Below are positions 1 to 57,432 of a stretch of 57,432 nucleotides of DNA, piece by piece. Source of the stretch: a virus (Duplodnaviria; Caudoviricetes). Within the stretch, counting starts at the first letter, position 1; every line of letters begins with the position of its first letter. A model generated the notes under the pieces. The model had not been told where the DNA came from. It ran no database searches and saw only the letters and a program-made list of their open reading frames with translations. The position numbers and the translations under genes are program-made. The stretch is from positions 1-57,432 of IMG/VR virus record IMGVR_UViG_3300035703_000111; one strand, given 5' to 3'.

Positions 1-1
1 A

Positions 2-361
2 ATGGATAACAATTTTCACGAAGTGTATAATGATGTTGAAAAAGCAATTGATTATGCTTTTAATGGACAATTTGTATTGAAGTTTTATGACTATCTAAAA
101 GTTCGTGGAACAAAAAAAGTTGAAGTTGATGAGTTTATCGAAAGTTCAACGGCCAATGAATTAAGTAATCTTGTAATGGATCTTGACGATTATCTTGAGG
201 GTGGTTCTGATGAAATACACAAACAACTTCGTGAAGGTTATGGACATATTCCAAAACCACAAGCAAGAAAAATCAGAAACTACTTGTATGGCATCCTAGA
301 AGATGCATGGAAATATAGTCATGACAAAAAACCAGGACGAAAGAAAAAGCAAACTAAATAA
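2..361 (+). CDS. conserved cyanophage hypothetical protein
   Basis: 119-aa ORF with phage-like codon usage and a basic C-terminus; resembles conserved cyanomyovirus ORFs (LREGYGHIPKPQARKIRNYL). Confidence 0.75.
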   Translation: MDNNFHEVYNDVEKAIDYAFNGQFVLKFYDYLKVRGTKKVEVDEFIESSTANELSNLVMDLDDYLEGGSDEIHKQLREGYGHIPKPQARKIRNYLYGILEDAWKYSHDKKPGRKKKQTK

Positions 362-527
362 CAGTGAACCCCAGATAAATCGGGGCGTTGAGTTATTACT
401 ACGCAATAGGAGGAGAAGATCAGAAAAACCAAAAACTTTTCAAGTAAAGTTTGGTAAAATGATCTCTCTGTTCCGAAGAGAGTTTCATTTCTTTATCGAC
501 TTTCACTTTGATATAAGGAAAAAATAA
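321..527 (+). CDS. small basic hypothetical protein (start uncertain)
   Basis: ORF 303..527; INRGVELLLR...ISLFRREFHF segment resembles conserved cyanophage small ORFs; overlaps the upstream gene, so the start is unclear. Confidence 0.55.
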   Translation: MTKNQDERKSKLNNSEPQINRGVELLLRNRRRRSEKPKTFQVKFGKMISLFRREFHFFIDFHFDIRKK

Positions 528-545
528 ACTCTCTGGAGAAGACAA

Positions 546-776
546 ATGCTAGCAGTAACTCTAACCATAGGAACACTGGTTTCAATCATGTTCTTTTTTG
601 TAGGAGGAGTAGTAGGATGGTTGGCAAAAGAACACTTCTACCAAACTCAACCAGTTTACACACACCCAGAGATGTTTGATTCAAATGGGAATGTAATACC
701 AGACGAAATTTTAGCAGTGAGATTTGAAAATGACTTCGAATACGACTACGACGAGGAAGAGGAAGACAACGACTGA
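546..776 (+). CDS. small membrane-anchored hypothetical protein
   Basis: GGAG SD upstream; N-terminal hydrophobic helix; HPEMFDxNG motif; acidic tail. Confidence 0.75.
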   Translation: MLAVTLTIGTLVSIMFFFVGGVVGWLAKEHFYQTQPVYTHPEMFDSNGNVIPDEILAVRFENDFEYDYDEEEEDND

Positions 777-1311
777 AAACACAATTGAGTCCCTTCCTAT
801 AAATCCTTTTGTTTATGAAATTCTAGATCTTGCATCAAAGCAAAGATCTAATGCAAAGAAAGTAGAGGTGCTCAAAACTTATGAGCACGACTCGCTTAAA
901 ACAATCTTTATCTGGAACTTTGATGAGAGTGTAATTAGTCTTCTTCCAGAAGGTGATGTTCCTTATGCAAATGCAGAGGAGCAATCTGTTTATTCGGGAA
1001 CTCTATCAGATAATTTGAGAATGGAAGCTGCCGGAGGAGAATCTGCCACAGGTCAAGATCTTGATGGTAGAGGTAGAACTTCTCTTCGTAGAGAATACCA
1101 AAATCTTTATCACTATGTAAAAGGTGGTAATGCTGGACTTAATACTATTCGTCGTGAAATGATGTTTATTAATCTTCTCACAGGACTTCATCCTAAAGAA
1201 GCAGAAGTATTAATTCTTACAAAAGACAAGAAACTGACCGATAAATATAAGATAAGTTTCGAAAATGTCAAAGAAGCATATCCTGATATTCAATGGGGTG
1301 GCCGTTCATGA
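730..1311 (+). CDS. conserved T4-like cyanophage protein (DUF6433-like)
   Basis: Motifs WNFDESVISLLPEGDVPY and RREMMFINLLTGLHPKEAEVL are typical of this conserved myovirus family; ATG at 730. Confidence 0.75.
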   Translation: MTSNTTTTRKRKTTTENTIESLPINPFVYEILDLASKQRSNAKKVEVLKTYEHDSLKTIFIWNFDESVISLLPEGDVPYANAEEQSVYSGTLSDNLRMEAAGGESATGQDLDGRGRTSLRREYQNLYHYVKGGNAGLNTIRREMMFINLLTGLHPKEAEVLILTKDKKLTDKYKISFENVKEAYPDIQWGGRS

Positions 1312-1646
1312 CCGTAGTTGTTGGAGAAGATGTAAAGATGGCAGAATACTCAGAAAATCAAAAACTTGTTCTGCCACATGAATATGGTTGTGAGATTCTT
1401 CTAGAAAAAACAACTTTATCTAAAGCAAAAGATCCTTCATTTCCAAGCGATGCTTATTTAATTTGGTATATTGTTGATGGAGAAAAGCATATTGATTTAA
1501 CTAGAACTGCAAAGAGAGTAAATCTATTTGACATGTACTACGATAAGTATGGTCCTGGAGCAGTTCAAAAAATTGATTTTGGATATGGTAGAGTGAACCC
1601 TAAACTTTGGGGATATAAACAACCTGAGAAAAAGAAAAAAAGATGA
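1308..1646 (+). CDS. conserved cyanophage hypothetical protein
   Basis: ATGA overlap with upstream stop; LFDMYYDKYG...GYGRVNPKLWGY motif. Confidence 0.7.
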   Translation: MTVVVGEDVKMAEYSENQKLVLPHEYGCEILLEKTTLSKAKDPSFPSDAYLIWYIVDGEKHIDLTRTAKRVNLFDMYYDKYGPGAVQKIDFGYGRVNPKLWGYKQPEKKKKR

Positions 1647-1861
1647 GTGAAGGTTTTAAGGGATTTGCTGAATCAGCAGATGACAAGCAATTTAGACTTT
1701 ATATTAAAAATAGAGAAGTAAATAAACTTATCAAAGAATATAAGAAACTTAAAAAATATCAAAAATCATCTATTTTTGAAATTGAAAAACTTTCTGGACA
1801 AGAAACAAAAATAGATAAACTAATCAACCAATACGGGATAGACCCTGAAGCAATTGAATAA
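1643..1861 (+). CDS. hypothetical protein
   Basis: ATGA-coupled 72-aa ORF in the same operon. Confidence 0.65.
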   Translation: MSEGFKGFAESADDKQFRLYIKNREVNKLIKEYKKLKKYQKSSIFEIEKLSGQETKIDKLINQYGIDPEAIE

Positions 1862-2187
1862 TGGGAAAACATTATCTTCTAAATTTATATGGATGCTCGT
1901 TTGTTCTTCTGGACGACGAGCGTTGTCTTATTGACTTATTAGAAAACGCAGCAGCTGCAAGTGGTGCCACTGTGGTTCAGACTATCTCAAAGAAGTTTGA
2001 ACCACAAGGTGTTACTGTGATTTGCTTGTTGTCCGAAAGTCATATTAGCATTCATACTTGGCCTGAGGAAGGTAAGGCGGCAGTTGATGTTTATACTTGT
2101 GGTGATTGTAATCCTAAGATTGGTTGCGATATCATCATTCACCAACTTTGTGCCCAAGACCACACACTCAGTTACATTGAGCGGTAA
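1861..2187 (+). CDS. speD: S-adenosylmethionine decarboxylase proenzyme family (pyruvoyl-dependent decarboxylase)
   Basis: GKH...F.PQGVT...LSESHISIHTWPE...AVDVYTCG signature with the ES autocleavage site. Confidence 0.93.
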   Translation: MGKHYLLNLYGCSFVLLDDERCLIDLLENAAAASGATVVQTISKKFEPQGVTVICLLSESHISIHTWPEEGKAAVDVYTCGDCNPKIGCDIIIHQLCAQDHTLSYIER

Positions 2188-2214
2188 CTAAATACACTAT
2201 ATCTGGAGAAGTAT

Positions 2215-2532
2215 ATGCTCTCTACTCAATATCGTTTGCGACTTGAAGCAATCTGTGAACGTATTGCAAAAAGTGAACCTGTAGAGTTGAGTGATATGAT
2301 TTGGGCAGAAAAACTTGCCAAATCAAATCGTTCTGCTGCAACAATTCTTAGGCAAGCAAGACGCCGTGCTGCTAATCCTAATATGACTGAAGATAGTCTT
2401 GATGGATTTATGAATGCTTTAGATTTGGGAGATCCCGATCCTTCCAATCATAGAAATAGATTTGATAGTCCTGATGATATTATTGACTTCTTTACTGGAG
2501 ATAAACCCGAAGATTGGAGACAGAGAGACTGA
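2215..2532 (+). CDS. conserved cyanophage hypothetical protein
   Basis: GGAG SD, upstream CTAAATA late-like motif; MLSTQYRLRLEAIC...MIWAEKLAK...LGDPDP family motif. Confidence 0.75.
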   Translation: MLSTQYRLRLEAICERIAKSEPVELSDMIWAEKLAKSNRSAATILRQARRRAANPNMTEDSLDGFMNALDLGDPDPSNHRNRFDSPDDIIDFFTGDKPEDWRQRD

Positions 2533-2735
2533 TGAAATCCTTTCAAGAGTTTTTATCCGAAGAAGAGAAATCTTCAAAAAAAACTGCAGGTTATATTAAC
2601 GAACCAAAAGGAAATGAGAAGTGTTCTAACTGCAATATGTGGAGACCACCTAATGCTTGCACTGCTGTAAGTGGAAAGATATCTCCTGATGGTTGGTGTA
2701 AGTGGCATCAATACGATAGAAAGAACCAAGATTAA
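2532..2735 (+). CDS. HiPIP-like (high-potential iron-sulfur) protein
   Basis: TGATG-coupled start; C-x2-C-x8-C-x11-C with terminal I.P.GWC.W (CSNC...ACTAVSGKISPDGWCKW) matches the HiPIP ligand pattern. Confidence 0.8.
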   Translation: MKSFQEFLSEEEKSSKKTAGYINEPKGNEKCSNCNMWRPPNACTAVSGKISPDGWCKWHQYDRKNQD

Positions 2736-2750
2736 GAAATAATAAAATTG

Positions 2751-2764
2751 GTATAACATTTTAC
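2751..2764. promoter_or_regulatory. putative NtcA binding site
   Basis: GTA-TAACATTT-TAC = GTA-N8-TAC, just upstream of the -35 of the riboswitch promoter. Confidence 0.5.
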
Positions 2765-2772
2765 AAACATAC

Positions 2773-2801
2773 TTGCATAGATATGATAGCAGGTCTATAA
2801 T
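2773..2801 (+). promoter_or_regulatory. sigma70-type promoter
   Basis: TTGCAT-17 nt-TATAAT; predicted +1 near 2808, at the start of the aptamer. Confidence 0.75.
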
Positions 2802-2806
2802 GACCT

Positions 2807-2908
2807 TACGTTCATCCAGGTAACTGGACGCAAGTAGGACGGCGGAACGGATCGTTCATTCGCTATTCGCAAATAGCGAACGCAAACCGCCCGAAGGAAC
2901 GGGGCCTA
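2807..2908 (+). ncRNA. glutamine riboswitch (glnA/Downstream-peptide family), double aptamer
   Basis: Two CGTTCA-hairpin-CGCA...GGAACGG units, AGTA/GAA E-loop strands, GNRA-capped P2; lies directly upstream of a DUF4278-type YRG peptide gene. Confidence 0.8.
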
Positions 2909-2935
2909 AAAATCTCATTTCTTTGGAGCAAAACA

Positions 2936-3073
2936 ATGGCAAAAGTAGTATATCGTGGCATCGAATATGATACCCAGAAGCGTCTGGAGTATCAACAGCA
3001 AATGATGCAACAACCCCAACAGTACAACGAAACATATCGTGGTGTTAAGTTTACTAAGGAGGGACATAAGTGA
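2936..3073 (+). CDS. DUF4278-like small protein (45 aa)
   Basis: Not in ORF track. GGAG SD; MAKVVYRGIEYD...TYRGVKF has two YRG motifs, as seen in peptides downstream of cyanobacterial glutamine riboswitches. Confidence 0.85.
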   Translation: MAKVVYRGIEYDTQKRLEYQQQMMQQPQQYNETYRGVKFTKEGHK

Positions 3074-3171
3074 TGAAGAAACTTAATGTGCTTCAACTCA
3101 TTAAAGAGCAAAAGCAAAAAGAGCAACGTCGTTATCAAGCACTGCTTGTGAACGCAGGAGCAGGTAAGTGA
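3073..3171 (+). CDS. 32-aa basic peptide
   Basis: Not in ORF track. TGATG-coupled; MKKLNVLQLIKEQKQKEQRRYQALLVNAGAGK. Confidence 0.65.
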   Translation: MKKLNVLQLIKEQKQKEQRRYQALLVNAGAGK

Positions 3172-3254
3172 TTGCTACGATTGCAGCTATTACTTGTGCA
3201 TCGACAGCATTCATTTATCTAATTTATTTTGAAGTTCTATTGCTAAACAAGTAA
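3168..3254 (+). CDS. 28-aa hydrophobic peptide
   Basis: Not in ORF track. GTGA overlap, GGAG SD; MIATIAAITCASTAFIYLIYFEVLLLNK (single TM-like helix). Confidence 0.5.
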   Translation: MIATIAAITCASTAFIYLIYFEVLLLNK

Positions 3255-3409
3255 TGGAAAATTACCATTACCATTATGATGATATGGATAAGGACAGTAG
3301 AGGGCCTGCTTGTTATCTTTTAACATATAGAGGATGTCGATACTGGTCTTGTTACCGCATTCATCTAGTGGAATGGTTTGAAAAAATGTTTAAGTCAGAG
3401 GGGTCTTGA
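3254..3409 (+). CDS. 51-aa DUF4278-like peptide
   Basis: Not in ORF track. TAATG-coupled; contains LLTYRGCRY (YRG motif). Confidence 0.6.
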   Translation: MENYHYHYDDMDKDSRGPACYLLTYRGCRYWSCYRIHLVEWFEKMFKSEGS

Positions 3410-3425
3410 CACTCCTCTTTTTTTT
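3398..3425 (+). terminator. rho-independent terminator
   Basis: GAGGGGT-cttgac-ACTCCTC stem followed by a T-tract. Confidence 0.7.
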
Positions 3426-3434
3426 ATGTATAAT
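3406..3434 (+). promoter_or_regulatory. consensus sigma70 (early) promoter
   Basis: TTGACA-17 nt-TATAAT; the -35 lies largely in the terminator loop. Confidence 0.85.
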
Positions 3435-3457
3435 TACCTTTGTTGAGGTTCATAAAG

Positions 3458-3637
3458 ATGGATAGAGAAAAGCTTAAGCTGATTGTCAAAAACCTTGAGT
3501 CTCTGGTAGAATGTCTAAAGTCAGAAGTTTATTCTGATGTAGATTCTTATAAAATGAACTACGAAGAGATTTCACAACACATTACTGATTACGACGAAGT
3601 ATTTTATGACGGAGATGACGATGGATACGCAGATTGA
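3458..3637 (+). CDS. conserved cyanophage hypothetical protein
   Basis: GAGG SD; MDREKLKLIVKNLESLV...LKSEVYSD motif. Confidence 0.7.
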   Translation: MDREKLKLIVKNLESLVECLKSEVYSDVDSYKMNYEEISQHITDYDEVFYDGDDDGYAD

Positions 3638-4340
3638 TGAGTTTGAGTTTATGAAACCAGAAGTAAAACTCATTAGTGTTACGCCAGATGCAGAGAAGCA
3701 CATGGCATATTGTGCTAGGGTAAGTAATCCTGCTAATCAAGAAAACGAAAAGTTCTCTGGACTTCTGAAATATTGTATTCAACATCAACACTGGTCAATC
3801 TTCGAACAGGCAAGTATGACTGTTGAGATTAATACTACTCGTGGTATTGCAGCCCAGATCTTGCGTCATAGGTCTTTTACATATCAAGAATTTTCTCAAC
3901 GATATGCTGATACAAATCTTCTAAACAAAACTATTCCTCTTCCTGAACTTCGTCGTCAGGATGATAAGAACCGTCAGAACTCAATCGATGATATTCCTGA
4001 CTATCTGCGTCTGACTCTGACAGAAGACATCCGTGTTCATTTTGAGCACTCTCTACGCCTCTACAATCGCCTCCTGGAGAAAGGAGTGGCAAAGGAGTGT
4101 GCAAGGTTTGTACTGCCTCTGGCCACGCCCACACGCCTCTATATGACTGGCTCTGTAAGGTCATGGATCCACTACATTGATCTTCGTTCAGCACACGGTA
4201 CACAGAAAGAACATATGGAGATTGCAGAACTGGTACGTTGTATCTTTACCTGTCAGTTCCCTGCTGTATCTGAAGCACTTGGTTGGACTCGTGAAGGATG
4301 TTCTGAGTGTCCTGATGCACCTTCCATTACTATTGAATAA
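3621..4340 (+). CDS. thyX: flavin-dependent thymidylate synthase ThyX
   Basis: QILRHRSFTYQEFSQRY ThyX signature, HWSIFEQ, ECARFVLP, GTQKEH; start 3621 (GGAG SD) or 3651. Confidence 0.97.
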   Translation: MDTQIDEFEFMKPEVKLISVTPDAEKHMAYCARVSNPANQENEKFSGLLKYCIQHQHWSIFEQASMTVEINTTRGIAAQILRHRSFTYQEFSQRYADTNLLNKTIPLPELRRQDDKNRQNSIDDIPDYLRLTLTEDIRVHFEHSLRLYNRLLEKGVAKECARFVLPLATPTRLYMTGSVRSWIHYIDLRSAHGTQKEHMEIAELVRCIFTCQFPAVSEALGWTREGCSECPDAPSITIE

Positions 4341-4368
4341 ATATCTGCATATAAAATGGAGGTTTAAA

Positions 4369-4617
4369 TTGCCCACATATCCTGTAGTTAATAAAGAAAC
4401 TGGCGAACAGAAAGAAGTGACAATGAGTGTCCATGATTGGGACCAATGGAAACAGGACAATCCAAAATGGGAAAGAGATTGGTCTGATCCTACAACTTGC
4501 CCGGCAGCAGGAGAGATTGGAGAAGTATATGATCGTCTTAAGAAATCTCATCCTGGATGGAATGATGTTTTAAGAAAAGCATCAAAAGCACCCGGATCAA
4601 CTGTAAAACCAATTTGA
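4369..4617 (+). CDS. conserved cyanophage small protein (MPTYP family)
   Basis: GGAGG SD and TTG start at 4369; PTYPVVNKETGE...HPGWNDVL motif, typically found upstream of phoH. Confidence 0.75.
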   Translation: MPTYPVVNKETGEQKEVTMSVHDWDQWKQDNPKWERDWSDPTTCPAAGEIGEVYDRLKKSHPGWNDVLRKASKAPGSTVKPI

Positions 4618-4623
4618 TAAAAT

Positions 4624-5382
4624 ATGCCTGCTAAGAAAAGAAACACTCCTCAAAATCCTGTTCCTTTTGGAATGAGTAATCGACAAATGAAAAGGAAAAA
4701 GCCAATCAGTCTTGATTTGATGAGGACAGTTGAACCTCTCACAAATAATCAAGAATTGCTATTTCAATCTTATAAGAAAGATCAGAACATCGTTGCATAT
4801 GGTGCTGCTGGTACAGGTAAGACATTCATCACTCTCTATAATGCATTGAAAGATGTATTGGATGAAAAAACTCCTTACGAAAAAATTTATATCGTTCGTT
4901 CTCTTGTAGCTACAAGAGAAATTGGATTTCTTCCTGGAGATCATGAAGATAAATCTTCTCTTTATCAGATTCCGTATAAGAATATGGTAAAGTACATGTT
5001 TGAAATGCCAGATGACTCTGCATTTGAGATGCTCTATGGCAATCTAAAAACACAAGGAACGATTAGTTTCTGGAGTACTTCTTTTATTCGCGGTACAACA
5101 CTTGACAATTGTATCATCATTGTTGATGAGTTTCAGAATTTAAATTTCCATGAGTTGGATTCAATCATCACTCGTGTTGGTGAAGATTCTAAGATTATGT
5201 TCTGTGGTGATGCAACACAATCTGACCTCGTAAAAACTGCGGAAAAGAATGGCATTATCGATTTCATGAGAATTCTAAATGTCATGCCTTCAATGGATGT
5301 TATTGAATTTGGTATTGAAGATATTGTTCGTTCAGGACTATGTAAGGAATATCTAATTGCAAAGTCGGAATTGAATCTATGA
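4624..5382 (+). CDS. phoH: PhoH family ATPase
   Basis: GAAGTGKT Walker A, REIGFLPG, SFIRGTT, IIVDEFQN, CGD..QSDL, DIVRSGL. Confidence 0.97.
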   Translation: MPAKKRNTPQNPVPFGMSNRQMKRKKPISLDLMRTVEPLTNNQELLFQSYKKDQNIVAYGAAGTGKTFITLYNALKDVLDEKTPYEKIYIVRSLVATREIGFLPGDHEDKSSLYQIPYKNMVKYMFEMPDDSAFEMLYGNLKTQGTISFWSTSFIRGTTLDNCIIIVDEFQNLNFHELDSIITRVGEDSKIMFCGDATQSDLVKTAEKNGIIDFMRILNVMPSMDVIEFGIEDIVRSGLCKEYLIAKSELNL

Positions 5383-6059
5383 CATTTATTCATCATAATT
5401 ATCTGGGTGACATTGAATTAGAATGCAAAACAACAGAAAGTATTCGTCTTTATAATCTTCCGAATGGTAACTGGGTTCCTTCTATTACTTCAGTTACCTC
5501 ATTTTATAATCGACAAATCTTTGTGAAGTGGAGACAAAGAGTTGGTATTGAAGAAGCAAATCGTATCACTAAAAAGGCAACAGCAAGAGGAACTGATTTT
5601 CACCAAGTTTGTCAAGATTACCTTGAAAACAAGGAATTAAACTGGGATGATTATCAACTCCTGACAAAACATATGTTCTTTCATGCAAAACCATATCTAG
5701 ATAAGATAAATAATATCCATGCGATCGAAAGAACACTCTATTCAGAATACTTAGGTCTAGCTGGTAGAGTCGATTGTATTGCAGAGTATGATGGAGAACT
5801 TGCTGTTATTGACTTTAAGACATCTGAAAAAATTAAACCCGAAGAGTGGATTGAAAATTACTTTGTTCAAGAAACATTCTATGCGGCTGCGTATTATGAA
5901 CTTACAGGTAAAGTAGTTAAAAAACTTATTACATTGATGGTCACTCCTGGTGGAGAAGTAAAAGTGTTTGACAAAAGAAACAAAGACGATTATATTAAGT
6001 TATTAGTTCGTTATATTAAAGAATTTGTACATCACAATACTGGGTCAAATGGAGAATGA
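5379..6059 (+). CDS. PD-(D/E)XK exonuclease (T4-like cyanophage exonuclease)
   Basis: PSITSV, RGT.FH, AGRVDCIAE...VIDFKTS, Q..Y motifs. Confidence 0.88.
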   Translation: MTFIHHNYLGDIELECKTTESIRLYNLPNGNWVPSITSVTSFYNRQIFVKWRQRVGIEEANRITKKATARGTDFHQVCQDYLENKELNWDDYQLLTKHMFFHAKPYLDKINNIHAIERTLYSEYLGLAGRVDCIAEYDGELAVIDFKTSEKIKPEEWIENYFVQETFYAAAYYELTGKVVKKLITLMVTPGGEVKVFDKRNKDDYIKLLVRYIKEFVHHNTGSNGE

Positions 6060-6306
6060 GTTAGAAAAGGTATTAGAAAGTAAATTTTTCTGCCCTTCTC
6101 GTTTTGCACAGGAGATTGAATCTTTAGTGCAAACAAATGAAGATATGAACTATATCGATGCGATTGTTTACTTTTGTGAGAAGAATAACATTGATGTAGA
6201 ATCGGTTCCTAAGTTGATTTCAAAACCACTGAAGGAAAAGATTAAATATGAAGCAATGGAACTTAACTTTCTAAAGAAAACTTCCCGTGCAAAATTGATT
6301 TTTTGA
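6049..6306 (+). CDS. gp33: late promoter transcription accessory protein
   Basis: F...IE..V....YIDAIV.FCE.N.I...SVPKLISKPLKEKI..EA..LNFL is the gp33 pattern. Confidence 0.9.
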   Translation: MENELEKVLESKFFCPSRFAQEIESLVQTNEDMNYIDAIVYFCEKNNIDVESVPKLISKPLKEKIKYEAMELNFLKKTSRAKLIF

Positions 6307-6903
6307 ATGATGCCCGTTGATGCTTATAGGCAATATCTTGCCTTAAAGAATCACTTTACTAAAGATAGTTATGACTATCATAAGTATTGTGGTAAAAGTC
6401 GTGCTACAGTGCAATCTTTCTACAAACGGAAGGACAGATTTTGGTTTGAGAAGATTGCAAGACAAAAGACAGATCAAGAAGTTGTTGAATTCTTTGTATC
6501 AAACTTCATCACCTGCACTGATCCAAGTAAACTTTGGATAGGAGAAATGATACGTGAAGGTGAAAGTAGATACGAGCAATGGAAGAAAAGAAATCAATCA
6601 CTATCTTATGTCTTCAAAGAAGAAACTCAAAGTTTATTCGAGAACAAAAAAGTCGATGATGTATTTGACTGTTCTAAAGGTCATCCAGTAATTCTTAAAA
6701 GTTTCCTGAGCGGTAAAATTAGCCCCGAAACAATGGTGATTTATGATAAAATTTTCCTGTTCGGTAAACATTTTGATAAGAAACTCCAAGATCCTGTATG
6801 GGAATCTGTCAGTAAAAAGATCAAAAAGTATTCTCCTTTTCTAAATATTGATGTGCAGCGTTACAAGACAATCCTTAAAAATGTTGTTCTGGGAGATCAA
6901 TGA
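6307..6903 (+). CDS. gp59: helicase loader
   Basis: YLALKNHFT...YDY.KY.GK....SFYKRKDRFWFEK pattern; synteny with gp33. Confidence 0.9.
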   Translation: MMPVDAYRQYLALKNHFTKDSYDYHKYCGKSRATVQSFYKRKDRFWFEKIARQKTDQEVVEFFVSNFITCTDPSKLWIGEMIREGESRYEQWKKRNQSLSYVFKEETQSLFENKKVDDVFDCSKGHPVILKSFLSGKISPETMVIYDKIFLFGKHFDKKLQDPVWESVSKKIKKYSPFLNIDVQRYKTILKNVVLGDQ

Positions 6904-7244
6904 GTTTCTTTAAATCTGAAGTCGTCCGTGCAGAGATGGCTGAAATATCTGAAATGCAAGAGGAAATCTACAAAAATGTTTTTGAGTTTCCTCGTATGTC
7001 TAAAGAGCAAAAATTATCTCATGTAGAACTCTTAGACAAACTATTGAATAAACAAAAGGTGCTTTATACTCGTTTGAGTTTATCTGATGATCCTGAAGCT
7101 CAGGAAATGAAAAATCGTATTGCTGAGTCGGCATCAATGATGGGACTTCCTCCAAATGTTGATATGAATATTATTTTCAATAATATGAGTAAGATGCTGG
7201 AGGCAATGCGACAAAAGATTGATGAAAAAGGTTCAGATTTTTAG
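6900..7244 (+). CDS. DUF1825-like cyanobacterial/cyanophage protein
   Basis: MSFF.SE.V..E...LYTRLSLSDDPEA motif. Confidence 0.8.
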   Translation: MSFFKSEVVRAEMAEISEMQEEIYKNVFEFPRMSKEQKLSHVELLDKLLNKQKVLYTRLSLSDDPEAQEMKNRIAESASMMGLPPNVDMNIIFNNMSKMLEAMRQKIDEKGSDF

Positions 7245-7255
7245 AATAAAAAGAT

Positions 7256-7639
7256 CTACGGTTTATTCAAAAATCTAGCATAAGGAACGGTACGTAAATA
7301 ATTAATCTCATCATTTTTTATAACATGTAATGGTCCAGCGACTTCTTGCCATGTGTAATTTTTTATTGTTCCCCAATGAAAGTTTAATCCAATAAATCCC
7401 CATTTTTGAACATCAATACAAGCAATTAATGGATGAACATCAAAGGTAATATCTGATGTCTTTGCAAGATATATAAAAGTATAATATTTTCCAACCTTAG
7501 GTATAAATTCAGTTTCTCTAAAAATACTAAGTATTTCCATCATAATTAAATCTGGATCTGTAATTCCTTTTATTCTTTTTTTGAGTTGTTGTACTCTTGG
7601 TGATGATTCCTTAATATTTTTACCAAAACCTTCTGCCAT
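7256..7639 (-). CDS. gp2: DNA end protector-like protein
   Basis: GKYYTFIY.AKT....D.HPLI...GF.GLNFHW motif; adjacent to gp4. Confidence 0.7.
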   Translation of the reverse strand: MAEGFGKNIKESSPRVQQLKKRIKGITDPDLIMMEILSIFRETEFIPKVGKYYTFIYLAKTSDITFDVHPLIACIDVQKWGFIGLNFHWGTIKNYTWQEVAGPLHVIKNDEINYLRTVPYARFLNKP

Positions 7640-8091
7640 TACTTGATTCCTAATTCCGACTCTGTAATAATTTTAAATCCTATCATGCGATCGTCACACC
7701 ATTCTTGAATGGATTTCCATTTTGCTTGATTGATTGCATAGGTTTTAACTTCATTGATATATGTTTGTTGTTTTTTATTTCCTTTTATTGGGGGTACAGT
7801 CTGTCTTTTTGGTTTTATTTCTATAATATATTTTCTCACTTTATTATCGTTTTCTAGCACCTCAATAATAAAATCAGGAAAGTATCTACAAACTTTATTT
7901 TTCACTGGGTTAAAATACGGAACAAAAAATTCTTCTGATCCATATCTTAATACACTAGGTGTTCTATCACACCATCGCATAAACTTTAATTCCCAAGAAC
8001 TTCTATACACTATGTTTTTTGGATTTCCAATATATTTTTCTGGATTTTGTGGGTGAAAAAATCCCTGATGATACTTTGAATCACGCGGCAT
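7639..8091 (-). CDS. gp4: head completion nuclease (TnsA-like)
   Basis: P.NPEKY.G....IVYRSSWE..FM..CD...SEE..PY...RYFPDF...IEIKP..QT..N.AKW. Confidence 0.92.
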   Translation of the reverse strand: MPRDSKYHQGFFHPQNPEKYIGNPKNIVYRSSWELKFMRWCDRTPSVLRYGSEEFFVPYFNPVKNKVCRYFPDFIIEVLENDNKVRKYIIEIKPKRQTVPPIKGNKKQQTYINEVKTYAINQAKWKSIQEWCDDRMIGFKIITESELGIK

Positions 8092-8119
8092 TTTCCATCC
8101 TTTAATATACGAGTAAAAA

Positions 8120-8127
8120 TATTTATC
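8120..8127 (-). promoter_or_regulatory. T4-type late promoter for gp4-gp2
   Basis: GATAAATA on the minus strand about 30 nt upstream of the gp4 start. Confidence 0.55.
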
Positions 8128-8130
8128 CGC

Positions 8131-8159
8131 TTGACATGGCGCAGAGGAACCAGTATAAT
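8131..8159 (+). promoter_or_regulatory. consensus sigma70 promoter for gp32
   Basis: TTGACA-17 nt-TATAAT. Confidence 0.85.
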
Positions 8160-8233
8160 AAGAAAGTTCGGGCTTGGCATCCCTTCACCTAGAGTGATAA
8201 AGTTGTCCACAGGCCAAATACGAAAAAAATCTA

Positions 8234-9202
8234 ATGTCTTTCGAATCTCTTAAAAAGCAATCTAAATTTGGTTCTCTCACCGAAAAATTGGTGAAAGAAG
8301 TTGAAAAAATGAATAGCAACGGTTCCAGTTCTGCAGATGATCGTTTCTGGAAACCGACAATGGGTAAAGATGGCGTAGGATCTGCAGTAATTCGATTTCT
8401 TCCTGCACCAGAAGGTGAAGATATTCCTTGGACTAAAATGTTTTCTCATGGATTCCAAGGTCCTGGTGGATGGTATATTGAAAACTCTCTGACTACGATT
8501 GGTCAAAAAGATCCTGTTTCTGAGCACAATCGTGAACTCTGGAATAGTGGTCATGATGCTGATAAAGAAACCGTTCGTAAGCAGAAGCGTAAACTGTCTT
8601 ATTACAGCAATATCTACGTTGTAAAAGATCCTGCAAATCCACAAAACGAAGGTAAAGTCTTCCTGTTTAAGTATGGTAAGAAGATCTTTGATAAGATCAT
8701 GGAAGCAATGCAACCTGAGTTTGAGGACGAGACTCCTATCAATCCTTTTGACTTCTGGCAGGGAGCAAACTTCCGTCTTAAATTGGTCAAGAAGGATGGT
8801 TACTGGAATTATGATAAATCTGATTTTGCTCCTGTCTCACCTCTACTGGAAGATGATGATGCTCTAGAAGCAGTCTGGAAAAAAGAATATTCATTGTCTG
8901 CAATTGTTGCACCTGATCAGTTCAAGTCTTATGAAGAACTTGAAAAGCGTTTGAACTATGTTCTAGGTGTTGGTAAAGTAGCGCCAAAGTCTGCATCTGC
9001 TGATGAAGAGGAGGAGTATGAATCTTATACCCCTCGTCAATCTTATGAAGAGAATGTAATGCAAGAACTTGAAGAGTCTTATCGTAAGAGTAAGAGTGCT
9101 CCTGTTCCTGAAAATCTAAAGAAAGAACTTAATAATCTTTCTTCTGGAGATGAAGATGAAGATGATGCTCTTTCATACTTCCAGAAACTTGTAGACGACT
9201 GA
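8234..9202 (+). CDS. gp32: single-stranded DNA binding protein
   Basis: DDRFWKP...G.G.AVIRFLP, WYIENSLTTIG, KRKLSYY.NI.VVKDP, FKYGKKIFDKI, acidic C-tail. Confidence 0.97.
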   Translation: MSFESLKKQSKFGSLTEKLVKEVEKMNSNGSSSADDRFWKPTMGKDGVGSAVIRFLPAPEGEDIPWTKMFSHGFQGPGGWYIENSLTTIGQKDPVSEHNRELWNSGHDADKETVRKQKRKLSYYSNIYVVKDPANPQNEGKVFLFKYGKKIFDKIMEAMQPEFEDETPINPFDFWQGANFRLKLVKKDGYWNYDKSDFAPVSPLLEDDDALEAVWKKEYSLSAIVAPDQFKSYEELEKRLNYVLGVGKVAPKSASADEEEEYESYTPRQSYEENVMQELEESYRKSKSAPVPENLKKELNNLSSGDEDEDDALSYFQKLVDD

Positions 9203-10222
9203 TTACTCAAATAGTCTAATATTATCTCCTTTCTTCAAGGTGGAACTTACATATTGAGTTCCACCTTTTTTGTATTCCATCAGATCTTCAAGATCATTGA
9301 AGATTACATTCAGGTATCTTGGTTTTAGTACATATATGTTTCTTTTTCTATCTTCAATTTGAGACTCATATTCATAATTTGTGACAGGAACTAAGAAAGA
9401 AGTTGATGGTATTTGCACTAAAGATTCTAGTCCAGAATCATAGTATTCATAGTAGTATGAGTTTCCTGTGAATTGGCCGTTCTCAATAGTAAAAAGTGCT
9501 TCCTCCTGTTTACTTGTACTCATTGTTGGACTTGCAACAGTTGGAGTGGAAGGTAATTCATATGTAAATGATCTTGCAGATCCATCATCAAAAGGAATAT
9601 AAACTGAAGTTACCCTGTATCTTCCGTTATATACTCTCTCTGATATATTATTGATTGTCACTTCTGATCCTACTTGTAGACCTTGAATACCATTGCTCAT
9701 GGTAACAGTCACCGTAGTTGAAGGAATTTGGCCATTACCAGAAAATATCTGACTGATTTTTGAGTTATTAATTTCTACAAAGTTTCCATTTGTTTTCCAT
9801 TGATTTGGCATTCTAAGACCTTCTGGAATTAAAGTAATTCCATTCGAATCTGAAAGTTTTTGAGTTTGATAGTGATGAATACCTGAATATAGATTTTCAT
9901 ATGATCCATATTTTTCAAGCATAATCTTATCAAAAGATACTTGAGTTAATGGCCACTCTGATTGTACATTCAAGATATTATTGGACAGCAGAACTACCCA
10001 ATCTAAAGTTGAGTCTTCGTAAATTTTATTTGCAACATTATCAGGTCTCTCATCACCTACAATTTTGTATTTGGTGAAGAATGCAAGGTTTCCAAAGATG
10101 TCTTCTCTGAGTTTTGCTCGTTTAAATAAATTTTTTACATTAGTAAAATCTGTTATCTGTGCATCCAGATTACGATTGACATATGAAAAATTAGGTACTT
10201 GTCTGAAGTATGGTTTAGTCAT
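9203..10222 (-). CDS. gp53: baseplate wedge subunit
   Basis: YF...PNF.Y, ERPD.VA..IY....LDWVVLL.NNI...EWP, IHHY, VTNYEYE...KR.I..LKP.YL. Confidence 0.9.
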   Translation of the reverse strand: MTKPYFRQVPNFSYVNRNLDAQITDFTNVKNLFKRAKLREDIFGNLAFFTKYKIVGDERPDNVANKIYEDSTLDWVVLLSNNILNVQSEWPLTQVSFDKIMLEKYGSYENLYSGIHHYQTQKLSDSNGITLIPEGLRMPNQWKTNGNFVEINNSKISQIFSGNGQIPSTTVTVTMSNGIQGLQVGSEVTINNISERVYNGRYRVTSVYIPFDDGSARSFTYELPSTPTVASPTMSTSKQEEALFTIENGQFTGNSYYYEYYDSGLESLVQIPSTSFLVPVTNYEYESQIEDRKRNIYVLKPRYLNVIFNDLEDLMEYKKGGTQYVSSTLKKGDNIRLFE

Positions 10223-10224
10223 TT

Positions 10225-11655
10225 TTAGTATCCCATTGATTTCTTGGAATCTTCGTCATCATAATCATCCTTATAAATTGGTTCTAACTCGGAAAATTCT
10301 AGATCAATTTGATAAGATGTCATAGATCCTCCATCCGCATATGTCATGTATGTTCCATCAGGAGTGTAGTTCACATTAAAATTTGTGAGTGCGCAGGGTT
10401 TAATAATGTTTAGATATGGATGTGGTTGTGAACCTTTATACAAATATTGAAGTTTAAAAACATTTGGTGTTGTTAAGAACATTTTATTTGCTGTCCTTTT
10501 TATTGCCATTTCTCTTTTGAATAATGTTATAATTCCTTTAATTTGCTCTGCTTCTTTCTTTTCTCTTGGAGTGAGTCTATAACTATATCTAAATGTTCTG
10601 AGTCTAGGTCCTCTAAACAAAAGTTCTAAGTTAGGATTTACAACCATTCCAGTTCCTCTTGTTAGAAGATTTGCACCAACTGCTTGACCAGCAAAATATG
10701 CAGAAATAAATGATGACATTTCTTGATTATTTGCCAAATCGCCAATTGCATTATAGATGTCTTGGCCAAAATTTCTCAAAGCTCCTCCCACATCATTTCC
10801 AGCTTGAGTAATCGCGTTCATTGCAATCCCACCAAATCTAGCTTGTAAAGGATTGAGTTCATCAGATGCCCAGTCAACAGAATTTGAATCTGATATATTT
10901 GGTTGCATTGGCAAAATTACATTTGCAATACTTTCTGTTATTCTTGTGTTTACACTTTCTGGAGAAAAATTATCAGTTCCAGTAGGAAATCCTGATCTAA
11001 CATATTTTAATACAGTTATTTTCAAATAATCATAGTCATTACTTGGATCAGGATTTAATGGGTATCTATAAGATCTCGTTGGTCCAGAATATTCTCCTGT
11101 ACCTTCTTCAGCAGTTAGTGTAGATAGAGATTGAAGACCTTGATCGGCATTTGGATCTACAGTTGATGCTAGTGTAGATGGATCTTGGGTCGGATCTTGA
11201 GTTGGATCTTGAGTTGGATCTGGACTTTGTGGGTCTGGAGCAGGTGGTTGTGTAGCTGGAGGATTTGATATCCCTAATAAACTATTTACCTGAGATGCTG
11301 ATGGACTTGATCCTATAGTTCCATCTGGATTTTTTATTGTAAGACCACTAGTTACATGATATCTTGTTTGTGATGTAATTGTATTTTTAAAATCTGTATC
11401 TGTAGTTATTATTTTTTGCAAATTTACATCATAATTTTTTCCATCATTTGTTAGTGTTATTGGTTTTCCTGGATCATAAAATGCTACTAGTGTTCTTCCT
11501 CCAATATTTAATGGAGCATTTTCTACAATGTATATTGCCGTTCTTTTTGTTTCTGATGTGAATTCTGTTGCGAAAATGGTATTTTGTTTTTTTCCACCTT
11601 GGGAAGTCCAATTAATAACATTTCCTTGTCCATTAGTTCCTTTAAAAACAGGCAT
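10225..11655 (-). CDS. gp48: baseplate tail-tube cap
   Basis: YRYP, ILPMQP.I.D.N.V.W, NPNLELLF.GP.LRTF...L.PR...EA, KPCAL....VNYTPDG, L.F.ELEPI. Confidence 0.9.
   Translation of the reverse strand: MPVFKGTNGQGNVINWTSQGGKKQNTIFATEFTSETKRTAIYIVENAPLNIGGRTLVAFYDPGKPITLTNDGKNYDVNLQKIITTDTDFKNTITSQTRYHVTSGLTIKNPDGTIGSSPSASQVNSLLGISNPPATQPPAPDPQSPDPTQDPTQDPTQDPSTLASTVDPNADQGLQSLSTLTAEEGTGEYSGPTRSYRYPLNPDPSNDYDYLKITVLKYVRSGFPTGTDNFSPESVNTRITESIANVILPMQPNISDSNSVDWASDELNPLQARFGGIAMNAITQAGNDVGGALRNFGQDIYNAIGDLANNQEMSSFISAYFAGQAVGANLLTRGTGMVVNPNLELLFRGPRLRTFRYSYRLTPREKKEAEQIKGIITLFKREMAIKRTANKMFLTTPNVFKLQYLYKGSQPHPYLNIIKPCALTNFNVNYTPDGTYMTYADGGSMTSYQIDLEFSELEPIYKDDYDDEDSKKSMGY
11180..11220. repeat. 12-bp tandem repeat (DPTQ)x3 in the gp48 linker
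   Basis: ggatcttgggtc ggatcttgagtt ggatcttgagtt ggatc. Confidence 0.8.
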
Positions 11656-11717
11656 CAGAAATTCTCCTCAATCGCAAGAGGATTAATCATCTCAATTTTT
11701 TGTAGAATATGAGACAT
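11655..11717 (-). CDS. 20-aa upstream micro-ORF coupled to gp48
   Basis: MSHILQKIEMINPLAIEENF; TGA overlaps the gp48 ATG (TGATG); lies between the late promoter and gp48. Confidence 0.4.
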   Translation of the reverse strand: MSHILQKIEMINPLAIEENF

Positions 11718-11735
11718 TTATAATTGGTTTTTATT

Positions 11736-11743
11736 TATTTATA
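11736..11743 (-). promoter_or_regulatory. T4-type late promoter
   Basis: TATAAATA on the minus strand upstream of gp48/gp53. Confidence 0.75.
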
Positions 11744-11818
11744 GACCAAGTTTGTCTTCTTTGAAGATATTTTTTTTCTCCTCTCATAAATATATAATAA
11801 ATCTCTCAACATTTATAA

Positions 11819-12724
11819 ATGTCTGGTATTGTTTCACCAAAAAGACTTTCTGTTGATTTTATAAAATCTAGACTTTTAAATGTTGCTCAAACATCATTGT
11901 ATCAATTAACCATTGGTACAAAGGGACCACTGCAGACATTTTTAAATTCAGATTATAGACTTTCTAAGAACTATAATGGAGTTATAGAAAATATTCAACT
12001 TTTATGTGCCGAAGCATCTCTACCCGGATCATCATTGGCAACTCATGAAGTAACTAATGACTATCATGGTGTGACAGAAAAAATGGCATATAGAAGAATA
12101 TATGATGATTCTATTGATTTGACTTTCTATGTTGATAGATCTTATGATGTTATTGAGTTTTTTGATGGATGGATGAATTATATTGTTGGAGAAGGTAGTA
12201 GAACAGAATCTCCAAGATCTTTATATAAGAATAGATATAAAAATTATAGAATGTTATATCCATCAGAATATACTTCTACTTTATATCTTACGAAGTTTGA
12301 AAAAGATCATCATACTTTCAATTCCACTGCTAGAAAGGATAGTATGACATATACTTTTATTGAGGCATTTCCTACTAATATTGTTTCTATGCCAGTTTCA
12401 TATGAAGCAAGTAATATATTAAAGTGTACGGTTTCTTTTTCCTACATTAGATATGTTAGAGAGAGAATTGTTTCTTCAATTCCTTCCAGTGTACAAAATA
12501 GTAGAAATCCTGGAAATCCTGAAGCTAAAGTAGCAAATCAATTTGGTCCAGCATTTAATGGAGATCCATATACAATCAATCAAAATATTCCTGGCGCTTT
12601 TTCTGGTAATGTTTTGGAAGGTGATGAACTTTTCAATTCTAGACCTTCTAGAGTAGAAGAAGGTCTTCCATATGTCGGAAGATTCGAGGGTCAGGGTCCA
12701 ATAGCACCATTTTCTGGTATCTAA
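11819..12724 (+). CDS. tail tube-like protein (gp19/gp54 family, baseplate-tube initiator)
   Basis: LLC.EASLPG..L.T, E..AY.R.YD..I.LTFYVD.....EFFD.W, Y.F..AFP..I......Y......V.F.Y: tube-fold signature. Confidence 0.8.
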   Translation: MSGIVSPKRLSVDFIKSRLLNVAQTSLYQLTIGTKGPLQTFLNSDYRLSKNYNGVIENIQLLCAEASLPGSSLATHEVTNDYHGVTEKMAYRRIYDDSIDLTFYVDRSYDVIEFFDGWMNYIVGEGSRTESPRSLYKNRYKNYRMLYPSEYTSTLYLTKFEKDHHTFNSTARKDSMTYTFIEAFPTNIVSMPVSYEASNILKCTVSFSYIRYVRERIVSSIPSSVQNSRNPGNPEAKVANQFGPAFNGDPYTINQNIPGAFSGNVLEGDELFNSRPSRVEEGLPYVGRFEGQGPIAPFSGI

Positions 12725-12759
12725 TAAATAATCATACTGAAATTTTTCTATAGGTCATT

Positions 12760-13479
12760 ATGCCTTTACCTACAATTGCAACACCAACTTATGAACTTGA
12801 GTTGCCTTCCACAGAACAAAAAATTAAGTATAGGCCTTTTCTTGTAAAGGAAGAAAAACTTCTTTTGTTAGCATTAGAGACAGAAGATACAAAAGAAATT
12901 ACAAACACAATAAAGCAGGTATTAAAAAATTGCGTTCAAGGAAGAGGAATAAAAATTGAAAGTCTACCGACATTTGACATAGAATATCTTTTCTTAAATA
13001 TCCGAGGAAAATCTGTTGGTGAAAGTGTAGAAGTAAATCTTATCGCACCGGATGATAGAGAAACATCGGTTTCTGTTGTTATTAATCTGGATGATATTAA
13101 AGTTAAAAAATCTCCAGACCATAAAAAGCAAATCAAACTTGATGATAGTTTGGTGATGGAAATGAAATATCCGTCACTAGACCAATTTATCAAGAGCAAT
13201 TTTGACTTTTCTCAGGATGGAAATATTGATCAATCATTTGAACTCATAGCATCCTGTATTGACAAGATTTACAATGAAGAAGAAGTTTGGTCAGCTTCTG
13301 ATGTTACTAAAAAAGAATTGATGGAATTTCTAGAACAAATGAATAGCATTCAATTTAAACAAATTGAGAAATTCTTTGAAACAATGCCAAAACTTTCTCA
13401 TGAAGTAACATTTACAAATCCTAAAACTGGAATAGAGAGTACTGTGCTTCTAGAAGGGTTATCAAGTTTTTTCAGTTAA
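12760..13479 (+). CDS. gp26: baseplate hub assembly protein
   Basis: MPLP.I.TPTYEL.LPS....IKYRPFLVKEEK.LL.A, FDIEYLFLNIRGKSVGE, FFETMPKL. Confidence 0.92.
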   Translation: MPLPTIATPTYELELPSTEQKIKYRPFLVKEEKLLLLALETEDTKEITNTIKQVLKNCVQGRGIKIESLPTFDIEYLFLNIRGKSVGESVEVNLIAPDDRETSVSVVINLDDIKVKKSPDHKKQIKLDDSLVMEMKYPSLDQFIKSNFDFSQDGNIDQSFELIASCIDKIYNEEEVWSASDVTKKELMEFLEQMNSIQFKQIEKFFETMPKLSHEVTFTNPKTGIESTVLLEGLSSFFS

Positions 13480-13658
13480 TGATGGTTCACATGGACTTGG
13501 AGAACTACTACAAGATAAATTTTGCCCTCATGCAGTTCCATAAATATTCATTAACAGAGATTGAAAATATGATGCCTTGGGAGCGTGACATTTATGTTGG
13601 ATTACTCCAAAATCATCTGGAAGAAGAAAAACTAAGACAACAACAAAATGGCGGTTGA
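13479..13658 (+). CDS. gp51: baseplate hub assembly catalyst (59 aa)
   Basis: Not in ORF track. YYKINFALMQFHKYSLTEIENMMPWERDIYV.LL is the cyanophage gp51 signature. Confidence 0.88.
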   Translation: MMVHMDLENYYKINFALMQFHKYSLTEIENMMPWERDIYVGLLQNHLEEEKLRQQQNGG

Positions 13659-16056
13659 AGCACCATCCGGAATAGTAAAATGGTATAATTCTCCAGTTGG
13701 CGAGAGGACTTGGAATAATTTTAGAGCTCAATTGACTGGTAAGGATTATCCTGGTGCTTCTAGAAAAACTTCATATGTTAAATTGACTGATAAGGAAGCA
13801 GATGAAGTAATAGAAAATATAAAAAATGATCCAGAGGGAGTTCCTTTTTTCGATGAAGCAAATGCACCAGATAAAGCCGAAGAATATCAAAGATGGTTAG
13901 TCTCAAGATATCTTACCAAACCTAGAGAAAACACATTTGATAATACTCAAAAAGAATCATCAGCACCCGAACCAACATCTTCGGCATTAGTTCCCGTAAG
14001 GGTTAACAATGACAACTTAGTGGAAGAAAAGATTGATGAAAGAATTCTTGCAATCTTAGGAATAGGAGATGTTTTTGATTTAACTTATGAAGAGTATATT
14101 TCTTTACTTAAAGAGAAATCAATAGAGTATCGAATGTCCGGTGCTGATCTTCCTACTGAAAGTGTTGAATTAATAACCGAAGAATTTAAAAGAGTAAAGG
14201 GAAAATCTGGAAAATTTAAAGTTAAATCAGAAAAAATAAATATTGCAAAAGTTATTGATAAAAGAACTGGGTATTCTGGTAAAGATACTTTAGATCCTAA
14301 AAAACTTTTACCTCCAGGTAAAGAAGACGAAGAGGAAAAAAGTTTCCAAAAAGACATATTAAATTTTTTAAAGAATGATCTTCTCGATACCTTAAAATCT
14401 ATTAATTCTGTCGTAGTTGATATTCTCGATATTTTAAAAGAACAGAGAGAAATAGATAAGAAAAAGACGGAACAAGAAAGAAGAACTGCAGAAATTGAAA
14501 AGAAAAAATCAAGTGAGGCAAAATTAGAAAGACAAAATAATAAAGAAGGTACTGATGCTGTAAATAAAATCACAAAACCATTTACTAGTTTTTTCGATAC
14601 AATTAAAAACTTTTTGATGAATGTTTTATTAGGATCTGCTATAAACTTTTTATTATCAGTCATTAAAGATCCTAGTATTATTCTTACACCGTTGAAAAAT
14701 TTTGCCAATATGATTATTGGTTTTTTAAATGGTATTATTAGTTTCTTGTGGAATTTAGTTGTGTCGCCAATTAACTTTGTAATCGCCGGAATTAATAATG
14801 GTATTCAAGGCCTCATTAATCAAATTAATAATGCAATACGATTGATACCTGGAACAAGACCTATTGTTGGTCCGCAGATTCCAACTATTCCAGGACCTCC
14901 ACAGATACCAACATTTTCAGTTCAGCAACAAGAAGGTGGTGGAGAAACAATTAACGTTGGTGATATCTCATTAATGAGTGGTGGTGGAAAAACAATTAAC
15001 GTTGGTGATATCTCATTAATGAGTGGTGGTGGAAAAACAATTAACGTTGGTGATATCTCATTAATGAGTGGTGGTGGAGTTGATAAGAAAACAGGTGTTA
15101 AGGTATCTGGTTTTGGAAAAGATACTCAGCTAACTGCATTATCTCCAGGTGAGGTTGTATTCAGTAATCCTGCAGCGGATTTTTGGGGAAGAGATAATCT
15201 ACTTGCAATGAATGCCATGGGTGGTGGAACTAATAAACCTAAATTTGGTAGTCTTGGTATTCAAACAATGCAAGGTGGTGGTGTGGCTGGAGGAGGAGGT
15301 AGAATAATTTTTGGTGCAGGACACGCTGCAAGAACAAAAGGTAGTTCTGTAGGAACTGATAATTTACCCGTTCAAGGAACTACTGATCCTAGAACAGGAG
15401 TGAGTGAATCTAGAGCGATGATGCATTTGATAGAATCGATGCAAAGAATAGTGTCTTCAAATCCACAGATTTATTCTAATATTGGTTTTCAAAATATTAC
15501 AGAAACAAAGGGTCTTCGTGGAATGAGATCAACAACAAAGCAAATTGAAGGCAGTGGAAATCAGTTTGTAGAGTTGCATTTAGATCAATTTGGTGGTGGA
15601 GGTAGGTCTGGTGTTATTTCTAGAAATAGAACATCTGTTGATAATTCTCTTGGAGCACTATTTGGATTTTTTCCAAAGAATTTTAAACAAGGTGATCTTG
15701 CTATTCCTGATGAAGGAGGAACAATTGTTGAACTTTCTGCAGTTGATGATCCAAAACTTCGCCCATTTTTGAATGAAGTCAAGCAAAATAAATATGGACC
15801 AGCAACACAAGAACTCGCAACTAAATTATTAACTGCTGTTGTTGGTAAGAATATTCCAAAAGCACCAAATCTTCCTCCACCACCACCATCTCAACCGAGA
15901 GTTACTATGTTACCTGTTCCTGTAAATTCTGGAGGTGGTCAAGTTCCATCAAGTTCTTCTTCTGCAAATCAAGCAGAAGTTCCATCTTTTTCTGCAGAAG
16001 ATCCAAAGAATATGAGTACTTTGGTAGTCAAAGCAATTTACAACATGGTAGGATAG
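13648..16056 (+). CDS. tape-measure/hub-like virion protein with C-terminal N-acetylmuramoyl-L-alanine amidase-like domain
   Basis: Coiled-coil and hydrophobic middle region; IIFGAGH...E...FVELHLD...TIVELS matches Amidase_3 Zn/catalytic motifs (about 15300-15840). Confidence 0.65.
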   Translation: MAVEAPSGIVKWYNSPVGERTWNNFRAQLTGKDYPGASRKTSYVKLTDKEADEVIENIKNDPEGVPFFDEANAPDKAEEYQRWLVSRYLTKPRENTFDNTQKESSAPEPTSSALVPVRVNNDNLVEEKIDERILAILGIGDVFDLTYEEYISLLKEKSIEYRMSGADLPTESVELITEEFKRVKGKSGKFKVKSEKINIAKVIDKRTGYSGKDTLDPKKLLPPGKEDEEEKSFQKDILNFLKNDLLDTLKSINSVVVDILDILKEQREIDKKKTEQERRTAEIEKKKSSEAKLERQNNKEGTDAVNKITKPFTSFFDTIKNFLMNVLLGSAINFLLSVIKDPSIILTPLKNFANMIIGFLNGIISFLWNLVVSPINFVIAGINNGIQGLINQINNAIRLIPGTRPIVGPQIPTIPGPPQIPTFSVQQQEGGGETINVGDISLMSGGGKTINVGDISLMSGGGKTINVGDISLMSGGGVDKKTGVKVSGFGKDTQLTALSPGEVVFSNPAADFWGRDNLLAMNAMGGGTNKPKFGSLGIQTMQGGGVAGGGGRIIFGAGHAARTKGSSVGTDNLPVQGTTDPRTGVSESRAMMHLIESMQRIVSSNPQIYSNIGFQNITETKGLRGMRSTTKQIEGSGNQFVELHLDQFGGGGRSGVISRNRTSVDNSLGALFGFFPKNFKQGDLAIPDEGGTIVELSAVDDPKLRPFLNEVKQNKYGPATQELATKLLTAVVGKNIPKAPNLPPPPPSQPRVTMLPVPVNSGGGQVPSSSSSANQAEVPSFSAEDPKNMSTLVVKAIYNMVG
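14935..15078 (+). repeat. 45-bp near-perfect tandem repeat x3.2 (GGGKTINVGDISLMS)
   Basis: Three copies differing at one base, in frame within the CDS. Confidence 0.95.
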
Positions 16057-16060
16057 AATC

Positions 16061-18649
16061 ATGGTACTACCACTTATCGCAGGTATTGGAAGTAAACTCT
16101 TATCCTCAGGAAAAACTGAAGATAAAGATATTAATGTATCTAAAAAGAAAATTAAAACGGAAAAATTATTTGATAAGAAAGGAGATAGTAGTGCCCTTGT
16201 AAAAACTGAAAAATCTTCAATACAATTAAGGCCTTCTAGTTCCTTAGTAAAATACAACTTTAAAAATTCTAAAGATAAAAGTTTAGATCTGACTTCAGAA
16301 GATAATAAAAATGTAGTTGGCGATGAACTTCAAAGCGTCATTGATGAAGTTAAAAAACTTAGAACTAACTTAGTTAAAGTTAGAGGATTGCTTGCGGAAA
16401 AGAAAAATTTTGATCTGAGTAAACTTGTTCAAAACAGAAAACTTCTCCAGTTACAAAAGGCAAAGAAAAGAGAAACTGATTTAGAAAAAAGAAAATCAAA
16501 GTTAAATATTGGAAAAATAGAAATTCCAAAACCAAAAATCAGTTTTCTTGAAACCATTCAAAACTTTTTCATGAATGTTTTAATTGGAAGTTTGTTAAAT
16601 CTTCTGATTGCTAATAGGAATATTATTTTTAAAGCATTTGATGATATTTCTAAAGGACTTACGAATATATTTGATGTAATAAGATATTCTATTATTTCTT
16701 TGTCCACAACTATGCCTAAACTTGTGAAGTCAGTTGCAAGTTTTGGTAAAAAGATTTTTGCTGGCCCTGCAAAGTTAACGGCAAATCTTTTAAAGAAACT
16801 AGGTGGTAGTATTAAAAATTTATTAGTAAAAACTGGTAAAGCACTTGGAAATTTTGTTTCGGGAACATTCAAAAATTTAAGAAATCTTGCTGGTGGCACA
16901 GGAACTGCTACTACCAGAGCGTCTGCGGTACAGCAAAGAGGATTATCTAAAGGTGCTGGAACTAAATCTCAACTTAGACAACTTCCAAAGCCAGGAATTC
17001 CAAAACCAACTTCTGGAACAACATTAAATAATGCTCAAAAATTATTTACATCTGGTGGATTTAAGCACTTTAAAAAAGTCTCTACGGTCTTTAAGAAGGT
17101 TCCTTTCATTGGTGCTTTGATTGGCATTGGCATTGACTTGGCAATGGGCGAAAGATTAGACAATGCCATTGCAGGCGCTGCTGGAGCATCTCTTGGAGCA
17201 GCGATTGGTGGAGCGATTGGAACAGCAGTTCTTCCAATACCTTTTGTTGGTACATTTCTTGGTGGTACAATTGGAGCTGCTATTGGTGATTGGGCTGGAA
17301 AAGAAATCTATAAAAAATTAAGTGGTCAGATAACACAAATTAACCCTCCTCCAGAACCAACTACAACTCCAGGACAGACACCAACTCCGTCACCTGGTAC
17401 AACTCCACTTTCACCTGGTTTTATGGGAAGTGGAGCTCCTGGTCAACTCTATACATCTAATGCATCTGTCACTTGGTATAATCCTGGTTTAGGTGGAATA
17501 AATTCTGGTACAGGAAAACCAGATCCAAATGCAAGAACATCAACTGGAGAACCTTATCAAGCTTCTGCTTATACTGCAGCAGCATTTCCTCCATTTTTGA
17601 GTTCTCTTCCTCTTAGTATGACAACAAGAACTCCAAATAATCCCAGCGGAAGAACTCTTGCTAGAGGCCAACAATTTAATGTTCTGGTTACAAACAAGAA
17701 AACAGGAAAGTCTGCTATTCTTAGAGTTAATGATGTCGGTAGTGGAGTAGGTCCTGCATCTAAACAAACTAAGTGGCTTGATTTTAGTGTTGCTGCTAGA
17801 GATTATCTGGGAACTGGTTCTGGATTTGAGATAAGGATGGCCCCACCTGGATCAAAACCAGGTCCTTTAAATGCTAGTGGTGTCCAACAAATACAAAAAA
17901 TGGGAGCAGCTGCAAATGCCAACGCCACTTCAAGTTATACTGTAGCTGGAATTACTTACGATACTGCTACGGGAAGACCTATAGATTTTCCCGGTCAAAG
18001 AACTTCAGTACCATTATTAAAACAATCTCAGTTACCAGCACTACCTCCTACAGGAACCTACAGTGGCCAACATTATGGAGCTTCTAGAAAAGGTGGTAGA
18101 AAACATGCTGGAGTTGATTTTGATATTAGTGGAAACGAAAAATTTTACTCTAGGATTGGTGGAGTTGTAACTAAAGTTGGACATGATCCTGGTGGATATG
18201 GAAATTATGTTGATATCTATAATGCAGATATTGGTAAAACGGAGAGAATTGCTGAAGGTAAGAGAGTTCTTGTTAAGAAAGGAGATACTATTAATCCTGG
18301 TCAAGCAGTAGTTCAAGGTGAAACTGAGACAGGAGTTATACATTATGAAATAAGACAAGGTGGTGGATATGGATTTTCTGGCACTGAGGATCCAACAAAA
18401 TTTTTGGCTTCTTTGGATCGAGGTGGTGGAGTTCGTTCCACTCAAGCACAAGCACTCAGACAACAAGCATCGTATGAACAAAGAGGTGGAAATATAGTTA
18501 TTCCTACTCCAATTGTTAGTGCGCCTGCACCGCTGCCATCACCCATGGCAGGTGCGGGTGGATTACTGCCAATAGGAATGAATAAAAAAGATGCATTAAA
18601 TAGTTATTATCAAGCTCAATTGATTGGATTCCTGTATAAACAAGGTTAA
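16061..18649 (+). CDS. tape-measure-like virion protein with RlpA-like (DPBB) and M23 peptidase domains
   Basis: Glycine-zipper AGASLGAAIGGAIG; WY.PG...TSTGEPY...TAA...V.VTN..TGKS...RVND.G...LD.S (RlpA-like); RKHAGVDF...HYEIR (M23). Confidence 0.72.
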   Translation: MVLPLIAGIGSKLLSSGKTEDKDINVSKKKIKTEKLFDKKGDSSALVKTEKSSIQLRPSSSLVKYNFKNSKDKSLDLTSEDNKNVVGDELQSVIDEVKKLRTNLVKVRGLLAEKKNFDLSKLVQNRKLLQLQKAKKRETDLEKRKSKLNIGKIEIPKPKISFLETIQNFFMNVLIGSLLNLLIANRNIIFKAFDDISKGLTNIFDVIRYSIISLSTTMPKLVKSVASFGKKIFAGPAKLTANLLKKLGGSIKNLLVKTGKALGNFVSGTFKNLRNLAGGTGTATTRASAVQQRGLSKGAGTKSQLRQLPKPGIPKPTSGTTLNNAQKLFTSGGFKHFKKVSTVFKKVPFIGALIGIGIDLAMGERLDNAIAGAAGASLGAAIGGAIGTAVLPIPFVGTFLGGTIGAAIGDWAGKEIYKKLSGQITQINPPPEPTTTPGQTPTPSPGTTPLSPGFMGSGAPGQLYTSNASVTWYNPGLGGINSGTGKPDPNARTSTGEPYQASAYTAAAFPPFLSSLPLSMTTRTPNNPSGRTLARGQQFNVLVTNKKTGKSAILRVNDVGSGVGPASKQTKWLDFSVAARDYLGTGSGFEIRMAPPGSKPGPLNASGVQQIQKMGAAANANATSSYTVAGITYDTATGRPIDFPGQRTSVPLLKQSQLPALPPTGTYSGQHYGASRKGGRKHAGVDFDISGNEKFYSRIGGVVTKVGHDPGGYGNYVDIYNADIGKTERIAEGKRVLVKKGDTINPGQAVVQGETETGVIHYEIRQGGGYGFSGTEDPTKFLASLDRGGGVRSTQAQALRQQASYEQRGGNIVIPTPIVSAPAPLPSPMAGAGGLLPIGMNKKDALNSYYQAQLIGFLYKQG

Positions 18650-18654
18650 AATAG

Positions 18655-20025
18655 ATGGCAGTAAATAACCCCGAAGTAAATCCTAGTAATATAAGTAGAT
18701 TTCAAATTTATGCTGCAGGAAATGGAACGGATTCTGTTGATGTTTCAATGGGAGCAGTAGAAATAAGTTACTATGAAAGTATATTATCAAATTCAGTTTC
18801 TCTTACTGCAACCATTGTTGAAACTGGACTTACTGATAAAAAAATTAATCCCGAACAATCAACACCATCGGGAATTATTGATACTCTTCCAATTCGAGGA
18901 GGAGAACAAGCAATAATAGAATTTGAAGATAATCAATCAACTCCCAACAAACTTTCATTTAAGGGTTCAAAATCTTTATATGTCAATAGAGTTAGAGGTA
19001 TAAATCCTGGAACACATAAAGATACTTATTCTATCGATTTTTGTACAAGAGAATTTATTTCTAATGAACAAACCAGAGTTATACGAAGATATGATGGAAA
19101 AATATCAGATAGCGTAGAAAATATTTTAAAAGATTCTCGCGGACTAAAAACCGAAAAAGAAATTGATACTGATTCTACCGCAATCAAATATAATTTTATA
19201 GGAAATGATAAGAAACCATTTTATGTTTGTACATGGTTAGCATCAAAGTCCATTCCAGAGTTGAGTGTTGATGGTAAAAATAGTGTTGGTGGAGCTGCTG
19301 GATATTTCTTTTTTGAGAATTATGATGGATTTAAATTCAAATCGATAGATAAACTTCTAGATAACAAAACGCAACCAAAAATAAAAAGATATATTTTTAA
19401 TGAAGATCAAAATCGTCCAGACGCTTATGATGGAAAAATAGTTTCTGTTAATATTGAAAGAGATATTGATCTGCAACAAAATTTAACTTTAGGAACTTAT
19501 TCCAACTCTAGTATCTTTTTTGATTTTTATGCGATGGATTATATTAGAAGAAATTACAATGTTGATGATGATCAAAAAGATAAAATTAAGAATGCAGGAT
19601 CTAAGGATATTGATTGGGTTGCGGATGAATTTAGAACCCCAACATCGAGACTCATGAGCCATGTATTAGATGTTGGAACATTACCTTCAGGAAAAGATAT
19701 TACTGCTCAGTTAGAAAATTGGAAAAGTACTCCGTTTGATCCAACTTATGATGCTGCTAATACAATGGTGCAGTCAATCATGAGATATAATCAACTTTTT
19801 ACGATTAAAACTAACATAATTATTCCTGGAGATTTTAGTCTCAGAGCAGGAGATCTTATCTACTGTGATTTTCCAGGATTGACTGTTGATAAAAATAAAG
19901 AAGTTAATCGAGAGACTGGAGGTATATATATGATAGCGAGTATATGTCACAGAATTACTCCTAGAAATACATTTTCTAGTTTGACTTTAGTAAGAGACAC
20001 TTTTGGCAGAAAGCCTTTTAAGTAA
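18655..20025 (+). CDS. baseplate hub/tail protein (gp27-like position)
   Basis: YYES.L, LPIRGGE, GYFFFEN.DGFKFKSID.L, PGDFSL.AGD.I, GG.YMI..ICH: hub-type pattern immediately upstream of gp5. Confidence 0.6.
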   Translation: MAVNNPEVNPSNISRFQIYAAGNGTDSVDVSMGAVEISYYESILSNSVSLTATIVETGLTDKKINPEQSTPSGIIDTLPIRGGEQAIIEFEDNQSTPNKLSFKGSKSLYVNRVRGINPGTHKDTYSIDFCTREFISNEQTRVIRRYDGKISDSVENILKDSRGLKTEKEIDTDSTAIKYNFIGNDKKPFYVCTWLASKSIPELSVDGKNSVGGAAGYFFFENYDGFKFKSIDKLLDNKTQPKIKRYIFNEDQNRPDAYDGKIVSVNIERDIDLQQNLTLGTYSNSSIFFDFYAMDYIRRNYNVDDDQKDKIKNAGSKDIDWVADEFRTPTSRLMSHVLDVGTLPSGKDITAQLENWKSTPFDPTYDAANTMVQSIMRYNQLFTIKTNIIIPGDFSLRAGDLIYCDFPGLTVDKNKEVNRETGGIYMIASICHRITPRNTFSSLTLVRDTFGRKPFK

Positions 20026-20026
20026 C

Positions 20027-20242
20027 ATGGACAGAACAATTCAACAACATATTGATAATGATCGTGATGAAATTAATAATCCAAACACAAGTGGCCAACG
20101 CCGCCGTCATTTAGAAGATGAACTTGATTGCCTTGAAAAGTATCAGGCAAATCATCCAACTGATGATCATGATCCAAGTCCACTAGAACTTTTTTGTGAT
20201 GCAAATCCAGATGCATTAGAATGTAGGATTTATGAAGACTGA
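20027..20242 (+). CDS. cp12: CP12 Calvin-cycle inhibitor
   Basis: C-terminal SPLELFCDANPDALECRIYED is the CP12 GAPDH-binding motif; cyanophage-type N-terminus. Confidence 0.92.
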   Translation: MDRTIQQHIDNDRDEINNPNTSGQRRRHLEDELDCLEKYQANHPTDDHDPSPLELFCDANPDALECRIYED

Positions 20243-22521
20243 TGATTGAACAAGGACTTTTTAAACGACACTTTGTTGGTCGTGATGGTTTTATATGGTG
20301 GATCGGTCAAGTAGTTTCTGAGGAAAAGTGGGCTGGAAACATTCCCGCAAAACCAACAAGAAATACATCAGATCATGCAGGTTTTGGCGAAAGATATAAA
20401 GTTCGCATTATGGGATATCATACTGCGAATAAAAAAGAATTAAGTGACGATGAGTTGCCTTGGGCATCTGTAATGTATCCAGTTACCGCAGGTGGTGGTG
20501 GTGCTGGAACATGGTCTAATGCTGCGATTCGTCAAGGTAATTTTGTTTTCGGTTTTTTCATTGATGGTGAAGATGCACAACAACCTGTAATTATGGGTGT
20601 GTTAGGAACTAATCAATACACGGCCCTTGCATCAAAAGATAATCCTGACATAGCATTCTTTCCTTTCAGTGGTTACACCAATACTAATACTGTTGCAAGA
20701 TATTCACTAACACTAGATAACACTACATCTCCACCAGCAACTCAAACTGGATCTACACAGAAACCTAGTAATAAAGGAAAACAAGAAGGTGTTGCTGGGC
20801 AAGAGTTATCTTCTGGATCTGATAAAGAACAATATGAAAATGGAAAAGTAAAAAATCCTATTCCTAAACCATCAACTTGTGAACCAGTTCCTTTAGGAGC
20901 AATACAGAGACGAATTAAAAATCTTATTGCTGATATTGAAAGAATTAAAAAGACTGCTGGTGATTGGGAAACAAAAGTATCTACAAAGATTGCTAACATT
21001 GAAGAACAAATTAATAAACAGATTACGAAAGCATCTGAGTATATCTCTGGTGGTATAAAGTGGTTGATTGAGGAGGTTCAGAAATACACCACTAATAAAA
21101 TAAACAACACAATGAAAGATACTTATTATCTTTTGTTTCCAAATCAAAGACCAAAACTTAAAAAAGCAGTAGAGACTGCAAATGATTTGATTGCGTGTTT
21201 ATTCAGAAAAATTATTAGCAACCTCTTGAAAATGGTTGGTAAATTTTTACTTGCTGCTGTTGATCGATTTATCAATACTCCTTTATGTGCTGTTGAAAAT
21301 TTTGTTGGCGCATTGGTTGGCAAACTTGCTGGTCTAATTACCTCTGCTGTTGATGCTATTCTTGGTCCAGTAAAGGCAATCGTAGGTGCAGCATTTGATC
21401 TTGCTGGAGGAATTTTAAATTTTATCACTGATCTTCTTTCTTTCTTATCTTGTGAAGAAAAACCATCTTGTGCAGAAATTAAAGAATGGAGTATTTGGGA
21501 AGGATCTGAATCTGTTGCGACTTTAGATCTTAATTCAATCGTAAATAAAGTTCAAAATGTTGCCAGCACTATTACTCAGGCAATTGATCCAAATAATTTT
21601 AATTTTGATTTAGATTTTACTGATGTATTTGATTCTCTGAATTCTTGTAATGTTGGTCCAATTTTCTGTGGTCCACCAATTGTTGAGTTTTATGGTGGTG
21701 GTGGATCTGGTGCAACTGGAAATGCAATTATTGGAGCTGCTGGTGATATTCTTGGAGTTGACATCATAAGTCCAGGATCTGGATATTCATCTCCGCCTTT
21801 TGTTAATTTTAAAGATAATTGTGGAAATGGAAGAGGTGCATCTGGTAGAGCGATTCTTGGACAAGTTCCGGTAACTGGTGGTGAAACAGGAGTAACTCAA
21901 ACGACAGGAGTAGTAAATGTTGTTATTGATCAATCTGGCACTGGATACTTACCATCTCCAGATGGAAGTCAAGGTGGAGATGGTAGAACATGGGCTCAGG
22001 TAGGAGATACCATTGTTAAGAGAGCAAATGGTACATATGATTCTCCTTACAAGTCTGGACAGGTTATTAATTTGAACCCTGGCGATACTGTTCAGTCTCC
22101 TTCTGAACCAACGTATACCGTTAATGAACCGACAACTATAACCGCTCCAGAATATAATGTTCAAAAGGTTGGTGGAAATAGTCCAACTTTAAATGATGGT
22201 GAGTATCCAGTTATTCTTGAAGTTGGAGATGTGTTTATTTCTGATTCAGGATTCTCATATGAAAATGGAGATAATATTGTAGTGTCTCCATCTAATGGAT
22301 TAGTCTTAGAACCAAAATTCGACAGTCTTGGATCTTTAACTAAGATAAATGTTATAAATCCTGGTCAAGGATTTAAAGAATTTCCAAATATTTACATTGA
22401 GAGTGATACAGGTTATAATGCTAAGATTATTCCAATCTTTAATGTGAGAAGAGTTGATGAAGAATCTCAAGTTCCAGTTAATGGAATTATCAATGTTGTA
22501 GATTGTGTAGGTAAGTTCTAA
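20242..22521 (+). CDS. gp5: baseplate hub/spike protein (gp5 N-terminal OB domain, no lysozyme domain seen)
   Basis: GRDGF.WWIGQV, RYKVRIMGYH, LPWA, G.FVFGFF.DG.DAQQPVIMG. Confidence 0.85.
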   Translation: MIEQGLFKRHFVGRDGFIWWIGQVVSEEKWAGNIPAKPTRNTSDHAGFGERYKVRIMGYHTANKKELSDDELPWASVMYPVTAGGGGAGTWSNAAIRQGNFVFGFFIDGEDAQQPVIMGVLGTNQYTALASKDNPDIAFFPFSGYTNTNTVARYSLTLDNTTSPPATQTGSTQKPSNKGKQEGVAGQELSSGSDKEQYENGKVKNPIPKPSTCEPVPLGAIQRRIKNLIADIERIKKTAGDWETKVSTKIANIEEQINKQITKASEYISGGIKWLIEEVQKYTTNKINNTMKDTYYLLFPNQRPKLKKAVETANDLIACLFRKIISNLLKMVGKFLLAAVDRFINTPLCAVENFVGALVGKLAGLITSAVDAILGPVKAIVGAAFDLAGGILNFITDLLSFLSCEEKPSCAEIKEWSIWEGSESVATLDLNSIVNKVQNVASTITQAIDPNNFNFDLDFTDVFDSLNSCNVGPIFCGPPIVEFYGGGGSGATGNAIIGAAGDILGVDIISPGSGYSSPPFVNFKDNCGNGRGASGRAILGQVPVTGGETGVTQTTGVVNVVIDQSGTGYLPSPDGSQGGDGRTWAQVGDTIVKRANGTYDSPYKSGQVINLNPGDTVQSPSEPTYTVNEPTTITAPEYNVQKVGGNSPTLNDGEYPVILEVGDVFISDSGFSYENGDNIVVSPSNGLVLEPKFDSLGSLTKINVINPGQGFKEFPNIYIESDTGYNAKIIPIFNVRRVDEESQVPVNGIINVVDCVGKF

Positions 22522-23105
22522 TGTCAGAAAGAACAAATTATCATTTCAATCGTATTGGTAATGATCATGGCGAAATAAGATTTGGTCATATTCATCAAGA
22601 CAATAATCTTGCTGGAGTTCTTATACGGACCGGTGAAGATGGTGGAAGACATTATATTCAAATGGATTCTACAGGTGATATTGATCAGGGAAGAAAAGGA
22701 AGCACAATTAATGTTTGTCCTGGATCTTTCTCTGTAATGGCAGGAAAAGATGTTGCAAAAGAAACACCAGCAATCTTTCAGTATGCGGAAAATGGTGATA
22801 TAATCATTGGTGCTCCAAGCGGCCGAATTAGAATTTTTGCTCAAAATATTGAATTGATTGCTTCCGGTTCTGATGGTCAAAATGGAGTTATAACTATTGA
22901 CGGTAACGAAAAGGTTATTGTAAAAGCACCACAAATTGATATTAATTCAAAGGTATCTACAAAAATTTTCTCTGAAAAAACTGTAGATGTGATTGGTAAA
23001 GCAATCTTAAATATATACGGAGGACTTATTGATTGTGCAGATGGTGCAACAAAGAGAAAAGGATCAAAAGGTGGTTCAACAAATGAGGAGCAAAATAAAA
23101 GATGA
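22521..23105 (+). CDS. spike-associated beta-rich virion protein
   Basis: AENGDI.I.AP.GRI.I.A.NI.L.A beta-repeat; follows gp5. Confidence 0.6.
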   Translation: MSERTNYHFNRIGNDHGEIRFGHIHQDNNLAGVLIRTGEDGGRHYIQMDSTGDIDQGRKGSTINVCPGSFSVMAGKDVAKETPAIFQYAENGDIIIGAPSGRIRIFAQNIELIASGSDGQNGVITIDGNEKVIVKAPQIDINSKVSTKIFSEKTVDVIGKAILNIYGGLIDCADGATKRKGSKGGSTNEEQNKR

Positions 23106-23878
23106 AAGTACCTGATTTATATGTTGGTAAGCGATTATTCGTTGGAGAAGGTAATCCAATTTCACTAGGACTTGGACCAGCTGAAGCAAGAGGTTCTGCT
23201 TATATTGAAGGTCCTGCAATTGTTGGAGAACCTTCGTCATTTCCATTTAATTATGCAACCTTAATGGTTGGACCAAATAGGAATAAAGAGGCAATACCTC
23301 CGGTTGTTCCTGGAGCATTGTGTACTGGTGTTAATAATCCATATTCTCTTGCTGTTGATGGAGATGCTGCAATTTTTAATACTTTAGATGTTGCTTTAAA
23401 TATTAATGCTGGACTGAATATTGTTGCACAAGGAGAGGTGATGTCTCGTTGTGGTGGCCACATTCTTTCTGCTAAGAAGAACTTTGATATTCCTCATCCA
23501 ACCAAAGAAGGTTGGAGACTTCGCCACACTTGTCCAGAAGGTCCATCTAATGATGTTTACACTCGTGGCAGAGTAACAGGTAAAAGAGAAATTGAATTGC
23601 CAGAGTATTGGACTGAACTTGTTGATCCAAGGTCAATTACAGTATCACTCACTCCGATTGGTGCTCATCAAGATGTAATTGTAAAAAGAATTGGTGAAAA
23701 CAAGGTGTTCTTACAATCGAGAGGAAATATGCCTATTGATTGTTACTATCACATTTTTGCAGAAAGAAAAGACGGTGAGAAACTTATTCCTGAATATCAA
23801 GGAGAAAGTCCTGCCGATTATCCAGGAAACAATAACGAGTATTCTGTTTCTGGTTATCACTATGATGTCAAGGAGTAA
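23102..23878 (+). CDS. conserved virion protein
   Basis: C-terminal FDIPHP.K...RLRH.C.EGP...VY.RGR domain; paralog of 23881..24534. Confidence 0.7.
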   Translation: MKVPDLYVGKRLFVGEGNPISLGLGPAEARGSAYIEGPAIVGEPSSFPFNYATLMVGPNRNKEAIPPVVPGALCTGVNNPYSLAVDGDAAIFNTLDVALNINAGLNIVAQGEVMSRCGGHILSAKKNFDIPHPTKEGWRLRHTCPEGPSNDVYTRGRVTGKREIELPEYWTELVDPRSITVSLTPIGAHQDVIVKRIGENKVFLQSRGNMPIDCYYHIFAERKDGEKLIPEYQGESPADYPGNNNEYSVSGYHYDVKE

Positions 23879-23880
23879 TT

Positions 23881-24534
23881 ATGGCAAACGAATTTATACC
23901 TAGAAGTTTTGGTAGAAGAAATTGTGATGATCCTATAACAGGAATTCCTCATCCAAACTTTGATTATTTGCATAGAACTACTACAGGAGACGAAGATTAT
24001 CCTGAAGATGCTTGTGCAAGATATCTTCAGGTAAATGCAAAATTTGATAATCTTCAAGTTACTAGTACTGTTACCGCTGCAAATTTCCAAGGGACAATCA
24101 ATGTCCAATCTTGGAAAGGATTTGATATCAAACATCCAAATAAATCAAACTATCGACTTAGACATATTTGTTTAGAAGGTCCTGAAGCCGGAGTATATCA
24201 CAGAGGAAGACTTACTAATTCTAATATTATTAATGTTCCAGAATACTGGATTGGACTCATTGATCCAGAAAGTATTACTGTTACATTAACACAGATTGGT
24301 TACTCTCAAGATCTCATTGTTGAAAGAATTGAATGGGGGAAAAATATTATTATTAAATCTGGAACAGGATCTAATATTGATTGTTACTATACGATACAAG
24401 CATCTCGAATTGATGGTCAAAAGTTAATCGTGGAGTATGAAGGTCAAACTCCTGCAGATTATCCTGGTGACTCATCTCAGTTCTCTATTTCAGGATATGA
24501 CTACGGTGCCAAAGGTGTTGACAGAGCGGATTGA
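23881..24534 (+). CDS. conserved virion protein (paralog of the upstream gene)
   Basis: FDIKHPNK..YRLRHICLEGPEAGVYHRGR; shares the EY.G..PADYPG tail. Confidence 0.7.
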   Translation: MANEFIPRSFGRRNCDDPITGIPHPNFDYLHRTTTGDEDYPEDACARYLQVNAKFDNLQVTSTVTAANFQGTINVQSWKGFDIKHPNKSNYRLRHICLEGPEAGVYHRGRLTNSNIINVPEYWIGLIDPESITVTLTQIGYSQDLIVERIEWGKNIIIKSGTGSNIDCYYTIQASRIDGQKLIVEYEGQTPADYPGDSSQFSISGYDYGAKGVDRAD

Positions 24535-24546
24535 GTATCCTATACT
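24518..24546 (+). promoter_or_regulatory. sigma70 (early) promoter
   Basis: TTGACA-17 nt-TATACT. Confidence 0.75.
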
Positions 24547-24571
24547 ACTAAGGTAATCAACGAAAGACCTG

Positions 24572-24754
24572 ATGCAAGACGAGTACCTCTCACGCTGCGT
24601 GGTGGACCCTGTAAAGCGTACAGTGTATCTGTATTCTAGTGAAGGATCAGAGAAGCAAGTGACCTGTGAGACCGTGGATGAGTTTATGAATGTGCTAGAG
24701 TTCGTTCGTGCTACAGTGGATGAAGAGACACTCTCATACGCAAATCCACTTTAG
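24572..24754 (+). CDS. conserved cyanophage hypothetical protein
   Basis: 60-aa ORF downstream of the promoter; LYS.EG....V.C.T..EFMNVL motif. Confidence 0.7.
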   Translation: MQDEYLSRCVVDPVKRTVYLYSSEGSEKQVTCETVDEFMNVLEFVRATVDEETLSYANPL

Positions 24755-24814
24755 TTTCCATTTTAGGTCGTAAAAATTTCCGGCAAAAATTCTCACACGA
24801 TACTTTTTTTTAAA

Positions 24815-25021
24815 ATGAATCCTTATCGCATTAACTACAAAGCACTGAAAGAAGAACCAGTGAAAACAACACCAGAGAATGTGAAGGAAGCAAATGAGAA
24901 CTTGTTTCGTGCCAAGTGGAATCTTCCTCAAGCAGCAAAGCACTGCGGAATGTCACATAAAGAAATGAAGTTGACATTCTTTGAGTACTTGAAGTATAAT
25001 CCTGTTACTTACAAAGCGTAA
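24815..25021 (+). CDS. hypothetical protein (possible HTH)
   Basis: VKTTPENV.EAN..LF...WNLP.AA.HCGM...EMK.TF. Confidence 0.7.
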   Translation: MNPYRINYKALKEEPVKTTPENVKEANENLFRAKWNLPQAAKHCGMSHKEMKLTFFEYLKYNPVTYKA

Positions 25022-25031
25022 GTTTTTTATT

Positions 25032-25469
25032 ATGAAAATATATGGTCCATATACTGGTAAAGATGGAAGACAAAGAATTGTTCTTTATGAAAATGGAAAA
25101 AGAACTACAGTTTCTTATCCAAAATATCTTTTAGAGCAAAAACTTGGTAGACCTCTTTTACCAGATGAAACTTGTGACCATATTGATGGTGATGTATCAA
25201 ACAATTCTCTTGACAATTTACAAGTTTTAAGTAGAATTGATAATGTAAAAAAGCACGCAGCAGTACATAACAGAGCAGAAATAATTTGTTGTGTATGTCC
25301 TGAATGTGACAAATCTTTCTATAAACCAGCAAGAGATATTAGGCATAACAATATTAAACAACAAAAAGTTGGACCATTTTGCTCTAAATCTTGTGCTGGA
25401 AAGTATAGTCAAAGATTAAACAAAACCTTTAGAGGAGGAAAACCAAATCTAAACTACAAGCCCGTGTGA
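25032..25469 (+). CDS. free-standing HNH homing endonuclease
   Basis: DHIDGD..NN.L.NLQVLS...N...H HNH core plus C-terminal CxxC...FCSKSC zinc motif. Confidence 0.88.
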   Translation: MKIYGPYTGKDGRQRIVLYENGKRTTVSYPKYLLEQKLGRPLLPDETCDHIDGDVSNNSLDNLQVLSRIDNVKKHAAVHNRAEIICCVCPECDKSFYKPARDIRHNNIKQQKVGPFCSKSCAGKYSQRLNKTFRGGKPNLNYKPV

Positions 25470-25533
25470 CCCAGCGGAATGAGGTTCTCGACTTAAAATC
25501 GAGCAGTCGGCGGTTCGAATCCGCCCACGGGTA
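25460..25533 (+). tRNA. tRNA-Leu(TAA)
   Basis: Acceptor GCCCGTG/CACGGGT+A; anticodon stem CTCGA/TCGAG with loop CT-TAA-AA; T-arm GGCGG-TTCGAAT-CCGCC. Confidence 0.9.
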
Positions 25534-25577
25534 TGAGGTTTAACCTCTAAATACTCAAAAGTAATAGGAACATTCCT

Positions 25578-25847
25578 ATGAAGTACAGAATTGATGCCGC
25601 ATATGTCTGGTACAATCGCGGAAGACAAATTGTTTTGATGTATTTCATTAATCAGATTCCTTTTACTTTTGATGAACTCCCTGACGAATCTTTATTTGAC
25701 TTGGAGTTAATCGAATTAGCAGACAACGAAAGACGCTTTGAACCAGAGGACTTGTATCAATCTTCTTACTATCTTATGTTAGAAGAATGTCATCCTTTGC
25801 TTTATGAGTTAGATTTAGAAAATCCAGAGTGTCTGCCTCAAGATTAA
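25578..25847 (+). CDS. conserved cyanophage hypothetical protein
   Basis: VLMYFI..IPFTFDELP...S.YL..EE.HPL motif. Confidence 0.7.
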   Translation: MKYRIDAAYVWYNRGRQIVLMYFINQIPFTFDELPDESLFDLELIELADNERRFEPEDLYQSSYYLMLEECHPLLYELDLENPECLPQD

Positions 25848-25849
25848 AT

Positions 25850-25922
25850 GCCCTTGTAGCTCAGTTGGTAGAGCACCGCTTTTGTAAAGCGGTTGTCGCA
25901 AGTTCGAGTCTTGTCGGGGGCT
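25850..25922 (+). tRNA. tRNA-Thr(TGT)
   Basis: Acceptor GCCCTTG/CGGGGGC+T; D-arm GCTC-AGTTGGTA-GAGC; anticodon CCGCT-TTTGTAA-AGCGG; TTCGAGT T-loop. Confidence 0.95.
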
Positions 25923-25942
25923 CTGAGTTCTTTATAACTCCA

Positions 25943-26101
25943 ATGTCACTTATTTCACAACAAGATCGCCAAATGGCTATTGAGGCACTTGAATATTATG
26001 TTCAAAAACTTAAGGACGATAATTGCACAGATGCTTCCATCACAGCATTTCAAACACTCCTTAATTGGGTCGAACTGGAACATTTCAAGCATGAAAATTA
26101 A
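25943..26101 (+). CDS. small hypothetical protein
   Basis: MSLISQQDRQMAIEALEYY...LLNWVELE; start placed after the tRNA. Confidence 0.65.
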   Translation: MSLISQQDRQMAIEALEYYVQKLKDDNCTDASITAFQTLLNWVELEHFKHEN

Positions 26102-26264
26102 TCTTTGGTATTGCGCTGATATGAATCAGTGGCGTTGGACTCTTACAGACAATTCAAGACCTATTTGCCGTCAAGAATCTGGTCAAAGACCTTTTCTCCG
26201 TGACGCAATGAATGATGTAGCAAATACAGTAGAATATATGTTAGAATGCAAACAACCAGAATAA
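26091..26264 (+). CDS. small conserved hypothetical protein
   Basis: MKINLWYC..M.QWRWTL....QESGQ...LR.AM.DVA.TVEY. Confidence 0.65.
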   Translation: MKINLWYCADMNQWRWTLTDNSRPICRQESGQRPFLRDAMNDVANTVEYMLECKQPE

Positions 26265-26268
26265 GATA

Positions 26269-26832
26269 ATGAATTTGAATATTGAATATTGCCATCCATA
26301 TTTAAAATGTAATCTTCCAAAAGAAATTTTTGAAGAGATGAAAGTTTGGACTAAAGAGTGTAAAAAAGTAAAATCACATCCTTTAGCGGAACTAAAATCT
26401 CATGAAAATGTTGGATATATGCCGGGTGAAAGTATAAAACATAATTCTTATCAGTGTGCTATTCCAACAAATTTAGTTGAGAATTCTTTTTGGTTAGCAT
26501 ATACACTTAGAGCATGTGCTTCTTATTGGGGAGGAAATCACCGTCAATATAAACTTAGAAAATGGGAAGGACACTTTGACGGTTATGACATTTGGGCAAA
26601 CTTTGCAAATAAAGGAAGTGATAATCCAACACATAATCATGCTGGGCATATTTCAGGTGTAATCTATGTTCAGAATTTTGGTCACCCAACCATTTTTACT
26701 GAATATAATACTCAATATCATGGTCAAAATGGAACTATGATTCTATTTCCAAGTAATACACTTCATTGTGTTCTTCCTCAACAAATTAATAAAGAGAGAA
26801 TTACTTTTGCTTTTAATATTGTCAAATCATAA
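26269..26832 (+). CDS. 2OG-Fe(II) oxygenase superfamily protein
   Basis: IWAN....G..NPTHNH...ISGVIY...G...LFPS...H.V......RIT.AFN. Confidence 0.8.
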   Translation: MNLNIEYCHPYLKCNLPKEIFEEMKVWTKECKKVKSHPLAELKSHENVGYMPGESIKHNSYQCAIPTNLVENSFWLAYTLRACASYWGGNHRQYKLRKWEGHFDGYDIWANFANKGSDNPTHNHAGHISGVIYVQNFGHPTIFTEYNTQYHGQNGTMILFPSNTLHCVLPQQINKERITFAFNIVKS

Positions 26833-26854
26833 CATTACTAAGTAAAAATACTTA

Positions 26855-27475
26855 ATGAAATCAGATTTTTATATAGATAAGGTAGGTAAGGAAGAAATCA
26901 AAGAACTTCTTTATACCTATCACTATCTTAAAGACGAATCTAAAGATTTCAAATCTGGTTTCAATTATGGCCTTTTCAGATCCTCGGTTTCTGATATTCT
27001 GCGCGTTGGTGGTTGCTTGGGTACTTGTATCTTTACTGGCTTGCCCGTCCCAGAAATAGCAGTCGGAGCATTTGGTCTAGAGAGAAATCAGCAAGAAGGA
27101 ATCTATGAACTCTCACGACTTTGTATTCATCCAGATATTCAAAAAGAAGAGTATAATATCACATCTTGGTTCGTCAGTCGTTGTATAAGGAGATTTAGAA
27201 AAGATGCCCGCGTTCGTTGTATTCTTAGTTACGCTGATGCTAATCACCACTCTGGAGTTATATACAGAGCTTCTAATTTTAGTTACTACGGCCTAACTGA
27301 TAAGAAATCAGATTTCTGGATTAAGCAACCTGATGGTTCTTTTGTAAAGCATTCTAGAGGTCCTATTAAAGATCTAGAAGGTGAATGGAGAGAAAGAAGT
27401 AGAAAACATAGATACCTTATGGTTTTTGATAAAGAACTCAAAAAACGCTTGACATGGGAAGAACAAAAGTGGTAA
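26855..27475 (+). CDS. Mom-like GNAT-fold DNA modification protein
   Basis: HYL, ELSRLC, SWFVSR, ILSYAD...H.G.IY.ASNF.Y.G, KHRY motifs of Mom-family acetyltransferases. Confidence 0.7.
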   Translation: MKSDFYIDKVGKEEIKELLYTYHYLKDESKDFKSGFNYGLFRSSVSDILRVGGCLGTCIFTGLPVPEIAVGAFGLERNQQEGIYELSRLCIHPDIQKEEYNITSWFVSRCIRRFRKDARVRCILSYADANHHSGVIYRASNFSYYGLTDKKSDFWIKQPDGSFVKHSRGPIKDLEGEWRERSRKHRYLMVFDKELKKRLTWEEQKW

Positions 27476-27478
27476 AAT
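27449..27478 (+). promoter_or_regulatory. sigma70 promoter (extended -10)
   Basis: TTGACA-18 nt-TAAAAT with TG at the extended -10 position. Confidence 0.65.
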
Positions 27479-27483
27479 AATAA

Positions 27484-27549
27484 CGGCGATACTAAACCAA
27501 ACCCCTTCCGTGTGACTTGAAAACCTCCGAGAAATCGGGGGTTTTCTTG
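27484..27549 (+). ncRNA. candidate small RNA (~65 nt)
   Basis: No ORF between the promoter and a 12-bp GAAA-capped hairpin; C-rich single-stranded core CCAAACCCCTTCCGTGTG. Confidence 0.45.
27519..27549 (+). terminator. terminator hairpin
   Basis: GAAAACCTCCGA-GAAA-TCGGGGGTTTTC followed by TT. Confidence 0.75.
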
Positions 27550-27590
27550 TGAATAAATAACTTATAACGGAACTATAAGAATTAGTAACA

Positions 27591-30500
27591 ATGGGATTAA
27601 GTCGTCTTGATAATTTTCTGAAGTCTGTTCGCGGGAATTTAATTTATGTTGATCCAAATAGTATTGATGCTACGGATAGCATTGAAAATCAAGGAAATAG
27701 TTTAACCAGACCATTTAAAACTCTACAAAGGGCACTGGCTGAGACATCCAGATTCTCTTATCAGAGAGGATTAGATAATGATAGATTTGAGAAGACTACA
27801 ATTCTTCTTTATCCTGGAGATCATGTTGTAGATAACCGTCCAGGTTGGATTCCTGATGGTGCGAATAATTATCGTCTTCGTAATGGTTTAACTTCTAATG
27901 ATTTTCCTTCATGGGACCTTACGACTAATTTCGATTTAGAAACACCAAATAATGCACTCTACAAGTTGAATTCTATTCATGGTGGTGTTATTATCCCTAG
28001 AGGCACATCAATTATTGGTCTTGATTTAAGAAAAACAAGAATTCGTCCTAAGTATGTTCCAAATCCAGAAAATAGCTCAATTGAAAGATCTGCAGTATTT
28101 CGTGTAACAGGTGCTTGTTATCTCTGGCAGTTTACGATTCTTGATGCAAATCCAAATGGAACTTGCTATAAAGACTATACTACAAATATTTTTGTTCCTA
28201 ATTTTTCTCACCATAAATTAACGGCATTTGAATATGCTGATGGTGTTAATGGTGTAAGTATTGCGGATGATTTCCAGACTTACTCCACAACCAGAACAGA
28301 TCTGGATATGTATTATGAGAAGATTGGACTTGCTTATGGTTCATCTTCTGGTCGTGAGATTCAACCAGATTATCCTTCATCTTCTCTTGATATTCAACCT
28401 AAGATTGATGAATACCGTATTGTTGGTTCTCGTGGCGCAGAAGTTGGTATTACAAGTATAAAGTCTGGCAACGGAGTTATTCCAAGTACAAACATTACAG
28501 TTACTCTTGAAAATTCACTTGGTGGTCTTGATGTTGACACGCCAATTCGTATTGAAGGTGTTGGTGCAGCTGGTTATGATGGTCAATATGTTGTAAGTGA
28601 AGTTATTAGTTCTACAGAAATTGTCTATCAAGTTCAAAATTCTCCACTTGATCCACTTCCCCCTGTCGTAAGTGCAACTCTTAATATTTCTGTAGATACT
28701 GTAACATCAGCATCTCCATATATTTTTAATGTTTCAATGAGATCTGTGTATGGAATGTGTGGTCTTCATGCAGATGGAGATAAGGCTGATGGATTTAAGA
28801 GTATGGTTGTTGCTCAATTTACGGGCATCGGTCTTCAAAAAGATAATAATGCTTTTGTAAAGTATAATGCAACTTCTGGTGTATATGAAGACACTAATGC
28901 CTTTGGAAATGAAAATATACACACAGATTCTCGTGCTCGCTTTAAACCAGAATATGAGAACTATCACATCAAGTGTTCTAATGATGCATATCTTCAGTTA
29001 GTTTCTGTATTTGCTATCGGTTACGCAAATCACTTCTTAGCAGAATCTGGTGGCGATCAATCAATCAATAACTCAAACTCTAACTTTGGTGCAAAGGCAT
29101 TAGTTGCATCAGGATTTAGAGATAATGCATTTCCGAGAGATGATGTAGGATATATTACTCATGTTATACCTCCTAAAGTTTTAGAATCGGAAGAAACTAC
29201 AGTTGAATTTACATCTATTGATGTTGGTGTTACTACTTCAGTAGGAATTTCATCTCATTTATATCTGTACAATCAAACCAATTCAGCCTTACCTCCCGAA
29301 GGTGTTATTGAAGGATATAGAATTGGCGCAAAAGTTAATGAAACAATCAATGTTTTGATAACCGATAGTGGTACTGCAACAGAATATTCTGCAAATGTTG
29401 TAATGCCAAATACTCTGGATGTTATTTCAGAGAAAAAACTAACAGTTGGTAGAAGTTCTGTAGGTATCAATAGCATTACCAATAATACATTGACTCTTAC
29501 CTCAAATCATAATTTGATTAATGGTGAGAGTATTCGTGTTATTTCAAATACTGGACAACTTCCAGACGGAATTCAACCTAATCAGGTTTATTATGCAATC
29601 ACAAATACTGTTGCATCAATTAATGCAAATCAGATTAAGATTGCGCAGACACTAAATGATGCTGTTGCAGATAATCCGATTACGATTAATAATAAAGGTG
29701 GACTTCTCAGTATTGTAAGTCGTGTCTCAGATAAGAATTCGGGAGATATTGGTCATCCAATTCAGTATGATTCTACTCAAGGCCAATGGTATGTAAATGT
29801 TGCAACTGCAGCAACTGCAAACACACTTTATAGTGCTCTTTCAACTCTAGGTGTATCTGGTTTGGGAGATGCAACACCAAGAACTTATATTAAGAGAAAA
29901 CCTGATACTCGCAATATCATTGATACTGTTTACAGACTTCGTTATGTAATTCCTTCGGATTCTCCAATCACAGCAAGACCTCCACTTGATGGTTATATTC
30001 TTCAAGAGTCAAATACTTCTATAGGATCTACTTCTACTGAAGTTGCTTATCAGTTTAATCCATCAACGGTTACTCTTTCTAATTCGACAGAACTTAGAAA
30101 CCAAAAGATTATTGCTGGTGCCACATGGAATTCTACTGTAGCAACAATTACAACTGAACTTCCACATAATTTAAATGTTGGATCTGAAGTTGAAATTCTA
30201 AATGTAACCAGTACAAATAATACTTCAGGAACCGCAGATAAAGGATACAATGGAACATTCACCGTAGTTTCTGTAATTAATAGTAAGAAGTTTACTGTTA
30301 CCATTGCATCAAATCCAGGAACATTTACGAATGACACCTCTGTAAGAACAACTGATCTTCCTTACATAAGAAGAAAGAAATTCACCAATAATTATTACAT
30401 CTATCGTTCTCAAGAAGTTCAAAGTTATATTCCAGGTGAACAGGATGGTGTTTATCACCTACTCGTTGCTAATGCTTCCAATTCACCTTCCGTTGCTCCA

Positions 30501-33500
30501 TTTAATGAGTTAGAGTTTGCTCAACCAATTCAGAATCTATATCCTCAGACAAATCGTGATACTCCAGTATCAGATCCAAAGGCATCTGTTTCTTTTGCGC
30601 TTCCAGATCCAATTGGTCAGGTTGTAATTAATGAACCACAAAATAGTATTACAAAAGAAAGTTTAGGGAAGGGATTACTAGACTTTAATGTTGGTATTGC
30701 ACTTACAAACATTATTTCTGGTGCTGCTGGAACCACTCATACCTTTAACACTAAACAAGATCATGGTCTGAACCGTATTATCTCACTTTCTCTTGTAAAT
30801 CAAGGTGCAGGATATGGTGATGGTACTGCGTCTGCTAAAAATTATTTCAACGCACAGTTAATTAATGCTTCTGGATCAACAAATGGATTCAATGCAACTG
30901 CAAGAGTTAGTGTAAGTGCTGCTGGTACTATCACCGCAGTTAAAATAATGGACGGTGGTAGTGCGTATTCTGTTGGTGATCAACTCAATATTGTTGGTAT
31001 TGCAACTACTACTGGATTCTCTGTTGGTATCGTAAGTGTTACTGCAATTTATAATAATGTCGGAGATACTTTACTTGTTAGTGGTATTGTACCTGAAACT
31101 TTTGATGCATACAATAATTATTATCGTATCACTGGAATAACAAGTAGTAAAACAGTTAGTGTTGCATCGGCATCTACAATTAGTCCAGCCGTTACAACAG
31201 GTCTTGGATTAACTGTTACTGCGTTCTCTAATGCAATTCTAACAGGACAAACGCTCAATATCTCTTCCTTGGTTTATAATAATGTTGTTGGTCTTGCAAC
31301 AGTCACTACTCTACAGAATCACGGTTTGAATGTTGATAATAAGGTTCATCTTGGTGGAGCAGAAAATAGTTTTTATAATGGAGATTTTGTTGTAAAGAGA
31401 GTTGTAAATAATACATCTTTTGTAATTAATCCTGGTGTTAGAACAGATATTCCTGCAACAACTGGAAATAAATTTGCATATCAAAGTGGATTTGTTGCAA
31501 GTGGTGGCAATATCACTAGAGTTAATGAAAATCTTGGTGGAAGACAGATTGCACAATATGCTGGCATTACAACAACACTAGATTCTACAGTTAGTGATCC
31601 AAATTCATCAACTCTTAATGTTCTGAATGCAACTTCTTTAGATTTGAATGTTGGAGATTACTTACTTTTAGATGAAGAGATTGTCAGAATTAAAACAACA
31701 GTAACCTCTTCAAATGTTTCTGTATTTAGAGGTCTGTTTGGAACTCGTAAAACATCTCATAATTCTGGAGCAGTTATTCGTAGAATTAAACCAATTCCAA
31801 TTGAACTTCGTCGCAATTCATTAATTCGTGCATCAGGTCATACTTTCGAATATCTTGGTTTTGGTCCTGGTAACTATTCAACAGCATTCCCAGAAAGACA
31901 AGATCGCACCGTTACTGCTCAGGAAGAACTTCTAGCACAAGCAACAAAGCAGAGTGGTGGTATCGTAGTATTCACTGGTATGAATGCTGATGGTGATTTT
32001 TATGTAGGTAACAAAAAAGTTAGCTCTGCAACTGGTCAGGAAGAAGTATTTGATGCTCCAGTTCCAACGGTAACTGGAGAAGATCCTGGCGCAGGAAGTC
32101 TAAACATTGGTTTTGATGTCCTAACTCCTTTAGAAGTTTCAATCAGTCGCTCTGTAAGAGTCGAAGGTGGTCCAGATGCAAACATTATTTCTGAGTTTGA
32201 TGGTCCTGTAATTTTTAATAACAAGATTACTTCTACATCTGATAAAGGAATTGAAGCCAATTCACTCTTCTTACAAGGAGATGCATCAGTTTCTAGAAAG
32301 TATACTGTTGGTATTTCTACTCCTGTTCTTGCAGGAAATCCTGGAGATATTCAATATAACGCTGTTCCTGTAAGTGGAGATTATATTGGTTGGGTCTATA
32401 CTGATAACAATCGTTGGGAACAGTTTGGTTATATTGGACCAGAAGTTAATGCTGTTGGTATTTCTTCTGGTGGAACATATGTCGGTCTTTCAACTCTAGT
32501 CAATTTTGAGACAGGTCTTGGAGCAACAATTACAAGTTCTCATGATTCAGTTTCTGGAATTACAACATTAAGATTCCAGGCAAATCCATTGAATGTTGGT
32601 GTTGGTCTTGGAAATACTTTTGTCGGCATAGCAACTCAAATCAACTTCATTGGTTATGGAGTCACTGTTGGTATGATATTCAATGCTGGCATCGCTAGTG
32701 TTACTTTAACAGGTGGTGTTGGCGCAGGTGGAAGTAATCCTGGACTTCCAAATAATGCAGTTCAATACAATGATGGTGGATTTTTCCGTGGTAGTTCTGG
32801 TTTTACATTTAATGGAACTAATCTTGAACTGAATAATTCTTCTACATCTTCACTCTTTAAAATTGTTCAGACTGGAACAGGAAATGCATTCCAAGTAGAT
32901 GATGCTGCAAGTGATACAACTCCATTTGTAATTGCAAATGATGGTTCTGTTGGTATTGGAACCGCAACTCCAACAGCAAAAGTTGAGGTTGTTGCATCTA
33001 CACAAGAATCAGTTCGCATTAAATCTACAAGTGGATCTGGTAACATTGTAAGAGTTGATAATACCAACAATGATACTACGCCTGTTATTATTGATATTAG
33101 TGGAAATGTTGGTATTAATACTGTAAGTGCAATTGCAGCACTTGATGTTGTTGGAAATGCAGCTGTTACTGGTGAAGTAAGATATTATGAGACTGATAGA
33201 ACAAATTATGTTTCATTGCAAGCACCAACACTTACTTCTAATGTAAGTTTGACATTACCTCCTGTAGTTGGTGCCGCAAGTAGTGTTCTCTATACAACTG
33301 GTAGTGGAATTCTTAATTGGATTTCTCCACGAGCATTAATTGCTCTTGGCCTTACTAATACTGATAGTATTTCTGAAGGATCTACAAATTTATACTTCAC
33401 TGATGAAAGAGCACAAGATGCTGTTGGTTCTGCAATTAATGCAGGTATTCAGACTGGCATCACTGTAACGTATGATGATGCGAACAATCGTATTAATTTT

Positions 33501-33560
33501 AATGCTACTGGATCTTCACCATATCCATTCACGACTCGTGGATTTGGTTTTCCTCTCTGA
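27591..33560 (+). CDS. large virion structural/tail fibre protein (1989 aa)
   Basis: AATAAATA late promoter upstream; N-terminal IYVDP...G.S..RPFKT.QRAL beta-helix-type start; repeated H.L..G..V.I beta-barrel modules; VGI.T fibre repeats. Confidence 0.85.
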   Translation: MGLSRLDNFLKSVRGNLIYVDPNSIDATDSIENQGNSLTRPFKTLQRALAETSRFSYQRGLDNDRFEKTTILLYPGDHVVDNRPGWIPDGANNYRLRNGLTSNDFPSWDLTTNFDLETPNNALYKLNSIHGGVIIPRGTSIIGLDLRKTRIRPKYVPNPENSSIERSAVFRVTGACYLWQFTILDANPNGTCYKDYTTNIFVPNFSHHKLTAFEYADGVNGVSIADDFQTYSTTRTDLDMYYEKIGLAYGSSSGREIQPDYPSSSLDIQPKIDEYRIVGSRGAEVGITSIKSGNGVIPSTNITVTLENSLGGLDVDTPIRIEGVGAAGYDGQYVVSEVISSTEIVYQVQNSPLDPLPPVVSATLNISVDTVTSASPYIFNVSMRSVYGMCGLHADGDKADGFKSMVVAQFTGIGLQKDNNAFVKYNATSGVYEDTNAFGNENIHTDSRARFKPEYENYHIKCSNDAYLQLVSVFAIGYANHFLAESGGDQSINNSNSNFGAKALVASGFRDNAFPRDDVGYITHVIPPKVLESEETTVEFTSIDVGVTTSVGISSHLYLYNQTNSALPPEGVIEGYRIGAKVNETINVLITDSGTATEYSANVVMPNTLDVISEKKLTVGRSSVGINSITNNTLTLTSNHNLINGESIRVISNTGQLPDGIQPNQVYYAITNTVASINANQIKIAQTLNDAVADNPITINNKGGLLSIVSRVSDKNSGDIGHPIQYDSTQGQWYVNVATAATANTLYSALSTLGVSGLGDATPRTYIKRKPDTRNIIDTVYRLRYVIPSDSPITARPPLDGYILQESNTSIGSTSTEVAYQFNPSTVTLSNSTELRNQKIIAGATWNSTVATITTELPHNLNVGSEVEILNVTSTNNTSGTADKGYNGTFTVVSVINSKKFTVTIASNPGTFTNDTSVRTTDLPYIRRKKFTNNYYIYRSQEVQSYIPGEQDGVYHLLVANASNSPSVAPFNELEFAQPIQNLYPQTNRDTPVSDPKASVSFALPDPIGQVVINEPQNSITKESLGKGLLDFNVGIALTNIISGAAGTTHTFNTKQDHGLNRIISLSLVNQGAGYGDGTASAKNYFNAQLINASGSTNGFNATARVSVSAAGTITAVKIMDGGSAYSVGDQLNIVGIATTTGFSVGIVSVTAIYNNVGDTLLVSGIVPETFDAYNNYYRITGITSSKTVSVASASTISPAVTTGLGLTVTAFSNAILTGQTLNISSLVYNNVVGLATVTTLQNHGLNVDNKVHLGGAENSFYNGDFVVKRVVNNTSFVINPGVRTDIPATTGNKFAYQSGFVASGGNITRVNENLGGRQIAQYAGITTTLDSTVSDPNSSTLNVLNATSLDLNVGDYLLLDEEIVRIKTTVTSSNVSVFRGLFGTRKTSHNSGAVIRRIKPIPIELRRNSLIRASGHTFEYLGFGPGNYSTAFPERQDRTVTAQEELLAQATKQSGGIVVFTGMNADGDFYVGNKKVSSATGQEEVFDAPVPTVTGEDPGAGSLNIGFDVLTPLEVSISRSVRVEGGPDANIISEFDGPVIFNNKITSTSDKGIEANSLFLQGDASVSRKYTVGISTPVLAGNPGDIQYNAVPVSGDYIGWVYTDNNRWEQFGYIGPEVNAVGISSGGTYVGLSTLVNFETGLGATITSSHDSVSGITTLRFQANPLNVGVGLGNTFVGIATQINFIGYGVTVGMIFNAGIASVTLTGGVGAGGSNPGLPNNAVQYNDGGFFRGSSGFTFNGTNLELNNSSTSSLFKIVQTGTGNAFQVDDAASDTTPFVIANDGSVGIGTATPTAKVEVVASTQESVRIKSTSGSGNIVRVDNTNNDTTPVIIDISGNVGINTVSAIAALDVVGNAAVTGEVRYYETDRTNYVSLQAPTLTSNVSLTLPPVVGAASSVLYTTGSGILNWISPRALIALGLTNTDSISEGSTNLYFTDERAQDAVGSAINAGIQTGITVTYDDANNRINFNATGSSPYPFTTRGFGFPL

Positions 33561-33800
33561 TTAAGTTCCATCTTCTTTAATAATAGTAATATTATATGCA
33601 CCCGATGATGCAGAAAAAATCTGTGAGGGTGCTAAAAAAATTTCTTTTGGAACGGGATTTGATGTACTCACATTTATCGTGACATTTGCCCATGAAATAT
33701 TGATTGGATTTGCTATAAAATTTATTTTGACTCTTACATTCTGGCCAGTATTATTTGAATATGTTGGATTTGACAATCCATTAAGTATCTGTGCTGCCAT
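33561..33800 (-). CDS. small virion-associated protein (paralog B)
   Basis: GAGG SD; MAAQILNG.SNP.Y.NNTGQNVR...SGAYNI..IKEDG. Confidence 0.75.
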   Translation of the reverse strand: MAAQILNGLSNPTYSNNTGQNVRVKINFIANPINISWANVTINVSTSNPVPKEIFLAPSQIFSASSGAYNITIIKEDGT

Positions 33801-33801
33801 A

Positions 33802-34194
33802 TTAATTTCCATCCTCTTTAATGACTACAATATTATATGCACCTGATAAAGCACTAAAAGATTGTCCACTTGCAAGAGTTAATTCTACAGGAAAACTACT
33901 ATTCACTGGATCCAAGGTTAATGTACCTGATCCTCCAGATAGTGTTCCACTGATAGATCCTAATGAAGTACTAGGTGTGATAGATCCGCTGATAGTTCCG
34001 CTGATAGAAAAACTATTTGATCTATATGAAGGAGGAACACTTTTGCCAATAGTGGTTGCACCTGCGGTTACAGTTACACCTTCCCATGTCATGCTAGTAC
34101 AACTAGCCATGTAATTAATTAAAATTCTTACATTCTGACCAGTATTATTTGTATAAGATGGATTACTAGATCCAATCAACACCTGAGATGCCAT
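33802..34194 (-). CDS. small virion-associated protein (paralog A)
   Basis: MASQVL.G.SNP.Y.NNTGQNVR...SGAYNI..IKEDG; same termini as paralog B with a longer middle. Confidence 0.78.
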   Translation of the reverse strand: MASQVLIGSSNPSYTNNTGQNVRILINYMASCTSMTWEGVTVTAGATTIGKSVPPSYRSNSFSISGTISGSITPSTSLGSISGTLSGGSGTLTLDPVNSSFPVELTLASGQSFSALSGAYNIVVIKEDGN

Positions 34195-34218
34195 ATTAAT
34201 TATTAAATACTTTTCTAA

Positions 34219-34230
34219 TATTTATAAATA
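34219..34230. promoter_or_regulatory. palindromic bidirectional late promoter
   Basis: TATTTATAAATA contains TATAAATA on both strands, between divergent genes. Confidence 0.75.
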
Positions 34231-34258
34231 ACTAAAAGGAACAGGGGGAGAGTGAACC

Positions 34259-35611
34259 TTGGCTATAGATAAGAACTTTGTAGTAAAGCATGGTTTAGAG
34301 GTAAATACGGACCTCATTCTTGCAAACGCTACAACAAATCAAGTTGGTATCGCTACCACTGTTACAAAATACACTCTTCATGTTAATGGTGGTATTGGTG
34401 CAACCAACCTATCAGTAACAGGCGTAGCAACATTTCCTCAAGTAGTATTAACAGGATCTGTAAGTGCTGCGTCAACAACAGGTATATCTGGACAGTATTT
34501 AAAATCCACTGGAACTGGCGTTGTCTGGGAAAATTTTCCTGTAGGTAGAACATCTACTACATTTGTCGCATCATCGGGACAAGACACATTCAGTTTTGCG
34601 TATGCTGTTGGTCTTGTTGATATTTTTGTAAATGGAATTAAACTTACTCCATCAGAATTTAATGCCTCTGATGGAGTTTCTATTGTATTGAACACTCCAT
34701 GTTTTGGTGGAGAAGTTGTAGATGTTCATGCATACTCTGTATCTGGAATTGGTCTTGGTGGAACTGGAATCACTGGTTTAACCGTTCAAGATGAAGGATC
34801 AATTGTTGGTACTCCACAAGGCGTAACATCAATTAATTTTATTGGTGCTGGACTAACAGCATCTGCATCAGGAGCAGGATTGACTGTAAGTTTGCAAGAT
34901 GCTTGGACTCCAACATCTTCAGGAATAAGTACACTTTCAAATGTTGGTATTGGAACCACAAATCCAAGATTTGCATTAGAAGTTGGTTCGGTTGGTTATA
35001 ATAACACTTCACTTCATGTAAATGGAAATGCAAGAGTTACTGGAATTTTAACAGTTGGAAATTCTAGCATCACTCTTAATGGAGTTACTGATACTTTAAG
35101 TGTTCCAAATCTTATTGTTACAAATTCTTCCTCTGGTGTTATTGGTGCTGCAGTTAGCGTAAGAGATAATGGCACAGATTTAGGTCTTGCAGAAATCATT
35201 GATTTTGGTGAGAATGTTTCAGTATCGTTCGCATCTGGTATTGCAACTGTTACTGGATTTTCTTTCTGGGATTCATATAGTGTTGGAATTTATATTCATA
35301 CATTTTCTGACGTTGGTATTGGAACAACAATACCAACAACTAAACTTTCAGTTGTTGGAAGCACATCTGCTACAGAAACTACCTTTACAAATCAGTTAAG
35401 TGTAGGAACTGGCGGAACTGTAATTACTACAACTTCTGGTGGATTGGTCGGTATTGGAACCACGATTCCAACAAGTAATCTAACTGTTCGAGGAGGTGAT
35501 GTTTCTGTTGGTGTTAGTACTGCTCACGGTGTTATTCTTACATCACCAAATGGAACTCAATATCGTCTCATCGTAGCTGATAATGGTACACTCAGCACTA
35601 CTGCTGTCTAA
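34259..35611 (+). CDS. tail fibre-like protein
   Basis: TTG start with GGGGAG SD; KNFVVK.GL start; VGIGTT.P repeats; C-terminal LTSPNGT.YRL.V...G.L. Confidence 0.8.
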   Translation: MAIDKNFVVKHGLEVNTDLILANATTNQVGIATTVTKYTLHVNGGIGATNLSVTGVATFPQVVLTGSVSAASTTGISGQYLKSTGTGVVWENFPVGRTSTTFVASSGQDTFSFAYAVGLVDIFVNGIKLTPSEFNASDGVSIVLNTPCFGGEVVDVHAYSVSGIGLGGTGITGLTVQDEGSIVGTPQGVTSINFIGAGLTASASGAGLTVSLQDAWTPTSSGISTLSNVGIGTTNPRFALEVGSVGYNNTSLHVNGNARVTGILTVGNSSITLNGVTDTLSVPNLIVTNSSSGVIGAAVSVRDNGTDLGLAEIIDFGENVSVSFASGIATVTGFSFWDSYSVGIYIHTFSDVGIGTTIPTTKLSVVGSTSATETTFTNQLSVGTGGTVITTTSGGLVGIGTTIPTSNLTVRGGDVSVGVSTAHGVILTSPNGTQYRLIVADNGTLSTTAV

Positions 35612-35637
35612 TAAATAAAACATAAGGAACTCCAGAG

Positions 35638-36807
35638 ATGGCAAATAACCGAGAACTATCACAATTTGGAAACTTTATATCGGTCAATGATACCTCTGAA
35701 AATATTGGTATCAGTACGGATGTAATCATTTCTGGAGTTCTAACTGCTACCAGATATTATGGTGATGGATCACAACTTACAGGAATCGCAACAGTCGGCG
35801 GTGGAACAACTCTAGGAATCACGACAATTTCTCAACTGACTGTTACTGGAATCACAACTCTTGGAAGTGTATCTGCAACAAGTCTAAGTGTATCTGGCGC
35901 TTCTACATTTGGAAATATTTTTTTAAATCCAGTAGGAATTATTACTGCTAATGTTGGTGTTGTAACTTATTATGGTGATGGTTCCAAACTAACTGGAGTT
36001 ATTTCTGGTGTTGGAATTAAAACTGCGGGAGGAACTGTAGGATCTGGAGCTACAGTATTAGATTTCCGTGGATCTGGAATTTCTACAGTTACTGTTGGAT
36101 CTGGAATCGGAACCATCTTCATCCAAGGTGGTGGAGGAGGAGGTTCGGTCAGCATTAGTAGTGTTGCACCAACTTCGCCATCAAGTGGTGATTTGTGGTA
36201 TAGTATTGATTATGGTAGAACTTTTGTTTACTACGATGAAGTTGTACTAGGTGTTGGTTCATCTGCATTTTGGGTAGATGCCGCACCATTCAATGTAAAT
36301 CTTTCTCAATTTGATAGTTTAAGTGTTGCAAATCTTACAGTAAACAACACCACAAAACTTCTTGGTGTTACTACTGCAAATGTACTTAATGTTACTGGTG
36401 TTACTACACTAAGTACATTAAATGTTACTGGTGTTACTGCACTAAGTACATTAAATGTCGCTGGAATTGCAACTCTCACGAGTCTTAATGTTGCAAATGT
36501 AAATTCTTCAGGTATCGTTACTGCAGTTGACTTTAACTCCACATCTGATATCAATCTCAAAGAAAATATTAACACTATTGATAGTGCTCTAGAAACTGTA
36601 AATCAACTTCGTGGAGTTTCATTTGATTGGAAGGATACTGGAAGAAGATCTTATGGTGTAATTGCTCAGGAGATTGAAAAAATACTTCCAGAACTTGTTT
36701 CAAATTCTGATATAAAAACGGTAAATTATAATGGTATTATTGGAGTTTTGATTGAAGCAGTAAAAGAACTTTCTGCTGAGATTGAAGAACTTAAGAGTAA
36801 TAAATAA
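35638..36807 (+). CDS. tail fibre protein with C-terminal S74 intramolecular chaperone
   Basis: SDINLKENI..I..AL..V..LRGV.F.WK......GVIAQE.E..LPELV...V.Y.G....LIEA.KEL. Confidence 0.88.
   Translation: MANNRELSQFGNFISVNDTSENIGISTDVIISGVLTATRYYGDGSQLTGIATVGGGTTLGITTISQLTVTGITTLGSVSATSLSVSGASTFGNIFLNPVGIITANVGVVTYYGDGSKLTGVISGVGIKTAGGTVGSGATVLDFRGSGISTVTVGSGIGTIFIQGGGGGGSVSISSVAPTSPSSGDLWYSIDYGRTFVYYDEVVLGVGSSAFWVDAAPFNVNLSQFDSLSVANLTVNNTTKLLGVTTANVLNVTGVTTLSTLNVTGVTALSTLNVAGIATLTSLNVANVNSSGIVTAVDFNSTSDINLKENINTIDSALETVNQLRGVSFDWKDTGRRSYGVIAQEIEKILPELVSNSDIKTVNYNGIIGVLIEAVKELSAEIEELKSNK
36388..36458 (+). repeat. 33-bp tandem repeat (NVTGVTTLSTL)
   Basis: Two near-identical 33-bp units plus degenerate copies in the fibre shaft. 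Confidence 0.8.
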
Positions 36808-36836
36808 GATAAGTAAAGCCGAGTGGAAACACGAAG

Positions 36837-37196
36837 ATGGCAATTCAAATTTCGGGAACGACTGTTATTGATAACAGTCGAAACCTGGCAAATATAGCAA
36901 CTTTTGATAGTACTATTACTTCAGTTTGGGATACTGTTACGGTAACGGCAACTGGAAAAACTCTAGTAAATAGAGAACACTGTACTGTAACTGCGGCGGG
37001 CCAAACAATTACTCTTCCGGCAACACCAAGTGTTGGATGGGAAGTGGTTGTTTCGGTTGGTAACTTTGCAGATACTATTGTTGCAAGAAATGGTCAAAAT
37101 ATTATGGGGCTTGCAGAGGATATTACTCTCGATAAAGCATATGCTGTGATGAATTTTATTTACACTGGAGCAACTCAAGGTTGGAGGATCTACTGA
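36837..37196 (+). CDS. fibre-tip adaptor-like protein (cassette 1)
   Basis: MAIQISGTTVID.SR start; TITLPA.P..G..V.V......ARNG.NIMGLAE..TLD...Y....GW domain. Confidence 0.75.
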   Translation: MAIQISGTTVIDNSRNLANIATFDSTITSVWDTVTVTATGKTLVNREHCTVTAAGQTITLPATPSVGWEVVVSVGNFADTIVARNGQNIMGLAEDITLDKAYAVMNFIYTGATQGWRIY

Positions 37197-37197
37197 T

Positions 37198-38487
37198 ATG
37201 TCAGTTTTAAGTCAATTTTTTCCATCAGGTAGTGGTGGTAATGATGGAGTAAGAACTAATATTCTCTTAGTAGGTGGAGGAGCAGGCGGCAACCCTGCTG
37301 GTGGAGCATCATGCACTACATCTCCCAATTTAAACTTTGCGTCCGGTGGTGGTGGCGGTGGAGGAGGTCAAGTTTATGAATTTACAAATTATCAAATTTC
37401 TCCAGGATCTCAAATTTGTGTAACTATTGGTTCTGGAGGAGCTACATCTAGTTCTGGCGGAGATAGTTCAGTAACCATCGTTGGTGTTTCTACAGTAGTT
37501 TCTAAAGGTGGAAGATCTTCATCATTCCCAGGAACTTCTTTGGCACCAGATGTAACTTGCGCTACAGTCGATTACTTTTACAACAATGGATCACCACTTG
37601 GTGGTGGTGGTGGTGGTGCCACGGGTTTCTCTTGCTTTAGCCCTAGTCCAACTCCAACAGCACCTGGACCTGGTGGTTGCATCGGTGCAATTCCTTCCGG
37701 ATCAGTATACTGTGGAGTTGCTTCTTGTATTTCGTCTGGTGTATTGTGCAACTCTAGTGTTAATGATAACTTAATAAGAAAAGCAATAGGATGTCCAGGA
37801 GGTACTTCGCAGTGTAGTACCTGTGCATATCCAGCGCCAAGTCCATACCAATTCTATTCTTGTTATCGCAGTGGAATAGGAGGAGGTGGAGGAGGAGGAT
37901 CTGCTGGAACTGGATCCAATGGATCGATCAAGTCTCCCGCGCCAACTCCATATGTTCCAGGTCCCTGTGTAGGGTGCATCAACTCCTGTCACGGCGGAGG
38001 GCCTGGTGGGGCTGGTGGAAATGCATATTGTTCGGTAATTTCGGGAGGTATTCTTTCATATGGCGCTGGTGGAGGTGGAGGTGGAGGAAACTTTAATCTT
38101 ATAACCTCTACTGCTGCAGCGCAGCGACCTTGCGTTAATTATACATCTATAAGAGGATGTGGAGGGATCTCTGTTAATGGTGGATGTGGTGGATGTGGAG
38201 GAAACGGTACAACGCCAGATTATCCACAAATACCAGCAGCACCGAGCGGATGTCCTGGTGGTAATGGTACTGCTAACACTGGCGGTGGTGGTGGAGGTGG
38301 AGGTGCCGGACCAACAACACAAGGTACTGGCGGATCTGGTGGATCTGGAGTAGCTATAATTCAATATCCAACGCAATATGCATCAGTTGCAGCGCCGGCA
38401 CGACCAGGTGGATGTGATTGCTCTCCAGCAACTCCTGGATTCTACACTTATAAGTTTAATGGTCCTGGTTCCATCACATTACCATAA
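37198..38487 (+). CDS. Gly/Pro/Cys-rich adhesin-like protein (cassette 1)
   Basis: LLVGGGAGG, poly-Gly runs separating variable loops, ANTGGGGGG, GGSGVAII.YP, Y.F...GSIT; more than 20 Cys. Confidence 0.8.
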   Translation: MSVLSQFFPSGSGGNDGVRTNILLVGGGAGGNPAGGASCTTSPNLNFASGGGGGGGGQVYEFTNYQISPGSQICVTIGSGGATSSSGGDSSVTIVGVSTVVSKGGRSSSFPGTSLAPDVTCATVDYFYNNGSPLGGGGGGATGFSCFSPSPTPTAPGPGGCIGAIPSGSVYCGVASCISSGVLCNSSVNDNLIRKAIGCPGGTSQCSTCAYPAPSPYQFYSCYRSGIGGGGGGGSAGTGSNGSIKSPAPTPYVPGPCVGCINSCHGGGPGGAGGNAYCSVISGGILSYGAGGGGGGGNFNLITSTAAAQRPCVNYTSIRGCGGISVNGGCGGCGGNGTTPDYPQIPAAPSGCPGGNGTANTGGGGGGGGAGPTTQGTGGSGGSGVAIIQYPTQYASVAAPARPGGCDCSPATPGFYTYKFNGPGSITLP

Positions 38488-38505
38488 GAAGGAGGATAAT
38501 TTAAG

Positions 38506-38991
38506 ATGGCACATTTCGCACAACTAGATGACAATAACAAAGTTGTTAATGTAATTGTAATTCAAAATGAATTTATGATTGATGAAAATGGTAATGAAAG
38601 TGAAGAATTGGGTATTGAAAGATGTAAGCAGTTTACAGATCCAAATTCAAAATGGGTCCAAACATCATATAATGGAAACTTTAGAGGTAAATTCGCATCT
38701 ATTGGTGGATATTATTCTGATGACTTGGATGTATTCTCTTTTCCAAAACCACATAATTCTTGGGTTTTTAATGAAGAAACATTAGATTGGGATGCTCCAG
38801 TTGAAATGCCAGATGATGCACCAGCAGGCCAATATTATATTTGGAATGAAGATATAACTAATTGGCAACTACATCCACCAGTTCCAATGCCAGATGATGC
38901 ACCAGAAGGATCTTATTATCAGTGGAGTACTGAAACTGAATCTTGGGAGCTTAAACAATTTCCAGAACCAGTAGGTATTGCTACAACTTAA
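38506..38991 (+). CDS. MAHFA-family fibre assembly/chaperone-like protein (cassette 1)
   Basis: GGAGG SD; MAHFAQLD.NN.V..VIV...WVQTSYN..FR..FA..G..Y....D.F..PKP..SW; Trp-rich repeats. Confidence 0.8.
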   Translation: MAHFAQLDDNNKVVNVIVIQNEFMIDENGNESEELGIERCKQFTDPNSKWVQTSYNGNFRGKFASIGGYYSDDLDVFSFPKPHNSWVFNEETLDWDAPVEMPDDAPAGQYYIWNEDITNWQLHPPVPMPDDAPEGSYYQWSTETESWELKQFPEPVGIATT

Positions 38992-38992
38992 A

Positions 38993-39021
38993 TTGACACT
39001 TTAAGATCTCTCATATATAAT
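38993..39021 (+). promoter_or_regulatory. consensus sigma70 (early) promoter for the modification-enzyme operon
   Basis: TTGACA-17 nt-TATAAT, 24 nt upstream of the 39046 ATG. Confidence 0.88.
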
Positions 39022-39045
39022 ATCGTTGAGTACATCATAACTTGA

Positions 39046-39684
39046 ATGGCATATCAAAGTATTTGGTACTATACCAATATTCCAAAAGAAATCGTAGATA
39101 TTATTGAGAGAGATTTAACAGAACAGTTTGATCCACAACTTCACGAATCGCGAGTTGGTGGAGGTGGTGATGGTGGAGTTTTAGATAAAGATAAAAGAAA
39201 TGCTCGCAATGCATGGGTTCCTACAACTCATTGGATTGCGGGATTTCTATGGCATTATGTTACAAGAGCCAATCGTGAAAATTTTCTTTATGATTTAACA
39301 AATATTGATGGAGAATCTCTTCAATATACTATGTATGGAGAAGGAGAACATTATGGATGGCATAACGACGCTGGTTTATCGGGACAATATAAACCAGTAT
39401 CGGCAGGAAATCGCGGTCACGGTGGAGAAATTCTTCAAGATTTTGTGAATGAAAATTGTGAAAAAGTGAGGAAACTATCATTCTCTCTTCAACTTTCTGA
39501 TCCAGAAGATTATGAAGGTGGAAACTTTCAATTGATGGATGAAACTGGTAAAAATTATTTTGCCCCAAGACAAAGAGGAACTATTGTTCTTTTTGATTCT
39601 CGTGCAATGCATCGTGTTCTTCCAGTAAAGAAAGGAGTTCGTAAGAGTATTGTTGGTTGGACAGTTGGACCGCGCTGGAAGTGA
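39046..39684 (+). CDS. 2OG-Fe(II) oxygenase, prolyl-4-hydroxylase/PKHD-like
   Basis: LQYT.Y..G..YGWH.D, RKLS..LQLSDP..YEGG, G.IV.FDS...HRV.PV..G.R.S.VGW. Confidence 0.9.
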   Translation: MAYQSIWYYTNIPKEIVDIIERDLTEQFDPQLHESRVGGGGDGGVLDKDKRNARNAWVPTTHWIAGFLWHYVTRANRENFLYDLTNIDGESLQYTMYGEGEHYGWHNDAGLSGQYKPVSAGNRGHGGEILQDFVNENCEKVRKLSFSLQLSDPEDYEGGNFQLMDETGKNYFAPRQRGTIVLFDSRAMHRVLPVKKGVRKSIVGWTVGPRWK

Positions 39685-39691
39685 GGTAAGT

Positions 39692-40408
39692 ATGGCAGAA
39701 GGAATGACACAAGAACAACTTGACTTTCAAGAGAGAGTCAATTCTGGTTCATCAAAAACAAATAATGAAGATTTTGAAAAAAATGGTTATTTGGTAGTTA
39801 AAAATCTTTGGGATCCCAAAGAACTTTATTGTGAGGTTCCTGAGATTCGCGGACAAATTAACTACTTTGGAAAGTTAAATAAGTTCCATCATGAACCGTT
39901 AGAAATGCAAGTAGAAGGATCTCTTGCTCGTTATTATTATCCACCTTATAAATTTGCGCATTCTCAAATTCGCAAAAAACTTGAAAAAGTTCTTGGAAGT
40001 GAACTAGCAAATACTTATTATTACGATAGATTTTATTTTCCAGGACAAGAATTAACAAAACATGCAGATCGTGATGCTTGTGAAATTTCAGTCACAGTTC
40101 ATATCAGTACTAATCTGAAAGAACCTTGGCCTATTTGGATTAAAACTCCAGATACTTATGATAATCCAAACACAAAAATGAATGTTCTTAAAAGGGGTGA
40201 GAATCGTTCTGTAATTCTTAATCCAGGAGATGGAATGATTTACAAAGGTTGTGAAAGACCTCATTGGAGAGATCCAATGCCGACTGAATATACCAGAACT
40301 TGGTATGGTAGACGAAAAGAAAAAGAAGGTTTATACTATCATCAAGTGTTTTTCCATTATGTTCTTGCAAATGGTTATCGAGCACAATTTGCAGGCGATA
40401 TGAAATAA
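39692..40408 (+). CDS. 2OG-Fe(II) oxygenase superfamily protein
   Basis: GAGG SD; Y..G..L..H.DR..CEISVT, GDG..Y.GC...HWR, Q.F.HYV. Confidence 0.8.
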   Translation: MAEGMTQEQLDFQERVNSGSSKTNNEDFEKNGYLVVKNLWDPKELYCEVPEIRGQINYFGKLNKFHHEPLEMQVEGSLARYYYPPYKFAHSQIRKKLEKVLGSELANTYYYDRFYFPGQELTKHADRDACEISVTVHISTNLKEPWPIWIKTPDTYDNPNTKMNVLKRGENRSVILNPGDGMIYKGCERPHWRDPMPTEYTRTWYGRRKEKEGLYYHQVFFHYVLANGYRAQFAGDMK

Positions 40409-40423
40409 TAAAAGGAGTTAAGA

Positions 40424-42118
40424 ATGATTACACTTGGAGTTTATGGGTCTTTTGATTGGAGAGCAGATAAATCCTTTAATGAATTTGGAGAACCAACATG
40501 GTGCCATGATGCTGGTGCCACTCTCTTCATTGATGGAAAACATATTTGTTCTATTTCTGAAGAAAGATTATCAAGAATTAAACATGATGGAAACTTTCCT
40601 ATTCGTTCAATAGGATATTGCATGGATGTTGGAAATATCACTCTAGATGATGTTGATTTAGTATGCATCCCTTCAATGTGTGTTACCATGTTCTATAAGA
40701 AATGGTATGACGGTACGATTGAAAAAATGATCTCTAATCTTTGTCCGAACGCAAAGATTCAATTTGTTTCTCATCATTTAAGTCATGCAGCTGCCGCAGT
40801 GTTTTCTTGTGACTTCAATGAAGGATCATTTTTAACTCTTGATGGTGCAGGTTCCTTAACATTTAAACATAATTTTAACGGAACCTACATGGCAGAAACC
40901 AACTCCATTGGTTACTTTAATAAAGAAAAGAGTATTTTCCGTTTCTTTAATGGTATTTCCGGTGCAAATAACTTTGGTGGTTTCTATCATGGTTTATCAC
41001 ATCATATCTATTGTGAAAAGGTTCAAAAAAATATTGATGGATATGATGAGAAATATCGTGAGACCTGGGATGGAAAAATTATGGGACTTTCTGCCTATGG
41101 AAGTTCTATGGAATTCAAAAATGAGCATAGACTTTATTCTATGTCCAAAGATCTTTGTTATGATGATATTCCTTATGTAGCATTTTCTGAAGATCCCTCC
41201 GAAGCATTTAAATTTAAAAATGCAGATGAAAAATCATTTATTCTCCAAAAGAACTTTGAGTTAGCACTTTTAGATTATGTAACTGAACTCAAGAACAATT
41301 CATATCTTGAAGATAATATTTGTCTTTCTGGAGGTTCTTTCTTAAATGTTTTAGGAAATAGTGTTCTCAAACAAAGTGGACTATTCAAAGGAATTCATAT
41401 TCCACCTTGTCCGAATGATGTAGGTCTTCATTTTGGTGCTGCTTGTTTCGCACAATTTAAAAATAATGAACCTATTGAACTTCCGGAAAACATTGCACTT
41501 CTTGGAAAGGAATATTCCGAAGAAGAGATTGAAAATGCACTAAAAGAAAGTCAAGTTAATTATGAGAAATATGATAACTTTGAAGAACTCTGTGAATTCA
41601 CAGCTCTCCAATTAAATGATAATAAGATCATTGGTTGGTTTCAAAATCGTTCAGAGTTTGGACCTAGAGCACTTGGATCTCGTTCACTTTTGATGCATCC
41701 AGGTCCAGCAGAAAATAAAGATATTATCAATGAAAGAGTTAAACACCGTGAATATTGGAGACCTTTTGCTGGTATTATCCTCGAAGAACACTTAGTAGAT
41801 TATTTCAATGAAGATTTCAATTCTCCCCACATGCTTTACTCTCTTACAGTCAAAGAAGACAGAAGAGATGAAATTGCGGCAATTACTCACAAAGATAACA
41901 CTTGCCGCATTCAAACAGTAAATGCTAGATTAAACCCACAAGTAAATACTCTAATTGAAAAGTTCAAAGAAGTATCAGGTATTCCTGTTGTTCTAAATAC
42001 ATCATTCAATGATAATGGAGAACCCATTGTCGAATCACCTCAAGATGCAATCAAGTCATTTAATAATATGGACATTGATTATCTTGTGATTGGAAACTTT
42101 ATTGTAAGAAAATTCTAA
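40424..42118 (+). CDS. carbamoyltransferase (NodU/CmcH/TobZ family)
   Basis: HDAGA, EERLSRIKH, HHLSHAA, LDGAG, GKIMGLSAYG, EFGPRALGSRS, VKHRE.WRPFA, LNTSFN..GEPIV. Confidence 0.95.
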   Translation: MITLGVYGSFDWRADKSFNEFGEPTWCHDAGATLFIDGKHICSISEERLSRIKHDGNFPIRSIGYCMDVGNITLDDVDLVCIPSMCVTMFYKKWYDGTIEKMISNLCPNAKIQFVSHHLSHAAAAVFSCDFNEGSFLTLDGAGSLTFKHNFNGTYMAETNSIGYFNKEKSIFRFFNGISGANNFGGFYHGLSHHIYCEKVQKNIDGYDEKYRETWDGKIMGLSAYGSSMEFKNEHRLYSMSKDLCYDDIPYVAFSEDPSEAFKFKNADEKSFILQKNFELALLDYVTELKNNSYLEDNICLSGGSFLNVLGNSVLKQSGLFKGIHIPPCPNDVGLHFGAACFAQFKNNEPIELPENIALLGKEYSEEEIENALKESQVNYEKYDNFEELCEFTALQLNDNKIIGWFQNRSEFGPRALGSRSLLMHPGPAENKDIINERVKHREYWRPFAGIILEEHLVDYFNEDFNSPHMLYSLTVKEDRRDEIAAITHKDNTCRIQTVNARLNPQVNTLIEKFKEVSGIPVVLNTSFNDNGEPIVESPQDAIKSFNNMDIDYLVIGNFIVRKF

Positions 42119-43089
42119 TGAAAACAATTATTAACATTGACGGTGGAGTTGGTCGTATTATTGCTGCTATTCCTGCACTTTTAAAGTATGGAAAATTGCA
42201 TCCAGATGAAGATTGGTATGTTATGATTCCTGGATGGGATATTATGACATGGAGTATCCCTGAGCTTCAGCAAAGAACATTCAATCCAGAAACAAAAGGA
42301 ATGTTTGAGAATTATTACTGGGATGCCGATAAGGTTATTGCACCAGAACCTTATAAACTTCCCGCATTTTATCGTAATGAAATTTCTCTAAGAGAAGCAT
42401 TTGATCGTACTATCAATAATACCGAAGATCATAGCGATCTTCCTGATCTTACTTTAAAATTGAGTCTTGATGAAATTATTCGTGCAAAGGAAATTGTCAA
42501 ATCCGTTAAGAAGGATTCAAATAAAAAAGTAATTGTTTTTCAACCTTATGGAAGTACATCTCAATACACCGAGATGGGGATTTATGATAAGAGTATGAGA
42601 TCCATCACTCATTATATGGCTCGTAAATTGTGTGAAAAACTTACTAAAGACTATATTATGATCTCAATGAATGAGTGGTGCAATGAAGAAGGAGTTGTTA
42701 CTTTACAACCCGATCCAGACCTTCGTACATGGGCTGCGATTATTCAAGAAGCGGATTATTTTATTGGATGCGACAGTTGCGGTCAGCATATGGCAAAAGC
42801 AGTTGGAACTCCTGCATCGGTTGTAATTGCAGGAACTCATGAAGTTGCTATTTCTTACCCAGAAACTTTTCATATCATTAAACGTGAAGGAGTTAAGTTC
42901 CATCCAGGACCGATGAGAGTTTCGAATATCAATTCAATGTTGACTGAGAAACTTAATGAAGAAAGAAATGCCTTTACGGACGAAGAGATTGATGCTGCAT
43001 ATAAAGAAATCGTAAAAAGAATTTCTAAGGCAGGAAAAAATAAATCTGAAGTAAAAGAAGAGAAAAAAGAAAATAAGGGATTTAGTTGA
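42118..43089 (+). CDS. GT9-like (heptosyltransferase-fold) glycosyltransferase
   Basis: GG.GR.I...PAL N-terminus; WAAII..AD.FIGCDS..QH.A.A.G.P..V C-terminal GT-B motif. Confidence 0.75.
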   Translation: MKTIINIDGGVGRIIAAIPALLKYGKLHPDEDWYVMIPGWDIMTWSIPELQQRTFNPETKGMFENYYWDADKVIAPEPYKLPAFYRNEISLREAFDRTINNTEDHSDLPDLTLKLSLDEIIRAKEIVKSVKKDSNKKVIVFQPYGSTSQYTEMGIYDKSMRSITHYMARKLCEKLTKDYIMISMNEWCNEEGVVTLQPDPDLRTWAAIIQEADYFIGCDSCGQHMAKAVGTPASVVIAGTHEVAISYPETFHIIKREGVKFHPGPMRVSNINSMLTEKLNEERNAFTDEEIDAAYKEIVKRISKAGKNKSEVKEEKKENKGFS

Positions 43090-43451
43090 TGAATCTACCT
43101 CTTGTTCCAATTTCTATTGGAGAATTGCTTGATAAAATAACAATTCTCCAAATCAAATCAAAAAAATCCAACAATCATTATATTCATAAAGAATTAAATG
43201 AATTAATTAAGATTGCAGAAGATTTTAATGTTTATAAACAATCTTATTTGGATGATCTTTTATCAGTAAATCTTCAATTGTGGGATATTGAGGATCGTCT
43301 TCGTGATTTAGAAAAAATCCAAAAATTTGATGATGAGTTTATTGATCTTGCTCGTAAAGTTTACATAACAAACGATAAAAGATCTGAGATTAAAAAGAAA
43401 ATAAATGAAGAAACTAATTCAAATTATCAAGAGGTAAAATTATACTCATGA
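43089..43451 (+). CDS. DUF6165-like protein
   Basis: PISIGEL.DKITIL.IK...L..VN..LW.IED..R......FD..FI.LAR.VY..ND.R..IK..IN.....EVK.Y. Confidence 0.8.
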   Translation: MNLPLVPISIGELLDKITILQIKSKKSNNHYIHKELNELIKIAEDFNVYKQSYLDDLLSVNLQLWDIEDRLRDLEKIQKFDDEFIDLARKVYITNDKRSEIKKKINEETNSNYQEVKLYS

Positions 43452-44269
43452 TCTTACTACCTTTAACTAGTTTACCTAGAAGTGGATCAACTCTTCTAAT
43501 GTCTATTCTGGGACAAAATCCAAAATTTCATTTGGGAGATGATTCTGAACTTGGAAATCTACTGAATCATAATAAGGAATTTATGATTTCAAACATACGT
43601 CATTTTCAATTACCTCATGAAACTGCAAGTGAATGTTTTTATGAATTTTGTAGAAAAGGAACAGAGGCTTGGATTTCAAATATTACTCCAAGTGATAAAA
43701 TATTTCTAGATAAATCAAGACACTGGTTAAAAGATTTAGATTATTTTTTTCAAGTATTTCCTGATATAAAAATAATTATCAATATTAGAGACTTAAGAGG
43801 TATTGTAAACTCTTTTGAAAAAATTCACAATAACTCTTTGTTCATAGATAAGGCAAGTTTTTATAATCAACTAAATTTTGATCTTCAAATGCAAAGGGTC
43901 AATAATATTTTGAACTTTGATTATTTAAAAGATGGACTTATTTCTCTCAAAGAAATTATAGATATTCCCAAAAAATATAAAGATAAAATTTTTGTCTGTA
44001 AGTATGAAAAACTGTTAGACAATCCAGTAGAAGAGATAGGAAAAATATATGAATTTTTAGAATTACCAGTATTCAAACACAATTTTGATGAAATAGATCA
44101 AAAACCATATAATGATAATCCATATCAACCTTATGGATGCCATAAGATTAAATCAAAGGTTGAAAAAAGGCCAGAACATTTTTCAGATTTAAGAGAAGAT
44201 ATATCAAATATGATCATTAATGAATATAGATGGTATTATGATATTTTTTATAGAGAAGTTTTAAATTAA
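43448..44269 (+). CDS. PAPS-dependent sulfotransferase
   Basis: LPRSGSTLL..IL.Q (5'-PSB), DKSR.W, IRDLR....SF (3'-PB), KYE.L...P. Confidence 0.88.
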   Translation: MILLPLTSLPRSGSTLLMSILGQNPKFHLGDDSELGNLLNHNKEFMISNIRHFQLPHETASECFYEFCRKGTEAWISNITPSDKIFLDKSRHWLKDLDYFFQVFPDIKIIINIRDLRGIVNSFEKIHNNSLFIDKASFYNQLNFDLQMQRVNNILNFDYLKDGLISLKEIIDIPKKYKDKIFVCKYEKLLDNPVEEIGKIYEFLELPVFKHNFDEIDQKPYNDNPYQPYGCHKIKSKVEKRPEHFSDLREDISNMIINEYRWYYDIFYREVLN

Positions 44270-44270
44270 T

Positions 44271-44825
44271 ATGTTCAAAAAAATAAATTCTGATTTTCCA
44301 ATTTTTGTTTGGAGTAACTTTTTAAATCTAGATGATACTCAAAGAATTGAATTAATGAGTATTGTTTTAGAAAATAAAAAAAGAAATCATCATGGAGTAG
44401 GTGGTAGTTTTAAAATTAACTACGATCCTACTTCTTTTTTTAGTGAATTATATTCAAAGTTTTTTGATATATCAAATCAATTTTTTGATGATTTAAAGAT
44501 TCTTCCAAATAACTCTAGTATGTGTTGGTCTTATAGTAGTAATAATGTGGATCATGGACCAGGAATGATTCATAACCATATAAACACATCAACAATTAAT
44601 TCAGTGTATTATCTTAATGTTCCAGATTCTGCAACTATAGACAATGGATCCATTCAATTTTTCTTAAATGGAAAGACTTTTTCTTATAGACCAAATAGAT
44701 TTGATCTTGTTGTTTTTCCAAATTACTTAGACCATAGAATTAATTACTTAAATGATCCTGAATATAGGATTTCCATTAACATGGAGATTTTATGTGAAAA
44801 TGATCCACATATTCTTTTCATATAA
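44271..44825 (+). CDS. 2OG-Fe(II) oxygenase superfamily protein
   Basis: HNH......SVYYL..P...G.I.F...P....LVVFP.YL.H........RISIN. Confidence 0.75.
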   Translation: MFKKINSDFPIFVWSNFLNLDDTQRIELMSIVLENKKRNHHGVGGSFKINYDPTSFFSELYSKFFDISNQFFDDLKILPNNSSMCWSYSSNNVDHGPGMIHNHINTSTINSVYYLNVPDSATIDNGSIQFFLNGKTFSYRPNRFDLVVFPNYLDHRINYLNDPEYRISINMEILCENDPHILFI

Positions 44826-44828
44826 ATA
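44821..44828 (+). promoter_or_regulatory. T4-type late promoter (cassette 2)
   Basis: TATAAATA 25 nt upstream of the 44854 ATG. Confidence 0.75.
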
Positions 44829-44853
44829 AGAGATAGAAGTATATAAACTCATA

Positions 44854-45312
44854 ATGTCTCAAACGAGAGCACAACTTATATCTCCGGTTGGCATTTTAAC
44901 CGCAAATGGTATTAATGTTACCGGAGTTGTGACTGCAACAACTTTTAATGGTCGAGCAACTGGATTAACTACTACTTCAAATATTAATATTGGAATTGCA
45001 ACTGTTACTAGTTTAGGTGGAGTTGCTTATGTTGCAATTACTACAACTTCATCAAATAAAACTCTAGTAAATCGTGAATACTGCACTGCTGTAGGAGTTG
45101 GTACTGCTGCAGGAATTACGATCACTTTACCTGCATCACCTTCACCTGGATGGGAAGTTGGAGTTGCTGTAGGTGGTACTTTTACAGATACAGTTATCGC
45201 AAGAAATGGTGTAAATATTATGGGTCTTGCAGAAAACATGACCCTCGATAGAGCATATATAGCAGTAAGATTGGTTTATACAAGTTCATCAGTCGGTTGG
45301 AGGTTTTTCTAA
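44854..45312 (+). CDS. fibre-tip adaptor-like protein (cassette 2)
   Basis: KTLVNREYCT...TITLPA.P..GWEV.V.VG..F.DT..ARNG.NIMGLAE..TLD.AY...GWR; paralog of 36837..37196. Confidence 0.78.
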   Translation: MSQTRAQLISPVGILTANGINVTGVVTATTFNGRATGLTTTSNINIGIATVTSLGGVAYVAITTTSSNKTLVNREYCTAVGVGTAAGITITLPASPSPGWEVGVAVGGTFTDTVIARNGVNIMGLAENMTLDRAYIAVRLVYTSSSVGWRFF

Positions 45313-46380
45313 ATGTCAGTAATTAGTCAGTTTTTTCCTTCTGGATCTGGTGGTGGTGGCGGATCTACTAATATTGGTGGCGGATCTATTCCGGTAGAAA
45401 TTTTAGGTATTTCCGGTGGCGGTGGCGGTGGAACGGGATCTAATCCAAGTCCATATGGTGCTACAGTAAGTATAAATAATGGTGGGCCTGGAGGAATGGG
45501 CGCATTCTTCTATGCAAGTAATTATTTTATAAATCCAGGAGTAACTTATCCAATATGCGTTGGCGCTGGCGGCGGTTGTGGAACTTCTCCAGGTCCTTGT
45601 CAAGGTGCAAGAGGATCAAATGGTGGATTTACTTCATTTAATAATCCTATCTGTACTCTACGAGTAGAAGGGGGTGGTGGTGGAGGAGGAGGAGGATGCA
45701 ATCCATCTCCACCTATTGCTCCCGGACTTCCTGGAGGAACTGGTGGAGCAGGATCTGCAGGAAACGCTCCTGGATCTGGATTGTATTTTACTTCACTACC
45801 AGTTTCTTTTTGCGGTACAACTTGTACCTTTTTAAATTTGTGTAATGGACAAGGAACAGGATGTATATGGGGAAATATATATCCACTTGCAAATGTAGAT
45901 GCACGTTATATGGTCAATCCTTGGGGATTTAGTGGAGGATTTCCTGGCACTCCTGGTTTTACTGTAGGACCTATTCCTAGTGGGCCCACATCATATTGTA
46001 CTATATCAGGTAGAGGTGGTGGAATGATAAATAATGCTTCTTATTATTCAAATCTGAATGGCCCTTGGGTATGCCAGTATCTACAAACTTGCATTTTCAG
46101 ATGCGAAACAGGATATACTTCTAATATTACTGGGTCATCATATACTTATGGTGGACCAAGTTGTATAGCATCTGGTGGATCAGGTGGATCTTCTCCAGGT
46201 CCAACTATTATAGCTCCCGGAACATCAGGTTGTGCAGGAGTACTTGTTATTAGATGGCCAGTTAACGCAGCTGGAGCTGCACCGCCAACAGGATTCCCTG
46301 GAGGCACTAATATTTCTCCACAAACTCCTGGTTATTACACTTATTGCTTTACTTCATCCGGTTCCATTACATTACCATAA
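45313..46380 (+). CDS. Gly/Pro/Cys-rich adhesin-like protein (cassette 2)
   Basis: MSV.SQFFPSGSGG start and SP.TPG.YTY.F...GSITLP end shared with 37198..38487; about 16 Cys. Confidence 0.8.
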   Translation: MSVISQFFPSGSGGGGGSTNIGGGSIPVEILGISGGGGGGTGSNPSPYGATVSINNGGPGGMGAFFYASNYFINPGVTYPICVGAGGGCGTSPGPCQGARGSNGGFTSFNNPICTLRVEGGGGGGGGGCNPSPPIAPGLPGGTGGAGSAGNAPGSGLYFTSLPVSFCGTTCTFLNLCNGQGTGCIWGNIYPLANVDARYMVNPWGFSGGFPGTPGFTVGPIPSGPTSYCTISGRGGGMINNASYYSNLNGPWVCQYLQTCIFRCETGYTSNITGSSYTYGGPSCIASGGSGGSSPGPTIIAPGTSGCAGVLVIRWPVNAAGAAPPTGFPGGTNISPQTPGYYTYCFTSSGSITLP

Positions 46381-46394
46381 GGAGGAAATAAGAA

Positions 46395-46889
46395 ATGGCT
46401 AGTTTTGCAGAACTTGATGAAAATAATATAGTGATTAATGTAATTAAAATTTCTAACGATGAAATTTTAGATGAAAATGGAAATGAAAGTGAAGAACTAG
46501 GAATTCAAAAATGTAAACAATTATTTGGAGAAGATAAAAAGTGGGTTCAAACTTGGTTCAGTTCTCCTCCACCAAAAAGACATAGAACTGCAATTATTGG
46601 TGGTTTTTATAATGAAAAAAATGATGTTTTTATGGAAGCAAATTATAGAAAAGGTTACATATTAGATGAGCAAGGTTTAAATTGGATCGCTCCTATTCCA
46701 AAACCAAATTCTTCGCATGAAAATCCGATAGAATATGAATGGAATGAAACAACCTTATCTTGGGATGAAGTGGAAATTCCAAAACCACCAATTCCAGAAG
46801 GATCCAGTATTGATTACAAATGGAACACTGAAATAGGAGTATGGGATATTGTTTTACCAGAAGAACCAGTAGGTATCTCAAGCACCTAA
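46395..46889 (+). CDS. MAHFA-family fibre assembly/chaperone-like protein (cassette 2)
   Basis: MASFAELDENN.V..VI...DENGNESEELGI..CKQ...WVQT; paralog of 38506..38991. Confidence 0.8.
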   Translation: MASFAELDENNIVINVIKISNDEILDENGNESEELGIQKCKQLFGEDKKWVQTWFSSPPPKRHRTAIIGGFYNEKNDVFMEANYRKGYILDEQGLNWIAPIPKPNSSHENPIEYEWNETTLSWDEVEIPKPPIPEGSSIDYKWNTEIGVWDIVLPEEPVGISST

Positions 46890-46909
46890 ATATCTAAAAA
46901 AGACGGATA

Positions 46910-48169
46910 ATGGCACTTAACTTTCCAGATAGTCCTACACTTAATCAAGTTTATACAGATTCTACATCTGGTTTTTCATACCAGTGGAATGGAACTGTAT
47001 GGATAAGTTATACACCATCTTCTTCAGGTAATATCAGAACTCTAGATGATATTTCAGCATCTTTTAACGGAACTACTCAAACTTTTCCATTAACATCTTT
47101 AGGAATTTCAGTAACTCCAGCAAATCCACAATCGCTTATTATTAATCTTGGCGGTGTAGTTCAAGATCCCACTGATGATTATACAATTTCCGGAAGTAAT
47201 ATTATTTTTTCAGATGCACCTGTATCTGGACTTAGTTTCTCTGGAATTCTACTTGGTGTGGCAGTTCCTGTTGGTGTTTCTACAGGAGATGTCTACTTTA
47301 GACAAACATATTTTCCAATAGGTGTTCAAACATCATTTGTCTTCATTAATGGATATACTTCTGGATATCTTGATATCTATAAGAATGGTGTAAAACTACT
47401 TGGTTCAACTGATTATACTGCAACTGATGGAATTAATTTCAGTTTAACTCCTGCTGCACAACTTGGAGATGAAATTGAAGCAATTGGTTATAGAGTATCT
47501 TCAATTTCAATCGTCAATGGTGAGAATTTAAATCGACTTAATGTAAGTAATGGAATCTATGCCGGAGGTATAACGACATCATTAGGTGGTTTTGTTGGTA
47601 ATTTAACAGGAACTGCAAGTAATGCAACATATGCAACAACATCTGGAATTGCAACTTATGCAATAACTGCTGGAGTTGCAACGGTTTCTCAAAATCTTAC
47701 AGGTTCACCAAATATTTCTGTAAGTGGTATCAATAATACTGGAATTACTACTTCCGCAGATTTTAGATTAACATCTATTGCAGAAAAAACTACAATTATA
47801 AATGGAAATACTGTTAACTTAGTTTATAATACTGGTGGTGGAAACGTTGCTATTTGCACAAATCCAACAGGAAATATTACTCTTAATGTAACAGGAATTC
47901 CTACAGACTCTAATTTTAATAATAATTCACTATCTTTCTCTGTCATCGTACAAAATACAGGAACTGCAAGAAGTTGTACTGCAGTAACTTTGAATGGTGT
48001 TTCAGAAACTATTTTGTGGTTTGGTGGGTCTCTAAGTGCCGCATTAACTGGAGTAACAACTTCTACTGGTTATGATATTTACAGTTTTGTTGGTATCAAT
48101 ACAATTGGATCAGCTGCAACTACTTCAAATTATATTGTTTTAGGTAATGTAAACGGAGGTTATAGATAA
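46910..48169 (+). CDS. tail fibre/structural protein (cassette 3 lead gene)
   Basis: MALNFP.SP...Q.Y......Y.W.G..W; LDDIS..FNG....F.L; beta-rich C-terminal domain. Confidence 0.75.
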   Translation: MALNFPDSPTLNQVYTDSTSGFSYQWNGTVWISYTPSSSGNIRTLDDISASFNGTTQTFPLTSLGISVTPANPQSLIINLGGVVQDPTDDYTISGSNIIFSDAPVSGLSFSGILLGVAVPVGVSTGDVYFRQTYFPIGVQTSFVFINGYTSGYLDIYKNGVKLLGSTDYTATDGINFSLTPAAQLGDEIEAIGYRVSSISIVNGENLNRLNVSNGIYAGGITTSLGGFVGNLTGTASNATYATTSGIATYAITAGVATVSQNLTGSPNISVSGINNTGITTSADFRLTSIAEKTTIINGNTVNLVYNTGGGNVAICTNPTGNITLNVTGIPTDSNFNNNSLSFSVIVQNTGTARSCTAVTLNGVSETILWFGGSLSAALTGVTTSTGYDIYSFVGINTIGSAATTSNYIVLGNVNGGYR

Positions 48170-49116
48170 TGCCATTTTTGACCAATATCACCTTTAATAA
48201 TAATCAATTCAGTTCTTCAGGTAGAAGAAAAGGTAGTGGAGTATCTCCTAGTGGAATAGTTGTCGAATATGTTTTGATTGGTGGTGGAGGTGGTGCTGGT
48301 GGAGAACTTGGTGGTGGAGGTGCCGGAGGTGGATTTAGAAACGACTCTTTCGATGTGGTTCTAGGCGTTCCTTATACAATTACTGTTGGCGCAGGTGGTG
48401 GATTTGGTGGTCCTGGATCTCCTGGTGGTCTTTATTATCATGGACTTAAAGGAAATAGTTCTAGCTTTGGTGCTCTTGATTCTACAGGTGGCGGTGGTGG
48501 ATTTGGATATTTTTCAAGTGATCCTTCGCAACATCCAGGTGGCAGTGGAGGTGGAGGATCTCAAGGTAGTGGAGGATCTGGAAATACTCCACCGTATTCT
48601 CCTCCACAAGGAAACCCTGGCGGCAGCGGCCAATCTTATGGCGGTGGTGGTGGCGGTGGTGCCGGAGGAACTGGAACCAGTGCTCCAACAACAATTTCCC
48701 CAAGTGGAACTGCTGGCCAAGGAGGGATCGGCCGAGGCGTAACATGGCCAGAACTTCCTGCTTCATATGGTACACCCGGTCCAACTCCAGGAAGATTCTT
48801 TGCTGGTGGTGGCGGTGGTGGTGGCGGAAGTGGAAGAAACGTTTCTGCTCCAGCACAACCAGTCGGCGGTGGAGCTGCTGGAGCTGGTCCCGGAGTTCCG
48901 GTTGGATCCAATGGTTCTGCAGGAATGGGAGGAGGTGGCGGCGCTACTTGGTGGTCAAGTCCAGGACCAGGTAGAGGAGGAAGTGGTGGATCTGGTATTG
49001 TTCTTCTTAGGGCACCTGTAGCACTTTCATATACTGCTCCTGGCGCTTCAGTATTTTCCTCACCAACACATAGAGTATTTGTTTACACGGGTAGTGGATC
49101 AATTACATTCAGTTAA
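48169..49116 (+). CDS. Gly/Pro-rich adhesin-like protein, Cys-free (cassette 3)
   Basis: VEYVLIGGGGG, YTITVGAGG, poly-Gly runs, GGSGIVLLR, F...GSIT. Confidence 0.8.
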   Translation: MPFLTNITFNNNQFSSSGRRKGSGVSPSGIVVEYVLIGGGGGAGGELGGGGAGGGFRNDSFDVVLGVPYTITVGAGGGFGGPGSPGGLYYHGLKGNSSSFGALDSTGGGGGFGYFSSDPSQHPGGSGGGGSQGSGGSGNTPPYSPPQGNPGGSGQSYGGGGGGGAGGTGTSAPTTISPSGTAGQGGIGRGVTWPELPASYGTPGPTPGRFFAGGGGGGGGSGRNVSAPAQPVGGGAAGAGPGVPVGSNGSAGMGGGGGATWWSSPGPGRGGSGGSGIVLLRAPVALSYTAPGASVFSSPTHRVFVYTGSGSITFS

Positions 49117-49121
49117 TTACT

Positions 49122-49508
49122 ATGGCACACTTCGCAGAGTTAGACGACAACAATAAAGTAATCAGAGTTATAGTAGTCCGTAATGAAGATTGTTTAGATT
49201 CCAATGATAATGAATGTGAACAAGTTGGAATCGACTATTGCAAATCTCTCTTTGGAGATAATACTAGATGGATTCAAACATCATATAATTCTAATATAAG
49301 AAATAAGTATGCCGGAATAGGAGACACTTATAGAGAAGATTTAGATGTTTTTATTACACCAAAACCATTTGATTCTTGGATTTTTGATGAAAATACTTTA
49401 ACATGGGAAGCACCAATACAATATCCAAATGATGAAAAAGTCTATAAATGGAACGAAGAACAATATCAAAATATTGGTGATGGATGGGAGTTGGTTTTAG
49501 ATTTATAA
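49122..49508 (+). CDS. MAHFA-family fibre assembly/chaperone-like protein (cassette 3)
   Basis: MAHFAELD.NN.V.RVIVV...WIQTSYN..IR..YAGIG..Y....D.FI.PKP..SW. Confidence 0.8.
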   Translation: MAHFAELDDNNKVIRVIVVRNEDCLDSNDNECEQVGIDYCKSLFGDNTRWIQTSYNSNIRNKYAGIGDTYREDLDVFITPKPFDSWIFDENTLTWEAPIQYPNDEKVYKWNEEQYQNIGDGWELVLDL

Positions 49509-49511
49509 ATA
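49504..49511 (+). promoter_or_regulatory. T4-type late promoter
   Basis: TATAAATA upstream of 49524. Confidence 0.7.
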
Positions 49512-49523
49512 CTTAAAAAACCA

Positions 49524-49859
49524 ATGACAGCTCCAGCAGTAAATCTAACTATTAATAAAGGTACTGATTTCGAAGCAATCTTTACAGTTACAAACTCTGA
49601 TGGTTCTGCTTTTTCATTAGCAAATTATAGTGCAACATCAAAAATAAGAAAGCATCCAACTGCAGCTGCATATAAATCATTTTCGACCACAATCACTGTG
49701 GCAACTGGCGAAATTAAAGTTTCAATGGGTGCAACAACTACATCTACACTTTCTTCTGGTAGAAATTATTATGATGTGATTATTACAAATGTTAGTACTG
49801 GAAAAATTACAAAAGTGTTTGATGGAATGGTATTAGCAGTAGACACGGTATCCGTATGA
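49524..49859 (+). CDS. conserved virion structural protein
   Basis: VNL.I..GTDF...F...L..Y....IRKH...GR.YYDV.I....V..G.V Ig-like module. Confidence 0.7.
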   Translation: MTAPAVNLTINKGTDFEAIFTVTNSDGSAFSLANYSATSKIRKHPTAAAYKSFSTTITVATGEIKVSMGATTTSTLSSGRNYYDVIITNVSTGKITKVFDGMVLAVDTVSV

Positions 49860-50170
49860 ATATTCAAGTCGCTAAAACATTAAATACCTTTAATATAAAT
49901 CTAAAAAAACCAGATAATTATAGTGTAAGAACCTTATCTGGAGGTGTTCAAGTGCCAGCACAATTCTCAGACCTATCTGATTTTGATGCATCAAACGTTC
50001 AAGATAGTTACTTAGTCATGTATGATGCAGCAACACAAAAATACAAAGCAGTGAGTCCTGATTTTGTTCTATCAAAGTCAGTAGAAGATTCGAATTTACC
50101 TACAGATTTTGTTAATCAATTGGATGTTGACTTAGATAATAAGATTGATCTTGATGCGGGAACTTTTTAA
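49856..50170 (+). CDS. hypothetical virion protein
   Basis: L.D.D.S....Y.VMYDA...KY; ends IDLDAGTF. Confidence 0.65.
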   Translation: MNIQVAKTLNTFNINLKKPDNYSVRTLSGGVQVPAQFSDLSDFDASNVQDSYLVMYDAATQKYKAVSPDFVLSKSVEDSNLPTDFVNQLDVDLDNKIDLDAGTF

Positions 50171-50205
50171 CAAATAAATAATATTAAATTAAGTAGTAAA
50201 TAGAA

Positions 50206-51681
50206 ATGGCTTCTCCCGTAATTCAGTTTAAGAGAGGTGCATTTGCTAATCTTCCTGCTCTTCAGGCTGGTGAACCCGCACTTACAACAGATACCTATGA
50301 ACTTTATGTAGGTATTGATAGTACTACTAATGGTAACAAGTTTTTTGGTTCACATCGTTATTGGACGAGAGAAGCATCTTCGTCTGGTAGTGGAGTAAAT
50401 CTTGTTGAAGGATCTTCAAATGGTTCTTCATACATTACTCTCAAGTCACCAGATTCTCTTGCTGGTATTACGACTTATACCTTCCCAGCAACAGCAACAG
50501 ATGGTTATTTCCTGAAGACAAATGCTTTAGGTGATTTATCTTGGGCAGAAGTTGTAAGTACATTTGATATTGCTGCTGATAGTGGATCTCCAGATACTGT
50601 AAGTACAGGTTCTACTATCACTTTTGTTGGTGGAGAAGGTATTGATACTGCGGTAACTAATAACACTATTACAATTTCCGCAGAAGATGCAACATCCTCA
50701 AATAAAGGTATTGCTTCTTTCGACTCAACTGACTTCACAGTTTCGTCAGGAAATGTAACAGTAAACGCAGAAAGAATTCAAGATATTGCTGGTGCAATGG
50801 TCACTGGCAATACAGAAACTTTAATTACCGTCACTTATCAAGATAGCGATGGTACGATTGATTTTGTAGTTGATAATGATCTTGCTAACTATAGCAACAC
50901 AAACTCCGCATTTATTACCGCAGCATCGTCTGCAACATTAACTAATAAGACATTTGATGCAAATGGAACTGGCAATTCACTTTCCAATGTAGAAGTTGCT
51001 GATTTTGCTGCAAGTGCAATTACAGATTCCACTGATACAATTGCATCAAATGATAGTGATACTCAACTTCCAACATCAGCTGCAGTTATTGATTATGTTG
51101 GAGCACAAATTGGTGCGATTGATCTAACAGTTTCTACTGCTGGTGATAGTGGAACTGGTTCTGTTTCTACATCACAAACATTAACTGTCTCTGGTACTGC
51201 AAACGAGATTGAAACAGCAGCATCTGGTCAGTCAATTACAATTGGTCTTCCAAATGATGTTACGATTGGAAATAACCTGACCGTTAGTGGAAATCTTTAT
51301 GTAAATGGTTCTACAACTCAAGTTAATACATCTTCACTCACCGTCGAAGATAGAACTATTGAACTTGGTCTTGTAAATGGTGCTGCACCTTCATCTGCAA
51401 CTACTTGGGATTTAGGTGTTCTCTTCAACTATCATGCAACTTCTGCAAAGAAATCTGCAGTTGTTTGGGAACAAGGTGATGCAAGATTTAAGTTTGCATC
51501 TGAAGTTTCTGATGGTGGTGGTACAAACAACGATAGTCCACAGATCACATTTACTGCATATGCTCCTATTGAGATTGGAGCATTGTGGGTTAATGATTGT
51601 GCTGGACAATCACAAGTTATATCATGCTCTGGTTCAACAAGAAAACTAGAAAACATTACTATTGACGCTGGAACTTTCTGA
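50206..51681 (+). CDS. fibre protein with Mtd-N-like attachment domain
   Basis: IQFKRG....P.L.AGE.A.TTDT..LYVG; L.V.GNL.VNG.TT.VN...L.VED..IEL; ends IDAGTF. Confidence 0.78.
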   Translation: MASPVIQFKRGAFANLPALQAGEPALTTDTYELYVGIDSTTNGNKFFGSHRYWTREASSSGSGVNLVEGSSNGSSYITLKSPDSLAGITTYTFPATATDGYFLKTNALGDLSWAEVVSTFDIAADSGSPDTVSTGSTITFVGGEGIDTAVTNNTITISAEDATSSNKGIASFDSTDFTVSSGNVTVNAERIQDIAGAMVTGNTETLITVTYQDSDGTIDFVVDNDLANYSNTNSAFITAASSATLTNKTFDANGTGNSLSNVEVADFAASAITDSTDTIASNDSDTQLPTSAAVIDYVGAQIGAIDLTVSTAGDSGTGSVSTSQTLTVSGTANEIETAASGQSITIGLPNDVTIGNNLTVSGNLYVNGSTTQVNTSSLTVEDRTIELGLVNGAAPSSATTWDLGVLFNYHATSAKKSAVVWEQGDARFKFASEVSDGGGTNNDSPQITFTAYAPIEIGALWVNDCAGQSQVISCSGSTRKLENITIDAGTF

Positions 51682-51702
51682 TCCAACTAATATATTCTAA
51701 AT

Positions 51703-51730
51703 AAGAGGAAGTTTATCTTCCTCTTTTTTT
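51703..51730 (+). terminator. rho-independent terminator
   Basis: AAGAGGAAG-tttat-CTTCCTCTT followed by a T-tract. Confidence 0.75.
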
Positions 51731-51916
51731 ATGTCTGAAGATGATTTGAAAACAATTCTTGCAAAATACCAACAGAAATCTTTTGAGTTATTCAATCAAA
51801 ATATTGTATTGGAAACTCAAGTTGAAAATTTGCAAAAAAAAGTTAATGTTTTGCAACAAGAAATAGAAAAATCAAAACCAAAGAGAACAACAAAAGCATC
51901 GTCAGATAATTTTTAA
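51731..51916 (+). CDS. small coiled-coil protein
   Basis: 61-aa heptad-rich ORF (YQQK..EL..QNI.LE). Confidence 0.6.
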   Translation: MSEDDLKTILAKYQQKSFELFNQNIVLETQVENLQKKVNVLQQEIEKSKPKRTTKASSDNF

Positions 51917-51925
51917 TAAATAATA

Positions 51926-51947
51926 AAAACTCTTATATAAGAGTTTT
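51926..51947. repeat. 22-bp perfect palindrome
   Basis: AAAACTCTTATATAAGAGTTTT, directly after an AATAAATA late motif. Confidence 0.85.
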
Positions 51948-51978
51948 ATACGGTATATACCACCCATGAGAGGATTGA

Positions 51979-53547
51979 ATGGCAGATCCGATTATTAAGA
52001 TTAAACGATCTTCTGTTGAAGGAAAAAAACCAACAACATCAGATATTAATCTTGGAGAATTAGCTCTTAACACTTACGACGGCGAACTGTATACTCGCAG
52101 AGAACGAGCGGGTATTGGAACAGACATCGTACCAGTAGGAGCAGGTGCAACAGTTACAAATGTAATCTATGTAACTGCTGATGGAAATGACACCAATACT
52201 GGAAAGAAATTAGGAGATGCAAAAGCAACAATTGCAGGAGCAGTTGCAATCTCTATAACAGGAACAGTTATCAAAGTCAGTGCAGGCACATATACAGAAA
52301 ATAATCCAATTACTCTACCAGAACAGGTCAGTATTGTTGGAGATAGTTTAAGAGAAGTCACAGTTACTCCATCAAATACTGGCGATGTTTTTTATGTAAG
52401 AAATGGTAATTACATTGCAAATTTATCATTCGTAGGTGCAGCAAATACTGGTGCGATGGTTGCATTTAGTCCATCAGGTGCAGGAAACATCACACAATCA
52501 CCTTATGTTCAGAACTGCACTAACTTTATTCCTAATAGTACAGGTGTCAGAATCAATGGAGCACATGCTTCAGGAAATACAAAAAGCATTGTAGTTGATA
52601 GTTATACACAATATAATCAAGGTGGTATCGGAGTATCAATCACAAACGAAGGATATGGTCAATTAGTATCACTATTCACTATTTGTAATGATATTGCAAT
52701 CTATTGTGGTTCTGGTGGTGCATGTGATCTAACAAACTCTAACTCTTCATTTGGAAACTATGGATTAGTTGCTGATGGTGTTGGATCAGTTCAATATACT
52801 GGTATTGTAACCACAGCAGCAGATGCAAATAGTTCTACTTTTGTAATCGCAGGAGTAGGAACAAATCGTCCTTATGATGGACAAGTTGCATATTTCGGGC
52901 AACTTTATTATGAAGTCAGTAAGATTACCATTACTAATGGTGGGTCTAGTTATACTTCAGTACCAACATTAACAGTTGATGCACCATCAACAAGTTGGGG
53001 AATTAGAGCACAGGCAGTTGCAACTATCACAAATGGAGTTGTTACTTCTGTTGATATTGTTTCTGTTGGTAGAGGTTATACAACTACACCAAACATCACA
53101 ATTACTGGTGGAGGTGGTTCTGGACTAACTCTTTCTCTCGAAACCAAACCAAAATATTATGCAATTGAAAGTGCAACACTACCATCAGCAGGAATTTCAA
53201 CAATTACCATTACTGAGAACTTACCTTATGCTGTTGGTGTTGGCACAACAGTTCCAATCTTTAAGCAAAGTCGTATTCTTGCATCAGGTCATTCTTTTGA
53301 ATACATTGGTTCTGGCGTCACAATTGCAAATGCTCTACCTTCTACAGGTGGTGTTGCAATACAAGCAAATGAAATTGATATGAGAAATGGTGGATTAGTT
53401 GTTTATACATCCACAGATCAATCAGGTAACTTCAGAATTGGTGATGGAGTTACAATTAACCAAAGCACTGGTGATATTTCAGGAACAGCATATACAAGAA
53501 GTCTATATGCTAATGTAACGCCACTCATCTTAGCACTAGGAGGATAA
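51979..53547 (+). CDS. tail spike/fibre with pectin-lyase-like beta-helix
   Basis: IKIKRS...P......GELALN..DG.LY; IYV..DG.D.N.G......TI..A; SPYVQNCT; SGH.FEY.GSG. Confidence 0.78.
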   Translation: MADPIIKIKRSSVEGKKPTTSDINLGELALNTYDGELYTRRERAGIGTDIVPVGAGATVTNVIYVTADGNDTNTGKKLGDAKATIAGAVAISITGTVIKVSAGTYTENNPITLPEQVSIVGDSLREVTVTPSNTGDVFYVRNGNYIANLSFVGAANTGAMVAFSPSGAGNITQSPYVQNCTNFIPNSTGVRINGAHASGNTKSIVVDSYTQYNQGGIGVSITNEGYGQLVSLFTICNDIAIYCGSGGACDLTNSNSSFGNYGLVADGVGSVQYTGIVTTAADANSSTFVIAGVGTNRPYDGQVAYFGQLYYEVSKITITNGGSSYTSVPTLTVDAPSTSWGIRAQAVATITNGVVTSVDIVSVGRGYTTTPNITITGGGGSGLTLSLETKPKYYAIESATLPSAGISTITITENLPYAVGVGTTVPIFKQSRILASGHSFEYIGSGVTIANALPSTGGVAIQANEIDMRNGGLVVYTSTDQSGNFRIGDGVTINQSTGDISGTAYTRSLYANVTPLILALGG

Positions 53548-53551
53548 TACA

Positions 53552-53893
53552 ATGGCTCTTGCACTAAATGCTTACAAAACAATCACTAAAGTAGCATCCA
53601 CATCACCAGTTGGAATTTACACTGCTCCAACTGGATATAGTAGTATTGTCCTTCTTGCACAAGTTGCGAATGTTGGTTCAGAAACTTATACAGTGACTGT
53701 ATCTCATCAAAGATCAACGACAGGAACAGCAGTCACCACAGAGATTGTAAAAAATTTTCCAGTTTCTGCAAATGATACAGTAAGCATCACAAATGGAAAG
53801 TTAGTTCTTGAGTCGAGTGATGTTCTTGTATTATCAGGAAACAATGCAAGCAATCTTAAGTGTATCGTAAGTGTACTGGAGACGCTGAACTAA
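53552..53893 (+). CDS. small virion structural protein
   Basis: IYTAP.G...IV....VAN...KLVLE..D.L......L....S.LE. Confidence 0.7.
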   Translation: MALALNAYKTITKVASTSPVGIYTAPTGYSSIVLLAQVANVGSETYTVTVSHQRSTTGTAVTTEIVKNFPVSANDTVSITNGKLVLESSDVLVLSGNNASNLKCIVSVLETLN

Positions 53894-53894
53894 T

Positions 53895-55091
53895 ATGTCT
53901 AAGTTTCTGAGCGGTAGAGAAAGAGAATTAAAGATTGGTATTGTTTCATACACAGAGAACAATACTGTATTAGAAGTTGTAGGTAGTACAAATGTAACTG
54001 GTATTGTTACAGCAACTGGTGGTTTTAATCTAGGTATTTCATCTGCAGGAACTTCAATAACTTCAGGGCCAGTTACCACATTAAACTTTATTGGTGTAGG
54101 AAATACATTCGCTGTCAATGGCACAACAGTTGATATTAGTATTGCTGGTGAAAGTGGTGGTGGGGGAGGAGCATCAGTATCAATTGGACAAACACCACCA
54201 ACAAGTCCATCAGAAGGAGATCTTTGGTATAGTTCAGATCTTGGAAGAACTTTCATTTACTATAATGATGGTTCTTCGTCACAATGGGTCGATGCTGCAC
54301 CATTTAATATACCAGAGCCAGATGCGACTCCAGGCAAAACAACAGGAACTTTTACAGCAACTTCAGGACAGACAACGTTTAGTTACACATACAAACCAGG
54401 TTTTATTGATGTATTTTTAAATGGTATAAGATTAAATTCTACAGAATTTATAGCAAATAATGGAACAAGTATTACTCTATTAGAGGCAGCATCATTAGGT
54501 GATGTTTTGGATGTTGTTGAATATACAATGGGAATTGGTACTGCTGGACCTCAAGGGCCTGAAGGACCACTTTCTGGTGTTACATCAATAACAACAAATG
54601 GAACTTATTATCCACTATTTGTATCTGGAATTGGTAGTGTAAGTCCACATATTACGACTGTAAATGATTATTTTGAATTTAATCCTTCTTCTGGGACACT
54701 AACTTCAAATCAATTGAATATTATTGGTGCATCAACATTCTCATCAATTGTCGCATCACAAGCAAATATATCTGGTGTTTGTACTGCATTAGACTTTAAC
54801 TCAACTTCAGATAAAACACTAAAAAATAATATTCAAACTATAGAAAATCCAATAGAAAAAGTTCTTCAAATCAATGGAGTTTTATTTGAATGGAAAGAAA
54901 CTGGTGAAAAATCTGCGGGAGTAATTGCACAGGAAGTAGAGTCTGTCATTCCAGAGATCATTAAAGAAAATAATGGATCTAAAACAGTAAATTATAATGG
55001 ATTAGTTGGGTTATTGATCGAATCTGTTAAAAATCAACAGGAACAAATAAATATTTTGAAAGAAGAAATCAGACTTCTGAAGGAAAAATAA
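53895..55091 (+). CDS. tail fibre protein with C-terminal S74 chaperone
   Basis: Short GPQGPEGP collagen-like stretch; SDKTLK.NI..I.N....V..I.GV.F.WK....SAGVIAQE.E.V.PE. Confidence 0.88.
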   Translation: MSKFLSGRERELKIGIVSYTENNTVLEVVGSTNVTGIVTATGGFNLGISSAGTSITSGPVTTLNFIGVGNTFAVNGTTVDISIAGESGGGGGASVSIGQTPPTSPSEGDLWYSSDLGRTFIYYNDGSSSQWVDAAPFNIPEPDATPGKTTGTFTATSGQTTFSYTYKPGFIDVFLNGIRLNSTEFIANNGTSITLLEAASLGDVLDVVEYTMGIGTAGPQGPEGPLSGVTSITTNGTYYPLFVSGIGSVSPHITTVNDYFEFNPSSGTLTSNQLNIIGASTFSSIVASQANISGVCTALDFNSTSDKTLKNNIQTIENPIEKVLQINGVLFEWKETGEKSAGVIAQEVESVIPEIIKENNGSKTVNYNGLVGLLIESVKNQQEQINILKEEIRLLKEK

Positions 55092-56843
55092 ATGGGAAAA
55101 CCTAGACAGTCAGCAAACTTAGTTAGTGATGATAATATTTTCGTAAATATTAGTAATGATAGAGTTGGTATTGGAAGTACAATTCCAAGAGTAAAACTTG
55201 ATGTTAATGGCACAGTTTCTACGTCAAATCTAATTGTCGGTTCTGTTGGTTCGTCAGGAACAACTTTATATGTCAATGGTGATGCAAGAGTTGTTGGTGT
55301 ACTTTCAGTCGGTCAAGGAACTGTAACAATTGATGGAAATACAAATCAAATTAATGTAGGTTCAGCAGTCACAATTCATGAGACAAATGGAATTAGAGTA
55401 GGTGGAAATGCTTTACATTCAACCGGACTTACTCTCAATAATTTAAATGTAACAGGTGTAGTAACTTCAATTGGTGGAATAACTCTTGGTATCCAATCTG
55501 CTGGTACTAATGTTACGAGTGGAGTTGTAACTGCATTAAACTTTGTAGGAACTGGAAACTCTATTTCATATAATGCTGGTACTAAAACAGTAAATATTAG
55601 TATTGCAGGTGGTAGTGGAGGAGGAGGAGCATCTGCAACAAGACCTATACAATACTCATCAATATTTGTCGCCAATGATTCTGGATTTAACGGACAACTT
55701 GCATATTCTGGAACAGCAAGAACTGCTGGAGGAACTAAGGGAAATACATTTTTTATTGTTAGAGCTGAGGGATCAAGCACCGTAACCAGATATAGAGTCT
55801 ATCCAATCACTGTAGATAGAACAACAGGTGTTATTACTCAAGGAACGGCAGTTAATGCATGGAGTAATTCTTCTGTAGGAGGTAATTATAGTACAACACA
55901 TTTTGTGGGTCCAGACGGAACTGGTGCTATATTTGCTGGTGGACATAATGCAATACCAGGAACATCAACATATACTTTTTCATATTTCAAGTTTATAGTT
56001 AATGCAAATGGAACATTAAGTGATACTGCACAAGTTAATACTAATGCAGACCACGTAACAAATGGAACCTACATGACATTGCCAACTGCTATCAATAGTG
56101 GACTTATTCCTTCTGTTGGATACGATGCAAACAACAGTAGTAGAGCACATTATAGATTGAGTTCTACAAATGGAAGCACCATTACTGTTGGTAATATTGT
56201 AAGTCTTGGTTCAGATACTTCGACCGTTTATCCAGCTCAAATGTATTCACAACCTGGTGTATATCAATCAGGAACTCAAGCAATTGGATTTATCAGTTAT
56301 AGAGTCAATTCATCAACGTATTACATAAAAGCATTTTCTGCAAGTGGATTAAATGCTGATTATGCAGTTTCGGGATTTGAAAGTCAAATGTATGGATTTC
56401 AAATGGCAAACGGAGAAGTAATTCTTTATTGCAATTCAATTGGAAAAATTTTTAGATTTGCTTCATACAATAGCGTAACGGATATAACTTCAACTGCAAT
56501 AAGTAATTTTGTTCCAACCAACGTCTCTGGAAATTATGTTAAATTGCATTTTTGTACGGGAACTAATGAATTTGTTTTTTCTTTGAGTTCAATTGCGCCA
56601 TTTGCTTTCAATTCTCCATTAATAAAAGCAACATTAAGTAATTCAACTGGATTTACAATCACTGGACTAACTTCACCAGATTCTCTTACTTCACTTGGAT
56701 ATAATTCAGATTATACATCTCTATATCCACTTTATGCAAATGCGAATGATGCAACTCCAGATAAATTATTACTTTTTGCACAAGCAAACAATTACTTTAA
56801 AGCAAAAGTAATTAGTATGCCAACCTTTACTGCAGTAACATAA
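55092..56843 (+). CDS. tail fibre/receptor-binding protein
   Basis: RVGIGST.P...LDV.G repeats followed by a unique aromatic/Ser/Thr-rich C-terminal domain. Confidence 0.75.
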   Translation: MGKPRQSANLVSDDNIFVNISNDRVGIGSTIPRVKLDVNGTVSTSNLIVGSVGSSGTTLYVNGDARVVGVLSVGQGTVTIDGNTNQINVGSAVTIHETNGIRVGGNALHSTGLTLNNLNVTGVVTSIGGITLGIQSAGTNVTSGVVTALNFVGTGNSISYNAGTKTVNISIAGGSGGGGASATRPIQYSSIFVANDSGFNGQLAYSGTARTAGGTKGNTFFIVRAEGSSTVTRYRVYPITVDRTTGVITQGTAVNAWSNSSVGGNYSTTHFVGPDGTGAIFAGGHNAIPGTSTYTFSYFKFIVNANGTLSDTAQVNTNADHVTNGTYMTLPTAINSGLIPSVGYDANNSSRAHYRLSSTNGSTITVGNIVSLGSDTSTVYPAQMYSQPGVYQSGTQAIGFISYRVNSSTYYIKAFSASGLNADYAVSGFESQMYGFQMANGEVILYCNSIGKIFRFASYNSVTDITSTAISNFVPTNVSGNYVKLHFCTGTNEFVFSLSSIAPFAFNSPLIKATLSNSTGFTITGLTSPDSLTSLGYNSDYTSLYPLYANANDATPDKLLLFAQANNYFKAKVISMPTFTAVT

Positions 56844-56844
56844 G

Positions 56845-57048
56845 ATGTTTAATACACTAGAAGAATTAAGACAAGCAAGAAATCAAGCACTTGAAAACAG
56901 TGACTGGGCAGTTTTGCCTGACACTCCTCACGATAGTGAAGGATTTCAAACTGCAATTAGAATTTATAGACAACAACTTCGTGATCTACCACAAAGAGCA
57001 GAAGAACTTGGACTTGAAAATATAGAACTACCTCCATCACCACTCTAG
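56845..57048 (+). CDS. tail fibre assembly chaperone
   Basis: LR..RN..L..SDW..LPD......YRQ.LRDLP...P..P. Confidence 0.85.
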   Translation: MFNTLEELRQARNQALENSDWAVLPDTPHDSEGFQTAIRIYRQQLRDLPQRAEELGLENIELPPSPL

Positions 57049-57071
57049 GACACTTTCCAAACTGTCCACTT

Positions 57072-57099
57072 AACCTCACAGAGCGATCTGTGAGGTTTT
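57072..57099 (+). terminator. terminator hairpin
   Basis: AACCTCACAGA-GCGA-TCTGTGAGGTT followed by TT. Confidence 0.75.
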
Positions 57100-57126
57100 A
57101 TAGTAGCCAAAGAAATCTGAAGACTG

Positions 57127-57231
57127 ATGAGGTACTCCAACCTAGACCGACTGATTTTTGTTGGATCTTTTGTGTGGACTCTACACTGGGCATCAAAAGT
57201 ATCTGAAGTTGTCCTTAAATCTTTGTTCTGA
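57127..57231 (+). CDS. 34-aa hydrophobic peptide
   Basis: Not in ORF track. MRYSNLDRLIFVGSFVWTLHWASKVSEVVLKSLF; its stop is TGATG-coupled to the next ORF. Confidence 0.5.
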   Translation: MRYSNLDRLIFVGSFVWTLHWASKVSEVVLKSLF

Positions 57232-57432
57232 TGTACTGCCTTGATATTACAGGATATGGTGCTCGTAAGAGACGCGCAGAAGACTCTGTGGCTTGGTTTC
57301 TAAACAAGTACCTACCACGACACCACATCTATATTGAAATGCTTCACAGAGGTCTTTTGCGTGAAGGTGTATATGGATGGTGTAGTGTAACTGATTGTGA
57401 CTGGAGACCAAGAAGTTTTCTCATAGAGATTC
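57231..57432 (+). CDS. conserved cyanophage hypothetical protein (partial, runs off the window)
   Basis: Open frame MYCLDITGYG...WFLNKYLPRHHI...HRGL.REG.YGWC....D.RPR.F.IEI. Confidence 0.65.
   Translation, partial: MYCLDITGYGARKRRAEDSVAWFLNKYLPRHHIYIEMLHRGLLREGVYGWCSVTDCDWRPRSFLIEI

Follow-up and report, generated by a model that had tools for sequence, protein, structure and literature searches.

Enzyme modules that follow proline and cysteine in adjacent fibre tips suggest virion self-modification by an uncultured T4-like phage

An uncultured T4-like phage from water encodes seven protein-modifying enzyme genes amid genes for tail-fibre tips, within the 57,432-nucleotide stretch analysed here (the window). 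The operon consists of two separable modules, each following one residue of the adjacent tip: a 2OG oxygenase pair (oxy1 and oxy2) goes with proline and a GT9-like glycosyltransferase with cysteine. Since the modules track Pro-rich and Cys-rich tips separately in related phages, we consider it probable that this phage modifies its own host-recognition proteins, hydroxylating prolines and attaching Cys-linked (possibly S-linked) sugars, rather than building the hydroxyproline-glycan chain proposed in a first-pass annotation.

Operon and promoters

The gene set of the first-pass annotation was borne out (13 of 13 ORFs at their coordinates, all on the + strand and free of internal stops), and its predicted enzyme families were largely matched. 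The operon encodes oxy1, a PKHD/P4H-clan 2OG-Fe(II) oxygenase (39046..39684; Pfam 2OG-FeII_Oxy_3 and profile matches), oxy2, a 2OG oxygenase of T4-GC 615 annotated as ‘ferrochelatase’ (39692..40408, with ATG 39692 the likely start; PHROG 2954), a TobZ/NodU-type O-carbamoyltransferase (40424..42118; NodU-type N and C domains, TobZ E 2.6e-60), a GT9-fold glycosyltransferase of the T4-GC 302 family (42118..43089; model and weak Pfam GT9 match), its companion DUF6165 protein (43086..43451; Pfam), a TPST-like PAPS sulfotransferase (43448..44269; Pfam Sulfotransfer_3) and oxy3, a 2OG-FeII_Oxy_5/TIGR02466-like oxygenase (44271..44825; family profiles). The genes from oxy1 to DUF6165 form a single block in the closest relatives. 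In the window, a 57-kb fragment, we recognised no genes for donor sugars or PAPS.

A sigma-70 promoter (TTGACA-17-TATAAT; 38993..39021, + strand), overlooked previously, precedes the operon and is the sole site within 35500-50000 to match the consensus at 12 of 12 positions. Sites with at least 11 of 12 matches precede oxy1 in 31 of 54 upstream regions, versus 0 of 160 control regions. ATAAATA, which we take as the T4-late-type consensus, lies before the first fibre-tip cassette (36800..36806, +), and a late-type motif lies before the second (44822..44828, +). Of 33 adaptor genes, 27 are preceded by a late-type motif; window-wide the motif is not enriched (23 versus 23.9 expected).

Fibre-tip cassettes

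Two cassettes flank the operon, as had been proposed; a further Gly-rich and MAHFA pair (48169-49508) had been missed. All of their genes lie on the + strand. The first cassette comprises adaptor A (36837..37196; 119 aa, resembling an internal/terminal tail-fibre domain; PHROG 892 and 31104), tip protein A (37198..38487; 429 aa, Pro 8.6%, Cys 5.4%), with a predicted TNF-like plus polyglycine-II domain (Pfam Gly_rich_2, model), and MAHFA-type partner A (38506..38991; 161 aa, PHROG 7759). The second comprises adaptor B (44854..45312; 152 aa, PHROG match), tip protein B (45313..46380; 355 aa, Gly/Pro/Cys-rich, Pro 10.1%, Cys 4.5%) and MAHFA-type partner B (46395..46889; 164 aa, PHROG match and paralogy). 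The third pair consists of tip protein C (48169..49116; 315 aa, Gly_rich_2 E 1.4e-10), with 8.9% Pro and no Cys, and MAHFA-type partner C (49122..49508; 128 aa, PHROG 7759); it is preceded by a 419-aa fibre gene that gave no BLAST match to the adaptors. The suggested paralogy of the cassettes holds for the adaptors (55%) and MAHFA proteins (43-54%); for Gly-rich proteins A and B, the BLAST alignment is confined to the C-terminal ~50 aa. It had also escaped the first-pass annotation that tips A and B are the Cys-richest structural proteins in the window.

The tip A model (pLDDT 70.5) most resembles TNF-like, glycine-rich fibres: the Bxb1 tail-tip chain 9d93_Q (Z 11.2, rmsd 3.8, 181 aligned) and Pam3 tail fibre gp24 (Z 9.3, rmsd 3.8, 166 aligned), with the ALK glycine-rich domain further off (Z 4.0-4.6). 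Polyglycine-II matches thus uphold one part of the earlier comparison with gp38-like polyglycine adhesins, whereas the top structural matches are Bxb1 and Pam3 gp24. Unlike all three, the window tips have long Pro/Cys-rich loops. The available part of the Pam3 report (PMC9608196) places gp24 in virions and its chaperone gp25 outside them, and describes no modifying enzymes.

A Gly-rich gene lies directly upstream of MAHFA in 116 of 138 MAHFA-anchored loci. No glycosyltransferase or carbamoyltransferase was found near any of these 116 pairs, so the cassette can do without these enzymes; in 28 of the 116 loci an oxy3 relative sits at most 4 kb from MAHFA, often inserted between it and the tip. 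The MAHFA-type protein has no Pfam or PDB sequence match and no detected homology to gp25/Tfa; by positional analogy, it is possibly a fibre chaperone.

Covariation of enzymes and tip residues

A neighbourhood survey found the enzymes next to fibre-tip genes in different lineages, in support of the first-pass annotation, and the residue content of the tips follows the enzymes. The covariation set holds 137 tip rows, with enzyme-anchored and tip-anchored loci mixed, and shows a double dissociation. At cut-offs picked after the data were seen, Pro-rich tips (at least 5.5% Pro) occur in 41 of 45 rows with the oxygenase pair (four fall below) and 6 of 92 without, and Cys-rich tips (at least 3% Cys) in 19 of 21 rows with the glycosyltransferase and 0 of 116 without. 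When all 20 residues are compared, the pair correlates most positively with P and the glycosyltransferase with C. In the tip-anchored subset the counts are 6 of 7 versus 2 of 77 clusters. The window holds its own exception, the Cys-free tip C. Tree-aware regression supports the glycosyltransferase-Cys link at all four lambda values (t at least 10) and the pair-Pro link at lambda 0-0.8 (t at least 6.3), the latter vanishing at lambda 1 (t 0.8). Brownian simulations reached either correlation in 0 of 5000 runs; tree-supported independent pairs number only two per trait, too few for significance. Among complete genomes, oxy2 is absent from three with low-Pro tips, and the glycosyltransferase is present in P-SSM2 and absent from four cyanophages with 0-0.5% tip Cys.

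These associations could have arisen by co-inheritance without shared chemistry, with Cys serving disulfides or metal binding, Pro stiffening loops and the enzymes riding as island cargo with other substrates. The few independent events on the tree fit this explanation, as do the enzyme-free majority of MAHFA cassettes, a few conserved Cys columns and the frequency of 2OG oxygenases in cyanophages, where weaker oxy2 relatives sit elsewhere in the genomes. We nevertheless regard it as unlikely. Among oxygenase-positive, mostly T4-like rows, Cys accompanies only the glycosyltransferase (3.0-7.3% in all 18 tips with it, 0-1.7% in the 27 without), and the same association is seen in different sequence types and phage groups. 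Pro-rich tips also lie in lower-GC loci (median 0.39 versus 0.48), which argues against codon bias.

Oxygenases

Both oxygenases have the iron triad HxD..H of P4H enzymes and the basic residue that binds 2OG, all invariant in their alignments (H106, D108, H189 and R199 in oxy1; HxD..H.R in oxy2). The top profile matches of oxy1 are PKHD/PiuC proteins, PiuC (E~1e-11) outscoring both P4H 5c5t (E 1.1e-7), presumably the prolyl 4-hydroxylase of chlorovirus PBCV-1, and algal P4H (E 1e-4). Oxy2 is a fixed partner of oxy1, has no Pfam match and scored 0.91 against P4H-domain clusters, which serves as a lead only. On the basis of covariation with tip Pro, both are fairly likely to be peptidyl-proline hydroxylases. 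Viral P4H has been linked to viral Pro-rich substrates (cited in the accessible portion of PMC9301287); the present case differs in that the virus is a bacteriophage, the oxygenases form an obligate-looking pair and a polyglycine tip takes the place of collagen-like repeats.

Glycosyltransferase and cysteine-rich fibres

The glycosyltransferase scores 21.1 bits against Pfam GT9, below the cut-off of 22. Its model (pLDDT 95) matches a GT9 protein (Z 23.6), WaaF (21.4) and TibC (20.7; 4rap residues 97-391, rmsd 3.0, 266 aligned), and the predicted fold appears similarly close to LPS heptosyltransferases and TibC. Arg13 stands where heptosyltransferases have the catalytic Asp, aligned with that of a WaaF-like protein (hhalign probability 98%); the position is Arg in 90 and Lys in 7 of 102 sequences, and we infer that it is equivalent to TibC Asp110. 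The protein has four Cys (1.2%), of which only C218 and C221 are invariant among close relatives.

A Cys-rich fibre-like ORF is present in 84 of 111 glycosyltransferase loci, the remaining 27 having none, versus 1 of 36 and 7 of 93 control tail loci. These ORFs span polyglycine, C-type-lectin-like and YadA-like or long-fibre sequences of unrelated folds, and such an ORF also occurs in an N4-like vibriophage (41 Cys in 925 aa). Conservation of Cys in the tips is generally low: of 111 columns, 78 have Cys in only 1-2 of 11 relatives, and the residues opposite are mostly Ser and Thr. DUF6165 accompanies the glycosyltransferase in 75 of 111 loci.

Host-surface remodelling, in which early enzymes would change host LPS or glycans against superinfection from within a variable host-recognition cluster, is the interpretation given to glycosyltransferases of such islands in the available sections of two reports (PMC7029224; PMC12801897). 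The conserved host-type (early-type) promoter fits a host target equally well, the fold is nearest a GT9 protein and WaaF, and heptose genes are nearby in P-SSM2 and S-CAM1. Yet such remodelling predicts neither that tip Pro and Cys follow different enzymes nor that Cys-studded fibres of unrelated type sit beside the glycosyltransferase, and the LPS-heptosyltransferase Asp is Arg here; we consider it rather improbable.

The linear pathway first proposed, in which Hyp, once formed, would carry an O-linked sugar that is in turn carbamoylated and sulfated on the model of plant extensins, is very improbable. The single enzyme block of the closest relatives would suit it, and the four Pro motifs quoted in its favour are present in the tips, with [STA]P[STA]P above chance in tip A (5 versus 0.23 in 2000 shuffles). 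However, this motif is absent from tips B and C, none of the tips contains SPPP, and they do not show the extensin/AGP hallmark (blocks of Ser-Pro(n), or [STA]P repeats in clusters), so that ‘extensin-like’ was an overstatement. Furthermore, the glycosyltransferase follows Cys and not Pro (t 21.8 versus 0.9), and oxy2 is in view in just 36 of 111 glycosyltransferase loci.

Carbamoyltransferase and sulfotransferase

The carbamoyltransferase combines Kae1-like and YrdC-like domains, its HDA and HHxxH motifs are intact, and it scores 148 bits, below the NodU equivalog cut-off of 1000. All ten of its closest IMG/VR relatives have the glycosyltransferase in view; the closest carbamoyltransferase in S-SSM7 (44%) adjoins uvsW, distant from fibres. 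The enzyme does not belong to the DNA-modifying type. An early-type promoter and a gene at 26855, which we take to be mom-like, would accord with hypermodification of bases by oxygenase, carbamoyl and sugar steps. Phage 5hmC carbamoyltransferases do exist, and enzymes of this DNA type are found together with thymidylate-synthase homologs (from the part of PMC8670742 available), but this reading, one of the alternatives listed in the first-pass annotation, is scarcely credible: the thymidylate-synthase/dCMP-hydroxymethylase-homolog (HHU4) probe matched in 0 of 130 carbamoyltransferase loci, mostly gathered via the glycosyltransferase, 153 of 153 enzymes score nearer the window's carbamoyltransferase than that of HHU4 (24% identical, and in such a gene context), and the thyX-like gene at 3606 is unlinked to it in this fragment.

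The sulfotransferase has a PAPS-binding loop, and its closest solved relatives are TPST1/2. Its family matches protein-tyrosine sulfotransferases (E 2.5e-19) better than the listed glycan sulfotransferases (E at least 0.012), which does not support the glycan-type sulfation supposed earlier. No Tyr enrichment was seen in the 15 sulfotransferase-linked tips among the 137 (t 0.1).

Proposed mechanism and relation to known systems

From gene content, predicted folds, catalytic and promoter motifs and residue-enzyme covariation, we infer a probable modification of the phage's own tips. The enzymes would be expressed early from the sigma-70 promoter and be ready when the late tip proteins fold with the aid of their MAHFA partner. 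Oxy1 and oxy2 would, on balance, hydroxylate prolines in the polyglycine-tip loops. The GT9-like enzyme, with DUF6165, would with similar likelihood add a nucleotide-heptose-type sugar to Cys-studded tips, a step that would need no Hyp; the heptose-pathway genes that come after the glycosyltransferase in P-SSM2, S-CAM1 and S-SSM7 agree with such a sugar. Tentatively, this sugar might most simply sit on the Cys sulfur, with Arg13 stabilising the thiolate instead of an Asp base. The carbamoyltransferase would cap the sugar, and the sulfotransferase may sulfate the tip or its sugar, the weakest step. The purpose is speculatively the tuning of charge, stability or receptor binding.

Both modules have counterparts directly behind fibre genes in cyanomyoviruses: the same glycosyltransferase and carbamoyltransferase as T4-GC 302/303 (P-SSM2 gp307-313, S-CAM1, S-SSM7) and the same oxygenase pair as T4-GC 412/615 (S-SM2 gp35-36, S-SSM5 gp42-43, S-MbCM6, Bellamy). 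Cultured phages carry one module alone (the glycosyltransferase in S-CAM1, P-SSM2 and S-SSM7, the pair in S-SM2, S-MbCM6 and Bellamy), whereas the window joins both in one operon, adds a sulfotransferase and has no heptose-pathway genes. In annotations the counterparts appear as hypothetical, ‘ferrochelatase’ or LPS genes, interpreted as host-surface modifiers. More broadly, the 2OG oxygenases, ‘ferrochelatases’ and ‘LPS genes’ of cyanophages are commonly classed among auxiliary metabolic genes without known substrate, and for two such families the covariation points to a substrate protein and residue. Our literature searches found no report of tip-Pro hydroxylation or Cys-linked tip glycosylation by such phage enzymes. 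If correct, our proposal would assign substrates to cyanophage ‘LPS’ and ‘2OG oxygenase’ genes, place S-linked glycosylation on a virus and make host recognition rest on chemistry invisible in the fibre sequence. More doubtfully still, aquatic phages may share a residue-coded virion-modification kit, with a GT9-derived S-glycosyltransferase heptosylating tip Cys in any fold, carbamoyl and sulfate caps, and a prolyl-hydroxylase pair for Pro-rich tips.

As in the BAHT systems TibC/AAH with TibA/AIDA-I, a gene for a GT9-like fold lies beside an adhesin gene and a heptose donor is probable. BAHT enzymes have an N-terminal beta-barrel (residues 1-97) and a four-Cys iron finger (PMC4358343); the window enzyme lacks both, its model beginning at the catalytic domain, and differs in its Arg at the position of the expected Asp base and in a proposed Cys, not Ser, acceptor. 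Mycobacteriophage glycosyltransferases decorate capsid and tail-tube C-termini of virion proteins (Freeman et al. 2023, as cited in the available text of PMC12619734), whereas our proposal places a GT9-fold enzyme, along with hydroxylation, carbamoylation and sulfation, at fibre tips. The closest solved relatives of the operon enzymes include the protein-acting P4H, TPST and TibC.

Two enzyme modules and the phage's own fibre tips

We think it probable that the operon at 39046-44825 encodes two modules whose target is protein, the phage's own fibre tips. The oxygenase module would hydroxylate tip prolines, and the glycosyltransferase (GT) module would glycosylate the tips in a manner tied to cysteine, with carbamoyl and possibly sulfate groups as caps.

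The window, which spans its whole record, is a 57-kb piece of a T4-like phage of the cyanomyovirus type and carries baseplate and fibre genes from 27591 on. All 13 genes claimed in the first-pass annotation were recovered with open reading frames, and two cassettes do flank the operon; they are not the only ones, as a third Gly-rich and MAHFA pair lies downstream of both (48169-49508). The model of tip A (37198; pLDDT 70.5, 32-row alignment) matched a Bxb1 tail-tip chain (Z 11.2) and the Pam3 fibre gp24 (Z 9.3), with the ALK glycine-rich domain a weaker match. [quoted passage not shown] On these fold matches and on gene position, the Gly-rich products are predicted to be fibre-tip proteins, and we infer that they are present in this phage's virion. 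About 40% of tip Pro and Cys sit in low-confidence loops, which form 25% of the chain. Gp38 was absent from the matches listed in two fold searches of the tip, with which kinship is still compatible. An 802-aa protein of the baseplate region (13648-16056) contains a 16-residue unit in three copies.

A scan anchored on the tip-A alignment returned only two loci. Among 138 MAHFA-anchored loci, 116 have a Gly-rich gene immediately 5' of MAHFA; within 4 kb of these were oxy3 (28), oxy1 (10), oxy2 (7) and sulfotransferase (5) genes, and no GT or carbamoyltransferase. As most of these loci are without enzymes, the cassette is self-standing and the enzymes are an optional addition. MAHFA may be a fibre chaperone, judging by gene position; its predicted complex with tip A (score 0.00) speaks neither for nor against this, and in the Atlas it matched viral clusters without names and no others. 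PDB sequence searches with MAHFA, GT and oxy2 gave no significant match. A recurring small-phage cassette (L136-L207, e.g. L147, L155 and L169) comprises a ~550-aa Gly-rich gene, a ~85-aa ORF, an oxy3-type oxygenase and MAHFA; no acceptor residue clearly follows oxy3.

Enzymes of the operon

Oxy1 is a member of the PKHD/P4H clan. Oxy2 shares oxy1's iron triad; it is cyanophage cluster T4-GC 615, annotated "ferrochelatase", and occurs with oxy1 behind fibre genes in S-SM2, S-MbCM6, Bellamy, S-SSM5, S-RSM4 and the 60-kb phage 023Pt_psg01; S-PM2 has a distant relative at another genome position. The 023Pt_psg01 genome (L211) encodes MAHFA and has five oxygenase-like genes, and three of its genes labelled "structural" are Gly-rich (Pro 5.6-6.1%). 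In the window, a fourth, TIGR02466-like oxygenase (26269-26832) adjoins a gene (26855-27475) that we take, by resemblance, to be Mom-like with an acetyltransferase fold and that had no NCBIfam match.

As annotated, the GT has a predicted GT9 fold, about equally close to WaaF and TibC. TibC has an N-terminal barrel and an iron finger, according to PMC4358343, whereas the window's GT has neither. The position of Asp in a WaaF-like protein is taken by Arg in 90 of 102 GT family members (Lys in 7); with 562 representatives at E<=0.001, this is a large family. A genome scan gave eight loci, three of them weak cellular GT9 matches; the five full-length members (L409-L413), in Polynucleobacter, Woesearchaeota and Marinimicrobia bins of metagenome-assembled genomes, have Cys-rich fibre-like neighbours and are probably phage contigs inside bins. 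The sulfotransferase family is nearest to TPST1/2, and the carbamoyltransferase is TobZ-like. Tryptophan-halogenase genes lie within GT-linked enzyme blocks at L012 and L419 (S-SSM7).

Covariation of tip residues with enzymes

From 196 Gly-MAHFA pairs we kept 137 rows after removing duplicate MAHFA sequences, along with any enzyme-negative row that had <2.5 kb downstream. Composition was taken over the last 300 residues and enzymes were counted within 9 kb. With cut-offs chosen after inspection, Pro reached at least 5.5% in 41 of 45 rows with the oxygenase pair and 6 of 92 without; in two of these six (the window's third tip and Bellamy) the pair lies just past 9 kb. Cys reached at least 3% in 19 of 21 rows with GT and 0 of 116 without, and pair-positive rows were split completely in Cys by GT (18 versus 27). 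In a regression on all 20 residues, Pro showed the strongest positive association with the pair (t 12.1) and Cys with GT (t 21.8), which also tracked lower Gly and higher Tyr; no acceptor was clearly picked out for the sulfotransferase or oxy3, and the sulfotransferase did not covary with Tyr. In a tip-anchored subset (two single-oxygenase clusters put aside, 12 removed for short flanks), 6 of 7 clusters with the pair were Pro-rich versus 2 of 77 without, one of the latter being a collagen-like protein caught by the filter.

Co-inheritance of tips and enzymes could also produce such associations, and we regard it as unlikely. The MAHFA tree is poorly resolved, and the traits switch 11/10 and 6/5 times on it; in tree-aware regression GT to Cys holds throughout and the pair to Pro holds except at lambda 1. 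An independent-pairs test was underpowered, with two supported pairs per trait.

Transcription and alternative targets

A perfect sigma-70 promoter occupies the gap 5' of oxy1, and of 54 distinct regions upstream of oxy1, 31 have a site of at least 11/12; none was found upstream of adaptors (0/33), MAHFA (0/61), GT (0/37) or carbamoyltransferase (0/29). A late-type motif lies upstream of 27 of 33 adaptors. From these motifs, the enzymes look early and the tips late, which fits enzymes awaiting their substrate and fits a host target equally well. Remodelling of the host surface is the published view (PMC7029224 and PMC12801897); we rate it a little below co-inheritance. The chain proposed in the first-pass annotation, from Pro through Hyp to a glycan bearing carbamoyl or sulfate, seems very improbable beside the separate behaviour of Pro and Cys. 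Modification of phage DNA is the least credible: PMC8670742 reports that DNA-modifying carbamoyltransferases co-occur with thymidylate-synthase homologs, as in phage HHU4, and none was found near the carbamoyltransferase in 130 loci.

Virion modification by viruses is of a known kind, including mycobacteriophage glycans (cited in PMC12619734), viral P4H (cited in PMC9301287) and chlorovirus glycosylation (PMC12906663), and the operon's gene families are already present in cultured cyanophages. We found no report of phage fibre hydroxylation or S-glycosylation, and no paper linking these families to fibre tips, in a literature search that covered the main texts of mostly open-access papers. This locus contributes both modules joined in one operon, the double dissociation between them, the replacement of Asp by Arg, and a split of promoters into early and late.

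The cysteine link across fibre folds

GT was found at 185 loci, 111 of them with at least 6 kb visible upstream; these 111 contain DUF6165 (75), carbamoyltransferase (73), sulfotransferase (59) and oxy2 (36). A Cys-rich fibre-like ORF is present in 84 of the 111 (after clustering, 42 of 52 at 90% identity and 21 of 23 at 75%), versus 1 of 36 oxy1-anchored and 7 of 93 MAHFA-anchored GT-free tail loci. The neighbours include polyglycine tips, YadA-like repeats, long S74 fibres and tips that we presume, from motifs, to be C-type-lectin-like. In cultured phages they contain 8-12% Cys (P-SSM2, S-CAM1), ~11% (S-SSM7) and 4.4% (N4-like vibriophage SBP1). Four cyanophages whose genomes are complete and whose tips are Cys-poor have no GT, P-SSM2 serving as positive control, and a search of five Cys-poor IMG/VR records, run with no positive control, was empty. 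Lectin-like domains linked to GT have a median of 6.5% Cys (n=69; tip-anchored control). Eighteen further lectin-like domains have no GT in view: six are in huge-phage loci (2.5-4.1% Cys), and the other 12 (0-10%) are in incomplete loci or adjoin DUF6165, carbamoyltransferase or sulfotransferase genes. As a whole this control is weak.

Most Cys positions lack conservation and pair with Ser/Thr, in an alignment that is poor in the loops, so acceptor sites would fit better than a fixed disulfide frame. Because of the Cys link and the absent Asp, the sugar might be S-linked to Cys, a linkage we put forward tentatively; O-linkage on a disulfide-bonded tip is possible within the same own-tip reading. 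Codon reassignment was rejected as the Cys source, since Cys content is ordinary in the window's enzymes and other fibres and the residues aligned with Cys are of many kinds.

Two loci (L353, 4447-7917; L354, 4471-7923) encode 1150-aa fibre proteins with 118-134 Cys immediately 5' of GT and carbamoyltransferase. At another (L020, 125-2561), a reverse transcriptase, a GT9-like gene and a Cys-rich lectin-like gene lie in tandem, possibly as a diversity-generating retroelement; its target may be glycosylated as well.
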